Below are positions 1-64,000 of a DNA stretch of 64,000 nucleotides, in pieces (position 1 is the first letter of the stretch; the number at the start of each line of letters is the position of its first letter). The stretch lies in assembly GCA_044892505.1 (NCBI GenBank), contig CM097883.1, positions 80,848,001-80,912,000 of the forward strand, written 5' to 3'. This DNA comes from Schmidtea nova (taxonomy: Eukaryota). A program made the position numbers and the translations under genes. The notes under the pieces are model-generated. The model was not told where the DNA came from. It worked only from the letters and a program-made list of their open reading frames with translations, and made no database searches.

Positions 1-1500
1 GACAACAATTGAGCACTGATCCTTTTGTGTTATGTCCTGTGTGGCGTCAATTTGCAAAGAAAAAATACCTGCTTCCTGTATATCTAACAAAATGCTATCT
101 TGAATTAATTTTCCACTGGCCAAAATTACCTGGTTAATAGTAGATTTTGAAATTAATGAAATGAAACTGCCTCTACCTTTAGTTCCCGCAGATGTTTCAT
201 TATTTTTCTTCTTTTCTTTGATGACTCTTGATAAATGTAATTTTAAAACAGCGTCATATTTAGAGAGTAGCAATATTATTTCTAAAAGATTACCATGGTC
301 TTCTTGATTATTTTCAAGTGAAAGTGAAGAAACAGATTCAGATCGGTGAGCGCGAAAAGCTAATCCTCTTTTTCCAATTAATTTTACAACATCTATAATT
401 CTTTCCAATACTTGCTTTCGTTCAAATAATATTTTTCTGACGTATGCTTCCTTCATTTGTGAACATTAAATTATAAATATCTTTGCCTTTAGATTTGAGC
501 ATATGAAAATTTACACAATTTTCATGAGTTTTACTATTTTCATGTTCTTTAACACGTTGCAAAGTGTGCCTCCAGTCCGTCATTCCACGATTTACAAACG
601 AACTCTCGTTTGTAATATCACTGTAAGCCAAACACATGGTACAAAATAGAGCATTTTTTCCAAACTATATGATAGCCAACGCCTGTTTACTTTATCTTCT
701 CTATAAAATATTAAATTTGGTTTAAAAGGTAAATTAGTAATGTCATCAATGGTTGGTTGGCATGGATGTTTTTTAAAAAACTCTTCATAATTTTGATTTC
801 CTGGCCTTATGAAATAATTATCTGATAAGAAATTAAACATTTTGTTTGTTGGTGTTATCATTTCATTATTGGCCTGTGTGGAAGTTGAAACTGAAGTTAT
901 TTCTTCGAGAATTGATGTTTCAACTTTATCTGCGCCAATAGGACACATAATAGTATCATCATTCCTCGAAACTGATGAACTTAAATCCAAATCCTTATTC
1001 AATTTTCAATATCAAATGCATTGATCTTAGAAGTTGAAGCAAACATATCACTTAATTTAAGAGTATTTTTAGCAGCTTCTTGCATGATTTTTTTGTCGCT
1101 TTTCTCTCTCTTTTTGAGCGCCTCCTTTAAATTTTTTTTCCATTTTTTCTAAATAATAAACGTAAATAATTTAACAATATAATACAATAAGTATTTATTT
1201 AACCCATTAACGCCTAAACAAAAATTAATCGATAATTTATTCTTAAAGTTTGCATTGATAATTGCATTGATAATTAGAATAATTGATTCGTTATACGGCT
1301 TTTCGCTTTGCGGCCAAGTTTCGTAGAACGTATCTAGGCCGTAAAGCAAGGTATGGGTGTATTGTATATTGTTTCATTTATTTTATTTTTTTAATCAGAA
1401 GAATTAATTTAATAGTTTACATATCGCCGGCCTCGCGGCCTCTAATTCGACCGGCCCACCGGGAAATGTCCCGGTGTCCCGCCGGCCCAGTCCGCCACTG
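1..1500 (-). mobile_element. 5' part of a hAT element (ZMYM1/DUF4371 type) with decayed transposase at ~1-1002; runs off the window start
   Basis: Terminus CAGTGGCGGACTGG at 1500 (minus) with GC-rich subterminal repeats. Minus-strand frames give TTF zinc-finger-like RRWLSYS and DWRHTLQRVKEHENSKTHENC, then GLAFRAH, GNLLEII and SLQIDATQDITQKDQ (first catalytic D). Frameshifted. Confidence 0.8.
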
Positions 1501-3343
1501 AAAGTAAGTCATATTCGCAAACAATCGACATCTTGCCATAGGAAAAGAAAGATAAACAAACTGTATTAAATGGATAAAAGTTTAAAAGCAATTGAAGGCG
1601 GATATTACGAAATTATAAGAGCACCAAAAATAATAAGGGATCTCATATCAGAGGAGGAGGATTTGGTATTTTATTGAGAAGATTATTATTTAAGTGTACA
1701 GATCTTAGTATTCTGAGTCAGTGGAAATGAAATAATCTTTTATCATTCATTGTGATTCAAACATTACAGTTTTAAATATTTGACATTCAAAATATTTTAC
1801 TATTTATTAATTCTTTTATAAAAGAACAATACGAGTCAGATATGTCAACTGTTATTTATTTAATTAAAATAATTAAATTTAAACAAATTTACTTGTTGAA
1901 AAAGGTTTTTCATTATACGTTTAACAAAGAATGATTTTGAAGCGATCGATTCAAAGAAATTCTACATGTTTTGATGAATATTAACATAATAAAGAGATGG
2001 TTGGTTACAAATGAAAGGCAAGTATATGTTCGTCGTTTACCATCTTTGTCCCCTACCAGATCGTGGGCAACAAAGCAGCAGTTGTCAGAAAAATATGTGG
2101 CATATTTTTTATTGGTTAATGATTGTAAATTTTGATGGCAACACCCACTTTGAGGTTCTTATCCATGTAAGGAGATTCAATTCCGAAGGTATTTGAAATT
2201 CTTATCCCAATTGTTTGAGTATTCTCATATTTAGAATCCCATAAATCTTCTAGAACATTTTTGAGTATTTCTAAATGTTTTCATTAATTTGTTTCCAGGT
2301 AACTTTTTGTTTTTTAATATAATTTTTCTAACAAACATCTAATTCCTTTTTGTTATAGTTGGTATCTTCTCAATTCTGATTTTAAATAAACTTTTTGAGG
2401 CTTTCTTTGCGACTGTGTTGTAATAAAACAAATCACTGCAAATTTCGGTTCTAGCCTATAATATAAATTAATTTTATAATTTTATATTTTAATATCTTAA
2501 CAATAATTCTTTTATATATTAAAAGAGACATGATATTCTTTGATTATTAGGATTTCGGTCTGAATTAATTCCCGTATATAGAAATGAGCCTATTGGAGTA
2601 TCTTTGGTACCACCCCCTTTACTACTTATAAAAAATAGTAGCTAGTAGATATTCTTATTAGTAACCGTTATTAGTTATTTGTTTATAATTATTTAATTAA
2701 TAGTTTATTATCATTATAATTAACATATTGTTGGGCTGGCAAAATCGAAAAATAAATTTTGTTTAAAATTATAAAAAATTAAATTTATACAAAAGGGAAC
2801 AAGTTTAAAACTCACGATAAAAAATTACGCAGTAAAATAACGCAAAAGAAAATAAAAACAGTAAAGTACAATAGTAGTCAACTGAACTACATTCCATAAA
2901 ATGGTCAAAATAGGGTTAAAACGATAGAAAAGAGGCATCTCAAAAGAGAGCCCACGATTTGAGTGCAGGTCGTATTTACTCACGAAGGACCGCACGAGAA
3001 TTGAATGGGGAAGATCATTGCTTTTATAAAATTACGAAAGGCATGATCAAAGAATAAAATTAATATCTGGATAAAGAAAATAATTTATTAAAAATTATAG
3101 AAAAATACCCATTTAAATATCGGAAAAATAACAGAGATAAGAATAAAAAGAGAATTAAATTAAATTTGATTGTTTTAATTAATTAATTATTGCACAGAAA
3201 TAATGGATACACACATCATTTAACAGAATTAAAAACAAATCATTTAGAAATAAATACATCGGATTTACAAAAAATAAATAAATAATCATTTATTAAAAGC
3301 AATAAGTAAGTTTAATTGTTAAAATAATTATTTAAATAATAAC

Positions 3344-5975
3344 TATGGAATACAAATCCCGACGTTTTGCAAATCCCGGGATTTCGGGATCGGGAATCTT
3401 TCAATCCCGGGATCATGGGATCCCGAAATTAAATTAACCTTTATCCGATATCTATCCACATATTGTGATCCGCCTATGACATTTCATGGATGTTCACTCT
3501 TTCTTCACTTTTATTATTTTTGACTGAATATTATGAAGACAATGTCACTATATCAGTCTATCGATAAATAAAATAGTACATGAAACAATAGTAGCAGAAA
3601 AACCTTATTATATAAATTTTTAAAGGATTTTGACAAGGTATGTAATTTTATTATGTAACAAAATGTAACATGTTAATTAATTTTATTAAAAAAAGCCTTC
3701 AATAAACACAGTTTTGATAATGTCTCATCTCCGAGGCGTGATCTGATTTTTGTGAGGAATGAACCTCCAGCAGAAAACGGTCTCTCAGCATCTACACTGG
3801 TGGAGGAACACTCATCAATGCTTTGTGAAGAATTTCCACGTTGGCCAACAGTTCTAAATAACTCGAGCTCCCGTTGAATTGTTAACTTCATTAGATTCAC
3901 ACTGGTTGATGACATCTTTTGATGAACAACATGGTTATCTGTGCTCTTTTCCAAAGCAATGCGCAGACGTTCTACCATGCTGTTGGGGATTGTTGATGGT
4001 GGCGCATCCAGGGACACTGTAGATGGCAAAGAATCGGTGTCAGCTCCAGCTACTGTGACATTTAGTCTTTGCTCCAATTTGATCAATGTTATTTTCATCA
4101 TGTTGACTTCGCTTACAGAATCCATATTGCCACCATTGAAAGGCATATAGCCGCTGAGGTAAGTAAACTATGTCTCTCCTTCATGCGTTTCTTCAAACTC
4201 ATTTCAAGTTGGAACCCCAGTGCACTGTTTTGCAATTGGAGATCTTCGATTGCAAACTTCACAGCAGTTTCGGCCATAACTAAGGTACATCTCTGTCCAG
4301 AAAGGGTTTTCACAACCAGTTCCAGTGGTTTCAGGGCAGTCGTGATTTCTTGTTCCGTTTGAATGTCATCGTTTGTAAGTTGAATCTCCAGGCCTAAGAA
4401 GGCCAATGTCTTTTCTCATCGACTCTTTAACCTCTAGAAATCTTTTCAGAATTGCAATTAGGGAATTCCATCGTGTTTTGACATCCAAAACAAGGCATAG
4501 CTCTTTCCCAAGGTCTTCTTTGGCAAATCTTTGCAACAAATCATTCTTCACTGGACTTCTACGAATCAGCTTCACCATGTTACGTACTTTTTGATGACAG
4601 AATTTAAAGAGCCAAGATAAAATTCATTGGTGACTTCAACATCAATGCACACATCGAAACCGGCATCTTCAACGTCATCGGTAGAATTTCAGTCGTCATT
4701 AGATTGGCTACTTTCACTCTGCTCTGGTTCTGGTGCCGAAACGAATGATGATTTTTTGAGGTATAGAACATCGCAAACTGCTTAATGGACTCCATGGGCA
4801 TAACAAAGCTGGTGTTCGCAGTTCATCAACTTTCCAAATTTTACCATGACTGAAGCAGCATCAGTTGTACAGCAGATAACATCTGTTTTAATGTCCAGAT
4901 CAAATTGTGATGCTCTTTGAACAACCATTTCTTTGCATAATTCAGCAGTCATCGATCCTTTGATACGAGTGAGCCCTAGATGATGGACTGTTCTGTCAAA
5001 CATGTGAACATTGATGTTTGCATATCGCTTGTTGTTGACACCAGTCCATTCATCTACTGTAAGAGGGAATTTTTCACATTGCTCATGTCGTCGATACAAA
5101 TCTTCCTTTATTTGCAGTTCAATTTTCAAAGCGTAGTCCATTACCTTCTGTCTAATTGTCACAGCCGATAGGGGAACGTCCAATCATCTTGCTGCTAGTC
5201 CGGCCTGAATATCCTTTGAAGTAATGAAAACCTTGAATGGGAGTCCGTCTTTAGCTGTCATGTGCGCTAGAATTTCATCAAGGGACGGCTTGGAAACTGA
5301 AAAATATTCAGTTATTACTGGGATTTTTCGCTTCTTGCAGTCGGGCTCCTCCGAAACCTCGCGTTGAGAATGTGTTTCCCCGTTCGTTCTCAAGTCAATT
5401 TGGTGAATGGTTCTAAGGTGGGTTAAGAGGCCTTTAGTGGATCCACTTTTCGTGTTATTCTTCTTGAAGCACTTCTTGCATTTTGCTTCGTCCCTGTTTT
5501 CTTTCACAAAATATTGCCAGGCTTTTGACATGGAGGGCTGATATAGAATTTGAAATGCTAAAAATAACGTAAAATGAAATTATAAAATTCTTGGTAAATT
5601 ACTTGGTAAAAATGAAAATTGAAGTGAACAACTAAAGGCAAGTGTTAAATAAAACAGACCCACGCTTAAAAGTTCAATGAAACTAAGCCTTTATATAAAG
5701 TGGGATGAGGTGTGGGTGATTTCCCGTATAATAAAAGTATTTGATTATGTCAATGATTAACAATATATTTAAATTATATTGTTAAAGCTTGTTTATTAAA
5801 TCCTATATAAAATAACGAAATATAATTATTAATTTCAAACTAAAGAATGTATATTATTTTAATTAAACAATATTAACTACCGATCCCGGGATTAAATGTT
5901 TTTAATCCCGGGATTGGAATGACATGAGAAATAACCGAATCCCGTGATTTCGGGATCCCGGGATTATAAACCCTA
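3344..5975 (-). mobile_element. Near full-length hAT transposon nested in the solo LTR
   Basis: 8-bp TSD ATAATAAC (3336-3343 / 5976-5983). Ends TATGG.../...CCCTA. ATCCCGGGAT subterminal repeats at both ends. Confidence 0.9.
3673..5531 (-). pseudogene. hAT transposase with in-frame stop and frameshifts
   Basis: BED finger (AWQYF..AKCKKC..GSTKGLLTHLRTIH), LTVDEWT, TTDAASVM, CYAHGVH, DVKTRWNS and dimerisation motif SVDAERPFS..IRSRLGDETL. Confidence 0.92.
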
Positions 5976-7085
5976 ATAATAACAAATGTGAGTGTCAGTA
6001 AATTTAGTATAAATAGACGCAAAAAATCACAATTGAGTTAGTTAGTTATTTACACTTAGCATTAATTTCATTTTCACTAGCCAGTCGAGTGAGTAGGTAT
6101 GTTTTATTTTGTTTTGTTTTGTTTTGTCATGTTTTATTTTATTGGTAATTTGTAATAGTTGCTTGATTTTATTTGATTATGATTATTGATAATTTGTAAT
6201 AGATATTTGATTTAATTATGCTTATTCATAGTTTTGTTGTTATTATTTATTTTAGTTATAATAAAGTTTTTTGGTGTAAATATTTGTTCCATGTATTTGC
6301 GGGAAACCCTCATAATAGCCGGGGTACAATTCGTAAGGTGACGCCCATGTTGTCTCGTAATGCATAGGGGAGAATTAGCCTCTCGTCTTGACTCCTTTTG
6401 GAAGTTAGGCGATGCGACGACTTTGAACCAAATTTGGGCGGGAGAAAATGGGATTGCAAGGTGTATTCATCATTTTTTGGATGAATAAAAGTAGATAGAA
6501 ACAGTTTTTGAGATTGAATAGAGATAGATATGTTATAACATGGGGGTAATGGATAGTTAGGATGTAATTATGTGAGAGGACCGAAAAATAAGCAGATACT
6601 TAAGTCATTCTATCGGCAGCAAGAACCCAAAAGAGAGAATTTAGTGATGAGTAGTTTCGGTAAAGGACCTCACCTGCTCATTAGATTCTTTCACCGTGTA
6701 CAGTACCAACATAGTTACTTGGGGAATAACTATGGGCACATGAGTGTGGTAGATTGGTATGTTGCGGTATGAGTTGTATTAACTCCTAGAAATCATTTAT
6801 AATTTTTATAGCAACACCAATACCACCCAGCAATATTTATTAAATATTTTATCCTCTTTTCTAGTTACTTATACATTATTATAGAAAAATTATGAACATG
6901 ATAATAAATAATAACAAAAAATCAATTAGATTTCGCATTTATTCAATAATAAATATAGATAATGCAATATTAATAAAGATAATAATTTGATCTGCTAGTG
7001 GCTATGAACTTGATGATTAGTTGTTGACGATATTGGAGATTTCCATTATTCTGCAAGAAAATGCTTAATAATAGATAATTAACTA

Positions 7086-8690
7086 ACCGTTATCCGATAT
7101 CATATAATGACCATATGTCAGACTTGTGTTCTTTCCCACCCAAACCATTTTCTCATCATTTTTTTGTAAGAGCAACTTTAGTCGCTTTAAAACTATTTAG
7201 TTTGTGATTATTGACGCCAATGCGAAATTGATTCACTTTAAGTATTTTTAACGCATGATGTTTTATATATCTGTATCCTTCAATGTTACTTTCTGTCTTT
7301 TTTGTATTCATATTTCCAAAAAAACTATAACTTTATAGTAGAAGAAATACCCACTCTTCGTAATCATTACTCTTACTTTAGTCTTTAAATATTTTTATTT
7401 TATAACGGGTGGGTCGGTTATAATTTGGAGTGTCCAAAAAATTGTCATTGACTATTTCAGGTAAATGAACATTTTACTTACATTTTTCAACTCCAGAAAG
7501 AAAGTATCTGTATGCCCTACTATATTAATTTACAATTAAATTGTTCACAATATCTCTGCAAGTCAATATATTGTAATTTATACATTCTAAGTTTAGAAAA
7601 ATCAAGAACAAATTGGTCAAAATAATTTATGTTATCTAAACACACAATATAGATATTAAATAATCTGCAATCTTAATATTTTTTTGAATTGTTTGAATGG
7701 ATGCATTTGTAAATTATTTTGTTGCTGAATTACATAATCGAAAATCCATTCTTCTTATTTATATTTTCAACTGTATTTCCATAAATACTATTGTTCAACA
7801 ATTTGTAGCAATTTCTATCCAAAGTATTTGTGGATTTTGCCCTAACTCAGTGTTTGTATCACATATTTCTTGAAAATGGATTCTTGTTTAAGCAGATTAC
7901 ACGATGAACTTCAATTAATTTTACTCTAAACCGAATATACATTTGAAGTATAACGTAATTCACGACATACTTATTTTTTGTGTATTGAGTAAACAATAAT
8001 TTCTCAAATTTTAATACATACGTATTTTCTGCATCATCTTTAAGTTCAACTACATAGAACAGCCACAGAAAAGTTTCTGAATCGAAATTTATACATTCTT
8101 CCAATATTTTATCAAAATTATCGAATTCCTATTCCAGTTCCCCACATGGTAATTTCTGACTTAAATTCCCAAACATATTATTATTTATATCAATATATAA
8201 AAGCTCAATATTTTCATCGGATAACACTTGATGTTTGTTCACAAATTTTAAACCACCACGAATCCCTCCCTCAAAGAAACTAGACCTTTCCATTTCTTTT
8301 ATCAACTCTTTGTCTTTCTAATAACATTAGAGTGGATGCCCATACAAATAATTCTAAAGATATTCAATGGTTCTAATATGTTATGATTTTGATTTGGCTC
8401 TTAATTGCCGAAAAAGTCAGTAAGTACACATTCAATTTCCAATACACCATGATAGAGTCCAATAATGGTTTACAATTAATTTACAATTCATCCTCTGTAA
8501 CTCCATCCCAAAGTGCAGGTATTTTATGTAGTTTTCTGACTGGTGACTTAATTATACAGAAATATTCGTTTTTAGTAGACAATAGTTCGACTGAATATTG
8601 GTTAGTTAATAGTAAACTACTCAATGTCTTAACCACTTTAACTAATGAGTCATTTACGAATTGATGAATTATTAAACCATTTTTTCAAAA
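7086..8690 (-). pseudogene. Heavily decayed protein-primed type B DNA polymerase (Polinton/Maverick-like)
   Basis: Minus-strand fragments LYIDINNNMFGNLSQKLPCG (motif A-like), KYVVNYVILQMY..KLIEVHRVI, DFSKLRMY..GHTDTFF (motif C-like) and C-terminal KVAL..LTYGHYMI, in the expected order. Confidence 0.75.
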
Positions 8691-8739
8691 ATGCCTCACA
8701 TGTTTACGATCCTTAAAACCCAAAAGAAACATCATTCAC

Positions 8740-8960
8740 ATAACGTTTGTACACAGCTGGTTTAATAAGATGGTATGATGAGATTTTTCTTTCCCGACTA
8801 GACATAAAATAAAAGCCATGTATGGGACAAATGGAGAACCCATAGCGACACCATCAAGTTGTGTGCACCTTTCATCGCTAAACAGAAAATTAACATTCGA
8901 TGTTGCAAATTGATGTAATTTACGAAAAGGTATTTCATCAGAATTCTCCTGTTCAGACTC
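8740..8960 (-). pseudogene. Penelope-like reverse transcriptase fragment
   Basis: NVNFLFSDERCTQLDGVAMGSPF matches the PLE RT G(V/L)AMGSP motif. Confidence 0.7.
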
Positions 8961-8990
8961 ATCTTCATGTAATGGATGTAACGCCATATA

Positions 8991-9364
8991 CCGTGTTTTT
9001 CCTATTATAAGCGGTATCCCAAATATAAGAGGTAGCGTGTTTTTTTGCTTGTAAAAAAATAAGCGACCCTCCGAATATAATCGGTAGTAAATATAGATAG
9101 CATATAAATAAAAACTATAAATATGCAATTATTATACACGTATAAATGTTTTATGAAGATGTCGTAGAAGTTGACGATTTAACTGTATTTGATTAAAATG
9201 CCTTTATCTTTTTTAAACATTTGAAATAATATAATATTAAAATATATTATGATTTTTTAAGTAATCGGTAAAAAAAATATAAGCGATCCTCCAAATATAA
9301 GAGGTGCCCCAGTTTATTCGTCGGAAAATAATATTAGCGGCTGCTTATAATAGGAAAAACAGGG
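8991..9364. mobile_element. Tc1/pogo-type MITE
   Basis: TIRs CCGTGTTTTTCCTATTATAAGC / GCTTATAATAGGAAAAACAGGG, flanked by TA. Confidence 0.8.
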
Positions 9365-9479
9365 TACATCGGAAATACTGTCCGTCATCTCTGCACCCGA
9401 GTTCTTGAGCATTACCGACTGAATGTTAAATATAATTAGTTAGCGTTTCTTAATTATTAAATCATTGCCATGTTTCTTT

Positions 9480-9930
9480 CATTAAATAATAAAAAATAAT
9501 AATAATTTTAAAAAAATTATAAAATAAAAATAATATATAAAATAAAAATAAAATTAATATAAAAAAATAATAATATAAAATATTAATAAAATAAAATTAA
9601 TATATAATAAAATAAAAATAAAAAAATAAAATATATAATTAAATAAATATATAATTAAATAATATATATAATTAAATAAAATAAATATATAATTAAAAAA
9701 ATAAAATATTAATAAAATATTAATAAAATAAAATATATAATAAAATAAAATAAAATAAATATATAATTAAAAAAATAAAATATATAATAAAATAAAATTA
9801 ATATATAATAAAATAAAATATATAATAAAATAAAATAAATATATAATTAAAAAAATAAAATATTAATAAAATAAAATTAATATAATGTAATAATAAAATA
9901 GTAATAAAATAAATAATAAAAAATAATTAT
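9480..9930. repeat. A/T-only low-complexity minisatellite
   Basis: Degenerate AAAATATATAATAAAATAAA-type units, almost no G or C. Confidence 0.85.
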
Positions 9931-9967
9931 AACACGAAAATATATTTTATAGCTTTATTTACAAATT

Positions 9968-12900
9968 TTATTTTTCTATTTTCGTTTTGTTTTTGTGCAA
10001 TCTATCATTTCTTCGACGTTTAGTAATCCAAGTCCGGATTTGTTTCTCACTTAATTTCAATTCCTTAGCATATTTCTTAAAAACATGCTGTGTTATCTGA
10101 GTGTGCTGAAAAATAATATATAAATAAAATATTATATAATGATAGTGAAACCTGGACTGTTTGAAATAGATTTTCCATTTTTTTAAATTGTAACCTCGTA
10201 TATTGGATTCGTTGTTTTCGAGTTTTGCTTCTGATTTTTACCATTTCCTCACCATTACTATTTTCAGTATGGTAACCATCATTATTAATAGAAGCATTTT
10301 CTATTTCAGTCTTTGAGAATTCGTCTTTTACTGTTCGAGAAATATCAACCGATTCCAGTTTGGAAATTACATTTTTAACTGTCTGGGTTTTATCGGGATT
10401 ATAAACTTTAGCTATCCATTTACGGAAATAGGGAATTAATTCAAACATATTTGTTGGTGCGAGTACCATAGACTCAAATCTACAAATCGTTGTTTGACTG
10501 AAATCACTTTTCAAATAATATTTCATAGATATGCCAACTTCAGATTGGGTAACTCCTATATTTAAAAAAAATAGAATTAGTAATGTAAACTAATTCTGTA
10601 GTCCATTATGTATGGTCGCAACCGGGCTCCTTGAAAAATTAAAATTTGAATTTTGATTAGTAAATAAGTGTAGGACAGGGATCCCAGGACAGATCTTTTA
10701 AAAGACATTGATAAAGCCTTTGAAATTAAAATTTACTATTTGATGTTGGACATTTTAAAATATAAATGAAAAATAGCTGCTATGTATACTAATTACTCAC
10801 ACACACACATTTATTTGTCAATAGAAATATCGGATGATAGTATGAAGCTTTTGCAGATAAAAACCATCACTAGAGGTTCTGCTACCAAGGTTCTGTTAGA
10901 AAAGTTCCGGTACTGAATATAATTGACATTAAAAAATTTAACAATAATTTTGATTGATTTTCCCTTTAAATGTTTTTCAATGAATTACTATCATTATATT
11001 ATTACGTGTTATTTTAAAAATCTATTTTTTGGAACATTGAAATTGATTCAAATATTCCTTATGAAAATTCCGAATTAATTACTGTTGTTGAGGAATTATT
11101 AAAGAAAACCGTCAAAAATTACGCATCAAGATATAAAAAAGAAGCCATAAAAATGTAAGAATTTATTAATTGAATAAATATTTTTTATAAATGATAAACG
11201 AGACCAATTTGTCACGTTTTTACGTTTTTAACTTTTTTGTCTGCCTTTCAATTCTCAGTAGATTGGTATAGAAATTATTGAATTCTGATCATTTTTAAAT
11301 TTTTAGAAATTATGTGTAAATTTTTGTGTAAATTGTTTAAAATTATCCATTTTTTCTTTATTTGTTGAAAATATTTCGAAATAATTAATAAATTTTATAT
11401 TTGTTGAAAAAATGTTGAAATTAAATACACCTATCCCCCGTTTTACACGGAAGATAGGTTCCTGAAAAAACCGTGTTAAATGAAAACAATCACAGAAATG
11501 CTTTTTTAGTCATTTATTGAGCAACAATCAAATTCAGTAAAACATAAAAATAGCAGTTTAATCGCATAAAATATTGACAATAATTCATTTAATTTTCAAA
11601 AACAAAAATGTAACATAAAAACAATAAGAAATTCACAGAAAATAATATGAATGTATGTACTACATACTAACATATTGTCTTAATAAGACCTAATTTAACT
11701 TAAATCGCTTTCACTATCACTTTCAACAATAAGTCTTCTTTTTCGAATTTAATTCATTATTTGTCTAAAAATTTTGTAAACCGTGTAAAATCGAAAACGT
11801 GTTAATCGAGCGCCGTGTAAAGCGGGGGATAGGTATATTATTTAAAATTTTTCATAATAAAGATTTCATAACATTACTCAATGTCTAAAATTATGTTTTG
11901 TAGTTTATATAAACCCCAAAATAACTACAAAATTATTACATAATTATAACAACTTAATGATAAATGAAATTTATTTGGACAAATGTGATGTAACCGGATC
12001 AAATATGATGTTTAGGTCAGTCATTATGAAGTATTATGTAATATGCATCAAAGGTTGATTATTACATAACCTCGGGAGTAAGTATCTGACGGGACACATC
12101 ATACTACTGTCGGATCTAGTGATGAAACAAAATGCCAACTTTTACAAGAACCACTCAACTCGCTTCAAAATAATGTTTAAATTAAAAAAAAAATTCCAAC
12201 TAATAAAATTAATTTAAATATAAAATAAAATCACAAATTTACTATTTAATATCAAATAAAAATATTCGGGTGCTATAATAAATAATTTATATAAAATATG
12301 AAAATTTAAAATTAAAGGTGAAAAAAATAAAAAAAATAATAATATTATAATTAATTTAAATATAAAATCAAATCACAAATTTACTATTTAATATCAAATA
12401 AAAATTTTCGGGTGCTATAATAAATAATTTATATAAAATATAAAAATTTAAAAAAAAATTAAAGGTGAAAAAAATAAAAAAAAATAATAATATTATAATT
12501 AATTTAAATATAAAATAAAATCACAAATTTACTATTTAATATCAAATAAAAATTTTCGGGTGCTATAATAAATAATTTATATAAAATATAAAAATTTAAA
12601 AAAAAATTAAAGGTGAAAAAAATAAAAAAAAATAATAATATTATAATTAATTTAAATATAAAATAAAATCACAAATTTACTATTTAATATCAAATAAAAA
12701 TTTTCGGGTGCTATAATAAATAATTTATATAAAATATAAAAATTTAAAAAAAAATTAAAGGTGAAAAAAATAAAAAAAAATAATAATATTATAATTAATT
12801 TAAATATAAAATAAAATCACAAATTTACTATTTAATATCAAATAAAAATATTCGGGTGCTATAATAAATAATTTATATAAAATATGAAAATTTTAAAAAA

Positions 12901-13508
12901 AAATTAAAGGTGAAAAAAATAAAAAAAAATAATAATATTATAATTAATTTAAATATAAAATCAAATCACAAATTTACTATTTAATATCAAATAAAAATTT
13001 TCGGGTGCTATAATAAATAATTTATATAAAATATAAAAATTTAAAAAAAAATTAAAGGTGAAAAAAATAATAATATTATAATTAATTTAAATATAAAATA
13101 AAATCACAAATTTACTATTTAATATCAAATAAAAATATTCGGGTGCTATAATAAATAATTTATATAAAATATAAAAATTTAAAAAAAAATTAAAGGTGAA
13201 AAAAATAATAATATTATAATTAATTTAAATATAAAATAAAATCACAAATTTACTATTTAATATCAAATAAAAATATTCGGGTGCTATAATAAATAATTTA
13301 TATAAAATATGAAAATTTAAAAAAATAATAATAATAATATTATAATTTTACAATATTATAATAATAATATAATTAATTTTAACCAACCTAAATCTTGTCG
13401 AAATTGTTTGAATTCTGAAGTGAATTGTTTAATGAAATCCAAATCAAATACCATAGATTGATCCAATAAGATATTCGAGGGTTCTTGTTTATAAGTCGTT
13501 GAAGGGTT
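9968..13508 (-). CDS. Divergent POU-homeobox transcription factor. Exons 13508-13388, 10555-10152 and 10105-9968; 5' exon(s) unresolved
   Basis: GT-AG spliced, phase-consistent, stop-free frame. POU-specific domain DLDFIKQFTSEFKQFRQDL|GVTQSEVGISMKYYLKSDFSQTTICRFESMVLAPTNMFELIPYFRKWI. Homeodomain RKQRIQYTRLQFKKMENLFQTVQ|HTQITQHVFKKYAKELKLSEKQIRTWITKRRR. Introns of 2.8 kb and 46 bp. Confidence 0.9.
11428..11835. mobile_element. Tc1/pogo-type MITE in the POU intron
   Basis: TIRs CACCTATCCCCCGTTTTACACGG / CCGTGTAAAGCGGGGGATAGGTA with TA flanks. Confidence 0.85.
12210..13330. repeat. Tandem array of 8 units of 138-149 bp in the POU intron
   Basis: Anchor CGGGTGCTA at 12267, 12409, 12557, 12705, 12853, 13002, 13140 and 13278. 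Confidence 0.95.
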
Positions 13509-13753
13509 CTGAAAAATAGTATTTTCAATGGTTTGTTTTGATTGAAATTTAGTTTAATCACACAACTTAAATTAAATTTTATTAAGAAATAAATATTTTC
13601 AGAGAGTGCCATTTTGGCATTTATCACACCATTTCTTAGTACCTCTCAAACAATCAAGAGTTTGGTTTCAACTTCCGTTGTCCGGATTAACGAAGTTATA
13701 ATAATAAATTACAGTGAAATGTTTATTTCAAGCAGCTTCCAAATCTTTATTAA

Positions 13754-13908
13754 NNNNNNNNNNNNNNNNNNNNNNNNNNNNNNNNNNNNNNNNNNNNNNN
13801 NNNNNNNNNNNNNNNNNNNNNNNNNNNNNNNNNNNNNNNNNNNNNNNNNNNNNNNNNNNNNNNNNNNNNNNNNNNNNNNNNNNNNNNNNNNNNNNNNNNN
13901 NNNNNNNN
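13754..13908. other. Assembly gap (N run)
   Basis: Run of N. Confidence 1.
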
Positions 13909-14307
13909 CTCAGCAATGTTTATTAAATGAAATATTTCGATCTAAAAAAGATCCTGATCACTCCAATACGAAATTCTTTCCAATAGATTTATTGCTTGAT
14001 ATTTTCTTTCTCCTGAATTCTGATTTAAAATTAATTAGTGAAACAAATTAAGCTTTATTCTGAAGAAATAAAATAATATTTATTTATTAATTTTCAATAA
14101 TTAGAGCGTTTTTTCTTTAAAAAAATTAAAAAAATCTTTATGAATTTCTCAAGGATAAATCTCATTTTGAATTTTAATTTTTAACATTTTATTCTTAGCT
14201 ATTATGAAGACGACGTTAATCTGGCTCAGATTGAAATTATAAATGCAAATTGTTTTGTCGTTAGTAGAGTTTTTTAAAATATAATAATAAGGTAACAGTG
14301 TTAAGTC

Positions 14308-14487
14308 NNNNNNNNNNNNNNNNNNNNNNNNNNNNNNNNNNNNNNNNNNNNNNNNNNNNNNNNNNNNNNNNNNNNNNNNNNNNNNNNNNNNNNNNNNNNN
14401 NNNNNNNNNNNNNNNNNNNNNNNNNNNNNNNNNNNNNNNNNNNNNNNNNNNNNNNNNNNNNNNNNNNNNNNNNNNNNNNNNNNNNNN
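14308..14487. other. Assembly gap (N run)
   Basis: Run of N. Confidence 1.
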
Positions 14488-14945
14488 TTTTTATTGTTAA
14501 TATTATTAATTATTATTTTATTTTTATTGCTATTAATTATTTTTATTATTATTATTATTATTATTATTTAAGCAAACATGGCAATGATTTAATTCAAGTA
14601 AAACGTCATTTATATAACAACCGAACAATATATTTCGACAGACTCTGCCATCATCAGATGTCCATAAAAATATGCTAAATTTAGGCTAAACAAACAAATT
14701 AGAAAATATAATTAGATAAATATTATTAAATTGTTTTATTTTTTTAAAATTTTATACCCAAACATTTTTAAAAATATACAATTTAATTTGTCAAGCAACA
14801 AACCACAAATTAATTTTTAAAAATAATTAATTATTTAAAATTTCCAAAATATTTAAAACAAATATATATTTTTAAACAAAGAAAATTATGTATTAAATTT
14901 TAACCAAAATATACTAATTCAATTCAATACAACAAAATACACAAA

Positions 14946-15600
14946 CTATTTAAAAACATTCAAAATGCACGTGTTCACAGAATTCTGTACATTAATTTTA
15001 GGATTCAACGATCTCATCAACAACGCTTCACATATAATGGGTTTATAATGATTATTAAGATTTTTCGATAAGATTTTAAAATCAGATATATCAATCTTTC
15101 TGTTACAGATTTTATTATTATCACTAATATTGGACACTCCTTTCGTTCGACCATGTTCAAGAACTCGAGTACAGAGATGACGGGTAATCTCTCTAATGTA
15201 TGTAACATTACACCCATTATATGTAAATTGATAAACGATATTTGAACACAATCCAGCCGGAATTTGTGACTTATTAAAAAACACACTACTCACTTTGTAC
15301 GAATTGGAGACAATCCTAAAGTTTAAACCACTCAATTGCTTTCCTATCTTCCTTTTATACCCTCCGAAACCGACAATACCATCGTGAATTTAGGATTTTA
15401 TTGTTTGAAAGATCCTATGCTACTATTCACTACATCATCCAAATTATCATTATTATTACAATCACGTTTACAAGGATCATTAGGATTATTTATACCGTAT
15501 TATTTAACCGTTTGTCTCATCATTATTATCATCAAAAATAGTTTTGAATAACCATTCTTTATTAACAGTTCCTCTAGTGTATCTATACTTTTTATAGAAA
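14946..15600 (-). pseudogene. Penelope-like element 3' part: RT thumb plus GIY-YIG endonuclease
   Basis: LLIKNGYSK, then SNIVYQFTYNGCNVTYIREITRHLCTRVLEH and ICEALLMRSLNPKINVQ. Confidence 0.85.
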
Positions 15601-15735
15601 TTTTGAAAGTAGAAGACAAACAGTTAACAAAACAAGACTTTATAGAACTTCTAAAATTAGCAATAAATTCAGATATTGTCATAATTAAAGAAAAACCATT
15701 CAAAAAAATTCATGGATTAGCCATGGGTAATCTGT
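15600..15735 (+). pseudogene. Inverted Penelope RT fragment
   Basis: Plus-strand LTKQDFIELLKLAINSDIVIIKEKPFKKIHGLAMGN. Confidence 0.65.
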
Positions 15736-16421
15736 AAACTTGCAAACATGACGTATGAGTCTCATTATCGCCCCTGTGCACTAGTAATTAGCTTCACACA
15801 GAAACTGTTTGCAAGCGGACCTGTCTTATTTTATTTATTATTTCAATCACTTCAAATGTTTATCGGATGATGATTAATAATTCACTAATTGAATAAAAAG
15901 AAATATATTAATTTTTTTCGGTACTTAAAAATGGCTAAATAGTCATAAATAAAGAAGACTCTTAACGACTCTTATTGAATGAAAACCGCTTTATTTCTGA
16001 CAAAGATTATTGTTCTGCACTCCTATAACATATTCGCTTAATTTTCGTTCTTAATTGAAGTAGATGTGAATCTTTTTCCTAAATATACTTTAAATCGTTC
16101 TTATAGATAGCCTTATTTTAGTCTTTCTTTCCCGTAATTTATGCTCTTTGGTTTATAGGTTAGTTTTTTATGAATCATGGAAATCTAAATCAATGTCGTT
16201 TTGGATTTAATTAACAAAATCTTGAAACCGAGAATTATGATGATTAAAATATATCAAATTCCTTACACTCTGATCAGCTTCCAAAACCATTTTTATCAAA
16301 AATCCCTGCGCTCCATCCGACAATATTCACCTCACATAAAATCACAACATTTTGCTTCTTTTTAATTAAATGATTATCCAATAAAATGAATATATAATCG
16401 AATCATAAATTGACTATTTAA

Positions 16422-17331
16422 CTCTCCCTTTATATTTGGGGTCAAAATTGTCCCAGGCCGAATTTAGATTAAAATAATTAAAAAACTTGTTGATAGATTG
16501 GGCTGATATTTGTTGACTTTTTAAATGCACATTCAAAGAGTAAAAGAACGGTATTTTTGAAAGTTGTTATCCATCCATCATCATTTAATTGCTAATCTTT
16601 CAAAATTTTAATTGAGTTTTTTTTCAAGAAAATGACCGAAAGAGATTCAGGGATGAGGTTTTTGATAATTTTGAGGACTTAACGGATATCGAAGATGAAG
16701 AATCAGCAGAAATCGAACAACAATTAGGAGAAAATGATGAAATTGAAGATAGTGATGATGAAATCCCTCAAAATGATACTTTGGTTAGTAAATCTGGCGA
16801 AATAGTTTTGTCAATATCTGAAGAACCTTCTCGAAGACTTCTAGCTAGAAATATAATACGAGAACAAGCACGAATATTGATCGAATCTGAGATTATTTTC
16901 AACAATTTTGTTGCAGCGAAATTCTCGACATAACGATAAAGCATACTAATGAAAAGGCCGCTAAGACAAAACTTGATCATCAATGTTGAACCATCTACTT
17001 CTTCAGAAAAAAGGAAAAGAGAAAGATGTTTTTACTGCCCTCGTAATTTAGGTAGAAAAAGCAATGTTAATTGTAATGATTGTGCTAATTGTGTTTGTAA
17101 GGAACATTGCAGCCAAAAAGTGTTGTGCAATTCTTGCTCAGGTGCAACTCGTGATGATGAAAGTGATGATTGTGATTATGAATAGCCTTAAAATTGATGT
17201 AATTTGCTTAAATTGATAACCTTCTCATTAAATACATAAAGTTTCATGTTTTTTAAAAAAAGTTTTCTATTTGGGACATTTTTGACCCCAGATATAATAT
17301 AAGCAATTTTTTATCTGATATAAAGGAAGAG
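16422..17331 (+). mobile_element. Internally deleted piggyBac element
   Basis: TTAA on both flanks. TIRs CTCT(C/T)CCTTTATAT. Subterminal IR TGGGGTCAAAA..GTCCCA. Acidic N-terminus joined directly to the Cys-rich tail RCFYCPRNLGRKSNVNCNDCANCVCKEHC. Confidence 0.9.
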
Positions 17332-17682
17332 TTAACATCAAGTAGAAAATAACGATTGAAATACACACTGAAAATTGGTGTTGTATATATAATGTGAAAA
17401 CTTTTGATTTACATGTCTTAGAAAATGAAAATATCTGAAATAGAAAAGAATATTAAAGTTGTCACATCGATTGTCTCTTATTGTGAGTAAATGAGAGATT
17501 TCGTAAATTCTTAATAGTTTTATGTTTTATAAAGATATTTTAAATTTATAGTAGTAATTGTAATGATGCAGATTCTTGTGCGTCATGACCTATGACATCA
17601 TAGGTTAATGGCAACGTATTATTTCAATAAATATTACGTTGCGTTAAATAAATCTCATGATTCTTCCATTTGTCTTTTAATA

Positions 17683-18316
17683 ATGGATGTACAAGCTATC
17701 TGGGCTATATTGAAAAATATTGAGATCTTCCCTAGGTATTCGGGAGAAAGAGATGTTGTCAAGTGGACACAGGAATTTGAATTGAATAGTCAATAGCTAG
17801 GAGCCTTCTCACATGGGTAAGCTACTTCCCTTGCGTTTACAAGGAGCAGCTTTAGTCATATGGCGCTATTAGACAGATCTCGCAAAGAGCAGCTACTCGG
17901 ACTCGAAGGTTACTCTGTTGAAGACTTTCGGTTTAAGCCCGTTCGCTGCATTCGAAGCATTTAAATTGAGGAGATAACAATCAGGCGAAACTGTGGACCC
18001 ATATTTTAGCTCTTAAAAACGCCTCGGGGAGCTGGCAAGAACAGGCAATGAAGGAATCGTCGTGGCTTTCGTTGTTGGTCTCCCAGCCGCAGTTTCGAAA
18101 GCATTGCAAATTACGGGGATGAGCGGCAAGGAGTTTTTAATCGAAAAAGCTCAAATACTACTGGAGGGTAAAATTCCAAGTGAAGCGCAAAACTGGAAAA
18201 CCGAAGCTATGAGCGCTATTGCATCGAAAAAGAAATTCAAATGTTTCACATGTGGTAAAGAAGATCATTTCGCCAGAGACTGTCGGCGTCCGGAAAACTT
18301 CGTGGGGAAGCAATAA
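17683..18316 (+). pseudogene. gag with CCHC zinc knuckle
   Basis: FPRYSGERDVVKW..., AFVVGLP and CFTCGKEDHFARDC. Stops and frameshifts present. Confidence 0.85.
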
Positions 18317-18345
18317 GCGCCGGCAGTTTCCCTCAGAACAACAAG

Positions 18346-18800
18346 GTGTCAAGCGTCAGGATGATTAATGTACGAATCGAGGGAAAACACTTTATTGCTT
18401 TGATAGAATCAGGCAGTCCTCAGTCGATTCTGCAAAAATATCGGTTCAATGGAAACTTCGTGTCTAGTAAATGGATCGTTACTGTTGATGATCGAAAATT
18501 AGAATGTCGGGAATCCTCACCAGTCGATCTCACAATTCAAGGCTCTTCAATTGTTTTATCGTGCTTGGTGGTGGATGAGTTGCCAATGGACATTGATCTC
18601 ATTTTAGGAATGGACGCAATTGTTCGAATGGGCGACTTATACATCGATGGAAATAAAGCTATTTTCAGGAACCCAGTATCGTTGGCGGCGCCATTGTGTC
18701 TCACTGAATGCATCGACGACGATGATTTTGAAGCCAATCTTGATGGGAAAAATGGAGTACATTGGAAGTGGTTTGGAGGGTCACTGACGCTGAGAAATCA
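18346..18800 (+). pseudogene. Retroviral-type aspartic protease
   Basis: INVRIEGKHFIALIESGSPQSIL (degenerate LxDSG) and DLILGMDAI. Confidence 0.8.
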
Positions 18801-18953
18801 ACGCGGGATGTACCATTTGAAAGAACATGTGAACGTGGATCTTTTTCTTTCAATTGTAGATTGCGGGCTTAGCATATTTTGCATCTGGAAGAAAATTTCT
18901 AATGACGATTCTGTTTTTATTATCAATATACTGGGTTTCGGGAAAAGAGTTCA

Positions 18954-19458
18954 GTGAAAGAAATTCTGTCGGATATCGGGACGAACTTTCGATCTGTAGA
19001 GTTCAAACGTTTTGCAGATATGTGGGACGAATATCTAAAATATCGTTTCGCCTACAGTCACAAAGGGAATGACATTACAGAAAGAAACCACAGAACTATC
19101 AAGCGGATAGTTGCAAGATCAAGCTGTGACCCGCTAATCGCGGTTTTCTTTTATAATATCACTCCTCATTCAGGCTTGGAGGAACGTTGGAGGTATGGAG
19201 GATAATACAGTACCTGAAAAGATGCATTTTGGTCGAACGTTGAGGTGTCCAAAATTTCTGGGGGACAAAGACGAATTTCATAGCCACGGCAATTATGATT
19301 CAAAACAGTATGCTGTCAGGAAGCTCGTACTCGTCAAGCCACCGAATCGAAAACTCAACATATCTTTGACCATTGGTACGGTCAAAGTAGAAGTCGATGG
19401 CACTCCGAGACACGTCAGTCACCTTCGAAGGGTCTCCAACTGCGTTGATATTACTTAA
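18954..19458 (+). pseudogene. Integrase C-terminal fragment
   Basis: EILSDIGTNFRSVEFKRF and YSHKGNDITERNHRTIK. Confidence 0.85.
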
Positions 19459-21509
19459 CGAACAGAACTGATAAGCGACAAGGACCTAGATGATACAGAA
19501 TTTATTAGTGTAGTTTCACCAAGAACGAGAGCCTATGAAAGACTATGAAATTGATCCTAAGGTCACGGGATGAAGATTCTTGTTAGTCATGACCTATGAC
19601 ACCATAGGTTAATGGCAACGTAATATTTCATTAAATATTACGTTGCAGTTCTTCTTCGAGATATAAATAATTGTGCGTTAAATAAATATCATGATTCTTC
19701 CATTTGTCTTTTAGCAATGGATGCACAATAATATAATTTGTTATAAAATAAAATTATAGGATTTTTGTGAATTATTTGTTAAAGGTAAAATTTTACAAAT
19801 TCTTGTTTTAAAAAGTTTAAATTTAAAAAATAACAATTAACTCTTTCAATACAATTCTATCAAATAGATTGAATATTGTCTTTATCATCTGTTTTTCCCA
19901 TAATTTATGAATCTTTAACTTTAATTAAAGATGCAATTTGACTATTAACTTCAGAATAATTAATCATACCTTCTTCAAGCTTTCTAAATCTTGTTCCGTT
20001 ATCAATATAAAATCTCTACATCGTAAACAATCATCCAAAATGGGTATATTATTATCGTGATTATTCATATAAGCTTGGAGATCTTTGTTTTGATTGACTA
20101 AAAACTCATTTAATGTCCCAATCTCTGCTTGCTTTTCGGTGACACTGCTAGACAATGAAGCAGATATTTCTTTGGTTAAGATTTGTAAATCAGAATTCGT
20201 AAAACTTGTGTTTTCATTGCAATCATTATTTGTTGATAATCTAATTGGAACAGAAATCTACATTCATATTTACTACGCACAATATACATAGAATCACATC
20301 ATTACTCGATTTCCATTATTATCCTTTAATACAAATTTGCACGGTTTATCATTTTCTGTATATTCAGTGGGAAATAAAAAACATTTCATGATATTTATCA
20401 ATTGTATTTAAGCAGTAAAATTTTAATTACACTAATAAAAGAAAAAATTTCGCAAGCATATAAATATTAAATTATTTTTTATAATATTGTTTTTTATAGA
20501 TTGACTAGGAGAAAAAATAATTTGATTTCTTAAAATTTTTAGATAAATTTGAAATATTTCATATTTTGTAAATTATATAAACAAAGATATATTATTAATT
20601 TGATATTGTTTGAAGAAAATTAATTAAATTACTCATATGTAGTCAAAAATTTGATCAATAAAAATAATTGTATAGTTTTTTAGATAATAATGTTTTCATT
20701 AGTTTTGCTTTAGTGCATTTTTTCAACTCCAATTTAAGTTGTAAATGATTTAAGAACAAGATTTTAACTTTCGGTTTATCTAAATGTTGACACAAACACT
20801 TAACCCATCTAGCATATGTTTAATAGCTATTTTCAAGCCGTTTTTAAAAAACCCTTTTAATTACTATTTACTAAATTTTAGAAGATTTGTGAAACTAAGA
20901 ACTTTGTATAATTGTTGGATTTGTTCATTATGTTCCGTTCAACTCTTGGTACACCTAGGGAGAGAAACTGTGGTTAATACTGATGAGTTGTTTGTTTTGA
21001 GTCGGTTTATTATCTGACTTCTCGGGCTCCTATAATTGAGAAATCGCCAAAGCCCAATACAACAAATTTTATTAAATTCCATTAATATACAATGATAACA
21101 TTTAGATTTTCTGCACAAACACAGCACTCTCTTTTCTGTTTAGCGATAGTGTTTGGTCTACCAAAGGTAGATAGCTTTTTCTAGTGCGCTTCTTGATTCG
21201 CTAATGTTGAATTCCACACAATCATCTTTTTAGTTTAATTACCAAATGTGGTTTTCAATACAGGATAAACTAATAAGTTTTGTCCAGTGCTCATACTCAG
21301 CTTTACAATGCTGTAATGAGTGTATAGGTCTGCAACCTTGTGTGTCTATGCTATATATGTTGTAGATTTGTAAAATTAAAAAAATGACTTATTAATAATT
21401 TTGAACATTGCTATTAATTTTGATATATCTTACATGGATTAGGCACTTTTAATAAATTTCTTGTTTGACTGAAATACTTTTTGTTTTCATTAGAATACGT
21501 CGATTTGAA

Positions 21510-21940
21510 ATGAATTTCGCACGAGAGGATATCCGCAAGTTAATCTACTACAATTGGAAACGTGGATGAGTGCCTTCCCAGATTGCAAATGAAATACATT
21601 TGACACTGGGAAAAGACACAACAACTCTTGATATCAACGACAAAATTCTAGCTCTTTTGGAGGAGCACATCATTACTGTGGAAATGAGCGTGAAGCTTGG
21701 AGTTTGCCAGCAGACAATTCGAAATCATCTGCTTGCAATGGGCATGCGTTACCAGTGCAACCACTGGGTCCCACACAAGTTGTCCGAGCAACAAATAGCT
21801 AACGGTGAAAAAATATGCAACGAGTTGCTGTTCAAGTATGCTGCTAATGACTTCCTCAGTCAGCTCATTACAATGGACGAAGTCTGGATCTATTGGAACA
21901 ACGACGGAACCTATCACCACCGTTTGTGGAGAGGCGCAGG
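21510..21940 (+). pseudogene. Truncated mariner transposase
   Basis: REDIRKLIYYNWKRG*VPSQIANEI (HTH), WVPHKLS and LITMDEVWIY (first catalytic D). Internally deleted and 3' truncated. Confidence 0.88.
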
Positions 21941-22102
21941 TTTCGTGTCTTTCGATTCTTTTAAACATTGCAAACTTGGTTGATACATTTTCCTATCTTT
22001 GTAAAAAAATCTTTTAACATCTCCTATAGTCGTATTATCACAAAGATTCGGATATGTTCCTAGAACTTTTCCACTTCTAATATCTTTAAATTGAACTTCC
22101 AT
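21941..22102 (-). pseudogene. TECR: Possible 5' fragment of very-long-chain enoyl-CoA reductase (ubiquitin-like N-terminus)
   Basis: MEVQFKDIRSGKVLGTYPNLCDNTTIGDVKRFFYKDRKMYQPSLQCLKESKDTK resembles the TECR N-terminus as recalled (EVEILDAK..ATIAEIK..WYPARQSLR). Splice acceptor just upstream of the ATG. No downstream TECR exons recognised. Confidence 0.5.
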
Positions 22103-23019
22103 TTGGCTGTCAAATCAAATTAAAACTTCATATACAACGGAACAGTTTAATATGATATTTAAATGTTTATTATCAACACGGATTGTTTTGTTTATCAATT
22201 TTGAAAAGATTTTTAAATAAATTTCAAAAGAAGCAATTTACACAACATTTTTTATTATATTTTCCAAAAAACTAAATTCTAATTTACAAATTATGATTAT
22301 ATAAACAACTGGTTTATATCAAAATAAAAAGTTAATCAAAAATAAAATAAAAAAGACCAATTTGCCATTTCAAAATATATTTATTGGAAATATATTTCGA
22401 TGGTATAACTATCATCTTCAGTCCTAAAATTATCGATTATTTAAACAAATTATGCGGTCAAATATAAGTAACTATTATACGCATTGTGCAAATTTAAAGA
22501 ATGAAAAATAAAATATTTTTCTTCTTTCACTCTCTTCTAATTAAACACACTCAATAGATTTGTTGTCTCACTTTGTAAATTAATCTTTGGATCCAAAGAT
22601 CCTGAATAACATAATAATGAAAATAATTAATAATAAATAATTTTAATTATATATCCATTCATTGGTAATAAAATTAACGTGCATCAAAAATAAAATACTC
22701 CACATGGGTAGTGAGGGCATGACTCACTAGCCATGTTCCAACGAGCAATATCCTTACATGAAGAATATAAAAATTGGTTGATTCTTGATTATTTGAGAAT
22801 TGTCTCTTCCTAGATCCTTTGTTGTAAATAAGCAGTGTTGGTTCCTACTTAAACGTTTTCTTGCTTGACCGTAAGTTTTAATATAATTTTCTCGTAGAGA
22901 TTGCCCTCTGAAGTTCTTCAACTTGGTAGTCCAAAATCCTGATAATTCTGATTTTGATGTTGGTATTTATAGGAAATTTTGTGGTTTGTGTTCGTTGATG
23001 CATTAAAAAAAATTGTTCT

Positions 23020-23480
23020 GGAAGGAATTTTCAATCCTTTAAAATTAAATTTATTAATTTTACGAAAAATCAAATTATTTTTGTATAAAACTTTTTAGAA
23101 AACTCTAAATAATTAATTTTTAATCCAAAATTTTACTTTTGAATTAAAGTTTTTTTAATTTAGTTTAATTTACTAAATTTTCATCTAAAACAAATTTCTT
23201 TCACATTTTATGAGTTTTTAAGATAAAATCAAAATTTTAATTCTAAAAATGTGTTAATTTTTCTTAATTTGTAATTTTATTCCATAATTGATGTTTTTAT
23301 GTTATATGTGTTTTTCACGTGTATATTTGATGCGCTTTTGTTCATTTCAATTTTTAAACATATTTTATTAAATTAATTCGGTATTTTGTGATTACTATAA
23401 CAATGGAATTTTAAATTAACTTCTTGCGTGCTCTATACGTGCTGTATTACTGCTTCATTCAAAAAACCCTCAGTTTTTGC
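23020..23480. repeat. Dispersed repeat; second copy at ~38130-38570
   Basis: Shared blocks ATGCGCTTT(T)G(T)TTCATT, TG(C)G(T/C)GCTCT(A/C)TAC(G/A)TGCTGTATTAC and CAGTTTTTG. Confidence 0.75.
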
Positions 23481-23816
23481 TCAACAAAACTAACAAATTT
23501 AATTTAATTCTATTTTCATTCTTATCTCTGTTATTTTTACGATATTTCAATAAGAATGTTTTCTTTATTCTAATACAAAGTTTATTTTTTGATCATTCTT
23601 TTCGAATTCACTATAAAACCAATGATCTTACACATTCAATTCTCGTGCGGTCCTTCGTATGCAAATTTGACCTGCACTCAAATTGTGGGCTTTTTTTAAG
23701 ATGATTTTTTCTATCATTTCATCCTATCTCAACCGACTTATGGAATGCGGTTCGTATGACTACTATTTGTACTTTATTGTTTTATAACGAAGAATAACTA
23801 GAGAGACAGAGCGACA
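23480..23816 (-). mobile_element. 5' fragment of an LTR related to 2729-6832, inverted
   Basis: Reverse complement matches ~2850-3175, e.g. TTCTCGTGCGGTCCTTCGT and GACCTGCACTCAAAT. Begins TGTCGC on the minus strand. Confidence 0.75.
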
Positions 23817-24243
23817 GTAAAATATATGAAAGAGAAATTCAAAACTATTCATATCAAATTTGGTTGCTTCGTAAAGCACTTAAGAAGATTGTCTTAGCTA
23901 AAGTTTAATTTGAATATATTCGTTGCTCTTTGTAGCATTTAAGAAGACAAGTGAACCAAAAGTAATTGGTTGTATTTTTAATCTTTTTTGCTAAAATAAA
24001 AGTGAACCAACTGTTTGATTTGTTGTGTTCATTAGGGTTGCGTTAAAATACAAACTTTCTTACACCTTTTTGATTTATTGGAACAGTGTGAGCCTGTAGC
24101 ACCACCGGTCACTTCTTGTAAACCCTTTTGTGGTATTTCATACCATTTGTTGTAATTACCTTTAATATACTCACATATTTACTGTATAAATGGAAATGAA
24201 AATATTATTAATCGAACACTTCCTTTTTTGTTATTTATTTATA

Positions 24244-24277
<34 letters not shown>

Positions 24278-24769
24278 TTTGGAGTCAGACCTGTCTTAAG
24301 GTCGAGATATCCTCAAATTATTTACACAATTCTTAACGATCTTAACCTTCACGCACCTAAGCGAAGTGCATTTGTACCCCAAATTACTTATTTGTTAAAT
24401 GATAATAATTTGTAATATGATAATGATATGCATCTGATATTTTGTGTAATCTACAAAGTTATCATAATGAACAGAATGCAACGTATCAGTCGTAAAAACA
24501 CTGTATTTTTGTGCGCGTGAACGAGCGAAAGCATATGGGAGATGCTTGCGCAACGGAACGGCGAAGGGTTATATGTTTAGTTCAGTTGTGAATTACCGTT
24601 CAATGGTGTTGGTCGTTTGTATCGTAATTTTCCTCCGATGGTGGTAATAATCACGTTCAATTCAACAGATCGGTAAGCATATAATAAAATATATTGAATT
24701 TTATCAATTATTTACTATATATATTTTTTATCAATTTTAAATTTAAGCTCTTTTCATAATGGATGATTA

Positions 24770-25283
24770 TGAAGATTTGCTCAATTCATTGAAAGAAGAG
24801 ATTGATAGTGATGAAGATTACAAATAAGACTAAGAATTAGGGCTACAAGGCAATGGCTGTTCCGAATATTTAAAGAACTTCTAGATATAGCAGCTCTAAA
24901 TGCATATATTATTTGGACTTAAAATTATCCAGAATGGAGAGCAAATGACTGTAGTCGCTGTAAGAAATTTATTAGACAAATAAGCTTGGAAATTTCTCAA
25001 CCTAATGTACTTTCACGGAAAATAGTGGTAAAATTACTAACAAAGCAATTATATATGCAATGGATACTTTTTTGGCTGTTACTGATATCAGTTCAGCTTC
25101 CGTAAATGTTTACGAAAGTACGTGCACTGCTAATGCAAAATCATCTAGTTGTGCTTTTTGTCCAAGAAATCGTGACGGGAAAACTCGTATATTTTGCTAT
25201 AAATGCAAAAAAGCCATTTGCAGTGTTCAAAGCGGAAAACAGATATCTTGCGAGGATTGTCATAGAACGTTAGCTGAATAATT
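24770..25283 (+). pseudogene. piggyBac transposase C-terminal remnant
   Basis: RATRQWLFRIFKELLDIAALNAYIIW and Cys-rich tail CAFCPRNRDGKTRIFCYKCKKAIC. piggyBac-like ends at ~24342 (TTAACCTTC) and ~26005 (CGAAGGG). Confidence 0.8.
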
Positions 25284-25650
25284 GATATTTTTATGCCAGT
25301 AATTGTTTATAATATTTTGTAATATTTTTTATTATTGTTTATTATATTTTCAGATTTATTTAAGTCGATGCTTCAAACCGGAACCGAACTAAAAACCGGT
25401 GAGGAACCGGAAATATATTTTTTAATTGAACTGGGACAAAACCCTAAATTAAAAAAAATTATGATTTGGAACCCAGATTTACACACACACACATATATTT
25501 TGTTGTTTTTATTTGGCTTTCTATAGTTATTTGCTATAGAAAGCAAAATTCAAAATTTGAATTTGAATTATTATTTTTAATTAATTTAATGTACAAAAAC
25601 AATAAAAATTAACCACAGGGGGAATATATACCACACAAATCTTGAACATT

Positions 25651-25688
<38 letters not shown>

Positions 25689-26923
25689 TTAATAAATAAT
25701 TTTAATTTGTAGCCTTACTAAAAAATACTGACTGACTGACTGACCTTGTTGATATTTACGTGCTTAGAGTCGAGCAAGTGTCGTTCAGTTCTCGCTTGCA
25801 TATTTCCGCTGAAACACGCTCGAAGAGAATTGTTTATAAATGATTCAATATCAATAAAATGCATTTTAAATAAAGAAGAACATGCTCAAAATGAAAAACT
25901 GCATTAATTTTACTTTGATTTTGACTTATAGTTCATTATTACACAGTTTTAATCCGGGGTAATTTTGTACACCGTACTGTTCTCGAGGTATCGGCACTCG
26001 AAGGGTAACAAAAGTCAGCAAACGATGATAGTATAAAAGACGACGAACTAGAACAGTGAATTTAGATCATGTGAACATCTTATTTATTTTTATTTTGTAA
26101 TAAGCTGTCTAATAAATGTAAACTAACTGCGGTTTGTTTGCATTTTTCTTTTGTTTGGATAATGTTAAATTCATTGACTTTTGTTTAGTAACGGTTAGTT
26201 TAAAGTCAAGGGATATAATACAGACGCCACTTTTCCATAGTGGAATCTTAAGCTAATTGAATAGACCCTAAGGAATTACCTGTACGTCTCTATTTCGGTT
26301 TTCAAGTTCTGGATACCTTTGTCTGCTCGTAATAGTTTAAATCGGGCGGCCTACACTTTAGTCGGAGAAAAATACTGACTTTAACTCAATGATGCGGAGC
26401 TTCAACCGCCCATTATTTTTCCAGTGGGTAGATAGTTACTTTCCTTGGTGGATTTCAGTTTCGTTCTGTTAATGAATATAATTTACTACGTCTTGTGTAG
26501 TAAACAAAATATTCTTTATCAGTCATTTTGCTACTCTTACCGCCTGCCTTTCACAGTTAGTGTTCTACGTTTATCATCTATCACTACAAAATCGGGAAGA
26601 CTGTGTTCAGATCTTTGTCGCGAAGAATTTTTGTCGCCGGCACCAAGATTGATTCTTAACGTCAGTTGGTTCCCCGTCATCATTTTTATTTTTACATAAC
26701 AATTTTTGGGACTATACTAAACTCTAACCCCTACTTCAAAGACGAATTACCACGAGTGGCTAGTATCAACCATTAACTGTAGCTAAAAATACTTCTCACT
26801 AGTTAAATATCTATTGAGTAAACGGTGAATAATTCCCGCCTAAACCGTACACATTGTTGAACATTACTTAATTAATGCTTTTAATATTTACAATAAAAAC
26901 AGTCAATCAACAAAAAATCATAT

Positions 26924-27365
26924 TTAACACAAAACAATTATTAAATAGAGGGATACACAATGAGATAAATTAGAATGTTCAGTTTTCCTAGGTGCATATA
27001 TAGAGTTGATTTTGTTCGGTCTAGCTCGACTCGGAGGGACTGCTGGCTGGCTGGAGGGTGCTGGGCTAAATACAAATCGGCCAATTTTAAGAAATTCATC
27101 GGTAGTAATAATATTCGAACGGATGAAATTTCGACCCGGAATATCACTAGTCGACTCCACAAAGAACTTTGGGCAATCAGCAAGATATTGGCAGTCCACA
27201 TCGATTAGCCAGGCTTGGCTACCATACCATGCAACCTCGTCCGAGCTATCACGGAACATACTGAATGGTGACAAATGCTCGTTGATGTTCGGCGACTATT
27301 TCGCTCACCAAGTCATTAGGGATATGTTTCTAAGGCATCGCCAGGATGGGATAATTGTCGTACAT
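26924..27365 (-). pseudogene. LTR-family small ORF type A (WxIDVD family), one stop plus a frameshift
   Basis: AG acceptor at 27374-27373 and ATG at 27365. MYDNYPILAMP*KHIPNDLVSEIVAEHQRAF..PFSMFRDSSDEVAWYGSQAWLIDVD..FVESTSDIPGR aligns with the ORF at 29832. Confidence 0.7.
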
Positions 27366-28362
27366 TGAATCACTAAGTGTAGAATTGACGTTGTTGAAAT
27401 TTGTTAGAATCTTTACTTTAACTCCTCCGAGATCAAGATTTTTGAAGTAAAACATCCTTATATATGTTCTTAATAATATAATTATGGTAAATTTATTACT
27501 ACTTTGCTAGAATTGCTCTTACTAATTTGAATAACTACGTATTAATTTAAAAATTTCGCTTTTTTAAAGTGATTATTTATCGTTGATAACCGGCAGACCT
27601 ATTTATTGGATGTTTCAGAAGTAGGGGATAGTAAGGACTCTGGGCCACTTTTTTCACATAGCAACGGTTGCTAGGTTGGAAAAGATAACTCTGTTGCGTT
27701 TCGGTCGGAATTGAAAGTAACTATAAAATTTGATGATAATGATATCATTATTATCGATTCCCGATCAAAGAATAGCGGTGTAGTCAAAATTGGTTTCGAC
27801 AATTAAAATCAATTCACAAAAAAATTTTTTTTTAATTAAAATTTATAATTTAGTAATTAATAATTTAGTATTGTTATTAAGGGAAATTTTCTTATGTTAT
27901 TTGTAATATCAAAAAAAAGAAATTTTAAATTAGTAAATTACTATTATTATTAGTATTGGTACTCATATCTTTATGAGTTTAGAGAAACTGTAATTGTTAT
28001 TATTATTGTTGTTATTATGCTATAGTTATTAGTACTGTTGGGTTAGTACAAAGATAAATTAAAGACATATCAAACAATTAATCAAAAAAGGGATAAGATA
28101 TAAGAGAAAACATTAAAAGAATAAAGAAATAAGAAAAATAATCAGTAAAGAAAAATAAGCCAATTAAAACAAATAAATGAGAAGGAAACTCAATCAAAAA
28201 CGATATAAACGCGAAATTAAATAGAAAATTAGAAATAACAAGAAGCAAAGAAAATAAATGTAATTAATAAAAGGAAATAAGAAAATAATAATGAGAATAA
28301 GAAAAAAATAAAATAACACAATAAACTGGGTCATTGGACCAATAGGAAAATAGCTCGATTCT

Positions 28363-28431
28363 GATTGGCTGCCTGAGCCTCGATTTCACTATATAAAGAA
28401 GTGCTCAGGACAGCAGAATTAATGTCATTTT
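28363..28431 (+). promoter_or_regulatory. LTR Pol II promoter: inverted CCAAT, TATA, initiator-like TTAATGTCATTTT
   Basis: GATTGG at 28363, TATATAAA at 28390, TTAATGTCATTTT at 28419. Same order and spacing at 54847-54916. Confidence 0.7.
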
Positions 28432-29831
28432 ACACTCGAGCTAGCAATTTTATCCCACACACTTATTTCAATTGTTCGACAACACTCGGAGGAAGAATCA
28501 TCCTAATTGTGAATCTTGATCGGAAAACCATTGCAAGTATTCATGTTACTGTTTAAATACAATTTTATGCCGATAATCATACTTGTTTTCATGTGTTTAT
28601 TATGCTGCATAGATAATGAGAGGGTCGCCGCGATCTCGTGGTTGCCGGCTCTCCAGGGCGAACTGTCCCTGTTTCGTGTCTCGACACGGGGCGGAGATAG
28701 GTTGCTCTATAAAGACCTTTTCATAATATAGGCAGTGAGTGAAGGGTGAATGTCGGAAAACAGGTAGTAGCGTTCCGGAATCCTTAGAATTAATACAAAC
28801 TTTCAGAAAGAGCGATATGAGAGTGGTAGTAATAATAATCAGTTCAACGGTAATATCCCGCCATCCAAAGTCGAAAAATGATTAATTAGGAAGTCCCCGA
28901 AATTGCGAAGTTGCAGCTGGGAACAAATACAAAACTCTAAACCGTCAATTTTTTCTCTATAACTACGTAGGTACGATAGCGCGAGAATTGTCTAAACGCC
29001 GTAAATTTGCAGATATCCACTGAATATACTAGGCAGTACAATCCCTTTATTTTCCCGGTTGATTTCGATATGAAACTTTAACGAAAGCGTAATTTACTAA
29101 ACGAGTCAGATTTTCTACAATTTCATCAGCGTTAGTCATATGGAGCCGTCTCGTATAAACCAATTAACAAGAGAAAGTTGACGTAGGCAAATTTCTTCCG
29201 GAGTAGGGGATAATTTCTTACCTGAACAATCGATGAATGCAATAAATAGTCAAACATCAGAGAAGAGAGAGAATAGTTTCGCGTATTAAAGTAATGAGAG
29301 TTAATGTTGGGTTGGGGAAGCTAATGGCCGGAAACCAATTAATGAGTGACGGCGTGCGAGTGGTGTAAATTTTTAATGACCGGAGATGGAGTGATGGAAA
29401 ATAAATAATTAACATGAGGGAGAGAATCGTTTTCAAACCAACCCAACATTTAAATAATCACGAAACCAATTCTAAAGTTTAAGAAATTTTTACGTCACAA
29501 AATAAATCTAAGGTTATTACCATTTAACTTAACCAAAGTTGTAGAGACGGCAGTGAGTATTATAGACATAGTGAAGCCGTGTTGTAAGAAATTCTGACTA
29601 TTAATAGGTAAATTCTAATACTAACAGTTAGTAAATGTTGAACACCATGTACACAGACGCCGAATAGTTAAATAAGATAACTATTTTCAGTACGAACACA
29701 AATTAACTACGAGCGATTCCAATTATCATTAATTGCGTCGATACAAACTTAAGTTGACCTTGAGGGCCCATGATGTTAATATATAATCAATATGATATAA
29801 ATATATTTGAATATGTAGAATCGGTCCTAAC

Positions 29832-30281
29832 ATGTTCTACACTGGCTTACAAGTCCGAGGAGCGAGGGCGGAGTCGTCGACGATCCATGCATCTACAACC
29901 AACCACAATGTACACGACAATCACTTGATTTTATTTATACCCCTCAAGGAAATCCCTACAGAACTAGCCAGAGAAATTTTCGCCAAACATCGAGCGGAAT
30001 TCGAGCGAACGGGGGCCATCCTTCCTTTTAGTTTATTCAAAGATAGCCCTTCCGAAATCATCTGGCATGGCAGTAAGGAGTGGCCGATCGATGTGGATCG
30101 CCCTTATTGGCCCAATCAAGCGAGCTATTTCGTGGAGACTCCCACTGAGATCCCAGGGAGATTTCAAGTATATTTCAAAGGCGAGATACCCAAAGCCGAA
30201 TTTCTGACACGGGACGATTTGTGTTCGCTCCCGCTCCAACGACAAGCCCTACTGACTCTCCGTTCAGCCCCTCGACGTTAA
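29832..30281 (+). CDS. LTR-borne small ORF type A (WPIDVD family), unknown function
   Basis: Open 149 codons. Homologous relics at 26924-27365 (-) and 61760-61955 (+). Confidence 0.6.
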   Translation: MFYTGLQVRGARAESSTIHASTTNHNVHDNHLILFIPLKEIPTELAREIFAKHRAEFERTGAILPFSLFKDSPSEIIWHGSKEWPIDVDRPYWPNQASYFVETPTEIPGRFQVYFKGEIPKAEFLTRDDLCSLPLQRQALLTLRSAPRR

Positions 30282-30758
30282 GTGAATCTGATGAAAGCTA
30301 CAACGACGCTAAAATCCTCAAGGAGGACTAAATTTTAAATGTGTTGCATCTGTAGTCCGTTAAAATTATATGTTTGGGTGTTGTTCAATTGTTCTTGATA
30401 AATTAAGTGTTTTAGTACAGTTACAAGAATAATTACAGTAACCAGTAATACACCATAAACATAAATGAATTACATCGTGAGATAAGAAATAATAACGATA
30501 GAAATCTCAACTAGGTATGAATAGACTGAACTTCTATAAAATAATAAATAAAGGAAAGCACATCTTATAATAAGTCGGAACAAGTTAGACGGGTCCGCCC
30601 CAGGAATGAACACCCAAGGGAAATCACATAAAATGATTGATGAAAAGTAGAATAACTTTTATGAGAACCGAGTAGGAGTCGCCTAAGAATCATCCTTGTT
30701 ACAGTTAAACATAATCATGCTGTTAGGATTTTATCTTTCTTTCTTCATATAGGAAACT

Positions 30759-31173
30759 ATGGCTATCAACGAAAAGACAATAGGACAATTAAAGAGACCT
30801 CAAGAGCAGTTATTTTTCACCGGCCGAAATGAAGAGATTAAATGAAAAATTGATAAGAGCGGCCCAGGTGGTACAAGATCAGAAGAAGGAGATAGACGCG
30901 TTGAAGATCGAATTGAAGAACTGTCAATCGATCATAACGGAAAGATTTATAGCCGTAAACTTGAGAGAATTGATTCCCCCTATAACCTTGGAGAAATGGT
31001 TTTCTACGCCGGATCAGTCAGCACGTACAGACATTGAGACGACGACAATTCAGCCGCCAAAGCGAAGACGACGGAAATCGCCTGCGCAACGACGCCACCA
31101 GATAAAGTTGAAGTTAGAAATCGAAACGACCAAAGTAACTATCGGGATGGACGTCGACCGACCGATTGCATGA
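30759..31173 (+). pseudogene. LTR-borne small ORF type B (coiled coil plus basic tail); +1 frameshift near 30790
   Basis: Polypyrimidine tract and AG at 30751-30752, ATG at 30759. RDLKSSYFSPAEMK..QKKEIDALKIELKNC..LRELI..TLEKW aligns with ORF 56658. AATAAA at 31216. Confidence 0.7.
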
Positions 31174-33170
31174 AGACTCAGAACCATTTGTGTATTATGA
31201 TTGTAATGTGATGGGAATAAATACATGTATATATAAGGTCTTGTTGTTGCTTAGATAAGTTTTATTTCCAAATAAAACTAGTAATCATAATTGTACGGAA
31301 TAAACCATTGTTGAGTGAACTAGTAAAGTGTTAGAAAATAAGGTAGCCAGTAGGAACTCGTAGAGTAGTAGCGAAAGGGCAAGTTAAGAAATATTAAGCG
31401 AACACCCGAAATTAGTGACCAGCGCAGGGTGAGAGGAAATAGAATAAGACCTTCTATCGGTCAAGTGAGAACCCGAACGATGCGACAAGTCAGGAGTAGT
31501 TCTTATAAAGGAGCTCACCTGCTGACTTGCGATCGGCTGTTATGCACATTTCCAACGTGAATGATTAGGGTAATTCACGGGTGCATGAACAGTAAAGCTT
31601 TTATGTGTGTGTTGGACCCTAGAGAGCAAGGAAGTGTAGTTCAAGAATATGAAGTGCAGTAGACATAGAGAGGTAGAAAGCAACTTTAGGCTTTGATTTT
31701 TATTACAACACACCAACAGTACTATTATTAATATTAATTTACATTAATAAATTATTAAATTATTATGTTTCTTTAAGAAACTTTCTTATTATGTTTAGTA
31801 TCGTTATCAAATTACTATTACTGAAATATTATTATTTTTTTGTAAATAGAAAAAGAAAATTGTAATTAATAAACTATTATTCAATAATTTTTTTTATTAT
31901 TGAAAATTTTAACCCATTAATATTATTAGTAACGTTAAATTTCGGCGTTAATTATTTTATTTATTATTATTATTAGAAATTTTATTAATATATAAATAAA
32001 TTTTTAATAGTTAAATTTTGCATTAGAATTTTGAATTTGGCTTGCTATAGCAAATTTCTGTAGTAAGCCAAAATACAAATGAAAAAAAATCGATTTCTAA
32101 CAAAAAAAATAATTACAAGATTAAGCTAATAAATGAAGGTTTCTGTCAATTCCTTTTGGGATAACTTAATAGAGTAAAAAAATTATTCTACTCCACGAAT
32201 TTGGGGAAGTAAATTTTCTTACTGGGCTCCTGTCCTACAACTAATTATCAATTGTTTTCCATTTTGAAATTTCGAATTACCCTATCATCATAAGCGACAA
32301 GGTTGGATTCTGTCATAGGCTAAGAATCAGTTATTCACCAAGTCAATCCCCAAAGAAATATTTCTACCGATATTAAAGATTCAATTAAAGATTTGTTACT
32401 TATCCAAGAGGATTGGAAAGTAAATTACAAAGACAATCCCTAAAGAAATTATTTCGCTGAATTAAAGTAACTTCGTGGTTTTAGAACTCATTTAAAAACA
32501 TTTTCTTCTGAATATAACTTTTTTAAATAATTAATTTGTTATAATACTTTGTTGTTATTTGGTTACAGCATTCACAAATACACATGCACCCAGGCACACA
32601 AAAATATAAACACTCACCCCAAGTGATTCCACATAACTTTCAAGAGACTCTCTTGGGCTTTGCCACTTCTTCCATACAACACACTATATCTCAACCTATA
32701 TAAATACATAAATACCAATAGAAAAATATTGTATACCAACAACGTGTAATAAAATTACACTTCCATTTTATTTCATCAATGTGGCACTTATGGTTTTGTT
32801 ATTTCAAATCCTTTTTGCATTTTTTAAAGTAATTAGAGTAATTTCACTGCTGTATATGTTCGAGTCCTTTGAATTTAAATAATTTTTAATTGAAAAACAT
32901 ACTTTGAATTGATGACTTCATTTCCGATTAATATTGCTTTTATGATTGTCATTTATTAATGGGCACATCAATGCCATACAAAGATATTTATTCTTTAAAC
33001 GATAAATGCCACAAAAGATTTTATTTTTTATAATCAAATTTATAACCAAATTCCATTTAAATGAACTTTGAATAAAGAATTTCTAACTTTTTTCAAACAG
33101 TATTTTACTTTTTACATTTTCTTTCTAAAAACCGTGGATGGTGTAAAAACAATCCAACCGTTGAAAATAA

Positions 33171-34001
33171 TGTCTGGCTAACACAACAATAAATTATAAG
33201 GATAAATTGTCCATTAAAAAAAAATTTAAAAAATAGAAATTAAATAAAACAGAAAATAAAATAAAAAGGGAATTAACGATAAATATAGACAACAAGAGAA
33301 ATAAAATTAAAAATATTACCACCAATTAATGAAAAAGAGTAGATATTTAAAAAAGAATAAAAAAGGAAAAATTCCAGAAAACAAACAAGGAATAAAATAA
33401 TAATAAGGAATTTAGAATTAATTAATTTAGATGATTCTTTCAATCACTTTCCACAAGTGGTGTGCAGTGTCTCCTGAACAGGTCCAAATATGTGAAGTCA
33501 CGTAAATTCTACCACCCCAAAAGACTAAACGTTCTCACCTAATTGCGAAGAAGAGAAAGATCAGACAACGACGTGAAATTCTATTCGATCAACAAGTGAC
33601 TAGACACTTAGAATATCTAGAAAATCTATTTGAATTGGACTTATTAAATGAAATACTTCACTTGTGAATGTAATTGTAAATAAAAAGTTCTCTTTTATAA
33701 TTGTTATTCATAGAAATAGTCGTGTTAAATTTCTTTGTTTTCAAATTCATCACAGTAGTAAGTTAAATAGTTTAGGTATATAAGACGAGGAGTGTATCAG
33801 TTGGAGAAGAAGTGATAATTAGCCAAAATTTGAGACCAGTTTGGCGAGAAAGCAACATTAAATGTCTTCTATCGACATAAGTGAACACGTTTGTAGGAAA
33901 TTAGTAGGGAGTAGTCATAGTAACATAGCTTACCTGTAAACTAGTTCAAAAGGCCCTAACGCACATTACCAACGTGATTATTTACACGGATAAACTGTCC
34001 A
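33171..34001 (+). mobile_element. 0.83-kb solo LTR of the same broad family
   Basis: TG...CA ends with ATAA on both flanks. TATA near 33778. Shares the 3' motifs CTTACCTG and GCACATTACCAACGT. Confidence 0.6.
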
Positions 34002-35934
34002 ATAACTAATAACCAAAAAACACAAATTTGACGAAGAAAATATGTCTCTATTGGCTCAAAATTTACAATGGTAAAAATTTCGCTATAGCTAATTATTGAT
34101 TAATTTTCTATTTTTAGAAACGGGATTTCCTTCTGATTCGGAATCGATGTGTAGGTTTTGCCGTTATATAGATATGGGCCAGACAATATACACTGAATAC
34201 TTTAACTGATACGGCTGCATTTTCGTACATCCAGCATCGACTTGAACAGTGTAAGAGGATTGAAAATTACTTATATTTTAAATATATGAGTAATAAACAC
34301 TGTAAATTTGTATTTTCGATATTTTCAACATAAAGGATACACAATGTAAACGGTTGTGTTTAAAGTTTTATTAGTAAAAAAGTGTAGCCGCTGCCATTGA
34401 AAGTTTCAAAAGTTTGTTTTTTAAAACTTTATATCAATTAATATTAAGAATACTGGTTTGAACATCCAAATGAGTGCACCACAACTTAAAAAAAGATAAA
34501 AATAATGACTGCCTAAAGAAAACATTTTCATTGATAGTGAGTCTGTTGATGTTTTCAAAGAATACAATCTTAAGCAACAGTTTCAGGCGAAGTGTGAATT
34601 ATGGAACAAAGCTGATAATTAGGGGCAAAATTTTAAGCAGGAAAAACTTTGGCTAAGTTATTATATGTAAGATACTACTAAAACTAGTTTAGCAATTGCA
34701 CAAAATCGTGAAAAACAATAAACGTTTTGCGGAGGGAGAAGTCCGTTCTTAACTTTGCCAATATTATTTATCTATAAGGTAAGAAAAAGTATGAAAATAT
34801 TGATAATTAAAGACAAAGAATATCGACCGTTTACGGTTGCCCATAGACTCTAAGTTTGCCAGGGCATTAGCTTTTTTGACATCGGTACTTACCTTTTGTT
34901 GACAACCACCTACTTATACCAGTATCAGTGTGGTTTAGCCAAGTGTGACAAATAGCAAGATAAAAGTTATTGTGATCGAGGGAATATAATTTAATTTTTA
35001 CTAAAAAATTATTATTTTTTATGTTAGCACGAGCACTGAAATAATTTAACTTTTTTGAATTTAATTTTAATCAAGTGTTTACTTACAGTATGATAATATC
35101 GACCAGATAGCATTCATACATTAGTTAACATTGATACAAAAAAATTAATTTAATTATTATACAATCATTCTGAAATTTAATTAACTACAAAATTTTTATG
35201 AGAAAAGAGCTTCTTAGACTGCTTAAAACGTATAAAGATAGAAACCTTATTAACTTGAAATTTTTTAGAAACATCAAAAAAACAAAATAAAAACCCCTAT
35301 GGAGAAAAGATAAAAGAAATTAAACATTAATTTAAAACATATTACAAAACAAGTATTTTTGGGCCAAAACTGAAACAAGTTAACATTGTTTTGAACGTTG
35401 TGGTAACATGTACAGAACGTGAAAGAAGTGGTGGGTTGTTGACCGTAAATATGACCGTTAGAATAAATGACATTTTAACTTTTTTTGAGATCTTAATTTG
35501 AAACCCCGAAAAAACGATGAATTTTCTTATACACATACAAAAAATCGAGTTTATTTGAATGAAACTGATAAAAAGGTTCCGCACCAAAGTTTTAATTGTT
35601 ATCTCAGTTTCTATGTATTACAGTACGTGAATGATAAATTCGAGATTTCATAAATACTCATTAGTACTTGTGAAATATAATGTTTATTATCACTGTTACA
35701 TTTAAAAACTTTTACATTTATCATAAAAGGAAATCAGCAGAGCTAATCACAGAGACCTGAATAAGCTTTTGTGTTTTTTAAAGAATGTAAGTTTGCTTTT
35801 GTAAAGATTTTTAAGTTACAGAAAACTATATAAATGTTAAATTTACCTCTTATATTGTAGCAATATCGTTCAAGAAGTCGTTAAATTCAGTAGAAAAAAA
35901 TGCAAGTATCTGGTCGGGAAATCTGTCTACCTCC

Positions 35935-36915
35935 ATGAAAATAAAGCGCAATTCAAGTATTCCTTTAGTCGACAATTTGACGGAGTTAGTACGAATGCCA
36001 AGAAACCGAGATATCCTTGGAAGATTTGTAAAACTAAGAACGGATTTGAAAGAAAGAGGCAAACGGATCTCGTTTATAACCGAGGAACTGCAGCATTTAT
36101 GGAATAAGTTTAGCTTTCATACTGTGTCTAAGCCTTTGACTTTAAAAAAAAGTTTAAAAAATTGTTGGAGAATACGAAAGCAATAGGCGAAGAAAATCAT
36201 CAAAGTTTCAAAATAAGATGAGTACAGTTTTTAATATTACAAAGACAGATGGCTTATGGCTCAGTAGTGAGGATAAACTATTTTACAAAAGCCAAATAGA
36301 ATCTGGAGGACAAGTAGGGTATGCCACAAGAAAACCAGCACCACTCTCAAGTATTCATCCATCAAGGAGAGCATGTCTTATACAATCTAAAGCTACTACT
36401 TCAGATGCAGTTCCTGAAACAAGCAATAGCGATACCAGTGACACTGACAGTCAATCACTAAGTGCATATTCAAATACCTCTTCAAGCTGCAGCTCGTCAC
36501 AATTAATATACAACAGCACTTCATCTGCGAGCAAATTTGTAACTCAAAACTCGTTGTCAACGCACCAGGCATTGAAAGTCTGCAAGAATTTATCTGCCGA
36601 AGGGTTTACTTTGCCTACTCCATCACAAAGTGGTGTATGGCGCAGTGTTATTAAAGCTGGGGAGAAAGAAAAGAAAAAAATAAAAGCAATCCTTCGAGAC
36701 AGAACCAGTTATTGCTTACATTTTGATGGTACAAAGATTTCCCAACCAGAATATGAAGAACGGCAAATAAATTTGGGAATACTGAAATGCCAAAGCGGCA
36801 AAGCGGAAGATATTTATAGAGAATTGAAATCTTTAATTGATGAATTTGATGCTTGGCGACATATTACGATGATTATTTGTGATACCACTGCTGTCAATAC
36901 TGGTCACCGTGATGT
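35935..36915 (+). pseudogene. Decayed DDE transposase, hATm-like
   Basis: YCLHFDG.. followed by MIICDTTAVNTG matches the hATm HWDG / DTTxxNTG signature. N-terminal DGLWLSSEDKLFYKSQIE. Truncated after the second D. Confidence 0.6.
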
Positions 36916-38537
36916 TGCTATGGCTCACATCAACAACTCAACACATAAAACATTAGATAAACCATCTTGTTGCCCGTCACAAGTAACGTTGGTAATGCAA
37001 CAAATGGGTGGGTATTCGCAATCAGTGAGCGTCGAAAATTCGAAATTATGATTGACCGAATATCTCCTGGGTCCAAGGACTACTGATAGAAGGTTTAGCA
37101 AAATAAAACAGATTAGATGAATAAATTTTATTAATTTGTCCCAATCAATCATGGTAGAAATCAAAATCTAGATAGTTCAGAGCATCATTCCAAAATTATG
37201 TCCAAATACACATACACAAGCCATGAACATAATAAAATCAATTCAAACATTTGAAGCGTTCCAGCAATCGTTCCTGCTTTCGATTTTCCAATATCGATTA
37301 AAGTGATCACCAACTTTTTCAAATAAACCTTTTCCCTTAATTTTCTGATCAAAATCTAGCATTTTCGCACTTTTAGTTTATTCCCAAGCTCATATTCAAA
37401 CATACCATCGCAACTCAATTCGGGGAATTAAATATTCCTTCGAAAATACATATATTCGGGGTAATTAAGCGGTATTATCCTATTTAAATTAACTATTATT
37501 TCTATGGTTTTTCAAATTCTGGATTTTTATGTTTTTAATTTACTTAAAACTCTATCTAAATACTACACTTAGTGTCTATATTGCGTTGTAAATTATTTTT
37601 AGCATTTTGTCGAAATTTTTGTTTTCAAATTTTTAAATTACCGCTGAGGCATTAGCAACAGAAATTGGAAAATTTTCATATATTTTAGTAATTTTTAGGC
37701 CTTATAATTATATATAAAATTTCCAATAAACTGAATTGTTATTGACATTTATATTCTCGGCGAATACCCCCCTTTTGATTGATTAAATTAGCTAAGTCTA
37801 TTATTATTCAACTATATTTTTATTTCAGGCGACACTAAAAATAGTGCAACCCGATTGGTTGGTTTTCTGATATTATATATCTATACATACTGTAAATATT
37901 TATTTTCTAGATTTATTTTATCTTTCGGAATTCCTACTAACTGCAGGTAAATTAAAAAATTTAGGATTTTATCTCGTTTATTCATTTCTTTTCTTTTACA
38001 TAGAGCGCAAACAGGGCACCACTGGTATTCGGATCGTCGACTGAAAATCCTCAAATGCAAATTTCTCACCCAATATCAAATTCAGACTTTTTTCAATTTT
38101 GTCCCTAAAAAATCTCGGATTTTTCGCAAAATTGATTTAATATTTTTGCATCAAATTTTAAATAAACTTTAAATAATTTATTTTTGATCTAAAATTTTAT
38201 TTTTAAATCAAAGTTTTTCTAATTTAGTTTAATTTACCAAAATTTTAACTAAAACCGTTTTCTTTCATATATTTTGAATTTTTATGCTTAAAATAGAAAT
38301 TTTCCTTCTAAAGTTGTGTTAAGTTTTTCTACTTTATTATTTTATTGCATAATTGGTGTTTTTATGTTATATGTGTTTTTCATGTGTATACTTAATGCGC
38401 TTTGGTTCATTTTAATTTTTAAACGTGTTTTATTTAATTATTTATGTGTTATGTTATTACTGTGTTTTACTTGGTGTTTTTCTCCATCGTATTTTAAGTT
38501 TACTTCGTGTGCGCTCTCTACATGCTGTATTACCGCG

Positions 38538-39050
38538 TTATTCAAACAAAATCCAGTTTTTGAACAACAGAAGTAATCTTAAATTTATGGAGAAAAACAA
38601 ATAAAAAATAATTTCAACTTCTTTTTCTTGGGTATCTGTTTCTATTGTATTTGTCTCTATTGGCACTGTTTTATCGTATAAAATTTGCCACCCGTCTTTA
38701 GATTGTATCCATGGCATCCCCTCAGATTTATATTTTATCAATATTTGTTCTGCTACTCGATTTACTTGTTCATCGGCATTTTTTATCAATATATTTTCTG
38801 ATCTATAAATGAGATATGCTAATACTGTTAGTACTCTATCCTGATTTATTCCTGTTCTGAATAATATTTTTGAGACCGCTTTTTCGTTAACAACTTCCAT
38901 CACTAAGTTATTTATATCTGTTTTAATTAATTTAATTTGATTCCCTGTGTTATTTTCTAAAGATAATAATTTTGCGTTTGGATATAGCCTTAGATTTACC
39001 GTTTTGATTAAATCTATTATTACATATATATCTTCATTATTTGTTGACAT
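38538..39050 (-). CDS. Orphan ORF of ~145-170 aa, unknown
   Basis: Open frame from ATG with globular-looking composition. The C-terminus runs into the dispersed repeat. No motif recognised. Confidence 0.35.
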   Translation of the reverse strand: MSTNNEDIYVIIDLIKTVNLRLYPNAKLLSLENNTGNQIKLIKTDINNLVMEVVNEKAVSKILFRTGINQDRVLTVLAYLIYRSENILIKNADEQVNRVAEQILIKYKSEGMPWIQSKDGWQILYDKTVPIETNTIETDTQEKEVEIIFYLFFSINLRLLLLFKNWILFE

Positions 39051-40622
39051 TTCATTTGAAAGTTCTTAGTTTATCGGCCATCTTCCTACTAGAAAAATTA
39101 TTTATTGTTTCAGATTATTGAAATTCATTTTCATCTTGTTTTGTAGCCTCTAAACTTTATCGATTATAAGATTCTATTCCCTAATTCAACCCAGATCGAT
39201 ATGAAAATGAATCTTTCATGATGGTAGATCCCAAATCGAGTCAATGTGCAGATGATTTACAATTGTTATATGCAAATCTGAGGTGATTTCAACGTTTAAT
39301 TAAACTGGTACAGAATTTTGGGTTGACTCAATTCAAATTGACTAATGGTGATGTCTTCTGTGGTTCCGGTTTATGGATTTATTTCGAGCTAATGCTCCCC
39401 ACTGATTCGTGATATTTATAGTTCCTTTCTAAGTAACTTATACACATTTCTGTATTTGATTTAAATTACTCATGCTTATTTTCCTTCTTTCGTGGATTTT
39501 ATCGAGATGGGATTTCAAAAAACTTACTCTAACAATTGCAAGTTAATGTTTTCAAATAGAATTTAGGGTGTTACGGTAAGGAGGAATCATGGATGTGCAT
39601 ATCACATGGTTGTGCTTGACTGAAATGATTTGTCGGCTCAAAAAATGAAATTTTCGAGAAAAATAAAATTCACCCAAGTAGATATCCTCAAATAAGTATG
39701 ACCTGACTTTATTTTTTTGATTTTTATTCATTGAAACGGATTTTTCTTAGTTATACCATGTGTTTGACTTGACTTAGATTTAGTGATGAAATAAATCAGT
39801 TTTCTTATGTATTAAATTGACTTTTTACGTTGAATTAGAATTTATTTTAGATTCAATTTTTCTATAAAAGAAATGATAATGCCTGTATAATTTTATTAAC
39901 TGAACCGTTCATTTTCTTAAGTACTATAATTATTGAAGTTGTGTAAATTTCTGTAAGTAGGGTAATTAATGATATAGGATATCATAGAATGTAAGCTAAT
40001 TACTGCTATAGGGTGTTAAAAGTTGCAAGTAAGATAATTGATACTATAGGATATTATGAATTGTAAGATAATTTATGTTGTCGGATGTTATGAATTGCAA
40101 GTAGGATATTGAATGTTATGGGTGTGAGTAATAATTTTTATATCAAATTTACGTTTATAAAATACGATAGATAATAATTTTTATAATAGAAATTTATATT
40201 TATAAAATAAGATGGATAGTAATTATTACAATAAAATTTATATTCATGAAATAAGACGAATGATAACTCTTACAATAAACTTTATACTCATAAGATGATT
40301 TAGAATAATAATATTTTTTCTGGAAAAAATAATAATGCTTAAAATTATATACTACGATCAATTTTTATTGACCAGAGAACTAGAATTCCTTTTTGTTGTA
40401 AAACAAATCACCAATTTTGGTGTCAACGTTTCATGCAGCGAATTTTATAGAAAATTTTTCGTAAGCTGTAATGCATGGAAATTCATAAAAAATTCGAGTA
40501 CGCATATGCTATGAGTTAGAATTCAATCAAATTTTTAGAAGTAAAATTCAAATTCATTTCCGATTTTGGCGGAAAAACAATATAATCAATTTGTCAGGTA
40601 TTTGGATTCAAAAATATAAAAT

Positions 40623-43237
40623 ATGCCTCAATATAGGCAATTAAAGATTAGCAATTCTTTGAAATCGTCAACATCTGATTTATTCAAACCATTGCAAATG
40701 GATGAAAAATTTAAAAATACCATATTAAACTACAGTATACGCAATATCATAAAACCAGGTATTCGAGGTATCCTAAGGCGTATTGGGGTTTTAAATGCAA
40801 ATACTTAGGATGCGTTTGCATTACAAGTTGGAACTTCCGTTGGAAAATATTTAGGAGCGTTAAACGTTAGTAATTATGTTGATCCACTGAAAACTTCTAT
40901 TAAAGACCATTTAAAACCGTATGGAGATCACGAAAGATTAGGTTACAATTCATTATCTAATCACGATGGCTATTTAGAAATTACAGATTTTTATAAACAT
41001 GAAATAGATTTAAATTCATTCAGTATTTATCAGGACAAAACCTTACAAAATTATTATGAGCCTAACCGTTTTAATGATCATAATGACCTATTTGAAATTA
41101 TGGAAATTAGGATCCCAGGCATTAGTTTATATAATGGCCTCAGACTACTGGAAAAACTATTATTACGGAATGGCAATAAATATAGTGATATGGTAGAATT
41201 GTTAAACTCAGACCAGTTAAATAAAGGCTTTCTAGCTGAAAATCCAGGTTTATTAAAACAATTAAAAGAATCAAGCGAAAACATAAAAAATAAAAAACTC
41301 ATGTCAATAATATGTCTAAAATTATGCAGCAGAATTCGAAAGTATTAAATATGTTACAAAAATGGGAACACAATACACCTGACTTTCGGAATGTATTACC
41401 AAAATTGCTACATATATACTCAAATATATGGTATCATAAAAATAAATCCGAGAACACTTATATGATAAGAAAATAAAAAACGATCCTTTTACTGACCAAT
41501 CGTTACATATACTTAAACATAACAGTGTAAATAGGTTACAAACCCGAGAAGAAATTTATAAAAAAATTGACAGTTATCTACGTCTTTCTCATGATCAAGA
41601 TCCTGATACTTCTGTACATCCCAAATAACCTAAGCCGCAAGATATGAAGAGGCGAGTTAATTACATATAATTAATTTTTTGCGATATTATTACCACAATA
41701 ATCATCATAATAGTGTTACCCATACTGAATGGAAGCAGTTAGCTAATAATTTAATACAACCTTATGATAAAATAGTTAGTAAAAAGAACATGGACATGTC
41801 TACATTAAATCGATTTGATCATATTAAAATGACTGAACATTTATTGGACACCCATGCTAAAGGGGTAAAGAAATATAGGCACTCAAATACAAGTATAAAA
41901 GCGTTTGATAATCTATTTGGGAGCAGCAACAAGGAGATTTCAGGCCACAACTCGGAAATGACAGTCTTGAATTCATCAGTACCAATTGCGGAGCTAGTTG
42001 CATCAGTACCACCGAACAAGGCGAATGGTATAATATTCCAGTCGAATATCCTTACCCTCATATCATGTATGGTAATCCAGACTCATGAGCTGCTATGCAA
42101 AAATATTTGCGGTGGAAACCGAAAAATATACATTTTGAAATATTCAATATTCAAGGTGTTGGGGAAACCTCTCCACAAAATTTTAATGGATTAGAAAATC
42201 AAGTTGAAATGTTGGTTCTCAGAGATAAAGCTCATATCTATGGCCCGTGTACTATGCCAGAAAATAAAGCAAAAGCGTTTAAAGACCTTTTCTTAAATGA
42301 AGCATTTTCGCATAATGGTTATAATGTAAATAATCAATTATCTAAATTAACTCCCCAGAAATTATCAAAAGCAGGTTGGATATATTACCCTGAAACTTGT
42401 CCAGAGGTTAAAATAGCTAACTGTAATACAGGAGAAACAATAGAATACAGTTATGAGTCTAGCAAAGTAAAATATCCTCGTTATATTGTTGAGTGAAGGA
42501 ATCAACATTATGATCTTAAAACTTTTAAAGACAATGATCCATTGTATTGGCATAGATGGGATTATTTTAATTGCAAAGTAGTGAAACCATTCTCATATAT
42601 GGGCGGACTAGACAGTCGGACTATAAATACTATCAATAGAACGGTTCCATTCCCTTTGAAGATACGCTATCACAAATGGGCTAGAACGTGGAATGAGAAG
42701 CTTAAACGACCAATGTATAAACATGGAGAAACGGAAGTTAGTCTTCATCACAAAACTGTCCCTACGGATAAAGATTTAGTCGATGACTATTTTACCCCTA
42801 AAAGATTATATCTGGATGAATTTTTCAGTGTAAACGCAGCCAAGGATATTTCGGAACATAATCCCATGTCTCAATTATTTATAAAATTAAATACTATGAT
42901 AGGACCTCAAGGTAATCAGATCAACCTTACTTGTACTTTTAATTGGAAAATATCTTATACTAATGAAATGTACGGGAAATTACCAACTATAAATATTCAT
43001 CAAATATATGATGTTACAGATAGAACTGCTCAGTTTAATCAGCCTTAGCAACCTATAACAAAATGGATGACACCGTCTATATTTTATTGTATGCATGTGT
43101 ATTACTGGATTAGAGATGAACTATCTAAAGATGATTATTTATTATCCATGATCAAACATAATGCAGCAAGATTCAAGATACCATCTAACATTTTGTATCA
43201 TATGCAAGCAAGATTAGGTCAACCTAATCCCTTGTAA
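40623..43237 (+). pseudogene. Endogenous parvovirus/densovirus-like capsid (VP) gene with several stops and frameshifts
   Basis: PDS*AAMQKYLRWKPKNIHFEIFNIQ parallels parvoviral [47 protein letters not shown] parallels PPPQILIK..VSVEIEWEL. One frame from ~41910 to 43237 with stops at 42086, 42494 and 43046. AATAAA directly after the final stop. Confidence 0.75.
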
Positions 43238-43612
43238 TAAAAATAAACAAAATCACTAAACAGATTAGAAGTAACGAAAATGTGAATTATACTGTCCAAA
43301 ACAATGCTGAAAATATAAGAATTGGTTTAGACAAACAAATCTTATTTTATGACTAGGATATCCCAATTTTAATAATAATAATATTAATAATAATTTTTTT
43401 AAATTACTTTTGGCATTTACATGCCTTAAAAATTTTACTTTTATTTGATTCGGCACTTATGTGCCATCCATTTTTACTTGTCAAAATAGCGGAAATTTTT
43501 TTTTCAAATTTTACTTTTAGAGGCAGTTATGTGCCTTTGGAGATTTATGCTGAATGCCGACTTTAGTCAGCATTCCAACAAAATTATTATTTTATCCTCA
43601 TCTCCAAAATGT

Positions 43613-44413
43613 GGCGCCCCCCCCCCCAAAACATCAACTTCTAGAACATCAACTACTAAAAAATCAACTTTTAAAACATCAACTGTCAAAAACATCAACT
43701 GACTAAAACATCAACTGTCTAAAACATCAACTTACTAAACATCAACTGCAGTTAATAATAATTAATAATAAATAATTAATATTAATAATTAATTAATAAT
43801 TAATAATAATAATTAATAATAATTAATTAATAATAATTAATTAATAATAATTATTAATAATTATTAATAATAATTAATAATAATTAATAATAATTAATAA
43901 TAATTAATAATAATTAATAATAATTAATTGATAATAATTAATAATAATTAATAATCATAATTAATAATTATTAATTAATTATAATTAATTATTAATAATT
44001 ATTAATAATTAATAATTAATAATAATAATTAATAATAATTAATAATAATTAATAGTAATTAATAATAATTAATTAATAATCATAATTAATAATAATTATT
44101 AATTAATTATTAATTATTAATTAATTATTAATAATAATTAATTATAATTAATTATTAATTATTAATAATTAATTATTAATAATTATTAATAATAATTAAT
44201 AATAAATTATTATTTAAATTGTAATGAAATTCAATGTTTTATATTGTTGATGTTTTAGATTGTTGATGTTTTAGCCAATTGATGTTTTTGACAGTTGATG
44301 TTTTTGACAATTGATGTTTTTGACAGTTGATGTTTTAGGGTAAAAAGTTGATGTTTTCGTAGTTGATGTTTTAAAAGTTGATGTTTTAGAAGTTGATTAA
44401 ATGGGGCGACCCG
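43613..44413. mobile_element. Foldback/Mutator-like non-autonomous element
   Basis: 9-bp TSD CCAAAATGT (43604-43612 / 44414-44422). Arms are tandem AAAACATCAACT modules in inverted orientation around an AAT/ATT microsatellite core. Confidence 0.88.
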
Positions 44414-44779
44414 CCAAAATGTAAGTAAAAATATTTTTTTTCAATTATAACAATATTAATACAATTTAGAGAATTAATACAAATTTTTAATTAAAGCGTT
44501 CAATATGATTGAAAATGAACTCGTAGCCGGACTTCGATATCATGTCATCGCATTAGCCACCACCGATTTGAGAATAACCGTTTAAAGATATCATTTGCAA
44601 CAAACTCAAATGCTGCACATCCGTAAAGGTGACTCCGAATTATTATGAAAGTTTCCTTCCCAACCGAACTAAAACCTTCCAAAAACATGACATTTTATTT
44701 TTTTTGCCATTAAAAAGATGTGAGTTTGTTTTATGTTTTTTTTGTTTTACTTTTTTTCGAATTTTGCAATAACAATAAT

Positions 44780-44851
44780 AACAATAATAACAACCGTAAT
44801 AAAGATAATTAATATTGAGGATAATAATAGATAATAACAATAATAATGATA

Positions 44852-44896
<45 letters not shown>

Positions 44897-45060
44897 ATAT
44901 TCTTACTGACCCTAATAAAATAATAATAATAATTGATGACATTTTAATATTAACAATAACAATTATACTATAATATAGTATCTTATAATAAAGCATTAGC
45001 AATACTAATGTTAATATTAATAATTAATAACAATAGACAATGATACTAATAACAATGATA
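44780..45060. repeat. (AAT)n-rich microsatellite
   Basis: Direct inspection. Confidence 0.85.
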
Positions 45061-45584
45061 AAACTGAAATATTTTATATTTTGCTTATTTTACTTACATT
45101 TATTTGCTATATTTTTCTTTAATTATTGATTTTATTTTTGATATATTTTAATTATTTATTATTTTCATTTTGATTTTATTTGATTTCAACACACCTCTAT
45201 TGTCTTTTACTACCTATTCCCATTTATATAGGTATTAAATTACTTAGAATTATCCTACCCGCTGGTTACGCCAGCGCTGCAGTTGGTTAGGGTAATTTGT
45301 CTTCGAGATCACAAATATCGAAGTTCAAAATTTGGGACTCTCAAGACTTTTATTGATCACAATTTATTTGATTATTTAAATTTAAAAATTTAGCCTAAAA
45401 TTTTTGCTATTTATTACTAATCGTTATATATTTTATTTATACATTTTTATATGTATTTATGAGTCACTCCCGAATGGGTTTGTACTACAGATATAACAGT
45501 ATTAAAATTTTTTACTATACTTGTTTGTGATAAGAAGTAACGCCCTTTCAAATGATAATTTATTGGCCAATGTTTTGAACATTA

Positions 45585-45756
45585 CAAGAGGAGATTGAGG
45601 ATCAATCATAAAGTTATTGTAACTTGCAAGACCATAATCGGGTTTTGAGACTTGAGGCACAATAAGTACGAAGAATTCCTTCAGAGGAGATTGAGGATCA
45701 ATCATAAAGTTATTGTAACTTGCGAGACCATAATCGGGGTTTGAAACTTGAGACAT
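45585..45756. repeat. Tandem duplication with ~96-bp period
   Basis: GGAGATTGAGGATCAATCATAAAGTTATTGTAACTTGC occurs twice. Confidence 0.85.
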
Positions 45757-46429
45757 TAATCAAAATAATTCTAACAAATACCAAAGAATAGTCAATTGCA
45801 ATATCTTTGTGGCTTAAACGTTTTGAATTTCAATCCAAATCCAAATTCGAATTCATGCGAATAAACAATTCATCTCATCCACATAGCAAGCGAAACCAAA
45901 ATACATTAAATTCTTCCTTATCCAAACAGCATTATCGAGACTAAACTTTAATTTAACTTCCTAAATCCAAATCGAAACTAATTCAAACTATTCTAAATCT
46001 AAAATACTCAATTGGAGTATTCAAACAAACCAATCTAAAAATCAATTCTCCAAATCCACTATTAACTCAGAAATTCAGAAAATCCATTATTAGACAACTA
46101 AAAGAATTCGAACTAACGCGCACACAGACGCGAGCTTCTAATTAGATTCATTGCGCACACAGACGCGAACTTGAAATATAAAAAATAAGCGCATACAGAT
46201 GCGAATAGAAAATAAAAAAAATGCACCACAAATAGCCAAAGTTTGCTCAGGCAAACTTTGGCTGAAACAATACTTATTTTATTTATTTATTTTGTTCATT
46301 ACTACTTTTACTTATTCATTTACGATTCATACTTATTATTTATTTATTTTTGTTTTATTCATTGTATAATTATTTTCTTTAACTTATGTGAAGTTGGGAG
46401 CACAAAAGAAACATAAAACTTGAAATAAT

Positions 46430-47390
46430 AATTTAAAAATATAATAATAATAATTTGAAATAATAATTTGGACTTGAGCTTCCTCGACTCTTTTCTTGGA
46501 TAAAAAAATTCCTTTATAATTGGTTTCATACACCATTTGACCACATTTATTTACCGCTTGTTTCCTAATAAATCTCATACCATCGTCTAATAAAGTTGAC
46601 ATCAATACAACTGGAATTTTTCTACTTGTCAATGGAGTAATTCTGATTGTCATGTCCGGTTTTGCCTCCACATGCAAATTTTCCGGCCTTTCAACAAAAC
46701 GCATTGTTTTTAGATGTATTAGATTACATAGATTTGTTTTAACTACATACACTAAAATTGATTCTCCTGTTTGGCAGCTAGACTGCTTCATATTATAGAA
46801 TGGATGCGTTTGTAACTTGCCTGTATCGTCATCAAAGGCTCCTTGGAATTCACTCAATTCCGTCAAATATCTTCCATCACAACAACTTGATCAATAATTT
46901 TTCCATTCATTTTGTACGGTTCTCCTTTACAATCCCCATTAGCTCTTATTGTCCCTTTTTCGATAAATTGATTCTCGTATCGCATAATTCAATTTAGCTT
47001 TCAATTTAACCTCATGGCTAATTTTCACTTCCCCTGTTTGAAACGCAGCCAAGCAATTTTCTGGGTTTACATCAACTGGCCTTGGGATTGAATACATTTT
47101 AATTAGTGATGTGTGACTCCATTTGCCACAATAAAACACAAATCTCGTTCTTTTAACAATGCACTCTCTTACAACTGCATGTCTAAAGCCGGATTCTTGG
47201 TATACATGATACTTTACATCATTTTCCACTGTTAGACTCATTGGGTGTGCATCAGAACATTCTGTCATGTTCTCCATGGAATAAATCTTCCCCATTTTGG
47301 TTTGAGAACAATCGTACGCAATTAAAGATGTCGTTTGAGTCGTAATCACACATAATATTATGATAATTTACCTTTTCACAATTTCGTTGA
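46430..47390 (-). pseudogene. Viral/retroelement envelope glycoprotein N-terminal part (chuvirus-G / class III-like), frameshifted and truncated
   Basis: Hydrophobic IIIILCV then AYDC..MTEC..RECIVKRTRFVFYCGKWSHTS..PENCLAAFQTG..GDCKGEPY..DQVVV..NKCGQMVYETNYKGIFL. The Cys spacing matches chuvirus-type glycoproteins as recalled. Confidence 0.7.
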
Positions 47391-48609
47391 ATAATTTCTC
47401 TTTATCACAATTATTTTCAGTTCTTATTCAAGAGATTTTTTTTCAATAATTTTCCACTAACTTTGATCACGTCGGATTATGACACAAATAATTTTATTCA
47501 ATAATCTATTCACCAACTGGTATCACATCGGACTCACAAAATATGTTGGGTTCTGGGGTTGTTGGTGAAATGGAAAAAGTTACCAATCAAATATCTGACT
47601 CCAAAGCGTGCTTTATTGACCCACAAATAACAAATTTCAATGACACAAATTTTATTGATTAATACAATGAACTACACGATTCAAAATATCACGATCAATC
47701 CAATACCTCTCTCGACAATTATACGAGCTTATTACGATACTTCGTGAAGAATAGCTCACTTGTATAATGTCTAAAAACAACAACTACTAATCACTGACTT
47801 GGATTAAATATTGGTGATTGATTTTGATTGTTTCTACGCTTTGACTTCGTTCTTTGTTAACCACCTTGACTCTTTATTCAATCAAAATGTTTTATTCTGT
47901 TCATTTAAATTATTTCGATCTCAGTTTTCCACAATACAATTTAAATCTTCTATCGTTTTCCAATTTCACGCACTCAATTTTCTACTCAATTACAACTCGA
48001 ACTCTCTATTTTCTTCGCCAACTTCACTTCCACTTTGCTTCTTCAATTTTTTCTTCTCCGACTTTACTTCTGATTCAGCTCCGATTGCTTTCGCCTTTTA
48101 TAGTTTGCCATCGTCCGTCACTCTTGGCATTTCGCCTTTGCCACTCCCATCTTTGGCATTTTCCATTTTTTTCTCCGCAACTCCCATGTTCCACCAGACA
48201 GTTCGGCACTCGTAACAACTTGCTTTTTTTTCATTTCTGCTTCTGGCATTTTCTATACTTTTTTAGAACTCCCATGCTGCCTTTGACAACTCGGCACTCG
48301 GACTACTTTGATTTTTCTTTTTGCCGCTCCGGCCTGTTTTCTTTTCGTTATCTTTGACAAGCTGTCGAGATAAGTTCATTGTTGTTATTTTTGTTTTTCC
48401 CGATTTGAAATTCCTTTTCCCTATGTACTAATTAATTAGTGCTGACCTTTGTTTTTGCTTTCTTGTCTGATTTATTTTGTCTGATTCCTCTTTCTCATTT
48501 CTTTTTATTTCCGTTTTCTCTTCTGATTTCCCATTAGCCGTCTCATTCGTCATGACGATTTTCTCCAGGTAATTTTATTATTTTTGTATTTAATGTATCC
48601 TCAACAAGT

Positions 48610-48687
48610 TTAAAAAAAGCCACGAGCTACCAAAAAAATTTAAAAAGACCGCTACGCAAGAAATACAAAAAAGTTTGAGAACCACTG
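48610..48687 (-). mobile_element. hAT (Charlie/Buster-type) terminal fragment
   Basis: Reverse complement begins CAGTGGTTCTCAAACTTTTT. Confidence 0.65.
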
Positions 48688-51600
48688 CTCTACACGTTTA
48701 ACTGTAATTCACAAATATTTATGTATGAATGCCTCGAATGATCTACACGTATTTCTGCTTAAAGAAAATGCAAATTAGAAATGTAATATGATGAGTATAT
48801 ACTGACTTGTAGCAACCGTTATGTTTTTGTATCATGTATGAATTACAATTTTTATAATATTTTCCCCGATTTTTTAAAAATTTTATGTATGATATTTTGA
48901 CAAAAATATTTTTCGTGTAAATTTTTACTATTTCAATATTAAATTGTGAATGATTCGATGTCGGCTTATCGGCTTTAGCGATTTGAGACAACCAAAGAAG
49001 AACATTTTCATCAACGTTTATTTGATTCAACACAATCAAGTAAATTACAACTCATGGAAGGATAGCCGGATGTTCGTTTATAAAATTGGTGAACGTATTT
49101 TCAAAGTCATATATAATGATCGAATCCTGGTGACGAATATACATGGCGAACATTATTAAGTTTAAAATACTTCAATTTAATACAATCAAAAGATTTCAAT
49201 AATATATTATTTAAACATAAAACCGAAATCCTACCGAAATTAAAGCAAAGAAATTTAGACAAATTTAGAATTACGAAAATCCTACAATAAATCAAGACAT
49301 TCAAGAAAAAAATTAAAGTAATTAATTTTAAAATAATGTAAGTAATTTAGTCTTTTGATAAGTGGTTGAATTTGCGTATGAGATTTATATGGATTTCGAT
49401 ATGTCCGTCAAACATTCACCACATTTTTAAACCGAAAAAATATTAAAAATAGATAAAAGTAACTTAAGTAGAGAATTGTATTTGATCAAATATTTCGAAC
49501 CGAATTGAGACATTCGATATATTTTATAGTGACGGTGCTGTTGCTAAGGATATTTAAATAGATTTGGGATGAAGTTAAATCTTATTCAATATTACGAAAT
49601 AATTTGAGGATTGAGTTTAGATGGAATAAAAAGTTACAGCCATTGAACCCATGAATGTCCGAGAAATTAAAATTTTAGCAATGGTTAGCAAATGGTAAAA
49701 TAATATTGTGCGGTACCAATAGAAATGAAATATATAAACCCATTGGTAACCCAGAAGTATTAATGACTAGCTTCGATGCGGTTCGTTTATAAACTGGTTT
49801 ATGCATAATCAGATTTATTTTCATTTTTTCGTGTTAATTTTGCACTATTTTTTGCACTGTTCATGCATTATTCTCATAATTTTGTGTATTTATTTGTATA
49901 TAAACAAAAAATAATTTGGATTCATTTATCTGTAATAAGTGGGTCATAAAACTTTATAAATAATTACTGTAATCAGTAAACTCTTGTGAATTCTAAACAG
50001 AACAAAATCCCGTTTTAGACAATAAATTAATATTATGAAGTGTAAATTCGCAGTCCCATGAAAATATTCTAATTACGAAAAATTATGTAGAGAAAGCCTA
50101 CCATAAAAATAAGCATTCATAATCGCAAACGAAACTATGATAGTATAGCAAATAAATTAAAAAGAAATATTTTGTGCAAGGACAATTTCGAAGGAAAATT
50201 AAAATTATATTTCATGTGTTAGGATGTCATAATAAAATTTTGACTGAATAAATGTATACTTTTCTTATTGCTTTTAATGAAATAGTATTGAGTATGTTCA
50301 TTGGCAACTTCATACTTGATAACTTAACACAGAGATCTTTAACAGTGTTGTTCGGTGGGTCGAAGAGTGAATACAGATTCTGATGAGATGGAAAAGATGT
50401 TTATGAGAGCGAAGGCGAGTAACGAGTTAGATGAAATTATGCTGACGATTTTTATTATAATAAAGATCTCGATGGATAGATGAACATTGTTTCTCGTTGA
50501 AATGTTATTTTCCTTTTGCGATCATCCGCCCTGATACCAGACTTCATCTTTGCCGCGAGTTTCTAAAATAGGAAAAGGGAAATCTACTTCTGAATTCTGT
50601 ACGCCACAGAAAGGCGCATCTCCCTGCCGACTTCTTGTGGGATATGACGATGGAGAAGTTTCAGGGACCCAAACATCCGTTGTCGATACGCGGTAGTTTC
50701 CGCTGGTACGATTTCAGAGACGATGGAGTAAATTCGACCTTGCTGAATTTCTATCCGGCCCATAACGTTTATACGAAATTTTCCGGATGATGGTTGACAA
50801 GACTACCATTTATATCCGGTCACTCGTATTTTCGGTCGAACTATTGCGAACGATATTTGCTAGACCTTGACATATTTTCGGACACATTGCTTATTCGCCT
50901 GATGGTGGAATTTTATTTAAATATGCGATATTAGTTAGTGTCATTCACTTCATGAGCTCTGTAGTGATGGATCGTTGATATCGATGGATATTTTGTTCAA
51001 CCCGTGGTCTTCTTGCTAATAGACTAATATTTTGCTGAGGTTGGGACGGTAGCAAATTCCTACTCCGAAGAGAATTAAGTTAGACTATCTTGGGAAGAGT
51101 GTTTCATAACACGAAAGTATTGCCGAAAAAGTGATCGCCTATTTATGGTACTCCTGTATTCCAGGTCGCATCCTACTCAATCTAGCTTATCTTGGGATAA
51201 CTGTCGGACATGCTTTTGAGCAGAAAATAATCTCCGTACGACCTTTACAAAATGGTTTAGACTACCAACCATTGATGAAAGTGCTCACTAATCATCCCTC
51301 ATAACTGGTTTATACTATCGATCATTTCTGAAAGGTGTTCACTATGCATCTCTCAAATAGGGTTTATGATATTATTCGTTATCGAAAATTGTTCACTGTA
51401 CATCTCGTGGTATTATCTAAGTTTAAAAAAAATCTCACCATTTCCGCGTAAATATGAGAGTCAAGACGGTTACGGCTTCAGTCTCATGGCTCTCACCACA
51501 AAAGCTGCATCTATCTGATTTTAGAACTTCGGTTTAAAAAAATGACATTTGCGTTTTCTTAAAAAATGAAATGATATAATAAACACGAAAATCAAAATTA

Positions 51601-52329
51601 ATTTATTATCCGAATAAAATTTAGTAAGTCTCTCGAAATTAGAGTTGTCGGTAAAACTAAGATTGATTAAGTAATTATGTTATTACAAGCTGGTAGTAAA
51701 GTATGCAGTGGTAAAAACCAAAATTAATGCTGCTCGCCACTGATTTAGCGTCAGTATTTATACTATTCTGGTCTGTCGGGTCAACCAATCATATTCGACT
51801 TACCACCTAATGCGTGGTAAATTATTTATCTTTAGATTTTCCGTCTGCTGGATCGGTATTGAGACATATGGTCATAAGTCATTTGTTCATAGGACAAATG
51901 GCCATAGCCATTTAGTCATATTGACTTTTGGTCGTAAGACGAACGCTCATATGACAAATAATCAAAGGACAAATGGTCACAGGGCAGATGTTCATAAAAT
52001 AAATAAATTTCAATATTAACATAATACTGTTTATATATTATTGGTTACTCATAATAAGTGTTTTGTATAGTATTGTCATAAGTGGATTATTTTCATAATA
52101 AAGGAGTGGTTAATTATTTATAATTTGTCTTTACTTTATAGATTTATTTTACTAAACAAAATAAAACGGCTGAAATAATAAAATAATGTTTTGTACATTA
52201 TTGTCATCAGTGAATTGTTTTCCTATTAATTGCATTGTTAGTTATTTATAATTTGTTTTTGCTTGATAGATTTACTTTACTTTAATAACACAATACGAAA
52301 AAATAATTGTTGGAATGGATAGACAAGGT

Positions 52330-64000: not shown

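Follow-up and report, generated by a model that had tools for sequence, protein, structure and literature searches.

Canonical POU factors such as Oct-1/POU2F1, Oct-6/POU3F1, Oct-4/POU5F1 and Pit-1 carry a POU-specific domain followed by a homeodomain. Almost every homeodomain has asparagine at position 51, which specifies the adenine of the TAAT core. This Asn51 is the key adenine contact (PMC3460184). A transcription-factor catalogue of the planarian S. mediterranea lists ten POU genes; 'pou5' (SMESG000048750.1) is among three without a JASPAR motif, the match of 'pou-p1' (SMESG000032046.1) to JASPAR is no more than nominal (E 0.02; supplementary file 1), and the X1 fraction of stem cells shows enrichment of both genes (PMC9522251). 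The window, by which we mean the whole 64-kb stretch of DNA that was analysed, holds a POU gene with the canonical order of POU-specific domain, linker and homeodomain but with lysine in place of Asn51. We propose that this single-copy gene encodes a functional POU factor whose homeodomain either recognises something other than TAAT or has low specificity, and we put the probability of this whole statement, mechanism included, at roughly 0.6. That the gene is real, constrained and a member of a Lys51 POU subfamily is highly probable. Its expression, DNA binding and specificity we infer from sequence.

The gene occupies 20389..9968 on the minus strand, and its five exons join into a 344-aa reading frame (Table 1). 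All four introns are bounded by GT-AG and have matching phases. The preliminary description had the gene start at 13508; the GT-AG-bounded translation of 9968-13508 on the minus strand covers the last three of the five exons, and the first two are found upstream, at 20389..20306 and 20257..19970. The same description had the gene missing from the track of open reading frames, but a 149-aa ORF at 10077..10526 covers most of exon 4. An in-frame stop lies 6 codons upstream of the ATG at 20389, and exon 1 is homologous to the N-terminus of the ORF of a paralogue (L008, see below). Exon 2 is a single copy by genome search, and no Pfam family or domain was found in exon 2 or the N-terminal region. 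The two mini-introns are alike in size (46 nt and 48 nt).

Table 1. Coordinates of the POU locus and of the elements within its introns (slashes mark exon borders)
Feature	Positions	Strand	Description
Exon 1	20306..20389	-	28 codons; ATG at 20389; donor CGA/gtaatg, phase 0
Intron 1	20258..20305	-	48 nt, GT-AG
Exon 2	19970..20257	-	96 codons, N-terminal region; donor AAG/gtatga, phase 0
Intron 2	13509..19969	-	6.46 kb; transposon debris and two N gaps
Retroviral protease ORF	18346-18957	+	inside intron 2
N gaps in intron 2	13754-13908 and 14308-14487
Exon 3	13388..13508	-	POU-specific helix 1 (DLDFIKQFTSEFKQFRQDLG); acceptor ttttcag/AAC, donor TTAG/gttggt, phase 1
Intron 3	10556..13387	-	2.83 kb
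Tandem repeat	12185-13325		148-bp unit, 7.9 copies; inside intron 3
Element with terminal inverted repeats	11424-11839		416 bp, 27-nt terminal inverted repeats; inside intron 3
Exon 4	10152..10555	-	POU-specific helices 2-4, linker, homeodomain 1-22; donor CAG/gtttca, phase 0
POU-specific helices 2-4	10413-10555	-	FSQTTICRFE; exon 4
Homeodomain positions 1-22	10152-10223	-	exon 4
Intron 4	10106..10151	-	46 nt, GT-AG (CAG/gtttca ... ttttcag/CAC); within homeodomain helix 1-2 loop
Exon 5	9968..10105	-	homeodomain helices 2 and 3 at 9992-10105; ends IRTWITKRRRNDR...TAA
Helix 3 W-I-T-K-R-R	starts 10030	-	exon 5
Lys51 codon	10019-10021	-	exon 5
Stop codon TAA	9968-9970	-	exon 5
Candidate polyadenylation signal	9954..9959	-	AATAAA hexamer, 8 nt past stop codon

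Is a gene in such surroundings still in use? An unexpressed or recently dead copy, whose integrity is an artefact of exon joining, could be suspected from the transposon-rich neighbourhood, the repeat-filled introns of 2.8 kb and 6.5 kb, the weak donor of exon 4 (CAG/gtttca) and the fact that no RNA run holding the exons was found: run searches located the exons in 8 runs of one study only, none on record as RNA, and these eight carry the introns too and look like DNA, the contigs from four of them being colinear with the genome and free of joints. We nevertheless consider a dead copy very improbable. In the local composition, with a stop frequency of 0.081 per codon, a 344-codon frame that stays open over five exons has a probability of about 2.5e-13, which excludes a chance open frame. 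The phases are consistent. The exon 4/5 junction is common to an orthologue from UniParc (P0001), which is 78% identical over exon 4 and reads WFTKRR in helix 3, and the spliced product is colinear with the intronless paralogue. Identities to the orthologue amount to 44/48 in the POU-specific domain, 21/26 in the conserved part of the linker and 50/62 in the homeodomain, so that the domains are 81-92% identical, compared with 13/34 (38%) and a 7-residue in-frame indel in the variable linker (Fisher p 2e-7 for domain versus variable linker); most substitutions are conservative. This pattern supports an intact gene under constraint, in line with the earlier suggestion that it is still functional. 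The contigs of sequencing runs X1, X3 and X4 show zero differing bases over 9933-10700; because of these matching contigs, the occurrence of Lys51 in both orthologue and paralogue, and the domain-biased conservation, we take Lys51 to be neither a sequencing error nor a product of decay.

P0001, the orthologue, stems from computed gene prediction and not from a cDNA. Its Pfam scores (Pou 56.3 bits, Homeodomain 32.1 bits) both exceed the cut-offs of 27 and 22.9 bits. We rejected the use of its N-terminus for locating upstream exons: nothing in the 64-kb window matches residues 1-127, which resemble instead the repeat-like protein P0182, a protein with no Pfam family and no POU domain, and the public model therefore looks chimeric.

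A canonical helix 3 could also be restored if transcripts used another acceptor, a possibility that the preliminary description had raised. We searched for W-x-x-[N/K]-[R/Q/K]-R in all six frames of the 64 kb and obtained a sole match, at 10030, which leaves no candidate exon in the window. The orthologue model has the same terminal exon, the paralogue encodes Lys51 within one uninterrupted ORF, and no support was found for a terminal exon giving WFCNRR, which makes such transcripts extremely improbable.

The POU-specific domain is as recognisable as first described: exon 4 alone matches Pfam Pou (PF00157) with an E of 3e-13 and 49.9 bits (cut-off 27) over profile positions 22-70. On our own POU profile, built from 30 canonical POU proteins, the joined product scores as one domain of 86.7 bits across profile positions 5-149; without exon 3 the score is 70.9 bits, exon 3 contributing 16 bits and profile positions 5-21. 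Exon 5 alone reaches 17.8 bits against Pfam Homeodomain (PF00046), under the cut-off of 22.9, because it is a partial domain. The DNA-reading residues of the Oct-1 POU-specific domain are all retained (R20, Q27, S43-Q44-T45-T46, R49 and N59), and the recognition helix SQTTICRFE is identical to that of canonical POU factors, which also rank first among PDB sequences (E about 1e-11) and in the comparison of folds. The linker is long, as had been claimed, but it measures 63 residues from KWI to homeodomain position 1 and not about 70, compared with 21-22 in canonical paralogues. Its first third is conserved, and the orthologue model weakly predicts a helix there (pLDDT about 67). The N-terminal region is specific to the family.

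The homeodomain differs from the canonical one in helix 3, where RTWITKRRRNDR stands in place of the POU-type recognition helix RVWFCNRRQKEKR with its Cys50. The previously described changes F49I, C50T and N51K are seen in the alignment with canonical POU genes of the same genome, and the homeodomain register is the same when the orthologue is aligned by HMMER with chains from the Oct-6 and Oct-1 crystal structures. The alignment likewise contains the reported 2-residue insertion between helices 1 and 2, through which the homeodomain has 62 residues instead of the typical 60. Helix 3 thus reads WITKRR and not WFCNRR, with I49 and a base-reading face altered to T47, T50, K51 and R54. Among 148 POU proteins that were retrieved and whose helix 3 could be recognised, Asn51 is present in 147 and Cys50-Asn51 in 146, and Lys occurs in P0001 only. 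Of the typical homeodomain features, W48 and R53 are kept while F49 and N51 are replaced by Ile and Lys; also retained are the basic arm T-R-K-Q-R (R2, K3 and R5), the core (Y8, M16, F20, W48 and I49) and the backbone-contact residues W48, R52, R53 and R57. The AlphaFold model of the orthologue has three homeodomain helices with pLDDT above 90. With this model, Foldseek returned the POU-DNA complexes of POU2F3, Oct4, Pit-1 and Oct-1 as top matches over both domains, and for the homeodomain by itself the superpositions with CDX2, HOXB13 and Antp have TM about 0.9 and rmsd about 1 A. Judged by alignment and predicted structure, the homeodomain fold and the non-specific DNA contacts appear to be preserved and the base-reading face rebuilt.

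The paralogue L008 is located on chromosome 1 (POU region G000:C1:431811773-431812315) and consists of a 324-aa ORF, counted from the first Met, with helix 3 WMSKRR; its homeodomain is uninterrupted by an intron, and the spliced product of the window gene is colinear with it. The two genes share Lys51, Arg54, the two-residue loop insertion, ENLFQTV, FK(K/Q)FR, the conserved linker motif VI.KL...DI and a homologous N-terminus: the N-terminal 142 aa align to that of L008 with an SW score of 95, against 36.4 +/- 6.7 for shuffles, 0/2000 of which reach 95 (z 8.8). However, L008 is only 33% identical to the window gene, has a linker of 24 residues and no homeodomain intron, carries the recognition helix NESSLSRFE and not SQTTICRFE, and lacks basic residues at arm positions 2-3. 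Its Pfam scores (Pou 36.8 bits, Homeodomain 24.9 bits) lie above the same cut-offs of 27 and 22.9.

We propose a Lys51 subfamily whose traits are Lys51 with Arg54, a loop between helices 1 and 2 that is longer by two residues, ENLFQTV where helix 1 ends, and a common N-terminal region. All are present in the window gene and L008, and the homeodomain traits also in P0001; in all three, Lys51 and Arg54 are invariant and positions 47, 49 and 50 differ. In a tree that includes 40 canonical POU proteins, a 99/97 branch sets the three apart from all of these. The tree has very long branches, of 6-10 changes per site, and includes no named POU1, POU2 or POU6 references; long-branch attraction could help to group the window gene with L008. 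The window gene falls outside the POU3, POU5 and POU4-like clades, the vertebrate POU5 clade (11 rows, 99/98) excluding it. Among named relatives, vertebrate POU5 and POU3 come out weakly best (25-30% identity, E 3e-7). The lineage-specific POU group suspected earlier has thus gained two members besides the window gene, and it appears to be a small, fast-evolving, lineage-restricted POU subfamily, not a case of decay. A profile of L008 and P0001 found protein matches limited to P0001 and P0182, a word-based protein search with exon 4 gave no match in the 74-235 aa range, and the helix-3 motifs of the subfamily had no match in a literature text search. The marine-metagenome proteins P0009, P0012 and P0022 have a similar POU-specific domain and were rejected as members, there being no homeodomain within about 1.3 kb downstream.

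We hypothesize that the POU-specific domain, like that of other POU factors, binds a half-site of the ATGC type, and that the homeodomain would be unable to read the adenine of a TAAT/AAAT half-site via Asn51. Lys51 and Arg54 may instead select a different half-site, probably one containing G; alternatively, the homeodomain might serve as a low-specificity clamp. The long linker could permit an unusual spacing between the two domains. A more far-reaching proposal, which we make tentatively and think somewhat improbable, is that Lys51 and Arg54 confer a new non-TAAT specificity, that the window gene and its paralogue form an unrecognised flatworm-restricted POU class, and that the two possibly correspond to 'pou5' and 'pou-p1', genes enriched in stem cells that have been discussed as planarian Oct4 counterparts. 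The name 'pou5' agrees with the POU5 best matches of P0001, a comparison by name and not by sequence.

Should these genes be the divergent, stem-cell-enriched POU genes of planarians, motif-based network models in which they receive a borrowed motif, of POU type or another, would be wrong for them, and the comparison with Oct4 would need rethinking. A natural, conserved family with Lys for Asn51 and the other DNA contacts kept is also a test of the range of homeodomain recognition. Moreover, a complete five-exon model is now given, where the sole public protein model is the apparent chimera.

The identical change from Asn51 to Lys is known from a human homeodomain: NKX2-5 N188K almost abolishes binding on protein-binding microarrays and keeps protein-protein interactions (bioRxiv 10.1101/2025.06.20.659510). 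Besides a change of specificity, an outright loss of specific binding must therefore be taken seriously, and the protein described here might then act only via its POU-specific domain and protein contacts, for example by competing with canonical POU factors or modulating them, as in the earlier dominant-negative suggestion. This would fit the role of Asn51 as the key adenine contact (PMC3460184) and the missing JASPAR motif of 'pou5' and nominal match (E 0.02) of 'pou-p1', which are candidate counterparts only (PMC9522251). We nevertheless consider such a loss unlikely. N188K is a disease-causing single substitution, the rest of that helix 3 being canonical, whereas here the paralogues have both Lys51 and Arg54 in common. 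Arm residues R2, K3 and R5 and the backbone contacts W48, R52, R53 and R57 are all present, and the homeodomain is 81% identical between orthologues, equal to the conserved linker part. That Lys51 and Arg54 are conserved in orthologue and paralogue while positions 47, 49 and 50 vary suggests selection on the DNA-facing surface and not relaxed constraint.

The window protein also differs from two other departures from the canonical pattern. Drosophila I-POU-type inhibitory proteins have lost basic residues from the N-terminal arm of the homeodomain. In the window protein R2, K3 and R5 are retained in the arm, T-R-K-Q-R, and because this basic arm and the backbone contacts are intact, the idea of a dominant-negative paralogue gains nothing from the sequence. 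The POU protein CAG5098920.1 of Oikopleura dioica (P0013) likewise belongs to a fast-evolving lineage and has a helix 3 without Asn51, which reads WYTRQK; however, it has Arg51 and not Lys51, has lost R53 and shows no sign of common descent with the subfamily.

Our data support the minus-strand POU gene, whose homeodomain helix 3 reads WITKRR, as a real, constrained member of a lineage-restricted POU subfamily. The surrounding DNA is AT-rich (15-41% G+C in 2-kb steps) and belongs to a very large scaffold; the genome measures 1.25 Gb, and a search of it found the gene as a single copy. Translation of the minus strand over 9940-10620 and 13340-13560, and then over the exact exon bounds, reproduced with their splice sites the three exons of the preliminary description. 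That description had placed the gene at 9968-13508; the three exons do lie there, but the gene start does not. A tblastn search of the window with L008, a second divergent POU gene of the same genome, matched the gene's own strand at 20377-20063 and led to two further upstream exons, with an in-frame stop six codons before the ATG. The phase-0 donor of exon 2 joins the phase-0 acceptor of exon 3 in frame, and the five joined exons give 1035 nt or 344 codons, a frame with a chance of about 2.5e-13 of being open at the window's base composition. An AATAAA hexamer follows 8 nt 3' of the stop codon. Over its N-terminal 142 residues the protein aligns to the L008 N terminus with a Smith-Waterman score of 95, a value reached by 0/2000 shuffled controls (36.4 +/- 6.7).

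Exons and introns of the POU gene, neighboring repeats and ORFs, and the paralogue L008 (a slash marks the exon border)
Feature	Position	Strand	Details
Exon 1	ATG at 20389	minus	84 nt; donor CGA/gtaatg
Intron 1		minus	48 nt, between exons 1 and 2; read from sequence
Exon 2		minus	288 nt; donor AAG/gtatga, phase 0
Exon 3	13508..13388	minus	acceptor ttttcag/AAC; donor TTAG/gttggt, phase 1
Exon 4	10555..10152	minus	acceptor aaatatag/GA; donor CAG/gtttca
Intron 4	between exons 4 and 5	minus	46 nt
Exon 5	10105..9968	minus	ends in TAA
Aspartyl protease ORF	18346-18957	plus	retroviral, 22.9 bits; intron 2, opposite to gene
Tandem repeat	12185-13325		148 bp, AT-rich, 7.9 copies, 96% identity; intron 3
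MITE-like element	11424-11839		416 bp; 27-nt inverted terminal repeats, 93% complementary; intron 3
Transposon debris	3673-5531	minus	BED zinc-finger ORF (34.6 bits) beside ORFs resembling hAT-type transposase pieces
L008 (= L014), POU region	G000:C1:431811773-431812315
L008, whole ORF	L008:991-1962		324 aa from first Met

The introns of 6.46 kb and 2.83 kb are filled with repeats and include two N gaps. The protease and BED zinc-finger ORFs are transposon debris inside and around the gene.

In the product, a POU-specific domain is followed by a long linker and then by a homeodomain that ends IRTWITKRRRNDR. Pfam Pou matches exon 4 alone (E 3e-13, 49.9 bits, cut-off 27), and Pfam Homeodomain matches the last exon partially (17.8 bits). 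Against our own profile, built from 30 canonical POU proteins, the joined product aligns as one domain spanning profile positions 5-149 (86.7 bits); without exon 3, helix 1 drops out and the score falls to 70.9 bits, and hence this exon belongs to the gene. The linker, previously put at about 70 residues, comes to 63 from KWI to homeodomain position 1, against 21-22 in canonical paralogues.

Aligned with the canonical POU genes of this genome (the POU2/3-like L002-L004 and the POU4-like L006-L007), every one of which reads RVWFCN(R/Q)RQK, the homeodomain has Thr, Ile, Thr, Lys and Arg at positions 47, 49, 50, 51 and 54 and two additional residues between helices 1 and 2. HMMER alignments of P0001, an orthologue in UniParc, to Oct-6 and Oct-1 crystal chains have the identical register, with Lys facing Asn51. 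Both the substitutions F49I, C50T and N51K and the two-residue insertion noted in the preliminary description are thus borne out. Contigs of three other public runs, which belong to one study and may include the assembly's source, cover 9933-10700 with 0 differing bases, which excludes a sequencing slip.

The next-best genome match to the last exon is L008, on a different chromosome. Its homeodomain, with helix 3 IRVWMSKRRR, has no intron and aligns colinearly with the spliced product, which independently supports intron 4. Both genes have the loop insertion, Lys51, Arg54, ELENLFQTV closing helix 1, FK(K/Q)FR in POU-specific helix 1 and the linker motif VI.KL...DI. L008 departs from the canonical POU sequence in both DNA-reading helices, with NESSLSRFE in place of SQTTICRFE in the POU-specific recognition helix and WMSKRR in the homeodomain.

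In a maximum-likelihood tree (LG+C20+F+G4, 151 columns, 43 rows), a branch supported at 99/97 separates the window protein, P0001 and L008 from all 40 canonical rows, although the branches are extremely long and long-branch attraction may contribute to the grouping. Among the canonical rows are POU3, the POU5 clade and the POU2/3-like and POU4-like genes of this genome, with no named POU1, POU2 or POU6. Because the insertion columns were mostly dropped, the loop insertion is evidence separate from the tree. At the sequence level, the insertion, the N-terminal region, Lys51/Arg54 and ENLFQTV support common descent of the two genes, in line with the lineage-restricted group proposed earlier.

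When 1.84 billion representatives were searched exhaustively with HMMER, a single close relative emerged: P0001 (305 aa, UniParc only, no name), with 78% identity over exon 4 (E 1.6e-53); the remaining matches were canonical POU proteins of 25-40% identity, the best named ones being vertebrate POU5 and POU3. P0001 crosses the same exon 4/5 junction (...SLFQTVK/HTQITPHVY...) and its helix 3 reads IRCWFTKRRR; therefore Thr50, Lys51 and Arg54 are shared, and Phe49-to-Ile is specific to the window genome. P0001 residues 1-127 have no counterpart in the window and match P0182, an unrelated 316-aa protein of no Pfam family. The orthologue has no other public protein model than P0001, which is hence probably a chimera without the upstream exons; it also lacks POU-specific helix 1.

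Window protein and P0001 are identical at 44/48 positions in the POU-specific part, 21/26 in the first part of the linker and 50/62 in the homeodomain, where the differences are mostly conservative (Y/F, L/F, N/S, L/M), against 13/34 and a 7-residue in-frame indel in the variable linker (domains versus variable linker, Fisher p 2e-7). As far as sequence comparison goes, this domain-biased conservation and the open 344-codon frame are a purifying-selection pattern, consistent with the earlier view that the stop-free gene is still functional.

An AlphaFold2 model was made of the orthologue rather than the window protein (P0001 residues 128-305, 33-row alignment). Its homeodomain has a pLDDT above 90, with helices at 116-128, 136-146 and 150-177, and its variable linker is disordered. 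Foldseek with both domains returned POU-DNA complexes on top (POU2F3, Oct4, Pit-1, Oct-1, Brn-5), and the homeodomain alone matched CDX2, HOXB13 and Antp with a TM of about 0.9 and an rmsd of about 1 A.

The Oct-1 POU-specific domain reads ATGC via Q44, T45 and R49, supported by R20, Q27, S43, T46 and N59, and all eight residues are present in the window domain. The homeodomain keeps arm residues R2, K3 and R5, core residues Y8, M16, F20, W48 and I49 and backbone contacts R52, R53 and R57, and all four of its major-groove positions are altered. Because the POU-specific contacts are canonical and these four positions changed, we hypothesize that a canonical POU-specific half-site would anchor the factor, while the homeodomain may read a different half-site via Lys51/Arg54 or bind with little specificity. 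The main alternative, that the homeodomain has lost specific DNA binding, draws on NKX2-5 N188K, the engineered equivalent, in which array binding is nearly abolished and protein contacts are kept (bioRxiv 10.1101/2025.06.20.659510). However, Lys51 and Arg54 are fixed across the paralogues while positions 47, 49 and 50 drift, which favors a functional DNA-facing surface.

JGI/IMG metagenome contigs from a eukaryote (P0002, P0004, P0006, P0007) encode proteins of two or three POU-specific domains in tandem without a homeodomain. Compact eukaryotic contigs of the Tara Oceans marine metagenome (L025-L029; proteins P0012, P0022, P0009) hold a POU-specific-only gene-model family with the motif SMKK.FGRSFSQTT.CRFEGKQLT and no homeodomain within about 1.3 kb downstream.

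In the literature searched, we met no account of a POU homeodomain with Lys51, and the helix-3 motifs occurred in none of the paper texts. Genome size, AT-richness, mini-introns, repeat load and the set of POU genes together suggest a planarian close to Schmidtea as the source of the window. Ten POU genes appear in the transcription-factor catalogue of S. mediterranea (PMC9522251, supplementary file 1). Both the undescribed 'pou5', one of three without a JASPAR motif, and 'pou-p1' (Önal 2012), with no more than a nominal JASPAR match (E 0.02), show enrichment there in the stem-cell fraction. Likened by catalogue description, not sequence, these two may be the counterparts of the window gene and L008. 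Moreover, a POU protein of Oikopleura dioica (P0013, CAG5098920.1), with helix 3 LRNWYTRQKS (WYTRQK), also lacks Asn51, so the loss of this residue in fast-evolving lineages is not unique.

What the first reader, a model, noticed from the sequence alone, without database searches (positions are those of the whole stretch)
28036..31718. Giant solo LTR organised as a cassette of separately spliced and polyadenylated mini-genes
Seen: a 3.7-kb TG..CA unit with a 4-bp TSD and no gag/pol. It has one CCAAT/TATA/Inr promoter followed by successive 100-170-aa ORF units. ORF-B has a strong acceptor 6 nt before its ATG and AATAAA ~40 nt after its stop; ORF-A has an AG 13 nt before its ATG. The diverged 3.2-kb unit at 54473-57643 has the same layout, while short relatives (0.77, 0.83, 1.47 kb) lack the ORFs. 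Established: 4-bp TSD plus TG..CA is the Gypsy integrase signature, and LTRs are normally non-coding. Inference: this lineage keeps a variable set of accessory genes inside the LTR, expressed by alternative splicing and polyadenylation from a shared leader, so even solo LTRs would be expression cassettes. This is the best candidate for an undescribed system here.
Basis: partly seen in the sequence, partly recalled or inferred. Interest (0 to 1): 0.88.

Follow-up and report, generated by a model that had tools for sequence, protein, structure and literature searches.

The report
Giant retrovirus-like LTR carrying genes
This is a decayed lone end-repeat of a giant Burro-type jumping element whose end-repeats carry one or two protein genes kept by selection plus a conserved RNA fold, likely spliced from the repeat's own promoter and likely acting as an HIV-Rev-like switch for the element's full-length RNA.

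Summary
The 3,683-bp unit is a real solo LTR (TG..CA, GTAC duplication). Relatives flank 13-28-kb Burro-type gypsy elements (gag, in-frame fusion protein, PR, RT, RNase H, integrase, ankyrin, TRAF). The LTR reading frames are genuine genes: changes shared between copies give dN/dS 0.10-0.16. ORF-B (coiled coil, then an Arg/Lys-rich stretch) is a core gene, open in 23 of 40 primer-site-linked LTRs; ORF-A is optional. Neither has a database relative. Promoter, one splice donor, acceptors and a poly(A)-like signal keep their places across very divergent subfamilies. A roughly 150-nt RNA structure near the LTR's 3' end shows strong covariation and no Rfam match. Best model: short spliced LTR mRNAs make a Rev/Rex-like protein that licenses unspliced genomic RNA. 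New variant of a known family; two primary Burro papers could not be read.

The parts
28036..31718 (+). Solo LTR of a Burro-type giant gypsy element, flanked by the 4-bp duplication GTAC (28032-5, 31719-22)
   Evidence: relatives flank internal domains
28036..28420 (+). A-rich U3 (inferred) with CCAAT boxes (28339, 28364 reversed) and TATA (28390)
   Evidence: ATTGG 26-28 nt before TATA in 13 of 14 representative LTRs; composition
28425..28429 (+). Initiator-like TCATT, inferred start of transcription
   Evidence: sequence; same position in several subfamilies; no RNA test
28533..28538 (+). Splice donor position; reads GCAAGT here, GTAAGT in relatives
   Evidence: 8 of 8 aligned relatives GT; one donor motif 92-218 nt after TATA in 13 of 14 LTRs, background 0.09 per 240 nt
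29817..29818 (+). Candidate acceptor for ORF-A (TGTAG, TA-rich, no pyrimidine tract)
   Evidence: AG kept in 19 of 22 aligned relatives; strict test met in 2 of 6 representatives
29832..30331 (+). ORF-A, optional LTR gene (~165 aa in relatives, Trp/Pro-rich core, acidic tail); frame shifted near its 3' end in this copy
   Evidence: shared-change dN/dS 0.11; alignment A1; no homolog
30751..30752 (+). Candidate acceptor for ORF-B, with pyrimidine tract
   Evidence: 7 of 13 representatives pass a strict test, 21 of 392 background ATGs
30759..31173 (+). ORF-B, core LTR gene (coiled coil, linker, Arg/Lys-rich stretch); broken by a frameshift in this copy
31216..31249 (+). AATAAA plus GU-rich tract, candidate main poly(A) site (R/U5 border if R is long)
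   Evidence: similar hexamer plus U/GU tract 355-573 nt from the LTR end in 15 of 17 representatives (score 13 or more); AACAAA or GACGAA variants in many relatives
31450..31591 (+). Conserved structured RNA element near the LTR 3' end: two stems, one with an 8-nt CCAA bulge
   Evidence: 20 of 26 pairs compensatory, 0 of 500 shuffles; z -3.27; no Rfam match
54473..57643 (+). Second, divergent solo LTR (duplication TTTC): TATA 54875, donor 54969, acceptors 55795 and 56656, interrupted ORF-A and ORF-B, ATTAAA 57215, RNA element from 57411
2729..6832 (+). ORF-less 1.46-kb solo LTR relative (duplication ATAT) with a hAT-like insert at 3344-5975; keeps TATA 6008, donor ~6097, acceptor-like AG ~6254, AATAAA ~6259 and the RNA element 6599-6819
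26250..27400 (-). Fragment of a further LTR relative with ORF-A (26927-27295) and a remnant read by eye as ORF-B
   Evidence: ORF-A profile E 1e-13; sequence

Best explanation
The unit is a broken solo LTR of a Burro-type giant gypsy element whose LTRs carry selected protein genes downstream of their own TATA box, likely expressed as short spliced mRNAs, with ORF-B likely a Rev/Rex-like dimeric RNA-binding protein that would let unspliced genomic RNA pass the LTR's splice and poly(A) signals. Shown: LTR status, parent elements, purifying selection on both ORFs, neutral decay of old copies, conserved order promoter-donor-(acceptor-ORF-A)-acceptor-ORF-B-poly(A)-like signal-RNA structure-primer site. 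Inferred (about 0.8): a ~130-nt leader exon is spliced to either acceptor and the RNA ends after ORF-B, so the transcribed part of the LTR is 2-3 kb and R may be about 2.8 kb. Inferred (about 0.45): genomic RNA must keep this intron and read through that site, and ORF-B, predicted to form a parallel coiled-coil dimer with two basic arms, would bind the structured RNA, which lies behind the poly(A)-like signal and so would occur only in read-through RNA. Each subfamily keeps its own fast-diverging ORF-B, as a sequence-specific protein-RNA pair would. Solo LTRs would make these proteins while young and then decay.
For: Parent elements: two LTRs 7 differences in 3,593 nt, duplication CTAA, primer site; gag, Monjiviricetes fusion, PR, RT, RNase H, integrase, ankyrin, TRAF/MATH. 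LTR-end plus primer-site pattern 221 matches, control 0. Selection: shared changes dN/dS 0.16 (ORF-B, 28 copies), 0.11 (ORF-A, 25), 0.10 (ORF-B of a second family, 15); third codon positions vary most, e.g. 58/42/139 of 196. ORF-B open in 23 of 40 primer-linked LTRs, broken or partial in 7, absent in 10; present in all 3 elements found with pol and kept in a pol-less family with 99.75% identical LTRs. RT is 90-94% identical between subfamilies whose ORF-B is about 15-35% identical. A stretch with 7-10 K/R in 16 residues in 26 of 30 aligned ORF-B proteins, the other 4 being cut before it. Helical model, pLDDT 76.7; homodimer score 0.56, best of 3 controls 0.00, runs agree in at least 95% of contacts, pLDDT 83; mark reached by 17 of 29 eukaryotic dimers and 0 of 30 monomers, possibly by likeness to solved coiled coils. 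Donor in 13 of 14 LTRs. RNA covariation. Hexamers with a strong U/GU tract: 1 of 71 in the internal region, 0 of 10 in U3, 2 of 13 in the rest of the LTR. Precedent for a spliced Rev-like protein in a gypsy element: CERV of Cer1 (PMC10309623, abstract and passages).
Against: No RNA evidence at all. No processed or intron-less copy: 2 pattern searches gave 1 unrelated match and 0; the one large deletion found among the copies compared, and one in a 5' LTR, lack GT..AG ends. A leucine-rich export signal, defining for Rev, matches a loose pattern in only 12 of 30 proteins and at no conserved place. No sequence or fold likeness to Rev, Rex or CERV. The RNA element is also kept in ORF-less LTRs, which fits a packaging or priming signal equally well. 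A second hexamer just behind the donor in two families allows a short R with the genes in U5. Only 7 of 13 ORF-B and 2 of 6 ORF-A acceptors pass a strict test and the representatives are related. The non-coding control for dN/dS had only 4 copies (0.75). Coiled coil plus basic stretch also fits DNA-binding regulators.
Confidence: 0.45

Rival explanations
1. Same spliced LTR genes, but they are host-modulating cargo like the element's TRAF, RING and ankyrin modules; the structured RNA is simply the packaging, dimerisation or primer-activation signal read by Gag or RT.
For: The RNA element sits just before the primer site and survives in ORF-less LTRs; Burro elements carry many apoptosis and ubiquitin domains (PMC6431247, passages); internal accessory ORFs share the AG-before-ATG layout; no conserved export signal.
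Against: ORF-B is kept in every pol-bearing element seen (3 of 3) and has a conserved basic stretch; no host-protein homology.
Confidence: 0.25
2. ORF-B is a transcriptional activator or anti-silencing factor (Tas-, Tat- or VANC-like by function, names recalled) that binds its own subfamily's promoter DNA or nascent RNA; the short LTR mRNA is the early transcript of a positive loop.
For: Predicted dimer with basic arms; subfamily-specific retention even without pol; promoter sequences differ by subfamily.
Against: Basic region lies after a disordered linker C-terminal to the coiled coil, unlike bZIP order; no fold match to a DNA-binding family.
Confidence: 0.2
3. Topology and processing rival: R is short (about 200 nt), ending at the hexamer just behind the donor; U1 binding to the donor suppresses it in the 5' LTR as in foamy viruses; the genes lie in a giant U5 and may be released by spliced-leader trans-splicing rather than cis-splicing.
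For: AATAAA 540-625 nt into the LTR in most copies of one family and variants in the window's family; foamy precedent (PMC3694450, abstract); retroviral R is 15-250 nt (PMC12789967, passages); internal 3' ORFs are spaced 97-134 nt with AATAAA between, like operons; flatworms have SL trans-splicing (search listing).
Against: No hexamer behind the donor in three LTRs of another family; the single site of the ORF-less LTR resembles the post-ORF-B site in context and distance from the end. Compatible with the best explanation's protein function; about 0.4 on its own axis for short R, 0.1 for trans-splicing.
Confidence: 0.4
4. One reading: solo LTRs are maintained as working expression cassettes, useful to the host.
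For: A solo has every cis signal; 9 of 29 window-like copies still have an open ORF-B and 12 of 29 an open ORF-A.
Against: Private changes are neutral: pN/pS 1.11 (ORF-B) and 0.85 (ORF-A), Fisher p 9e-18 and 3e-22 against shared changes; the window copy has 0 synonymous and 9 non-synonymous private changes in ORF-B, frameshifts and a GC donor.
Confidence: 0.05

Closest known systems
Burro / GYPSM1 giant gypsy elements of planarians (PMC6431247, passages read)
   Same: Size class, huge polyprotein with fusion glycoprotein between gag and protease, ankyrin, MATH/TRAF either in the polyprotein or as a separate ORF, multi-kb LTRs.
   Different: The passages read mention no genes inside the LTR. 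BIR, Bcl-2 and dUTPase were not detected in the two elements scanned. No direct sequence comparison was possible.
Rev / Rex / Rem with RRE / RexRE / RmRE (PMC12789967, passages read)
   Same: Small protein with an Arg-rich stretch and predicted oligomerisation, predicted spliced mRNA, structured RNA in or near the LTR.
   Different: Whole gene lies inside the LTR behind the LTR's own promoter; long coiled coil; no conserved export signal; no homology; binding untested.
CERV of C. elegans Cer1 (PMC10309623, abstract and passages)
   Same: Gypsy element, tRNA-Pro-type primer site, lineage-restricted protein with zipper and basic motif from a spliced mRNA; needed for export of genomic RNA.
   Different: CERV is 517 aa and encoded by internal exons; Cer1 LTRs are 492 bp and non-coding; no homology found.
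MMTV sag / rem exon 2 and HIV nef in U3 (PMC12789967, passages read)
   Same: Protein-coding sequence inside an LTR, duplicated with it.
   Different: Those lie in U3, upstream of the promoter, and are read from the 3' LTR; here the genes lie downstream of TATA, so a lone LTR is a whole transcription unit.
Foamy virus LTR with splice donor in R (PMC3694450, abstract)
   Same: Donor upstream of a poly(A) signal in both LTRs.
   Different: No ORFs or acceptors in foamy R/U5; R is short.
Ogre and Retrosat2 plant gypsy elements (PMC6431247, PMC3485330, passages)
   Same: LTRs over 3 kb, extra fast-evolving ORF of unknown function under selection, many solos.
   Different: Their extra ORFs are described as internal, upstream of gag-pol, not in the LTR.

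Membership tests
Ty3/gypsy LTR retrotransposon | Two LTRs with TG..CA ends, target duplication and primer site | tested here: met
   duplications CTAA and AAAG
Ty3/gypsy LTR retrotransposon | Order PR-RT-RNase H-integrase | tested here: met
   two more elements
Burro | Fusion glycoprotein in frame between gag and protease | tested here: met
   PF24664 E 3e-76 before RVP in one frame; gag to PR in one 3,133-codon frame in another element
Burro | Giant size (internal region up to 25 kb) | tested here: met
   internal region 22.6 kb and 18.1 kb
Burro | MATH/TRAF, RING and ankyrin modules | tested here: met
Burro | BIR, Bcl-2-like and dUTPase-like modules | tested here: inconclusive
   not found by Pfam in the pieces of two elements scanned; the published calls used HHpred
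Burro | RT clusters with Burro1-4; planarian host | not tested
   no Burro sequence was at hand; host inferred from architecture and 30% GC only
Rev/Rex-like export system | Arginine-rich RNA-binding motif | tested here: met
   7-10 K/R in 16 residues in 26 of 30 proteins; sequence feature only
Rev/Rex-like export system | Oligomerisation | tested here: inconclusive
   predicted dimer 0.56 against 0.00; a model, not a measurement
Rev/Rex-like export system | Leucine-rich nuclear export signal | tested here: inconclusive
   loose pattern in 12 of 30, not conserved in place
Rev/Rex-like export system | Structured response element present only in unspliced or read-through RNA | tested here: inconclusive
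   structure shown by covariation; its place relative to the RNA end is inferred
Rev/Rex-like export system | Protein binds the element and exports unspliced RNA | not testable with these tools
   needs bench work
Rev/Rex-like export system | Made from a spliced mRNA | not testable with these tools
   no RNA run offered

The most novel reading that the evidence does not exclude
A gypsy lineage has packed a complete early regulatory operon into its LTR: promoter, leader exon, alternative terminal exons and poly(A) site form an R region of about 2.8 kb, ten times any retroviral R, encoding an independently evolved Rev-like protein whose response element is a new structured RNA in U5, so that every young solo LTR regulates full-length elements in trans.
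Probability: 0.25. Interest if true: 0.9.

Novelty: new variant of a known kind. Interest (0 to 1): 0.7.

Why it matters
LTRs of gypsy elements are treated as non-coding, and annotation tools drop solo LTRs as inert. Here whole genes under strong selection sit behind the LTR's promoter in hundreds of copies, so solos can be protein-producing units for a time. It offers a testable answer to how a 25-30-kb retroelement gets an unspliced, intron- and poly(A)-laden RNA out of the nucleus, supplies two new protein families and a new structured RNA, and bears on Burro's reported role in planarian stem cells (known to me only through PMC13465017, passages): knock-downs aimed at internal domains would miss the LTR genes.

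Tried and rejected
RNA test: no RNA holder listed; the four runs laid are contigs with even depth over flanks and unit and no GT..AG joint among the 15 of 34 joints shown, so they behave as DNA and say nothing on expression. Processed copies: (1 match, an unrelated gene; 0 matches); deletion ends not GT..AG. Homologs: ORF-B none (Pfam only weak coiled-coil hits; PDB only coiled coils at E 0.017 or worse; Atlas under 0.9); ORF-A none. ORF-A model pLDDT 46.7, fold search uninformative. The divergent ORF of two LTRs (L038, L068) matches ORF-B only weakly (hhalign probability 37, E 4e-4): counted as ORF-B-like by position and layout, homology not shown. One apparent LTR pair (C1:237.95-237.98 Mb) is a 15.9-kb segmental duplication, not an element. 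The stretch upstream of a close 3' LTR held only 0.9 kb of internal sequence. DNA transposon and chance-ORF readings rejected. Rfam: nothing in the LTRs of 6 loci. Earlier findings: none. Literature: ten searches showed no report of genes inside Burro or other gypsy LTRs in what I saw (listings, plus passages of the papers cited); Grohme et al. 2018 and Lee et al. 2026 were not held, nor their supplements; from recall, unverified, Grohme et al. showed transcription data for these LTRs, so short LTR transcripts may be in print.


Full report
1. The observation. The unit 28036-31718 starts TGTTGGG, ends CCAACA and is flanked by GTAC on both sides; 54473-57643 is flanked by TTTC. The frames, however, are damaged. 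The ATG behind acceptor B opens 28 codons; against relatives this copy has an 11-nt deletion there and a 1-nt deletion near the end of ORF-A. Its donor position reads GC where 8 of 8 aligned relatives read GT. Unit 2 has stops in both frames. The 1.47-kb relative is 2729-6832 minus a hAT-like insert; the 0.77- and 0.83-kb ones were not located.

2. What it belongs to. A search of the 1.25-Gb genome gave 1,499 candidates, 40 scored, 61 matches at 69-100%; unit 2 gave 1,743 candidates. The LTR-end motif occurs 325 times (control 55). Three same-strand pairs in the first 100 listed places were fetched: one is a segmental duplication, two are elements. One has 3,593-nt LTRs differing at 7 places, duplication CTAA, primer site TGGGGGCTCAGCCGGGAT (tRNA-Pro type by comparison with Cer1's TGGGGGCCG in PMC10309623) and gag, fusion protein, protease, ankyrin, TRAF/MATH but no RT or integrase. 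The other, duplication AAAG, has gag, Monjiviricetes fusion protein, PR, RT, RNase H, integrase and ankyrin, with a frame break after gag. Both carry ORF-A and ORF-B in their complete LTRs, 70-78% identical to the window unit; closer relatives include a 3' LTR at 84-89% and a primer-linked 5' LTR at 80%. This is the Burro architecture described in PMC6431247 (passages read), above all the envelope between gag and protease. No direct comparison with Burro sequences was possible. Of 22 window-like copies checked for both ends, 5 have a perfect 4-bp duplication, 2 a 3-of-4 match, 1 a primer site, and 14 could not be classed in the stretch fetched.

3. Breadth. The LTR-end plus primer-site pattern has 221 matches (some doubled; control 0). 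I fetched 40 of the first listed places. Their LTRs fall into many DNA-divergent subfamilies of about 2.5-5.2 kb. ORF-B is open in 23 of 40 (21, plus 2 of a divergent type), broken or partial in 7, absent in 10; ORF-A is open in 5, broken in 5, absent in 30. Ten elements were followed 20 kb downstream: two have the full domain series, with stops; one, of the commonest subfamily in this sample, is 13 kb, lacks envelope and pol, has 99.75% identical LTRs and keeps ORF-B; the seven chosen for lacking ORF-B show no gag. So ORF-B is a core gene, ORF-A optional. RT is 90-94% identical between elements whose ORF-B is about 15-35% identical.

4. Are they genes? Yes. Median pairwise dN/dS: ORF-B 0.16 (319 of 378 pairs usable, 28 copies), ORF-A 0.18 (207 of 300, 25 copies), ORF-B of the second family 0.10 (80 of 105, 15 copies); spacer control 0.75 (6 pairs, 4 copies). 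Changes shared by copies give 0.16, 0.11 and 0.10. Changes private to one copy give 1.11 and 0.85 in the window's family (p 9e-18, 3e-22) and 0.17 in the younger, primer-linked family. Third positions vary most in all four sets. Selection thus acts while elements replicate; inserted copies, the window's included (0 synonymous, 9 non-synonymous private changes in ORF-B), decay. Among 29 window-like copies ORF-B is open in 9 and ORF-A in 12 by a lenient test.

5. Expression signals. In 14 representative LTRs ATTGG stands 26-28 nt before TATA in 13, and one donor motif 92-218 nt after TATA in 13 (the window copy is the exception; background 0.09 per 240 nt). A strict acceptor test is met before the ORF-B start in 7 of 13 representatives against 21 of 392 other ATGs, and all 13 show an AG within 14 nt of a start; for ORF-A 2 of 6 pass. 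The representatives are related, so these are not independent trials. A hexamer with a U/GU-rich tract lies 355-573 nt from the LTR end in 15 of 17; such sites are rare elsewhere (1 of 71 hexamers in the A-rich internal region). A second candidate lies just behind the donor in two families. ORF-A is followed by a GU-rich tract without canonical hexamer in the window's subfamily. The ORF-less relative keeps donor, acceptor-like AG, AATAAA and RNA element, so the genes look like terminal exons added to an intron-bearing LTR. None of this was tested on RNA: the runs offered behave as DNA and no processed copy was found.

6. The proteins. ORF-B: two long helices joined at a conserved (W/Y)FSP kink, an LIRPIT..W motif, a disordered linker, then a Lys/Arg-rich stretch and a hydrophobic tail. 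Residues 1-116 are predicted to form a parallel dimer (0.56, best control 0.00; contacts agree at least 95%, pLDDT 83; on eukaryotes 17 of 29 dimers and 0 of 30 monomers reach the mark, possibly by likeness to solved coiled coils). No conserved export signal (12 of 30 loose matches). ORF-A: Trp/Pro-rich core with acidic tail, low-confidence model. Neither has a relative in any library searched.

7. The last 270 nt of the LTR hold a motif found in 34 of 40 primer-linked LTRs, both window units and three more places in the window. In 22 sequences 20 of 26 predicted pairs change on both sides; 92.6% of cells pair, 0 of 500 shuffles reach the score, slid controls pair 29-48% (relatedness inflates the shuffle test and the structure was derived from this alignment). 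One stem carries an 8-nt bulge ending CCAA. No Rfam match.

8. Mechanism. Reverse transcription must start from an RNA that keeps the LTR intron and passes the site after ORF-B, while the LTR genes need spliced, early-ending RNA. Complex retroviruses solve this with Rev, Rex or Rem (PMC12789967, passages) and the gypsy element Cer1 with CERV (PMC10309623, abstract and passages). A dimer with basic arms, made from the short RNA, and a structured element lying only in read-through RNA fit that logic, as does retention of a subfamily's own ORF-B without pol. I put this at 0.45; host-modulating cargo with the RNA as packaging or priming signal at 0.25; transcriptional activator at 0.2. Whether the genes lie in a 2.8-kb R (about 0.6) or in U5 behind a foamy-like short R (about 0.4; PMC3694450, abstract) is open; retroviral R is 15-250 nt.

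9. Novelty. The element family is known; coding LTRs are known in U3 (MMTV sag, HIV nef). Whole genes behind the LTR's own promoter, conserved across subfamilies, were not seen in ten searches, but the two primary Burro papers and their supplements were not held and may describe LTR transcripts. Verdict: new variant of a known kind, interest 0.7; the particular window copy is a decayed pseudogene-like solo LTR.

Noticed in passing
L015-L016 (G000:C1:88366850-88370931) and L109-L110: The 3' accessory ORFs (120 aa, TRAF, 428 aa, 213 aa) are spaced 97-134 nt, several with AATAAA after the stop and an AG 2-3 nt before the ATG: operon-like, perhaps trans-spliced or alternative last exons.
   Followed up: partly
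L039 with L109-L110 (G000:C1:20.144-20.161 Mb): The commonest subfamily in the primer-linked sample is, in the one copy followed, a 13-kb non-autonomous element keeping gag, TRAF and other accessory ORFs but not envelope or pol, plus a 153-aa ORF just behind the primer site.
   Followed up: partly
L016 ~4130-4142; L007; L110: The tract before the 3' LTR is not a plain polypurine run but AAGGGGTCCCCGAGTG, a short palindrome conserved across subfamilies.
   Followed up: no
window 3344-5975: hAT-like DNA transposon with 8-bp duplication ATAATAAC inserted in the ORF-less LTR; transposase fragments on the minus strand.
   Followed up: partly
window 36906-37097 (-), 33866-33985 (+), 51562-51816 (-): Further fragments of LTR relatives: two copies of the RNA element and one CCAAT/TATA promoter.
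   Followed up: partly
L029-L030, L033, L061, L034: Polinton/Maverick-like elements (protein-primed polymerase, integrase, 4-kb inverted repeats) often sit in or beside these LTRs; labels read by eye from translations.
   Followed up: no
window 12164-13382: Tandem array with a unit of about 148 nt, 86-94% alike.
   Followed up: no
window 42095-43048: ORFs that read like a small single-stranded DNA virus capsid fragment (by eye); not searched.
   Followed up: no
L039:8-105: Palindromic flank scoring below threshold to mir-31; probably chance.
   Followed up: no

Follow-up and report, generated by a model that had tools for sequence, protein, structure and literature searches.

A decayed parvovirus-type capsid gene in Schmidtea nova, probably derived from an older sub-lineage of a multi-copy endogenous ssDNA-virus-like family

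Introduction

What kind of virus left a parvovirus-like capsid gene, with no replication gene beside it, in the chromosome of a planarian? The question is raised by positions 40623-43237 of the window, a 64,000-nt stretch of the Schmidtea nova genome (contig CM097883.1), in which a first-pass annotation saw the fossil of a divergent invertebrate parvovirus. One half of that description survives comparison with relatives in the same genome: the gene appears to encode an endogenous parvovirus-type capsid. Membership of the Parvoviridae is unsupported for the family as a whole, since the relatives carry a CRESS-type Rep and a helicase-only NS1-like ORF. The joint best explanation, to which we assign a probability of about 75%, is that the window copy stems from an older sub-lineage of endogenous ssDNA-virus-like elements that are present in many copies and probably belong to the planarian PEVE/PIVE group.

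The window copy is a truncated pseudogene

Comparison with relatives shows that 40623-43237 belongs to a single decayed plus-strand gene whose homologous reading is split over five pieces by at least four frameshifts, with internal stops and one deletion. The earlier reading of one plus-strand ORF of about 870 codons is thus right as to the gene and wrong as to the single frame. The first surviving piece of the N-terminal half (40551-41309, plus strand; stops at 40617 and 40806) corresponds to approximately residue 170 onward; it is 44-46% identical in amino acid sequence to the close copies L061 and L062 and matches the long ORF of locus L051 at E 7e-10. A second piece lies in another frame (41366-41455, plus strand; 47% identity over 30 aa to L062, linked E 5e-7), and a third in the remaining frame (41515-41673, plus strand; stops at 41626 and 41668; 36-42% identity to L060 and L062). 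The half ends at 41670-41917 (plus strand) with a conserved His-rich motif, after which approximately 100-110 nt are absent at 41917/41924 relative to the close copies L059, L060 and L061; in these copies, the missing stretch contains a Met and the Gly-rich linker. The parvovirus-type jelly-roll capsid domain then occupies 41915-43237 (plus strand) and is 41-44% identical to uninterrupted relatives. It is interrupted at 42086, 42494 and 43046 ahead of the terminal stop at 43235, and all three internal stops fall in columns that are invariant among the seven uninterrupted relatives aligned, which bears out the earlier suggestion that the TGA at 42086 occupies a conserved position.

The gene does not begin at the ATG at 40623, as homology extends upstream to approximately 40551-40582, equivalent to residue 170-185 of the roughly 1040-aa ORF of relatives; the first 170 or so codons, which bear a phospholipase A2 (PLA2) domain in relatives, have been lost. 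A dispersed host repeat outside the element (40127-40558, unstranded; many genomic matches at 69-85% identity, ending at 40553-40558) abuts the truncated 5' end and explains this loss. At the other end, AATAAA does follow the stop, as had been noted, and occurs twice (43236-43241 and 43242-43247, plus strand). The second occurrence is invariant in all five close copies aligned; similarity to all relatives stops there, and no terminal repeat comes after it or was found elsewhere in the window or within 10 kb on either side. Likewise, tblastn (E<=0.05) detected no NS1-like helicase, Rep or PLA2 in the 64-kb window plus 10 kb on each side.

The locus is chromosomal, lying within a 456-Mb sequence. 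Contigs from three runs (three samples of one study, which may include the source sample) together span 39082-43175 at flank-level depth, with no differing letter inside the gene; two contig records bridge the left junction, and cover ends at 43175, short of the right junction. Chromosomal integration, previously only proposed, is thereby corroborated. Assembly error as the source of the breaks was rejected because the covering contigs, from this one study and exclusive of the right junction, show neither difference nor gap. The window copy is a pseudogene: a dead, 5'-truncated structural gene.

The capsid domain

Direct searches with pieces of the window matched no Pfam capsid family and no PDB sequence, and the parvoviral signal therefore required profiles and a structure model. 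A widened capsid profile matched parvovirus VP2 chains (E 3e-6 to 4e-4; 11 distinct sequences). The structure model spans 41909-43237, each stop being replaced by X, and its confidence is low (mean pLDDT 52, pTM 0.54). Compared with 48,161 chains, its best 20 matches are all parvovirus capsids (Z 9.7-14.7; best match at rmsd 3.8 over 235 aligned residues), followed by a circovirus at 8.0. Foldseek agrees (E 1e-7 against PDB, 7e-11 against BFVD), and the Atlas places the capsid with parvoviral capsids at 0.95-0.96, with recognition below its threshold (1846). Sequence identity to solved parvovirus capsids is only 7-17%. On the strength of the VP2 profile match and the fold searches, the parvoviral jelly roll seen earlier in the C-terminal part (41915-43237) holds, and this part is predicted, from a low-confidence model, to be a parvovirus-type single jelly-roll capsid domain. 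No parvovirus subfamily can be named because vertebrate and invertebrate parvoviruses tied in the fold matches.

Beyond this genome, a profile built from the window capsid part and seven relatives gave seven matches among 1.84 billion protein representatives (E 1e-17 to 5e-4), all unnamed. These environmental capsid proteins, P0004-P0010, resemble the window family in matching the capsid profile over that range of E values, at 17-27% identity, but differ in their length of 410-529 aa (one is a 183-aa fragment), in having neither PLA2 nor the long N-terminal part and in their location on 1.5-4.7-kb contigs. A word-indexed protein search with the capsid returned no match, and no related locus was present in the viral contigs (five) and metagenome contigs (one) scanned.

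All three far copies listed (L051:5934-6311, plus strand; L050:3713-4090, minus strand; L008:2292-2669, minus strand) have an alternative-frame ORF of 125 aa that overlaps the first part of the capsid domain, and the frame is also open in the window at 41924-42194. Its position resembles that of the AAV assembly-activating protein, though it may be a by-product of codon conservation.

The long structural ORF

In relatives, the capsid domain is the last part of an ORF of approximately 1040 aa, which comprises a PLA2 domain, about 480 aa without a known family, a conserved Met and Gly-rich linker, and the parvovirus-type jelly roll. Several structural frames of the far lineage (defined below) are open over 1042-1066 codons. 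The PLA2 domain that opens the ORF matches PF08398 above the cut-off (E 2e-12); it is also present in the window's own sub-lineage, in L062 at E 4.7e-4, below the cut-off, and in L061 by tblastn only. The long N-terminal extension of the window gene is the region that follows PLA2, in the middle of the single ORF of relatives, and a Pfam scan of this region of about 480 aa found no family. The proposal that its first 400 or so codons are a separate gene was rejected, given their homology to the middle of one long ORF.

An intron behind the PLA2 part was also considered, as four close copies break near residue 170-185. It is unsupported, the interrupting sequences being mutually unrelated and L061 aligning with L062 across much of this gap. 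Within the capsid gene of L061 lies an uninterrupted prenyltransferase-like ORF (L061:5435-6541, minus strand; PF00432 E 6.5e-71), which is probably a retrocopied host gene that was inserted there.

Relatives in the genome

The 1.25-Gb genome holds at least 28 capsid, 58 short-helicase and 81 Rep matches. The surroundings of 38 loci were viewed over 10 kb each; these are not a random sample, 20 being drawn from the capsid list and 18 from the helicase lists (six of them chosen since both helicases occur together). The most frequent layout has Rep on the left, capsid on the right and a short helicase convergent on the capsid (13/38 loci), with one further locus in a rearranged form of it. Rep and capsid only are found at four loci, and at one (L072) the short helicase converges on Rep with the capsid beyond. 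Five loci carry both helicases, convergent, with no capsid in view; eight carry Rep only (including L075, counted here as its helicase match consists of 28 residues ahead of the start codon), five capsid only, and one (L059) a capsid with a convergent helicase. The full unit contains Rep, the divergently oriented PLA2-capsid ORF of about 1040 aa and the short helicase of 222-224 aa, which in L051 lies 29 nt from the capsid. Relative to the short helicase, the Rep and capsid block is thus found either way round. At L055 and L066, partial second units adjoin complete ones, as expected from integrated concatemers, and a palindromic repeat junction at L056 (7920-8427) is likewise as expected.

In capsid trees, the copies fall into a far lineage (41-44% amino acid identity to the window) and the lineage to which the window copy belongs (L059-L064, 70-85% nucleotide identity), with support of 96/96 and 98/98. 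The two are joined at 99/97 against the environmental proteins, though long branches make the outer joins unsure. All seven copies examined in the window's lineage are broken. None of these seven has a Rep beside it in the 10-kb views and the window, and the Rep of this sub-lineage is therefore inferred from the sister lineage. A convergent short-helicase remnant does accompany the close copy L059 and is 45% identical to the helicase of L051.

Two helicases of different type

Aligned Rep sequences conserve WSFNI, HLQC and YATK together with GKT, DD, IFCIN and RR, stretches that we take to be the named rolling-circle and SF3 helicase motifs respectively. The Atlas places Rep with those of Cressdnaviricota at 0.97. 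Rep has no Pfam match above the cut-off (below it in 6/9), no PDB match and no match in a word-indexed search of 5.8 billion proteins. From its motifs, it appears to be of CRESS type, with two domains that unite rolling-circle nuclease motifs and an SF3 helicase. An alternative-frame ORF of 217-249 aa overlaps the nuclease half of Rep (L051:3148-3897, minus strand, and many other Rep loci); it is conserved at 37-90% and matches no Pfam family.

The second helicase is short, with 204-224 aa counted from an invariant Met and no nuclease domain in any of the nine copies aligned. It matches Parvo_NS1 (E 1.8e-13, above the cut-off) and AAV Rep40 (E 7.6e-8), and is closest to parvoviral NS1/Rep40; its profile gave three weak, unnamed matches in a word-indexed protein search. 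A TATA-like motif within the terminal repeat lies upstream of it. The first-pass annotation had found neither NS1 nor PLA2. This is accurate for the truncated window copy and its surroundings but does not extend to the relatives, which carry PLA2 and an NS1-like helicase ORF; among the short-helicase matches in the assembly counted above, all nine that were aligned are helicase-only. In AAV, the helicase-only proteins Rep40/52 drive packaging, and the post-sensor-1 hairpin has been named as the capsid docking module in a study of vertebrate parvoviruses only (PMC12713660). In the short helicase, a 6-residue gap coincides exactly with this hairpin (hairpin 2), which argues against AAV-like packaging.

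Terminal repeats

At 6 of 14 far loci, a unit of 5.6-6.1 kb lies between a pair of inverted repeats of 190-238 nt (81-98% identity); at the other eight, no repeat pair lies inside the 10-kb view. One end is predicted to fold as a T-shaped hairpin (-40 kcal/mol, z -8.1), and the 508-nt junction at L056:7920-8427 folds as a long palindrome (z -8.7). These are from five candidates selected after self-alignment, so that the fold scores are not blind; one further candidate scores through an AT run, and the remaining two did not outscore shuffled sequences. At L059, a 183-nt repeat with hairpin arms lies on either side of the short helicase. The terminal inverted repeats point to a linear form. Their ends are ragged, and no target-site duplication was evident by eye in five aligned copies.

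Selection and route of insertion

Estimates of dN/dS are 0.11-0.24 for the window capsid part against four close copies, 0.36 for the N-terminal half against L061, 0.05-0.10 in five far capsid pairs and 0.07-0.29 for the short helicase. In two Rep pairs, synonymous sites are saturated. Divergence under purifying selection (dN/dS 0.05-0.36) indicates that the genes were still functional as the copies diverged, and that most copies are separate insertions.

Could the window hold a canonical densovirus or hamaparvovirus that has simply lost its NS1? The parvovirus-type fold, the PLA2 of relatives, the predicted hairpin ends and the 5.6-6.1-kb units all suit such an origin, but it is very unlikely: every one of the nine NS1-like ORFs aligned begins at the same Met and has no nuclease domain, the window capsid clusters with Rep-bearing copies (99/97), and the sole helicase seen beside a close copy, that of L059, is of the short type. 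A separate matter, compatible with the family assignment, is whether the window copy arose by reverse transcription of a capsid mRNA, a possibility contained in the first-pass annotation that we consider unlikely. In its favour, the window copy loses similarity to every relative at the conserved AATAAA (43247), beyond which four close copies continue into a 3' region that they share; the 5' part is also absent, and the window has no terminal repeat. Against it, no poly(A) tract follows 43247, although erosion may have removed an old one; a dispersed repeat borders the 5' end; and close copies carry repeats and helicase, from which DNA insertion appears common in the window's sub-lineage.

Spread within the genome as a Rep-driven transposon that no longer needs particles would account for the many copies, the terminal inverted repeats, the tandem units in L055 and L066 and two copy pairs at 94-96% nucleotide identity, and PIVE is treated as a virus-derived transposon in the Repbase-based description given in the text of Liu (2011, PMC3198968). 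It is nevertheless improbable: most copies are 17-27% apart in nucleotide sequence with synonymous sites near saturation, the capsid is under strong purifying selection, the unit contains no transposase or integrase, and neither the ragged repeat ends nor the five aligned copies lacking a visible target-site duplication favour it. Highly improbable, finally, is a dependence on Maverick/Polinton elements as helper or insertion site. Several copies do adjoin Maverick genes, and a Maverick family in the same genome has a PLA2-integrase ORF that shares 50% identity over 100 aa with the capsid PLA2. Mavericks are, however, very abundant here, and their genes appear in the 10-kb view at 13/38 element loci against 8/20 random loci (Fisher p 0.78), so that a preference for insertion near them was rejected as background proximity; moreover, a PLA2 common to Polintons and parvoviruses is known from earlier work (PMC8502044). 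Separate captures of viral DNA remain the preferred reading for the family.

Comparison with known systems

VP1 of most, though not all, members of the Parvoviridae bears a PLA2 motif. Densoviruses, hamaparvoviruses and AAV share with the family a jelly-roll capsid, an N-terminal PLA2 and a Gly-rich linker, and the short helicase is closest to AAV Rep40. The linear 4-6-kb parvoviral genome with terminal hairpins may have its counterpart in the repeat-bounded 5.6-6.1-kb units, one of which has a predicted T-shaped hairpin. Unlike them, the family has no NS1 with nuclease and helicase in one chain, its initiator is of CRESS type, the N-terminal part reaches about 580 aa, the capsid is highly divergent from those solved and the helicase is without post-sensor-1 hairpin 2. 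As read from the ORFs of the relatives, which offer no single NS1 uniting nuclease and helicase, the family does not appear to be a canonical parvovirus. Judged by NS1 it probably stands outside the Parvoviridae, yet its capsid and ends probably work like those of a parvovirus.

PHV (NIH-CQV/PHV) is a hybrid of Rep and parvovirus-type capsid. The family Rep resembles those of Cressdnaviricota in its two domains with rolling-circle and SF3 motifs, whereas the family departs from both Cressdnaviricota and NIH-CQV/PHV in having terminal repeats, PLA2, a further helicase gene and copies in the chromosomes of an animal. Genomes of Cressdnaviricota are covalently closed circles with a nonanucleotide stem-loop origin. 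Bidnaviridae combine a parvovirus-derived capsid with a foreign replication gene, and the family is like them in this respect, but its replication gene is a CRESS-type Rep and no protein-primed polymerase lies inside the repeat-bounded units; polymerase matches near element loci are outside the units and at background rate. The available text of PMC13141889 gives no gene detail on PHV, and that of PMC8502044 mentions Bidnaviridae.

The closest likeness is to PEVE, from Girardia tigrina, and PIVE, from Schmidtea mediterranea. PEVE contains internal repeats; the far lineage differs in having none between capsid and helicase, which are 29 nt apart in L051. Both orientations of the Rep and capsid block relative to the short helicase recall the large and small segments of PEVE. 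By the description in the text of Liu (2011, PMC3198968), these elements resemble the family in their terminal inverted repeats, their integrated copies and a pair of helicase genes that are unrelated to each other. One of the pair is close to CRESS Reps, beside which PIVE_3p falls together with the PEVE large segment; the other is close to parvoviral NS1, with PIVE_1p and the small segment placed beside parvoviruses. That text names no PIVE or PEVE capsid, although Figure 5B may mark a capsid or PLA2 domain, and the available text of PMC6186406, PMC5618006, PMC9241645, PMC13055364 and PMC13141889 gives none for these elements. Protein searches with the family's ORFs returned no named PEVE/PIVE protein among their matches. 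The family probably fits the PEVE/PIVE elements, a match drawn from their description. In the open-licence PMC literature and bioRxiv (without supplements; subscription journals excluded), no account of this capsid or gene combination was found.

Proposed biology

A fuller picture, offered tentatively and at somewhat less than even odds, is of an unclassified animal ssDNA virus lineage that is chimeric across two phyla. It would combine a linear hairpin-ended genome, a CRESS-type Rep, a parvovirus-type PLA2-bearing capsid and a separate helicase-only NS1 remnant on a module at either genome end; it would have exchanged PLA2 with resident Mavericks and entered the germline many times; and PEVE/PIVE would be true capsid-encoding viruses, with initiation and packaging split between helicases of different origin. 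The source, known here from chromosomal copies alone, would be a linear ssDNA virus whose ends form hairpins. Rolling-hairpin replication would be driven by the CRESS-type Rep, whose nicking and resolution of the hairpins is fairly likely. With slightly greater confidence, the long ORF would yield two products, a PLA2-bearing minor protein that serves in endosome escape and, from an internal Met, a major capsid protein of about 460 aa; a start at the Met before the Gly-rich linker agrees with the 410-529-aa environmental relatives. The short helicase could be what remained of a parvoviral NS1 once the initiator had been replaced, and might serve as a Rep40-like packaging motor or, with the same modest likelihood, as an auxiliary replication helicase. 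Replicative DNA or concatemers would then have been captured at chromosome breaks on many separate occasions.

On this proposal, the family would supply a capsid for the long-unclassified planarian PEVE/PIVE elements and add an animal example, beside bidnaviruses, of replication-gene swapping in ssDNA viruses. It would also provide a natural example in which origin nicking and helicase motor, the two jobs of parvoviral NS1, reside in separate proteins of different ancestry; as the short helicase is without the reported AAV docking hairpin, which helicase a parvovirus-type capsid needs for packaging becomes testable. Copies at graded depths of decay would form a dated record of repeated infection of one host.

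Neighbouring elements

Mavericks have undergone a very large and recent expansion in this genome, with 19,262 packaging-ATPase candidates genome-wide and approximately 100% identity in all 150 that were scored. The family with the PLA2-integrase fusion ORF is represented at L109:4704-6038 and L111:4717-6114, and at least 100 PLA2 matches fall outside the capsid family. The Maverick at L036:4964-9999 carries a TBP-like gene (PF00352, E 7e-15). Within the window, a remnant of a Maverick protein-primed polymerase lies at 7104-8666 (minus strand), and a 175-aa ORF 1.5 kb upstream of the capsid fossil (38541-39065, minus strand) has a weak Bcl-2 match (E 7.6e-4, below the cut-off). Downstream of the fossil, two arrays of 15-16-nt units in opposite orientation (43628-43748 and 44234-44397) flank an AAT-rich satellite (43752-44212); contig depth here is very high, and the arrangement looks like a foldback repeat. 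A fragment of a Monjiviricetes-type fusion glycoprotein (46942-47367, minus strand, with the next ORF at 46387-46890, minus strand; PF24664 E 2.4e-17, above the cut-off) constitutes a second endogenous viral remnant, 3.7 kb downstream of the capsid fossil.

Follow-up and report, generated by a model that had tools for sequence, protein, structure and literature searches.

Errantiviruses, a term taken here as Chary and Hayashi define it operationally, carry only an ENV of the HSV/gB type in Nematoda, Bryozoa and Platyhelminthes, with the order GAG-ENV-POL, according to the parts of the catalogue drawn on here (Chary and Hayashi, eLife 108449, PMC13524379). The supplement to that paper sets out domains I–II of six Schmidtea mediterranea elements, and its entries for Smed_errantivirus_1 and _2 give 45 and 215 intact copies respectively, an ENV of HSV/gB type with cysteine class C1a, LTR 'none' and no primer-binding site (PBS) (eLife 108449). 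In its phylogenies flatworm elements fall in clade E for RT and clade Y for IN. In the planarian element Burro, env lies in frame between a BCL2-like domain and a protease and matches mononegavirus fusion glycoproteins, and decayed Burro fragments occur in Dugesia japonica, as stated in the sections of the original description cited here (Arkhipova and Yushenova, 2019, PMC6431247). The element class is thus already in print, having been described in 2019 (PMC6431247) and catalogued in 2026 (PMC13524379). The locus reported here lies in a 64,000-nt stretch of Schmidtea nova DNA (the window) and is very probably a dead piece of a Ty3/gypsy LTR retrotransposon of the flatworm GAG-ENV-POL type (a Burro-like 'errantivirus'), from a family nearest to Smed_errantivirus_1/_2.

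The env relic and its relatives

The minus strand from 47364 to 46466 encodes the N-terminal half of a class III fusion glycoprotein, about 300 aa with two frame breaks, in the following pieces.

46966..47364, minus strand: env piece 1, 133 aa, open; last part of a hydrophobic signal/TM segment and beginning of the ectodomain, with the match to PF24664
46869..46958, minus strand: env piece 2, 30 aa in the other frame, with the GxCxG motif
46466..46857, minus strand: env piece 3, 130 aa, remainder of domains I–II

Six-frame translation places IIIILCV, AYDC, C-x9-YCG-xx-SH and C..A..TG within a single open minus frame from 47367; GDCKG, the GxCxG motif, lies in a second minus frame (about 46958–46869), and from about 46857 to 46468 the reading returns to the first frame and ends just past a CG-x5-T motif. 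The ectodomain motifs listed by the first-pass annotation are therefore all present, on the minus strand, although they occupy two frames (the frame breaking near 46965 and again near 46865) and the last of them is CG-x5-T rather than CG...T. Homology ends at about 46466 and not at 46430, the limit proposed earlier. The same annotation had called IIIILCV signal-like, but a stop codon stands immediately before it and there is no in-frame Met, indicating that what is left here is part of an internal hydrophobic segment and not the start of a gene. The relic covers about 297 of the roughly 616 aa of the env region of homologue P0010, piece 3 stopping (about 46466) ahead of the central helix, crown and membrane anchor; no one frame encodes an entire ectodomain with its central helix and a C-terminal membrane anchor, and one otherwise conserved cysteine is substituted. 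This is a relic and not a functional class III member, and it has no capacity to make a fusogen. That the host has co-opted it as a truncated env, expressed from the LTR promoter as a restriction factor or a secreted decoy, is scarcely credible: a TATA-bearing LTR in the sense orientation does lie upstream, and what remains of env is a compact unit of domains I–II, but there is no in-frame start, the frame is broken twice, the conserved cysteine is replaced and the divergence is like that across the multicopy family.

Piece 1 matches the Pfam family PF24664 (Monjiviricetes_fusion) with an E-value of 2.4e-17 and 62.6 bits (curated cut-off 27) over profile positions 9–134, and a search of 1.84 billion protein representatives gave 95 homologues of it at E≤1e-3. 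This similarity is far above chance, so that the homology is established and the earlier identification of a class III (chuvirus/gB-like) glycoprotein relic stands. All three pieces match the same homologues in collinear order. Piece 1 is 67% identical to P0001, 56% to P0096 and 39–40% to the polyproteins P0004, P0005 and P0006; the collinear matches of piece 2 are to P0096 (residues 201–230, 53%) and P0009 (931–959, 52%), and piece 3 is 39% identical to residues 317–442 of P0010. By eye, piece 1 agrees with Smed_errantivirus_1 at 64 of 85 positions and with _2 at 61 of 85, the first 56 aa of piece 3 agree with each of the two at 43 of 56, and P0001 differs from Smed_errantivirus_1 at about seven of 111 positions. 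Searched against PDB sequences, piece 1 gave three weak, unrelated matches only and a 39-row profile gave none; no related locus was confirmed in viral contigs (six pattern matches) or in metagenome contigs (92 pattern matches).

The company that env keeps in its relatives was examined by a Pfam scan of 26 of the 95 homologues, picked as the best and longest. PF24664 was found in 25 of these, and in nine the chain also includes retrotransposon domains. Env is followed by protease, RT, RNase H and integrase, in that order, in P0006, P0013, P0022 and P0051, and in P0097 (4,844 aa) it precedes several proteases, RT, RNase H and integrase, with an ankyrin match besides. Upstream of env, P0004, P0009 and P0080 show a zinc knuckle or a weak Retrotrans_gag match, while P0008 and P0032 show a weak Bcl-2 match just before it. 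The families downstream of env are RVT_1, RT_RNaseH, Integrase_H2C2 and rve, an order that we take to be gypsy-type and not BEL/Pao, and no BEL/Pao-specific Pfam family was reported among the 31 proteins scanned. Some deposited sequences need separate comment. Two of the best matches, P0001 (the best of all) and P0003, are env fragments fused to unrelated host domains (PF06984 or a FAD-oxidase C-terminal domain) and are probably not real fusions but erroneous gene models that span a transposon relic; P0013, an env-pol polyprotein of 2,627 aa entered as a protein of a Flavobacteriaceae MAG, is probably animal retrotransposon DNA binned into a bacterial genome.

Retrotransposon polyproteins make up five of the ten best matches to piece 1, whereas the named chuviral G proteins score far lower (P0059, Amblyomma dissimile mivirus, 30%; P0092, Tacheng tick virus 4, 27%). 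It is on these matches, together with the 72–77% identity to the Smed elements against 27–30% to chuviral G, that the assignment of origin rests. They bear out the earlier suggestion that the env belongs to an enveloped LTR retroelement, the relatives being Ty3/gypsy GAG-ENV-POL polyproteins, and displace its BEL/Pao or direct-chuvirus framing.

Fold comparison gave a strong answer for a relative and a weak one for the relic. An AlphaFold model of the full-length homologue P0008 (pLDDT 81) matches the G protein of Tacheng tick virus 4 (E 3.5e-44) and HSV gB (E 4.2e-14), so this homologue is predicted to have a gB-like fold. The model of the relic's own 127-aa piece gave one BFVD match at E≤1e-3, to the G protein of Wuhan tick virus 2 (E 1.9e-4), and against PDB class III fusogens filled seven of 11 rows with Z-scores of only 2.1–2.5. 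In a careful tree of 27 hand-picked rows and 133 columns the relic groups with P0001 (95/91) and then with P0096 (96/96); a quick tree had 86 rows, 21 of 106 matched proteins having been left out for short overlap. A 92/80 branch has all eight labelled polyproteins on the relic's side and the named viruses outside. The phylogenetic comparison with viral G proposed at the outset therefore puts the relic on the polyprotein side, but joining its clade to the viral and insect glycoproteins is not rejected by the AU test on these 133 columns (p 0.258), and for this reason the gypsy env assignment is based on identity and domain context and not on deep tree topology. This AU result, the fold and Pfam family held in common with chuviral G and the Wuhan tick virus 2 glycoprotein as top fold match of the fragment are what could be said for a direct endogenous viral element, from a jingchuvirus or mononegavirus G mRNA, or for a BEL/Pao env of the Anakin type. 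Set against the 67–77% identity to gypsy env, the distance from named chuviral G, the domain families of the scanned proteins and the fact that the 64-kb window showed neither a viral N nor a viral L ORF, either origin is very improbable.

The adjoining LTR, leader and junction

Three features on the same strand lie directly upstream of env.

47544..48606, minus strand: LTR, 1,063 bp, starting TGTTGAG and ending CCCAACA (TG...CA), with a sharp repeat end
47528..47539, minus strand: candidate primer-binding site, 4 nt past the LTR end
47365..47543, minus strand: leader, about 180 bp, directly joined to env, the probable deletion junction lying at about 47365

Where a decayed charged ORF had been proposed (47400–48550, minus), the sequence is that of a purine-rich LTR: the longest open stretch in each minus frame is 44–54 codons, with 18–25 stops per frame, and none of the 95 env homologues, several of which include gag regions, matches the interval, which was rejected as a gag remnant. 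The 1,063-bp LTR has a purine-rich U3-like part (42% A, 23% G), a TATA box at 48102 and AATAAA at 47656 and 47617. Its limits were examined in four sequencing runs of one organism, which showed no differences in the flanks (48550–48968, 49309–50289 and 50459–52000) and so represent the host. Summed contig depth in run X1 was 22,187–262,203 over 47456–48697, falling to 223 in the next bin, compared with about 65–70 in unique flanks (64–66 in the three pieces just named). Loose contig ends fall exactly at 47544 (at least 103 in X1, at least 55 in X2 and at least 61 in X4) and are mutually unlike (agreement 0.43–0.44), which, with the TGTTGAG and CCCAACA termini, identifies the end of the repeat as the end of an LTR. 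The Troyka element was considered as a counterpart and set aside, its termini being CG...CG with duplications of 3 bp at the target site (TSDs) in the portion of its description cited here (PMC12440569), as against TG...CA at this locus. No TSD flanks the LTR at 48606–47544 (AACT versus TATT) and it is therefore not a clean solo LTR. The candidate PBS is complementary at nine of 12 nt, by eye, to the 3' end of tRNA-Trp as given in the tRNA list of eLife 108449, a weak match that exceeds the limit of two mismatches used in that paper.

The leader is multicopy (X1 depth 1,274 at 47420), and contigs of three runs connect the 47537 side with the 47475 side, showing that LTR end and leader are adjacent in other copies too. 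Env depth is about 3,300–13,000, and the summed depth of the env bins about 4,000–17,000; such sums do not translate into a copy number, but they show that the env family is multicopy. At least three X1 contigs depart from env at 47364 into other sequence and at least four continue past 46466 into other sequence, so that other copies extend beyond both ends of the relic, which is truncated at each. Among the pieces listed no contig bridges the leader–env junction at 47364, so that the assembly, in which there are N gaps, is what supports the junction; the bin that includes it has the lowest depth (4,096 in X1). A spliced env mRNA was considered as the source of the leader–env join and rejected, as the sequence that precedes 47364 in other copies has no AG acceptor at its end. 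The 64-kb window contains no gag, pol or 3' LTR of the env element.

We read the LTR at 48606–47544 as the 5' LTR of the env relic, and LTR and env as parts of the same element. The two have the same orientation, env begins about 180 bp past the LTR end, and a PBS-like site with no TSD is what an internal deletion would give. A different history for this side of the locus, in which env has the same origin but the 1.06-kb LTR and the leader come from another LTR family through nested insertion plus deletion or through a misjoin of collapsed repeats, is unlikely, though it has a real claim to attention: in addition to the unbridged junction, the LTR ends are far deeper than env, and the leader depth, about one-third that of env, also fits two families. 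High LTR-to-internal depth ratios are, however, usual where solo LTRs are common. A second possibility, a non-autonomous LTR–leader–env family that arose by a single deletion of gag and was then multiplied in trans in its shortened form, corresponds to the architecture of the relic itself, and only three of the X1 contigs listed leave env at 47364 although env is multicopy. We regard it as improbable, given that other copies continue upstream of 47364 and downstream of 46466, that no listed piece spans the junction and that depth is at its minimum there. A shade less probable again is that the LTR–leader–env join marks not a one-off deletion but an env-only derivative of a planarian GAG-ENV-POL element, gag-less and multiplied, whose intact copies could supply envelope apart from the polyprotein; if true, this would amount to a division of labour that the parts of eLife 108449 and PMC6431247 cited here do not mention.

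Long-LTR elements and other features of the window

The window also contains LTRs of a second, longer kind.

28036–31718, plus strand: long solo LTR, 3,683 bp, with 4-bp TSD GTAC
54473–57643, plus strand: long solo LTR, 3,171 bp, with 4-bp TSD TTTC
49531..51800 (limits approximate), minus strand: old element of long-LTR type, with a promoter block match and mostly single-copy depth (≥80% identity)

The promoter block of the third (about 51795–51674) aligns with the promoter of the solo LTR at 54473–57643 with a score of 55, the best of 100 shuffles being 32. The minus-strand long-LTR element placed beyond the env by the first-pass annotation is thus real (51800–49530), but it appears to be separate from the env relic, and nothing was found in the window to connect env with the long-LTR family; about 0.9 kb separates the end of the minus-strand long LTR from the start of the short one. 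The proposal that the relic represents an enveloped version of the long-LTR lineage finds no clear support in the short LTR itself, which has its own termini: its comparisons with the two long solo LTRs scored 51 (best of 20 shuffles 56) and 75 (shuffle maximum 65), the latter marginal between two A-rich sequences; its promoter block matches those of the long LTRs at chance level, blastn gave no match to them outside low-complexity DNA, and resemblance is confined to the last 20 nt or so. The long solo LTRs carry internal open frames: ORF 30793–31170 has a counterpart at 56658–56990 (33% over 82 aa), ORF 29811–30278 recurs at 27455–27131 (minus) and 61734–61940 (plus), and ORF 55873–56361, the one such frame scanned, gave no Pfam match.

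Elsewhere in the window, a 175-aa open frame at 39065–38541 (minus) has a weak match, below cut-off, to the Bcl-2 family PF00452 (E 7.6e-4), matches the pre-env region of P0008, P0009 and P0032 and is cut by another repeat at about 38590. Judged by these similarities it appears to be a second, separate Burro-type relic, suggesting that elements of this type are decaying elsewhere in the window too. A high-copy repeat (45800–46465) abuts the env truncation point and includes a perfect 13-bp hairpin with a 4-nt loop (46234–46263). Four neighbouring ORFs of 135–183 aa at 40809–43048 (plus) have no significant Pfam match; the last had no usable Atlas match and a protein-like recognition score of 2396, and to us is presumptively reminiscent of the end of a parvovirus-like capsid. 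Direct repeats of about 130–160 bp, 2 kb apart, surround a 232-aa ORF (18259–18957) at 17565–19728 (plus); we assume the ORF to be a retroviral-type protease remnant and the whole a small deleted LTR element. The segments 3673–5579 (minus) and 53723–54357 (plus) match each other by tblastx and are presumably hAT-transposase-like remnants, and 21570–21983 (plus) we take to be a mariner-like transposase remnant.

Proposed history and comparison with described elements

The best reading of the relic is as an internally deleted, 3'-truncated provirus. An element would have inserted, and an internal deletion would have removed gag and so fused the 5' LTR and the leader to the start of env; env would then have lost everything past about residue 300 and afterwards suffered the two frame breaks. 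Intact homologues are a single polyprotein, with Gag, in some a Bcl-2-like domain, a hydrophobic segment and a class III gB-type fusogen with its anchor, followed by protease(s), RT, RNase H and integrase. In these relatives host signal peptidase and the element's own protease presumably free the fusogen, which would trimerise and could let particles enter other cells; the discussion section of eLife 108449 calls the mechanism of entry unknown.

The env relic is a genomic fossil of an ordinary kind; it does not represent a new case of virus capture. Its family, about 25% diverged from both of the nearest Smed elements, may, on sequence divergence, be uncatalogued, so that the flatworm GAG-ENV-POL retrotransposons are extended here by one decayed copy and, probably, by one family that is not in the catalogue. 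What is gained, on a small scale, is a candidate LTR and a candidate primer site for the lineage of Smed_errantivirus_1/2, for which the catalogue entries cited here list neither. On the wider question, whether a gB-type env enables movement between planarian cells, the relic is no more informative than the published intact copies.

Among described systems the Anakin elements, BEL/Pao retrotransposons with a chuviral env reportedly described by Dezordi et al. in 2020, resemble the present case in being LTR retrotransposons with a chuvirus-like glycoprotein, but belong to another superfamily and host group, the relic's relatives having gypsy-type RT, RNase H and integrase downstream of env. The G proteins of Chuviridae/Jingchuvirales (Tacheng tick virus 4, Amblyomma dissimile mivirus) share PF24664, the cysteine pattern and the class III fold; chuviral G is, however, encoded by a gene of its own next to N and L in an RNA virus and is only 27–30% identical to the relic, whose relatives are retroelement polyproteins. 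The Burro/GYPSM1 giant Gypsy elements of Dugesiidae, for which Grohme et al. in 2018 are said to be a further source, are alike in the placement of env in the relatives, and a Bcl-2-like relic is also present in the window. Burro-1 differs in that its ORF1 is 4,873 aa with extra domains, as given in the cited part of its description (PMC6431247), whereas the Smed_errantivirus_1/2 ORFs are only about 8.8 kb (14.8 kb minus the 3-kb flanks given in the methods of the catalogue). With Smed_errantivirus_1/_2 the likeness is closest in numbers, the 72–77% identity (by eye) extending over 141 aligned domain I–II residues, with homology reaching the end of the domain I–II block in the supplement; both they and the relic's family are multicopy. 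The relic differs from them in being broken, in lacking gag and pol and in having a 1.06-kb LTR that adjoins env, and it is about 25% diverged from both, which are 64% identical to each other. On this comparison the relic's family is probably a sibling family of Smed_errantivirus_1/_2.
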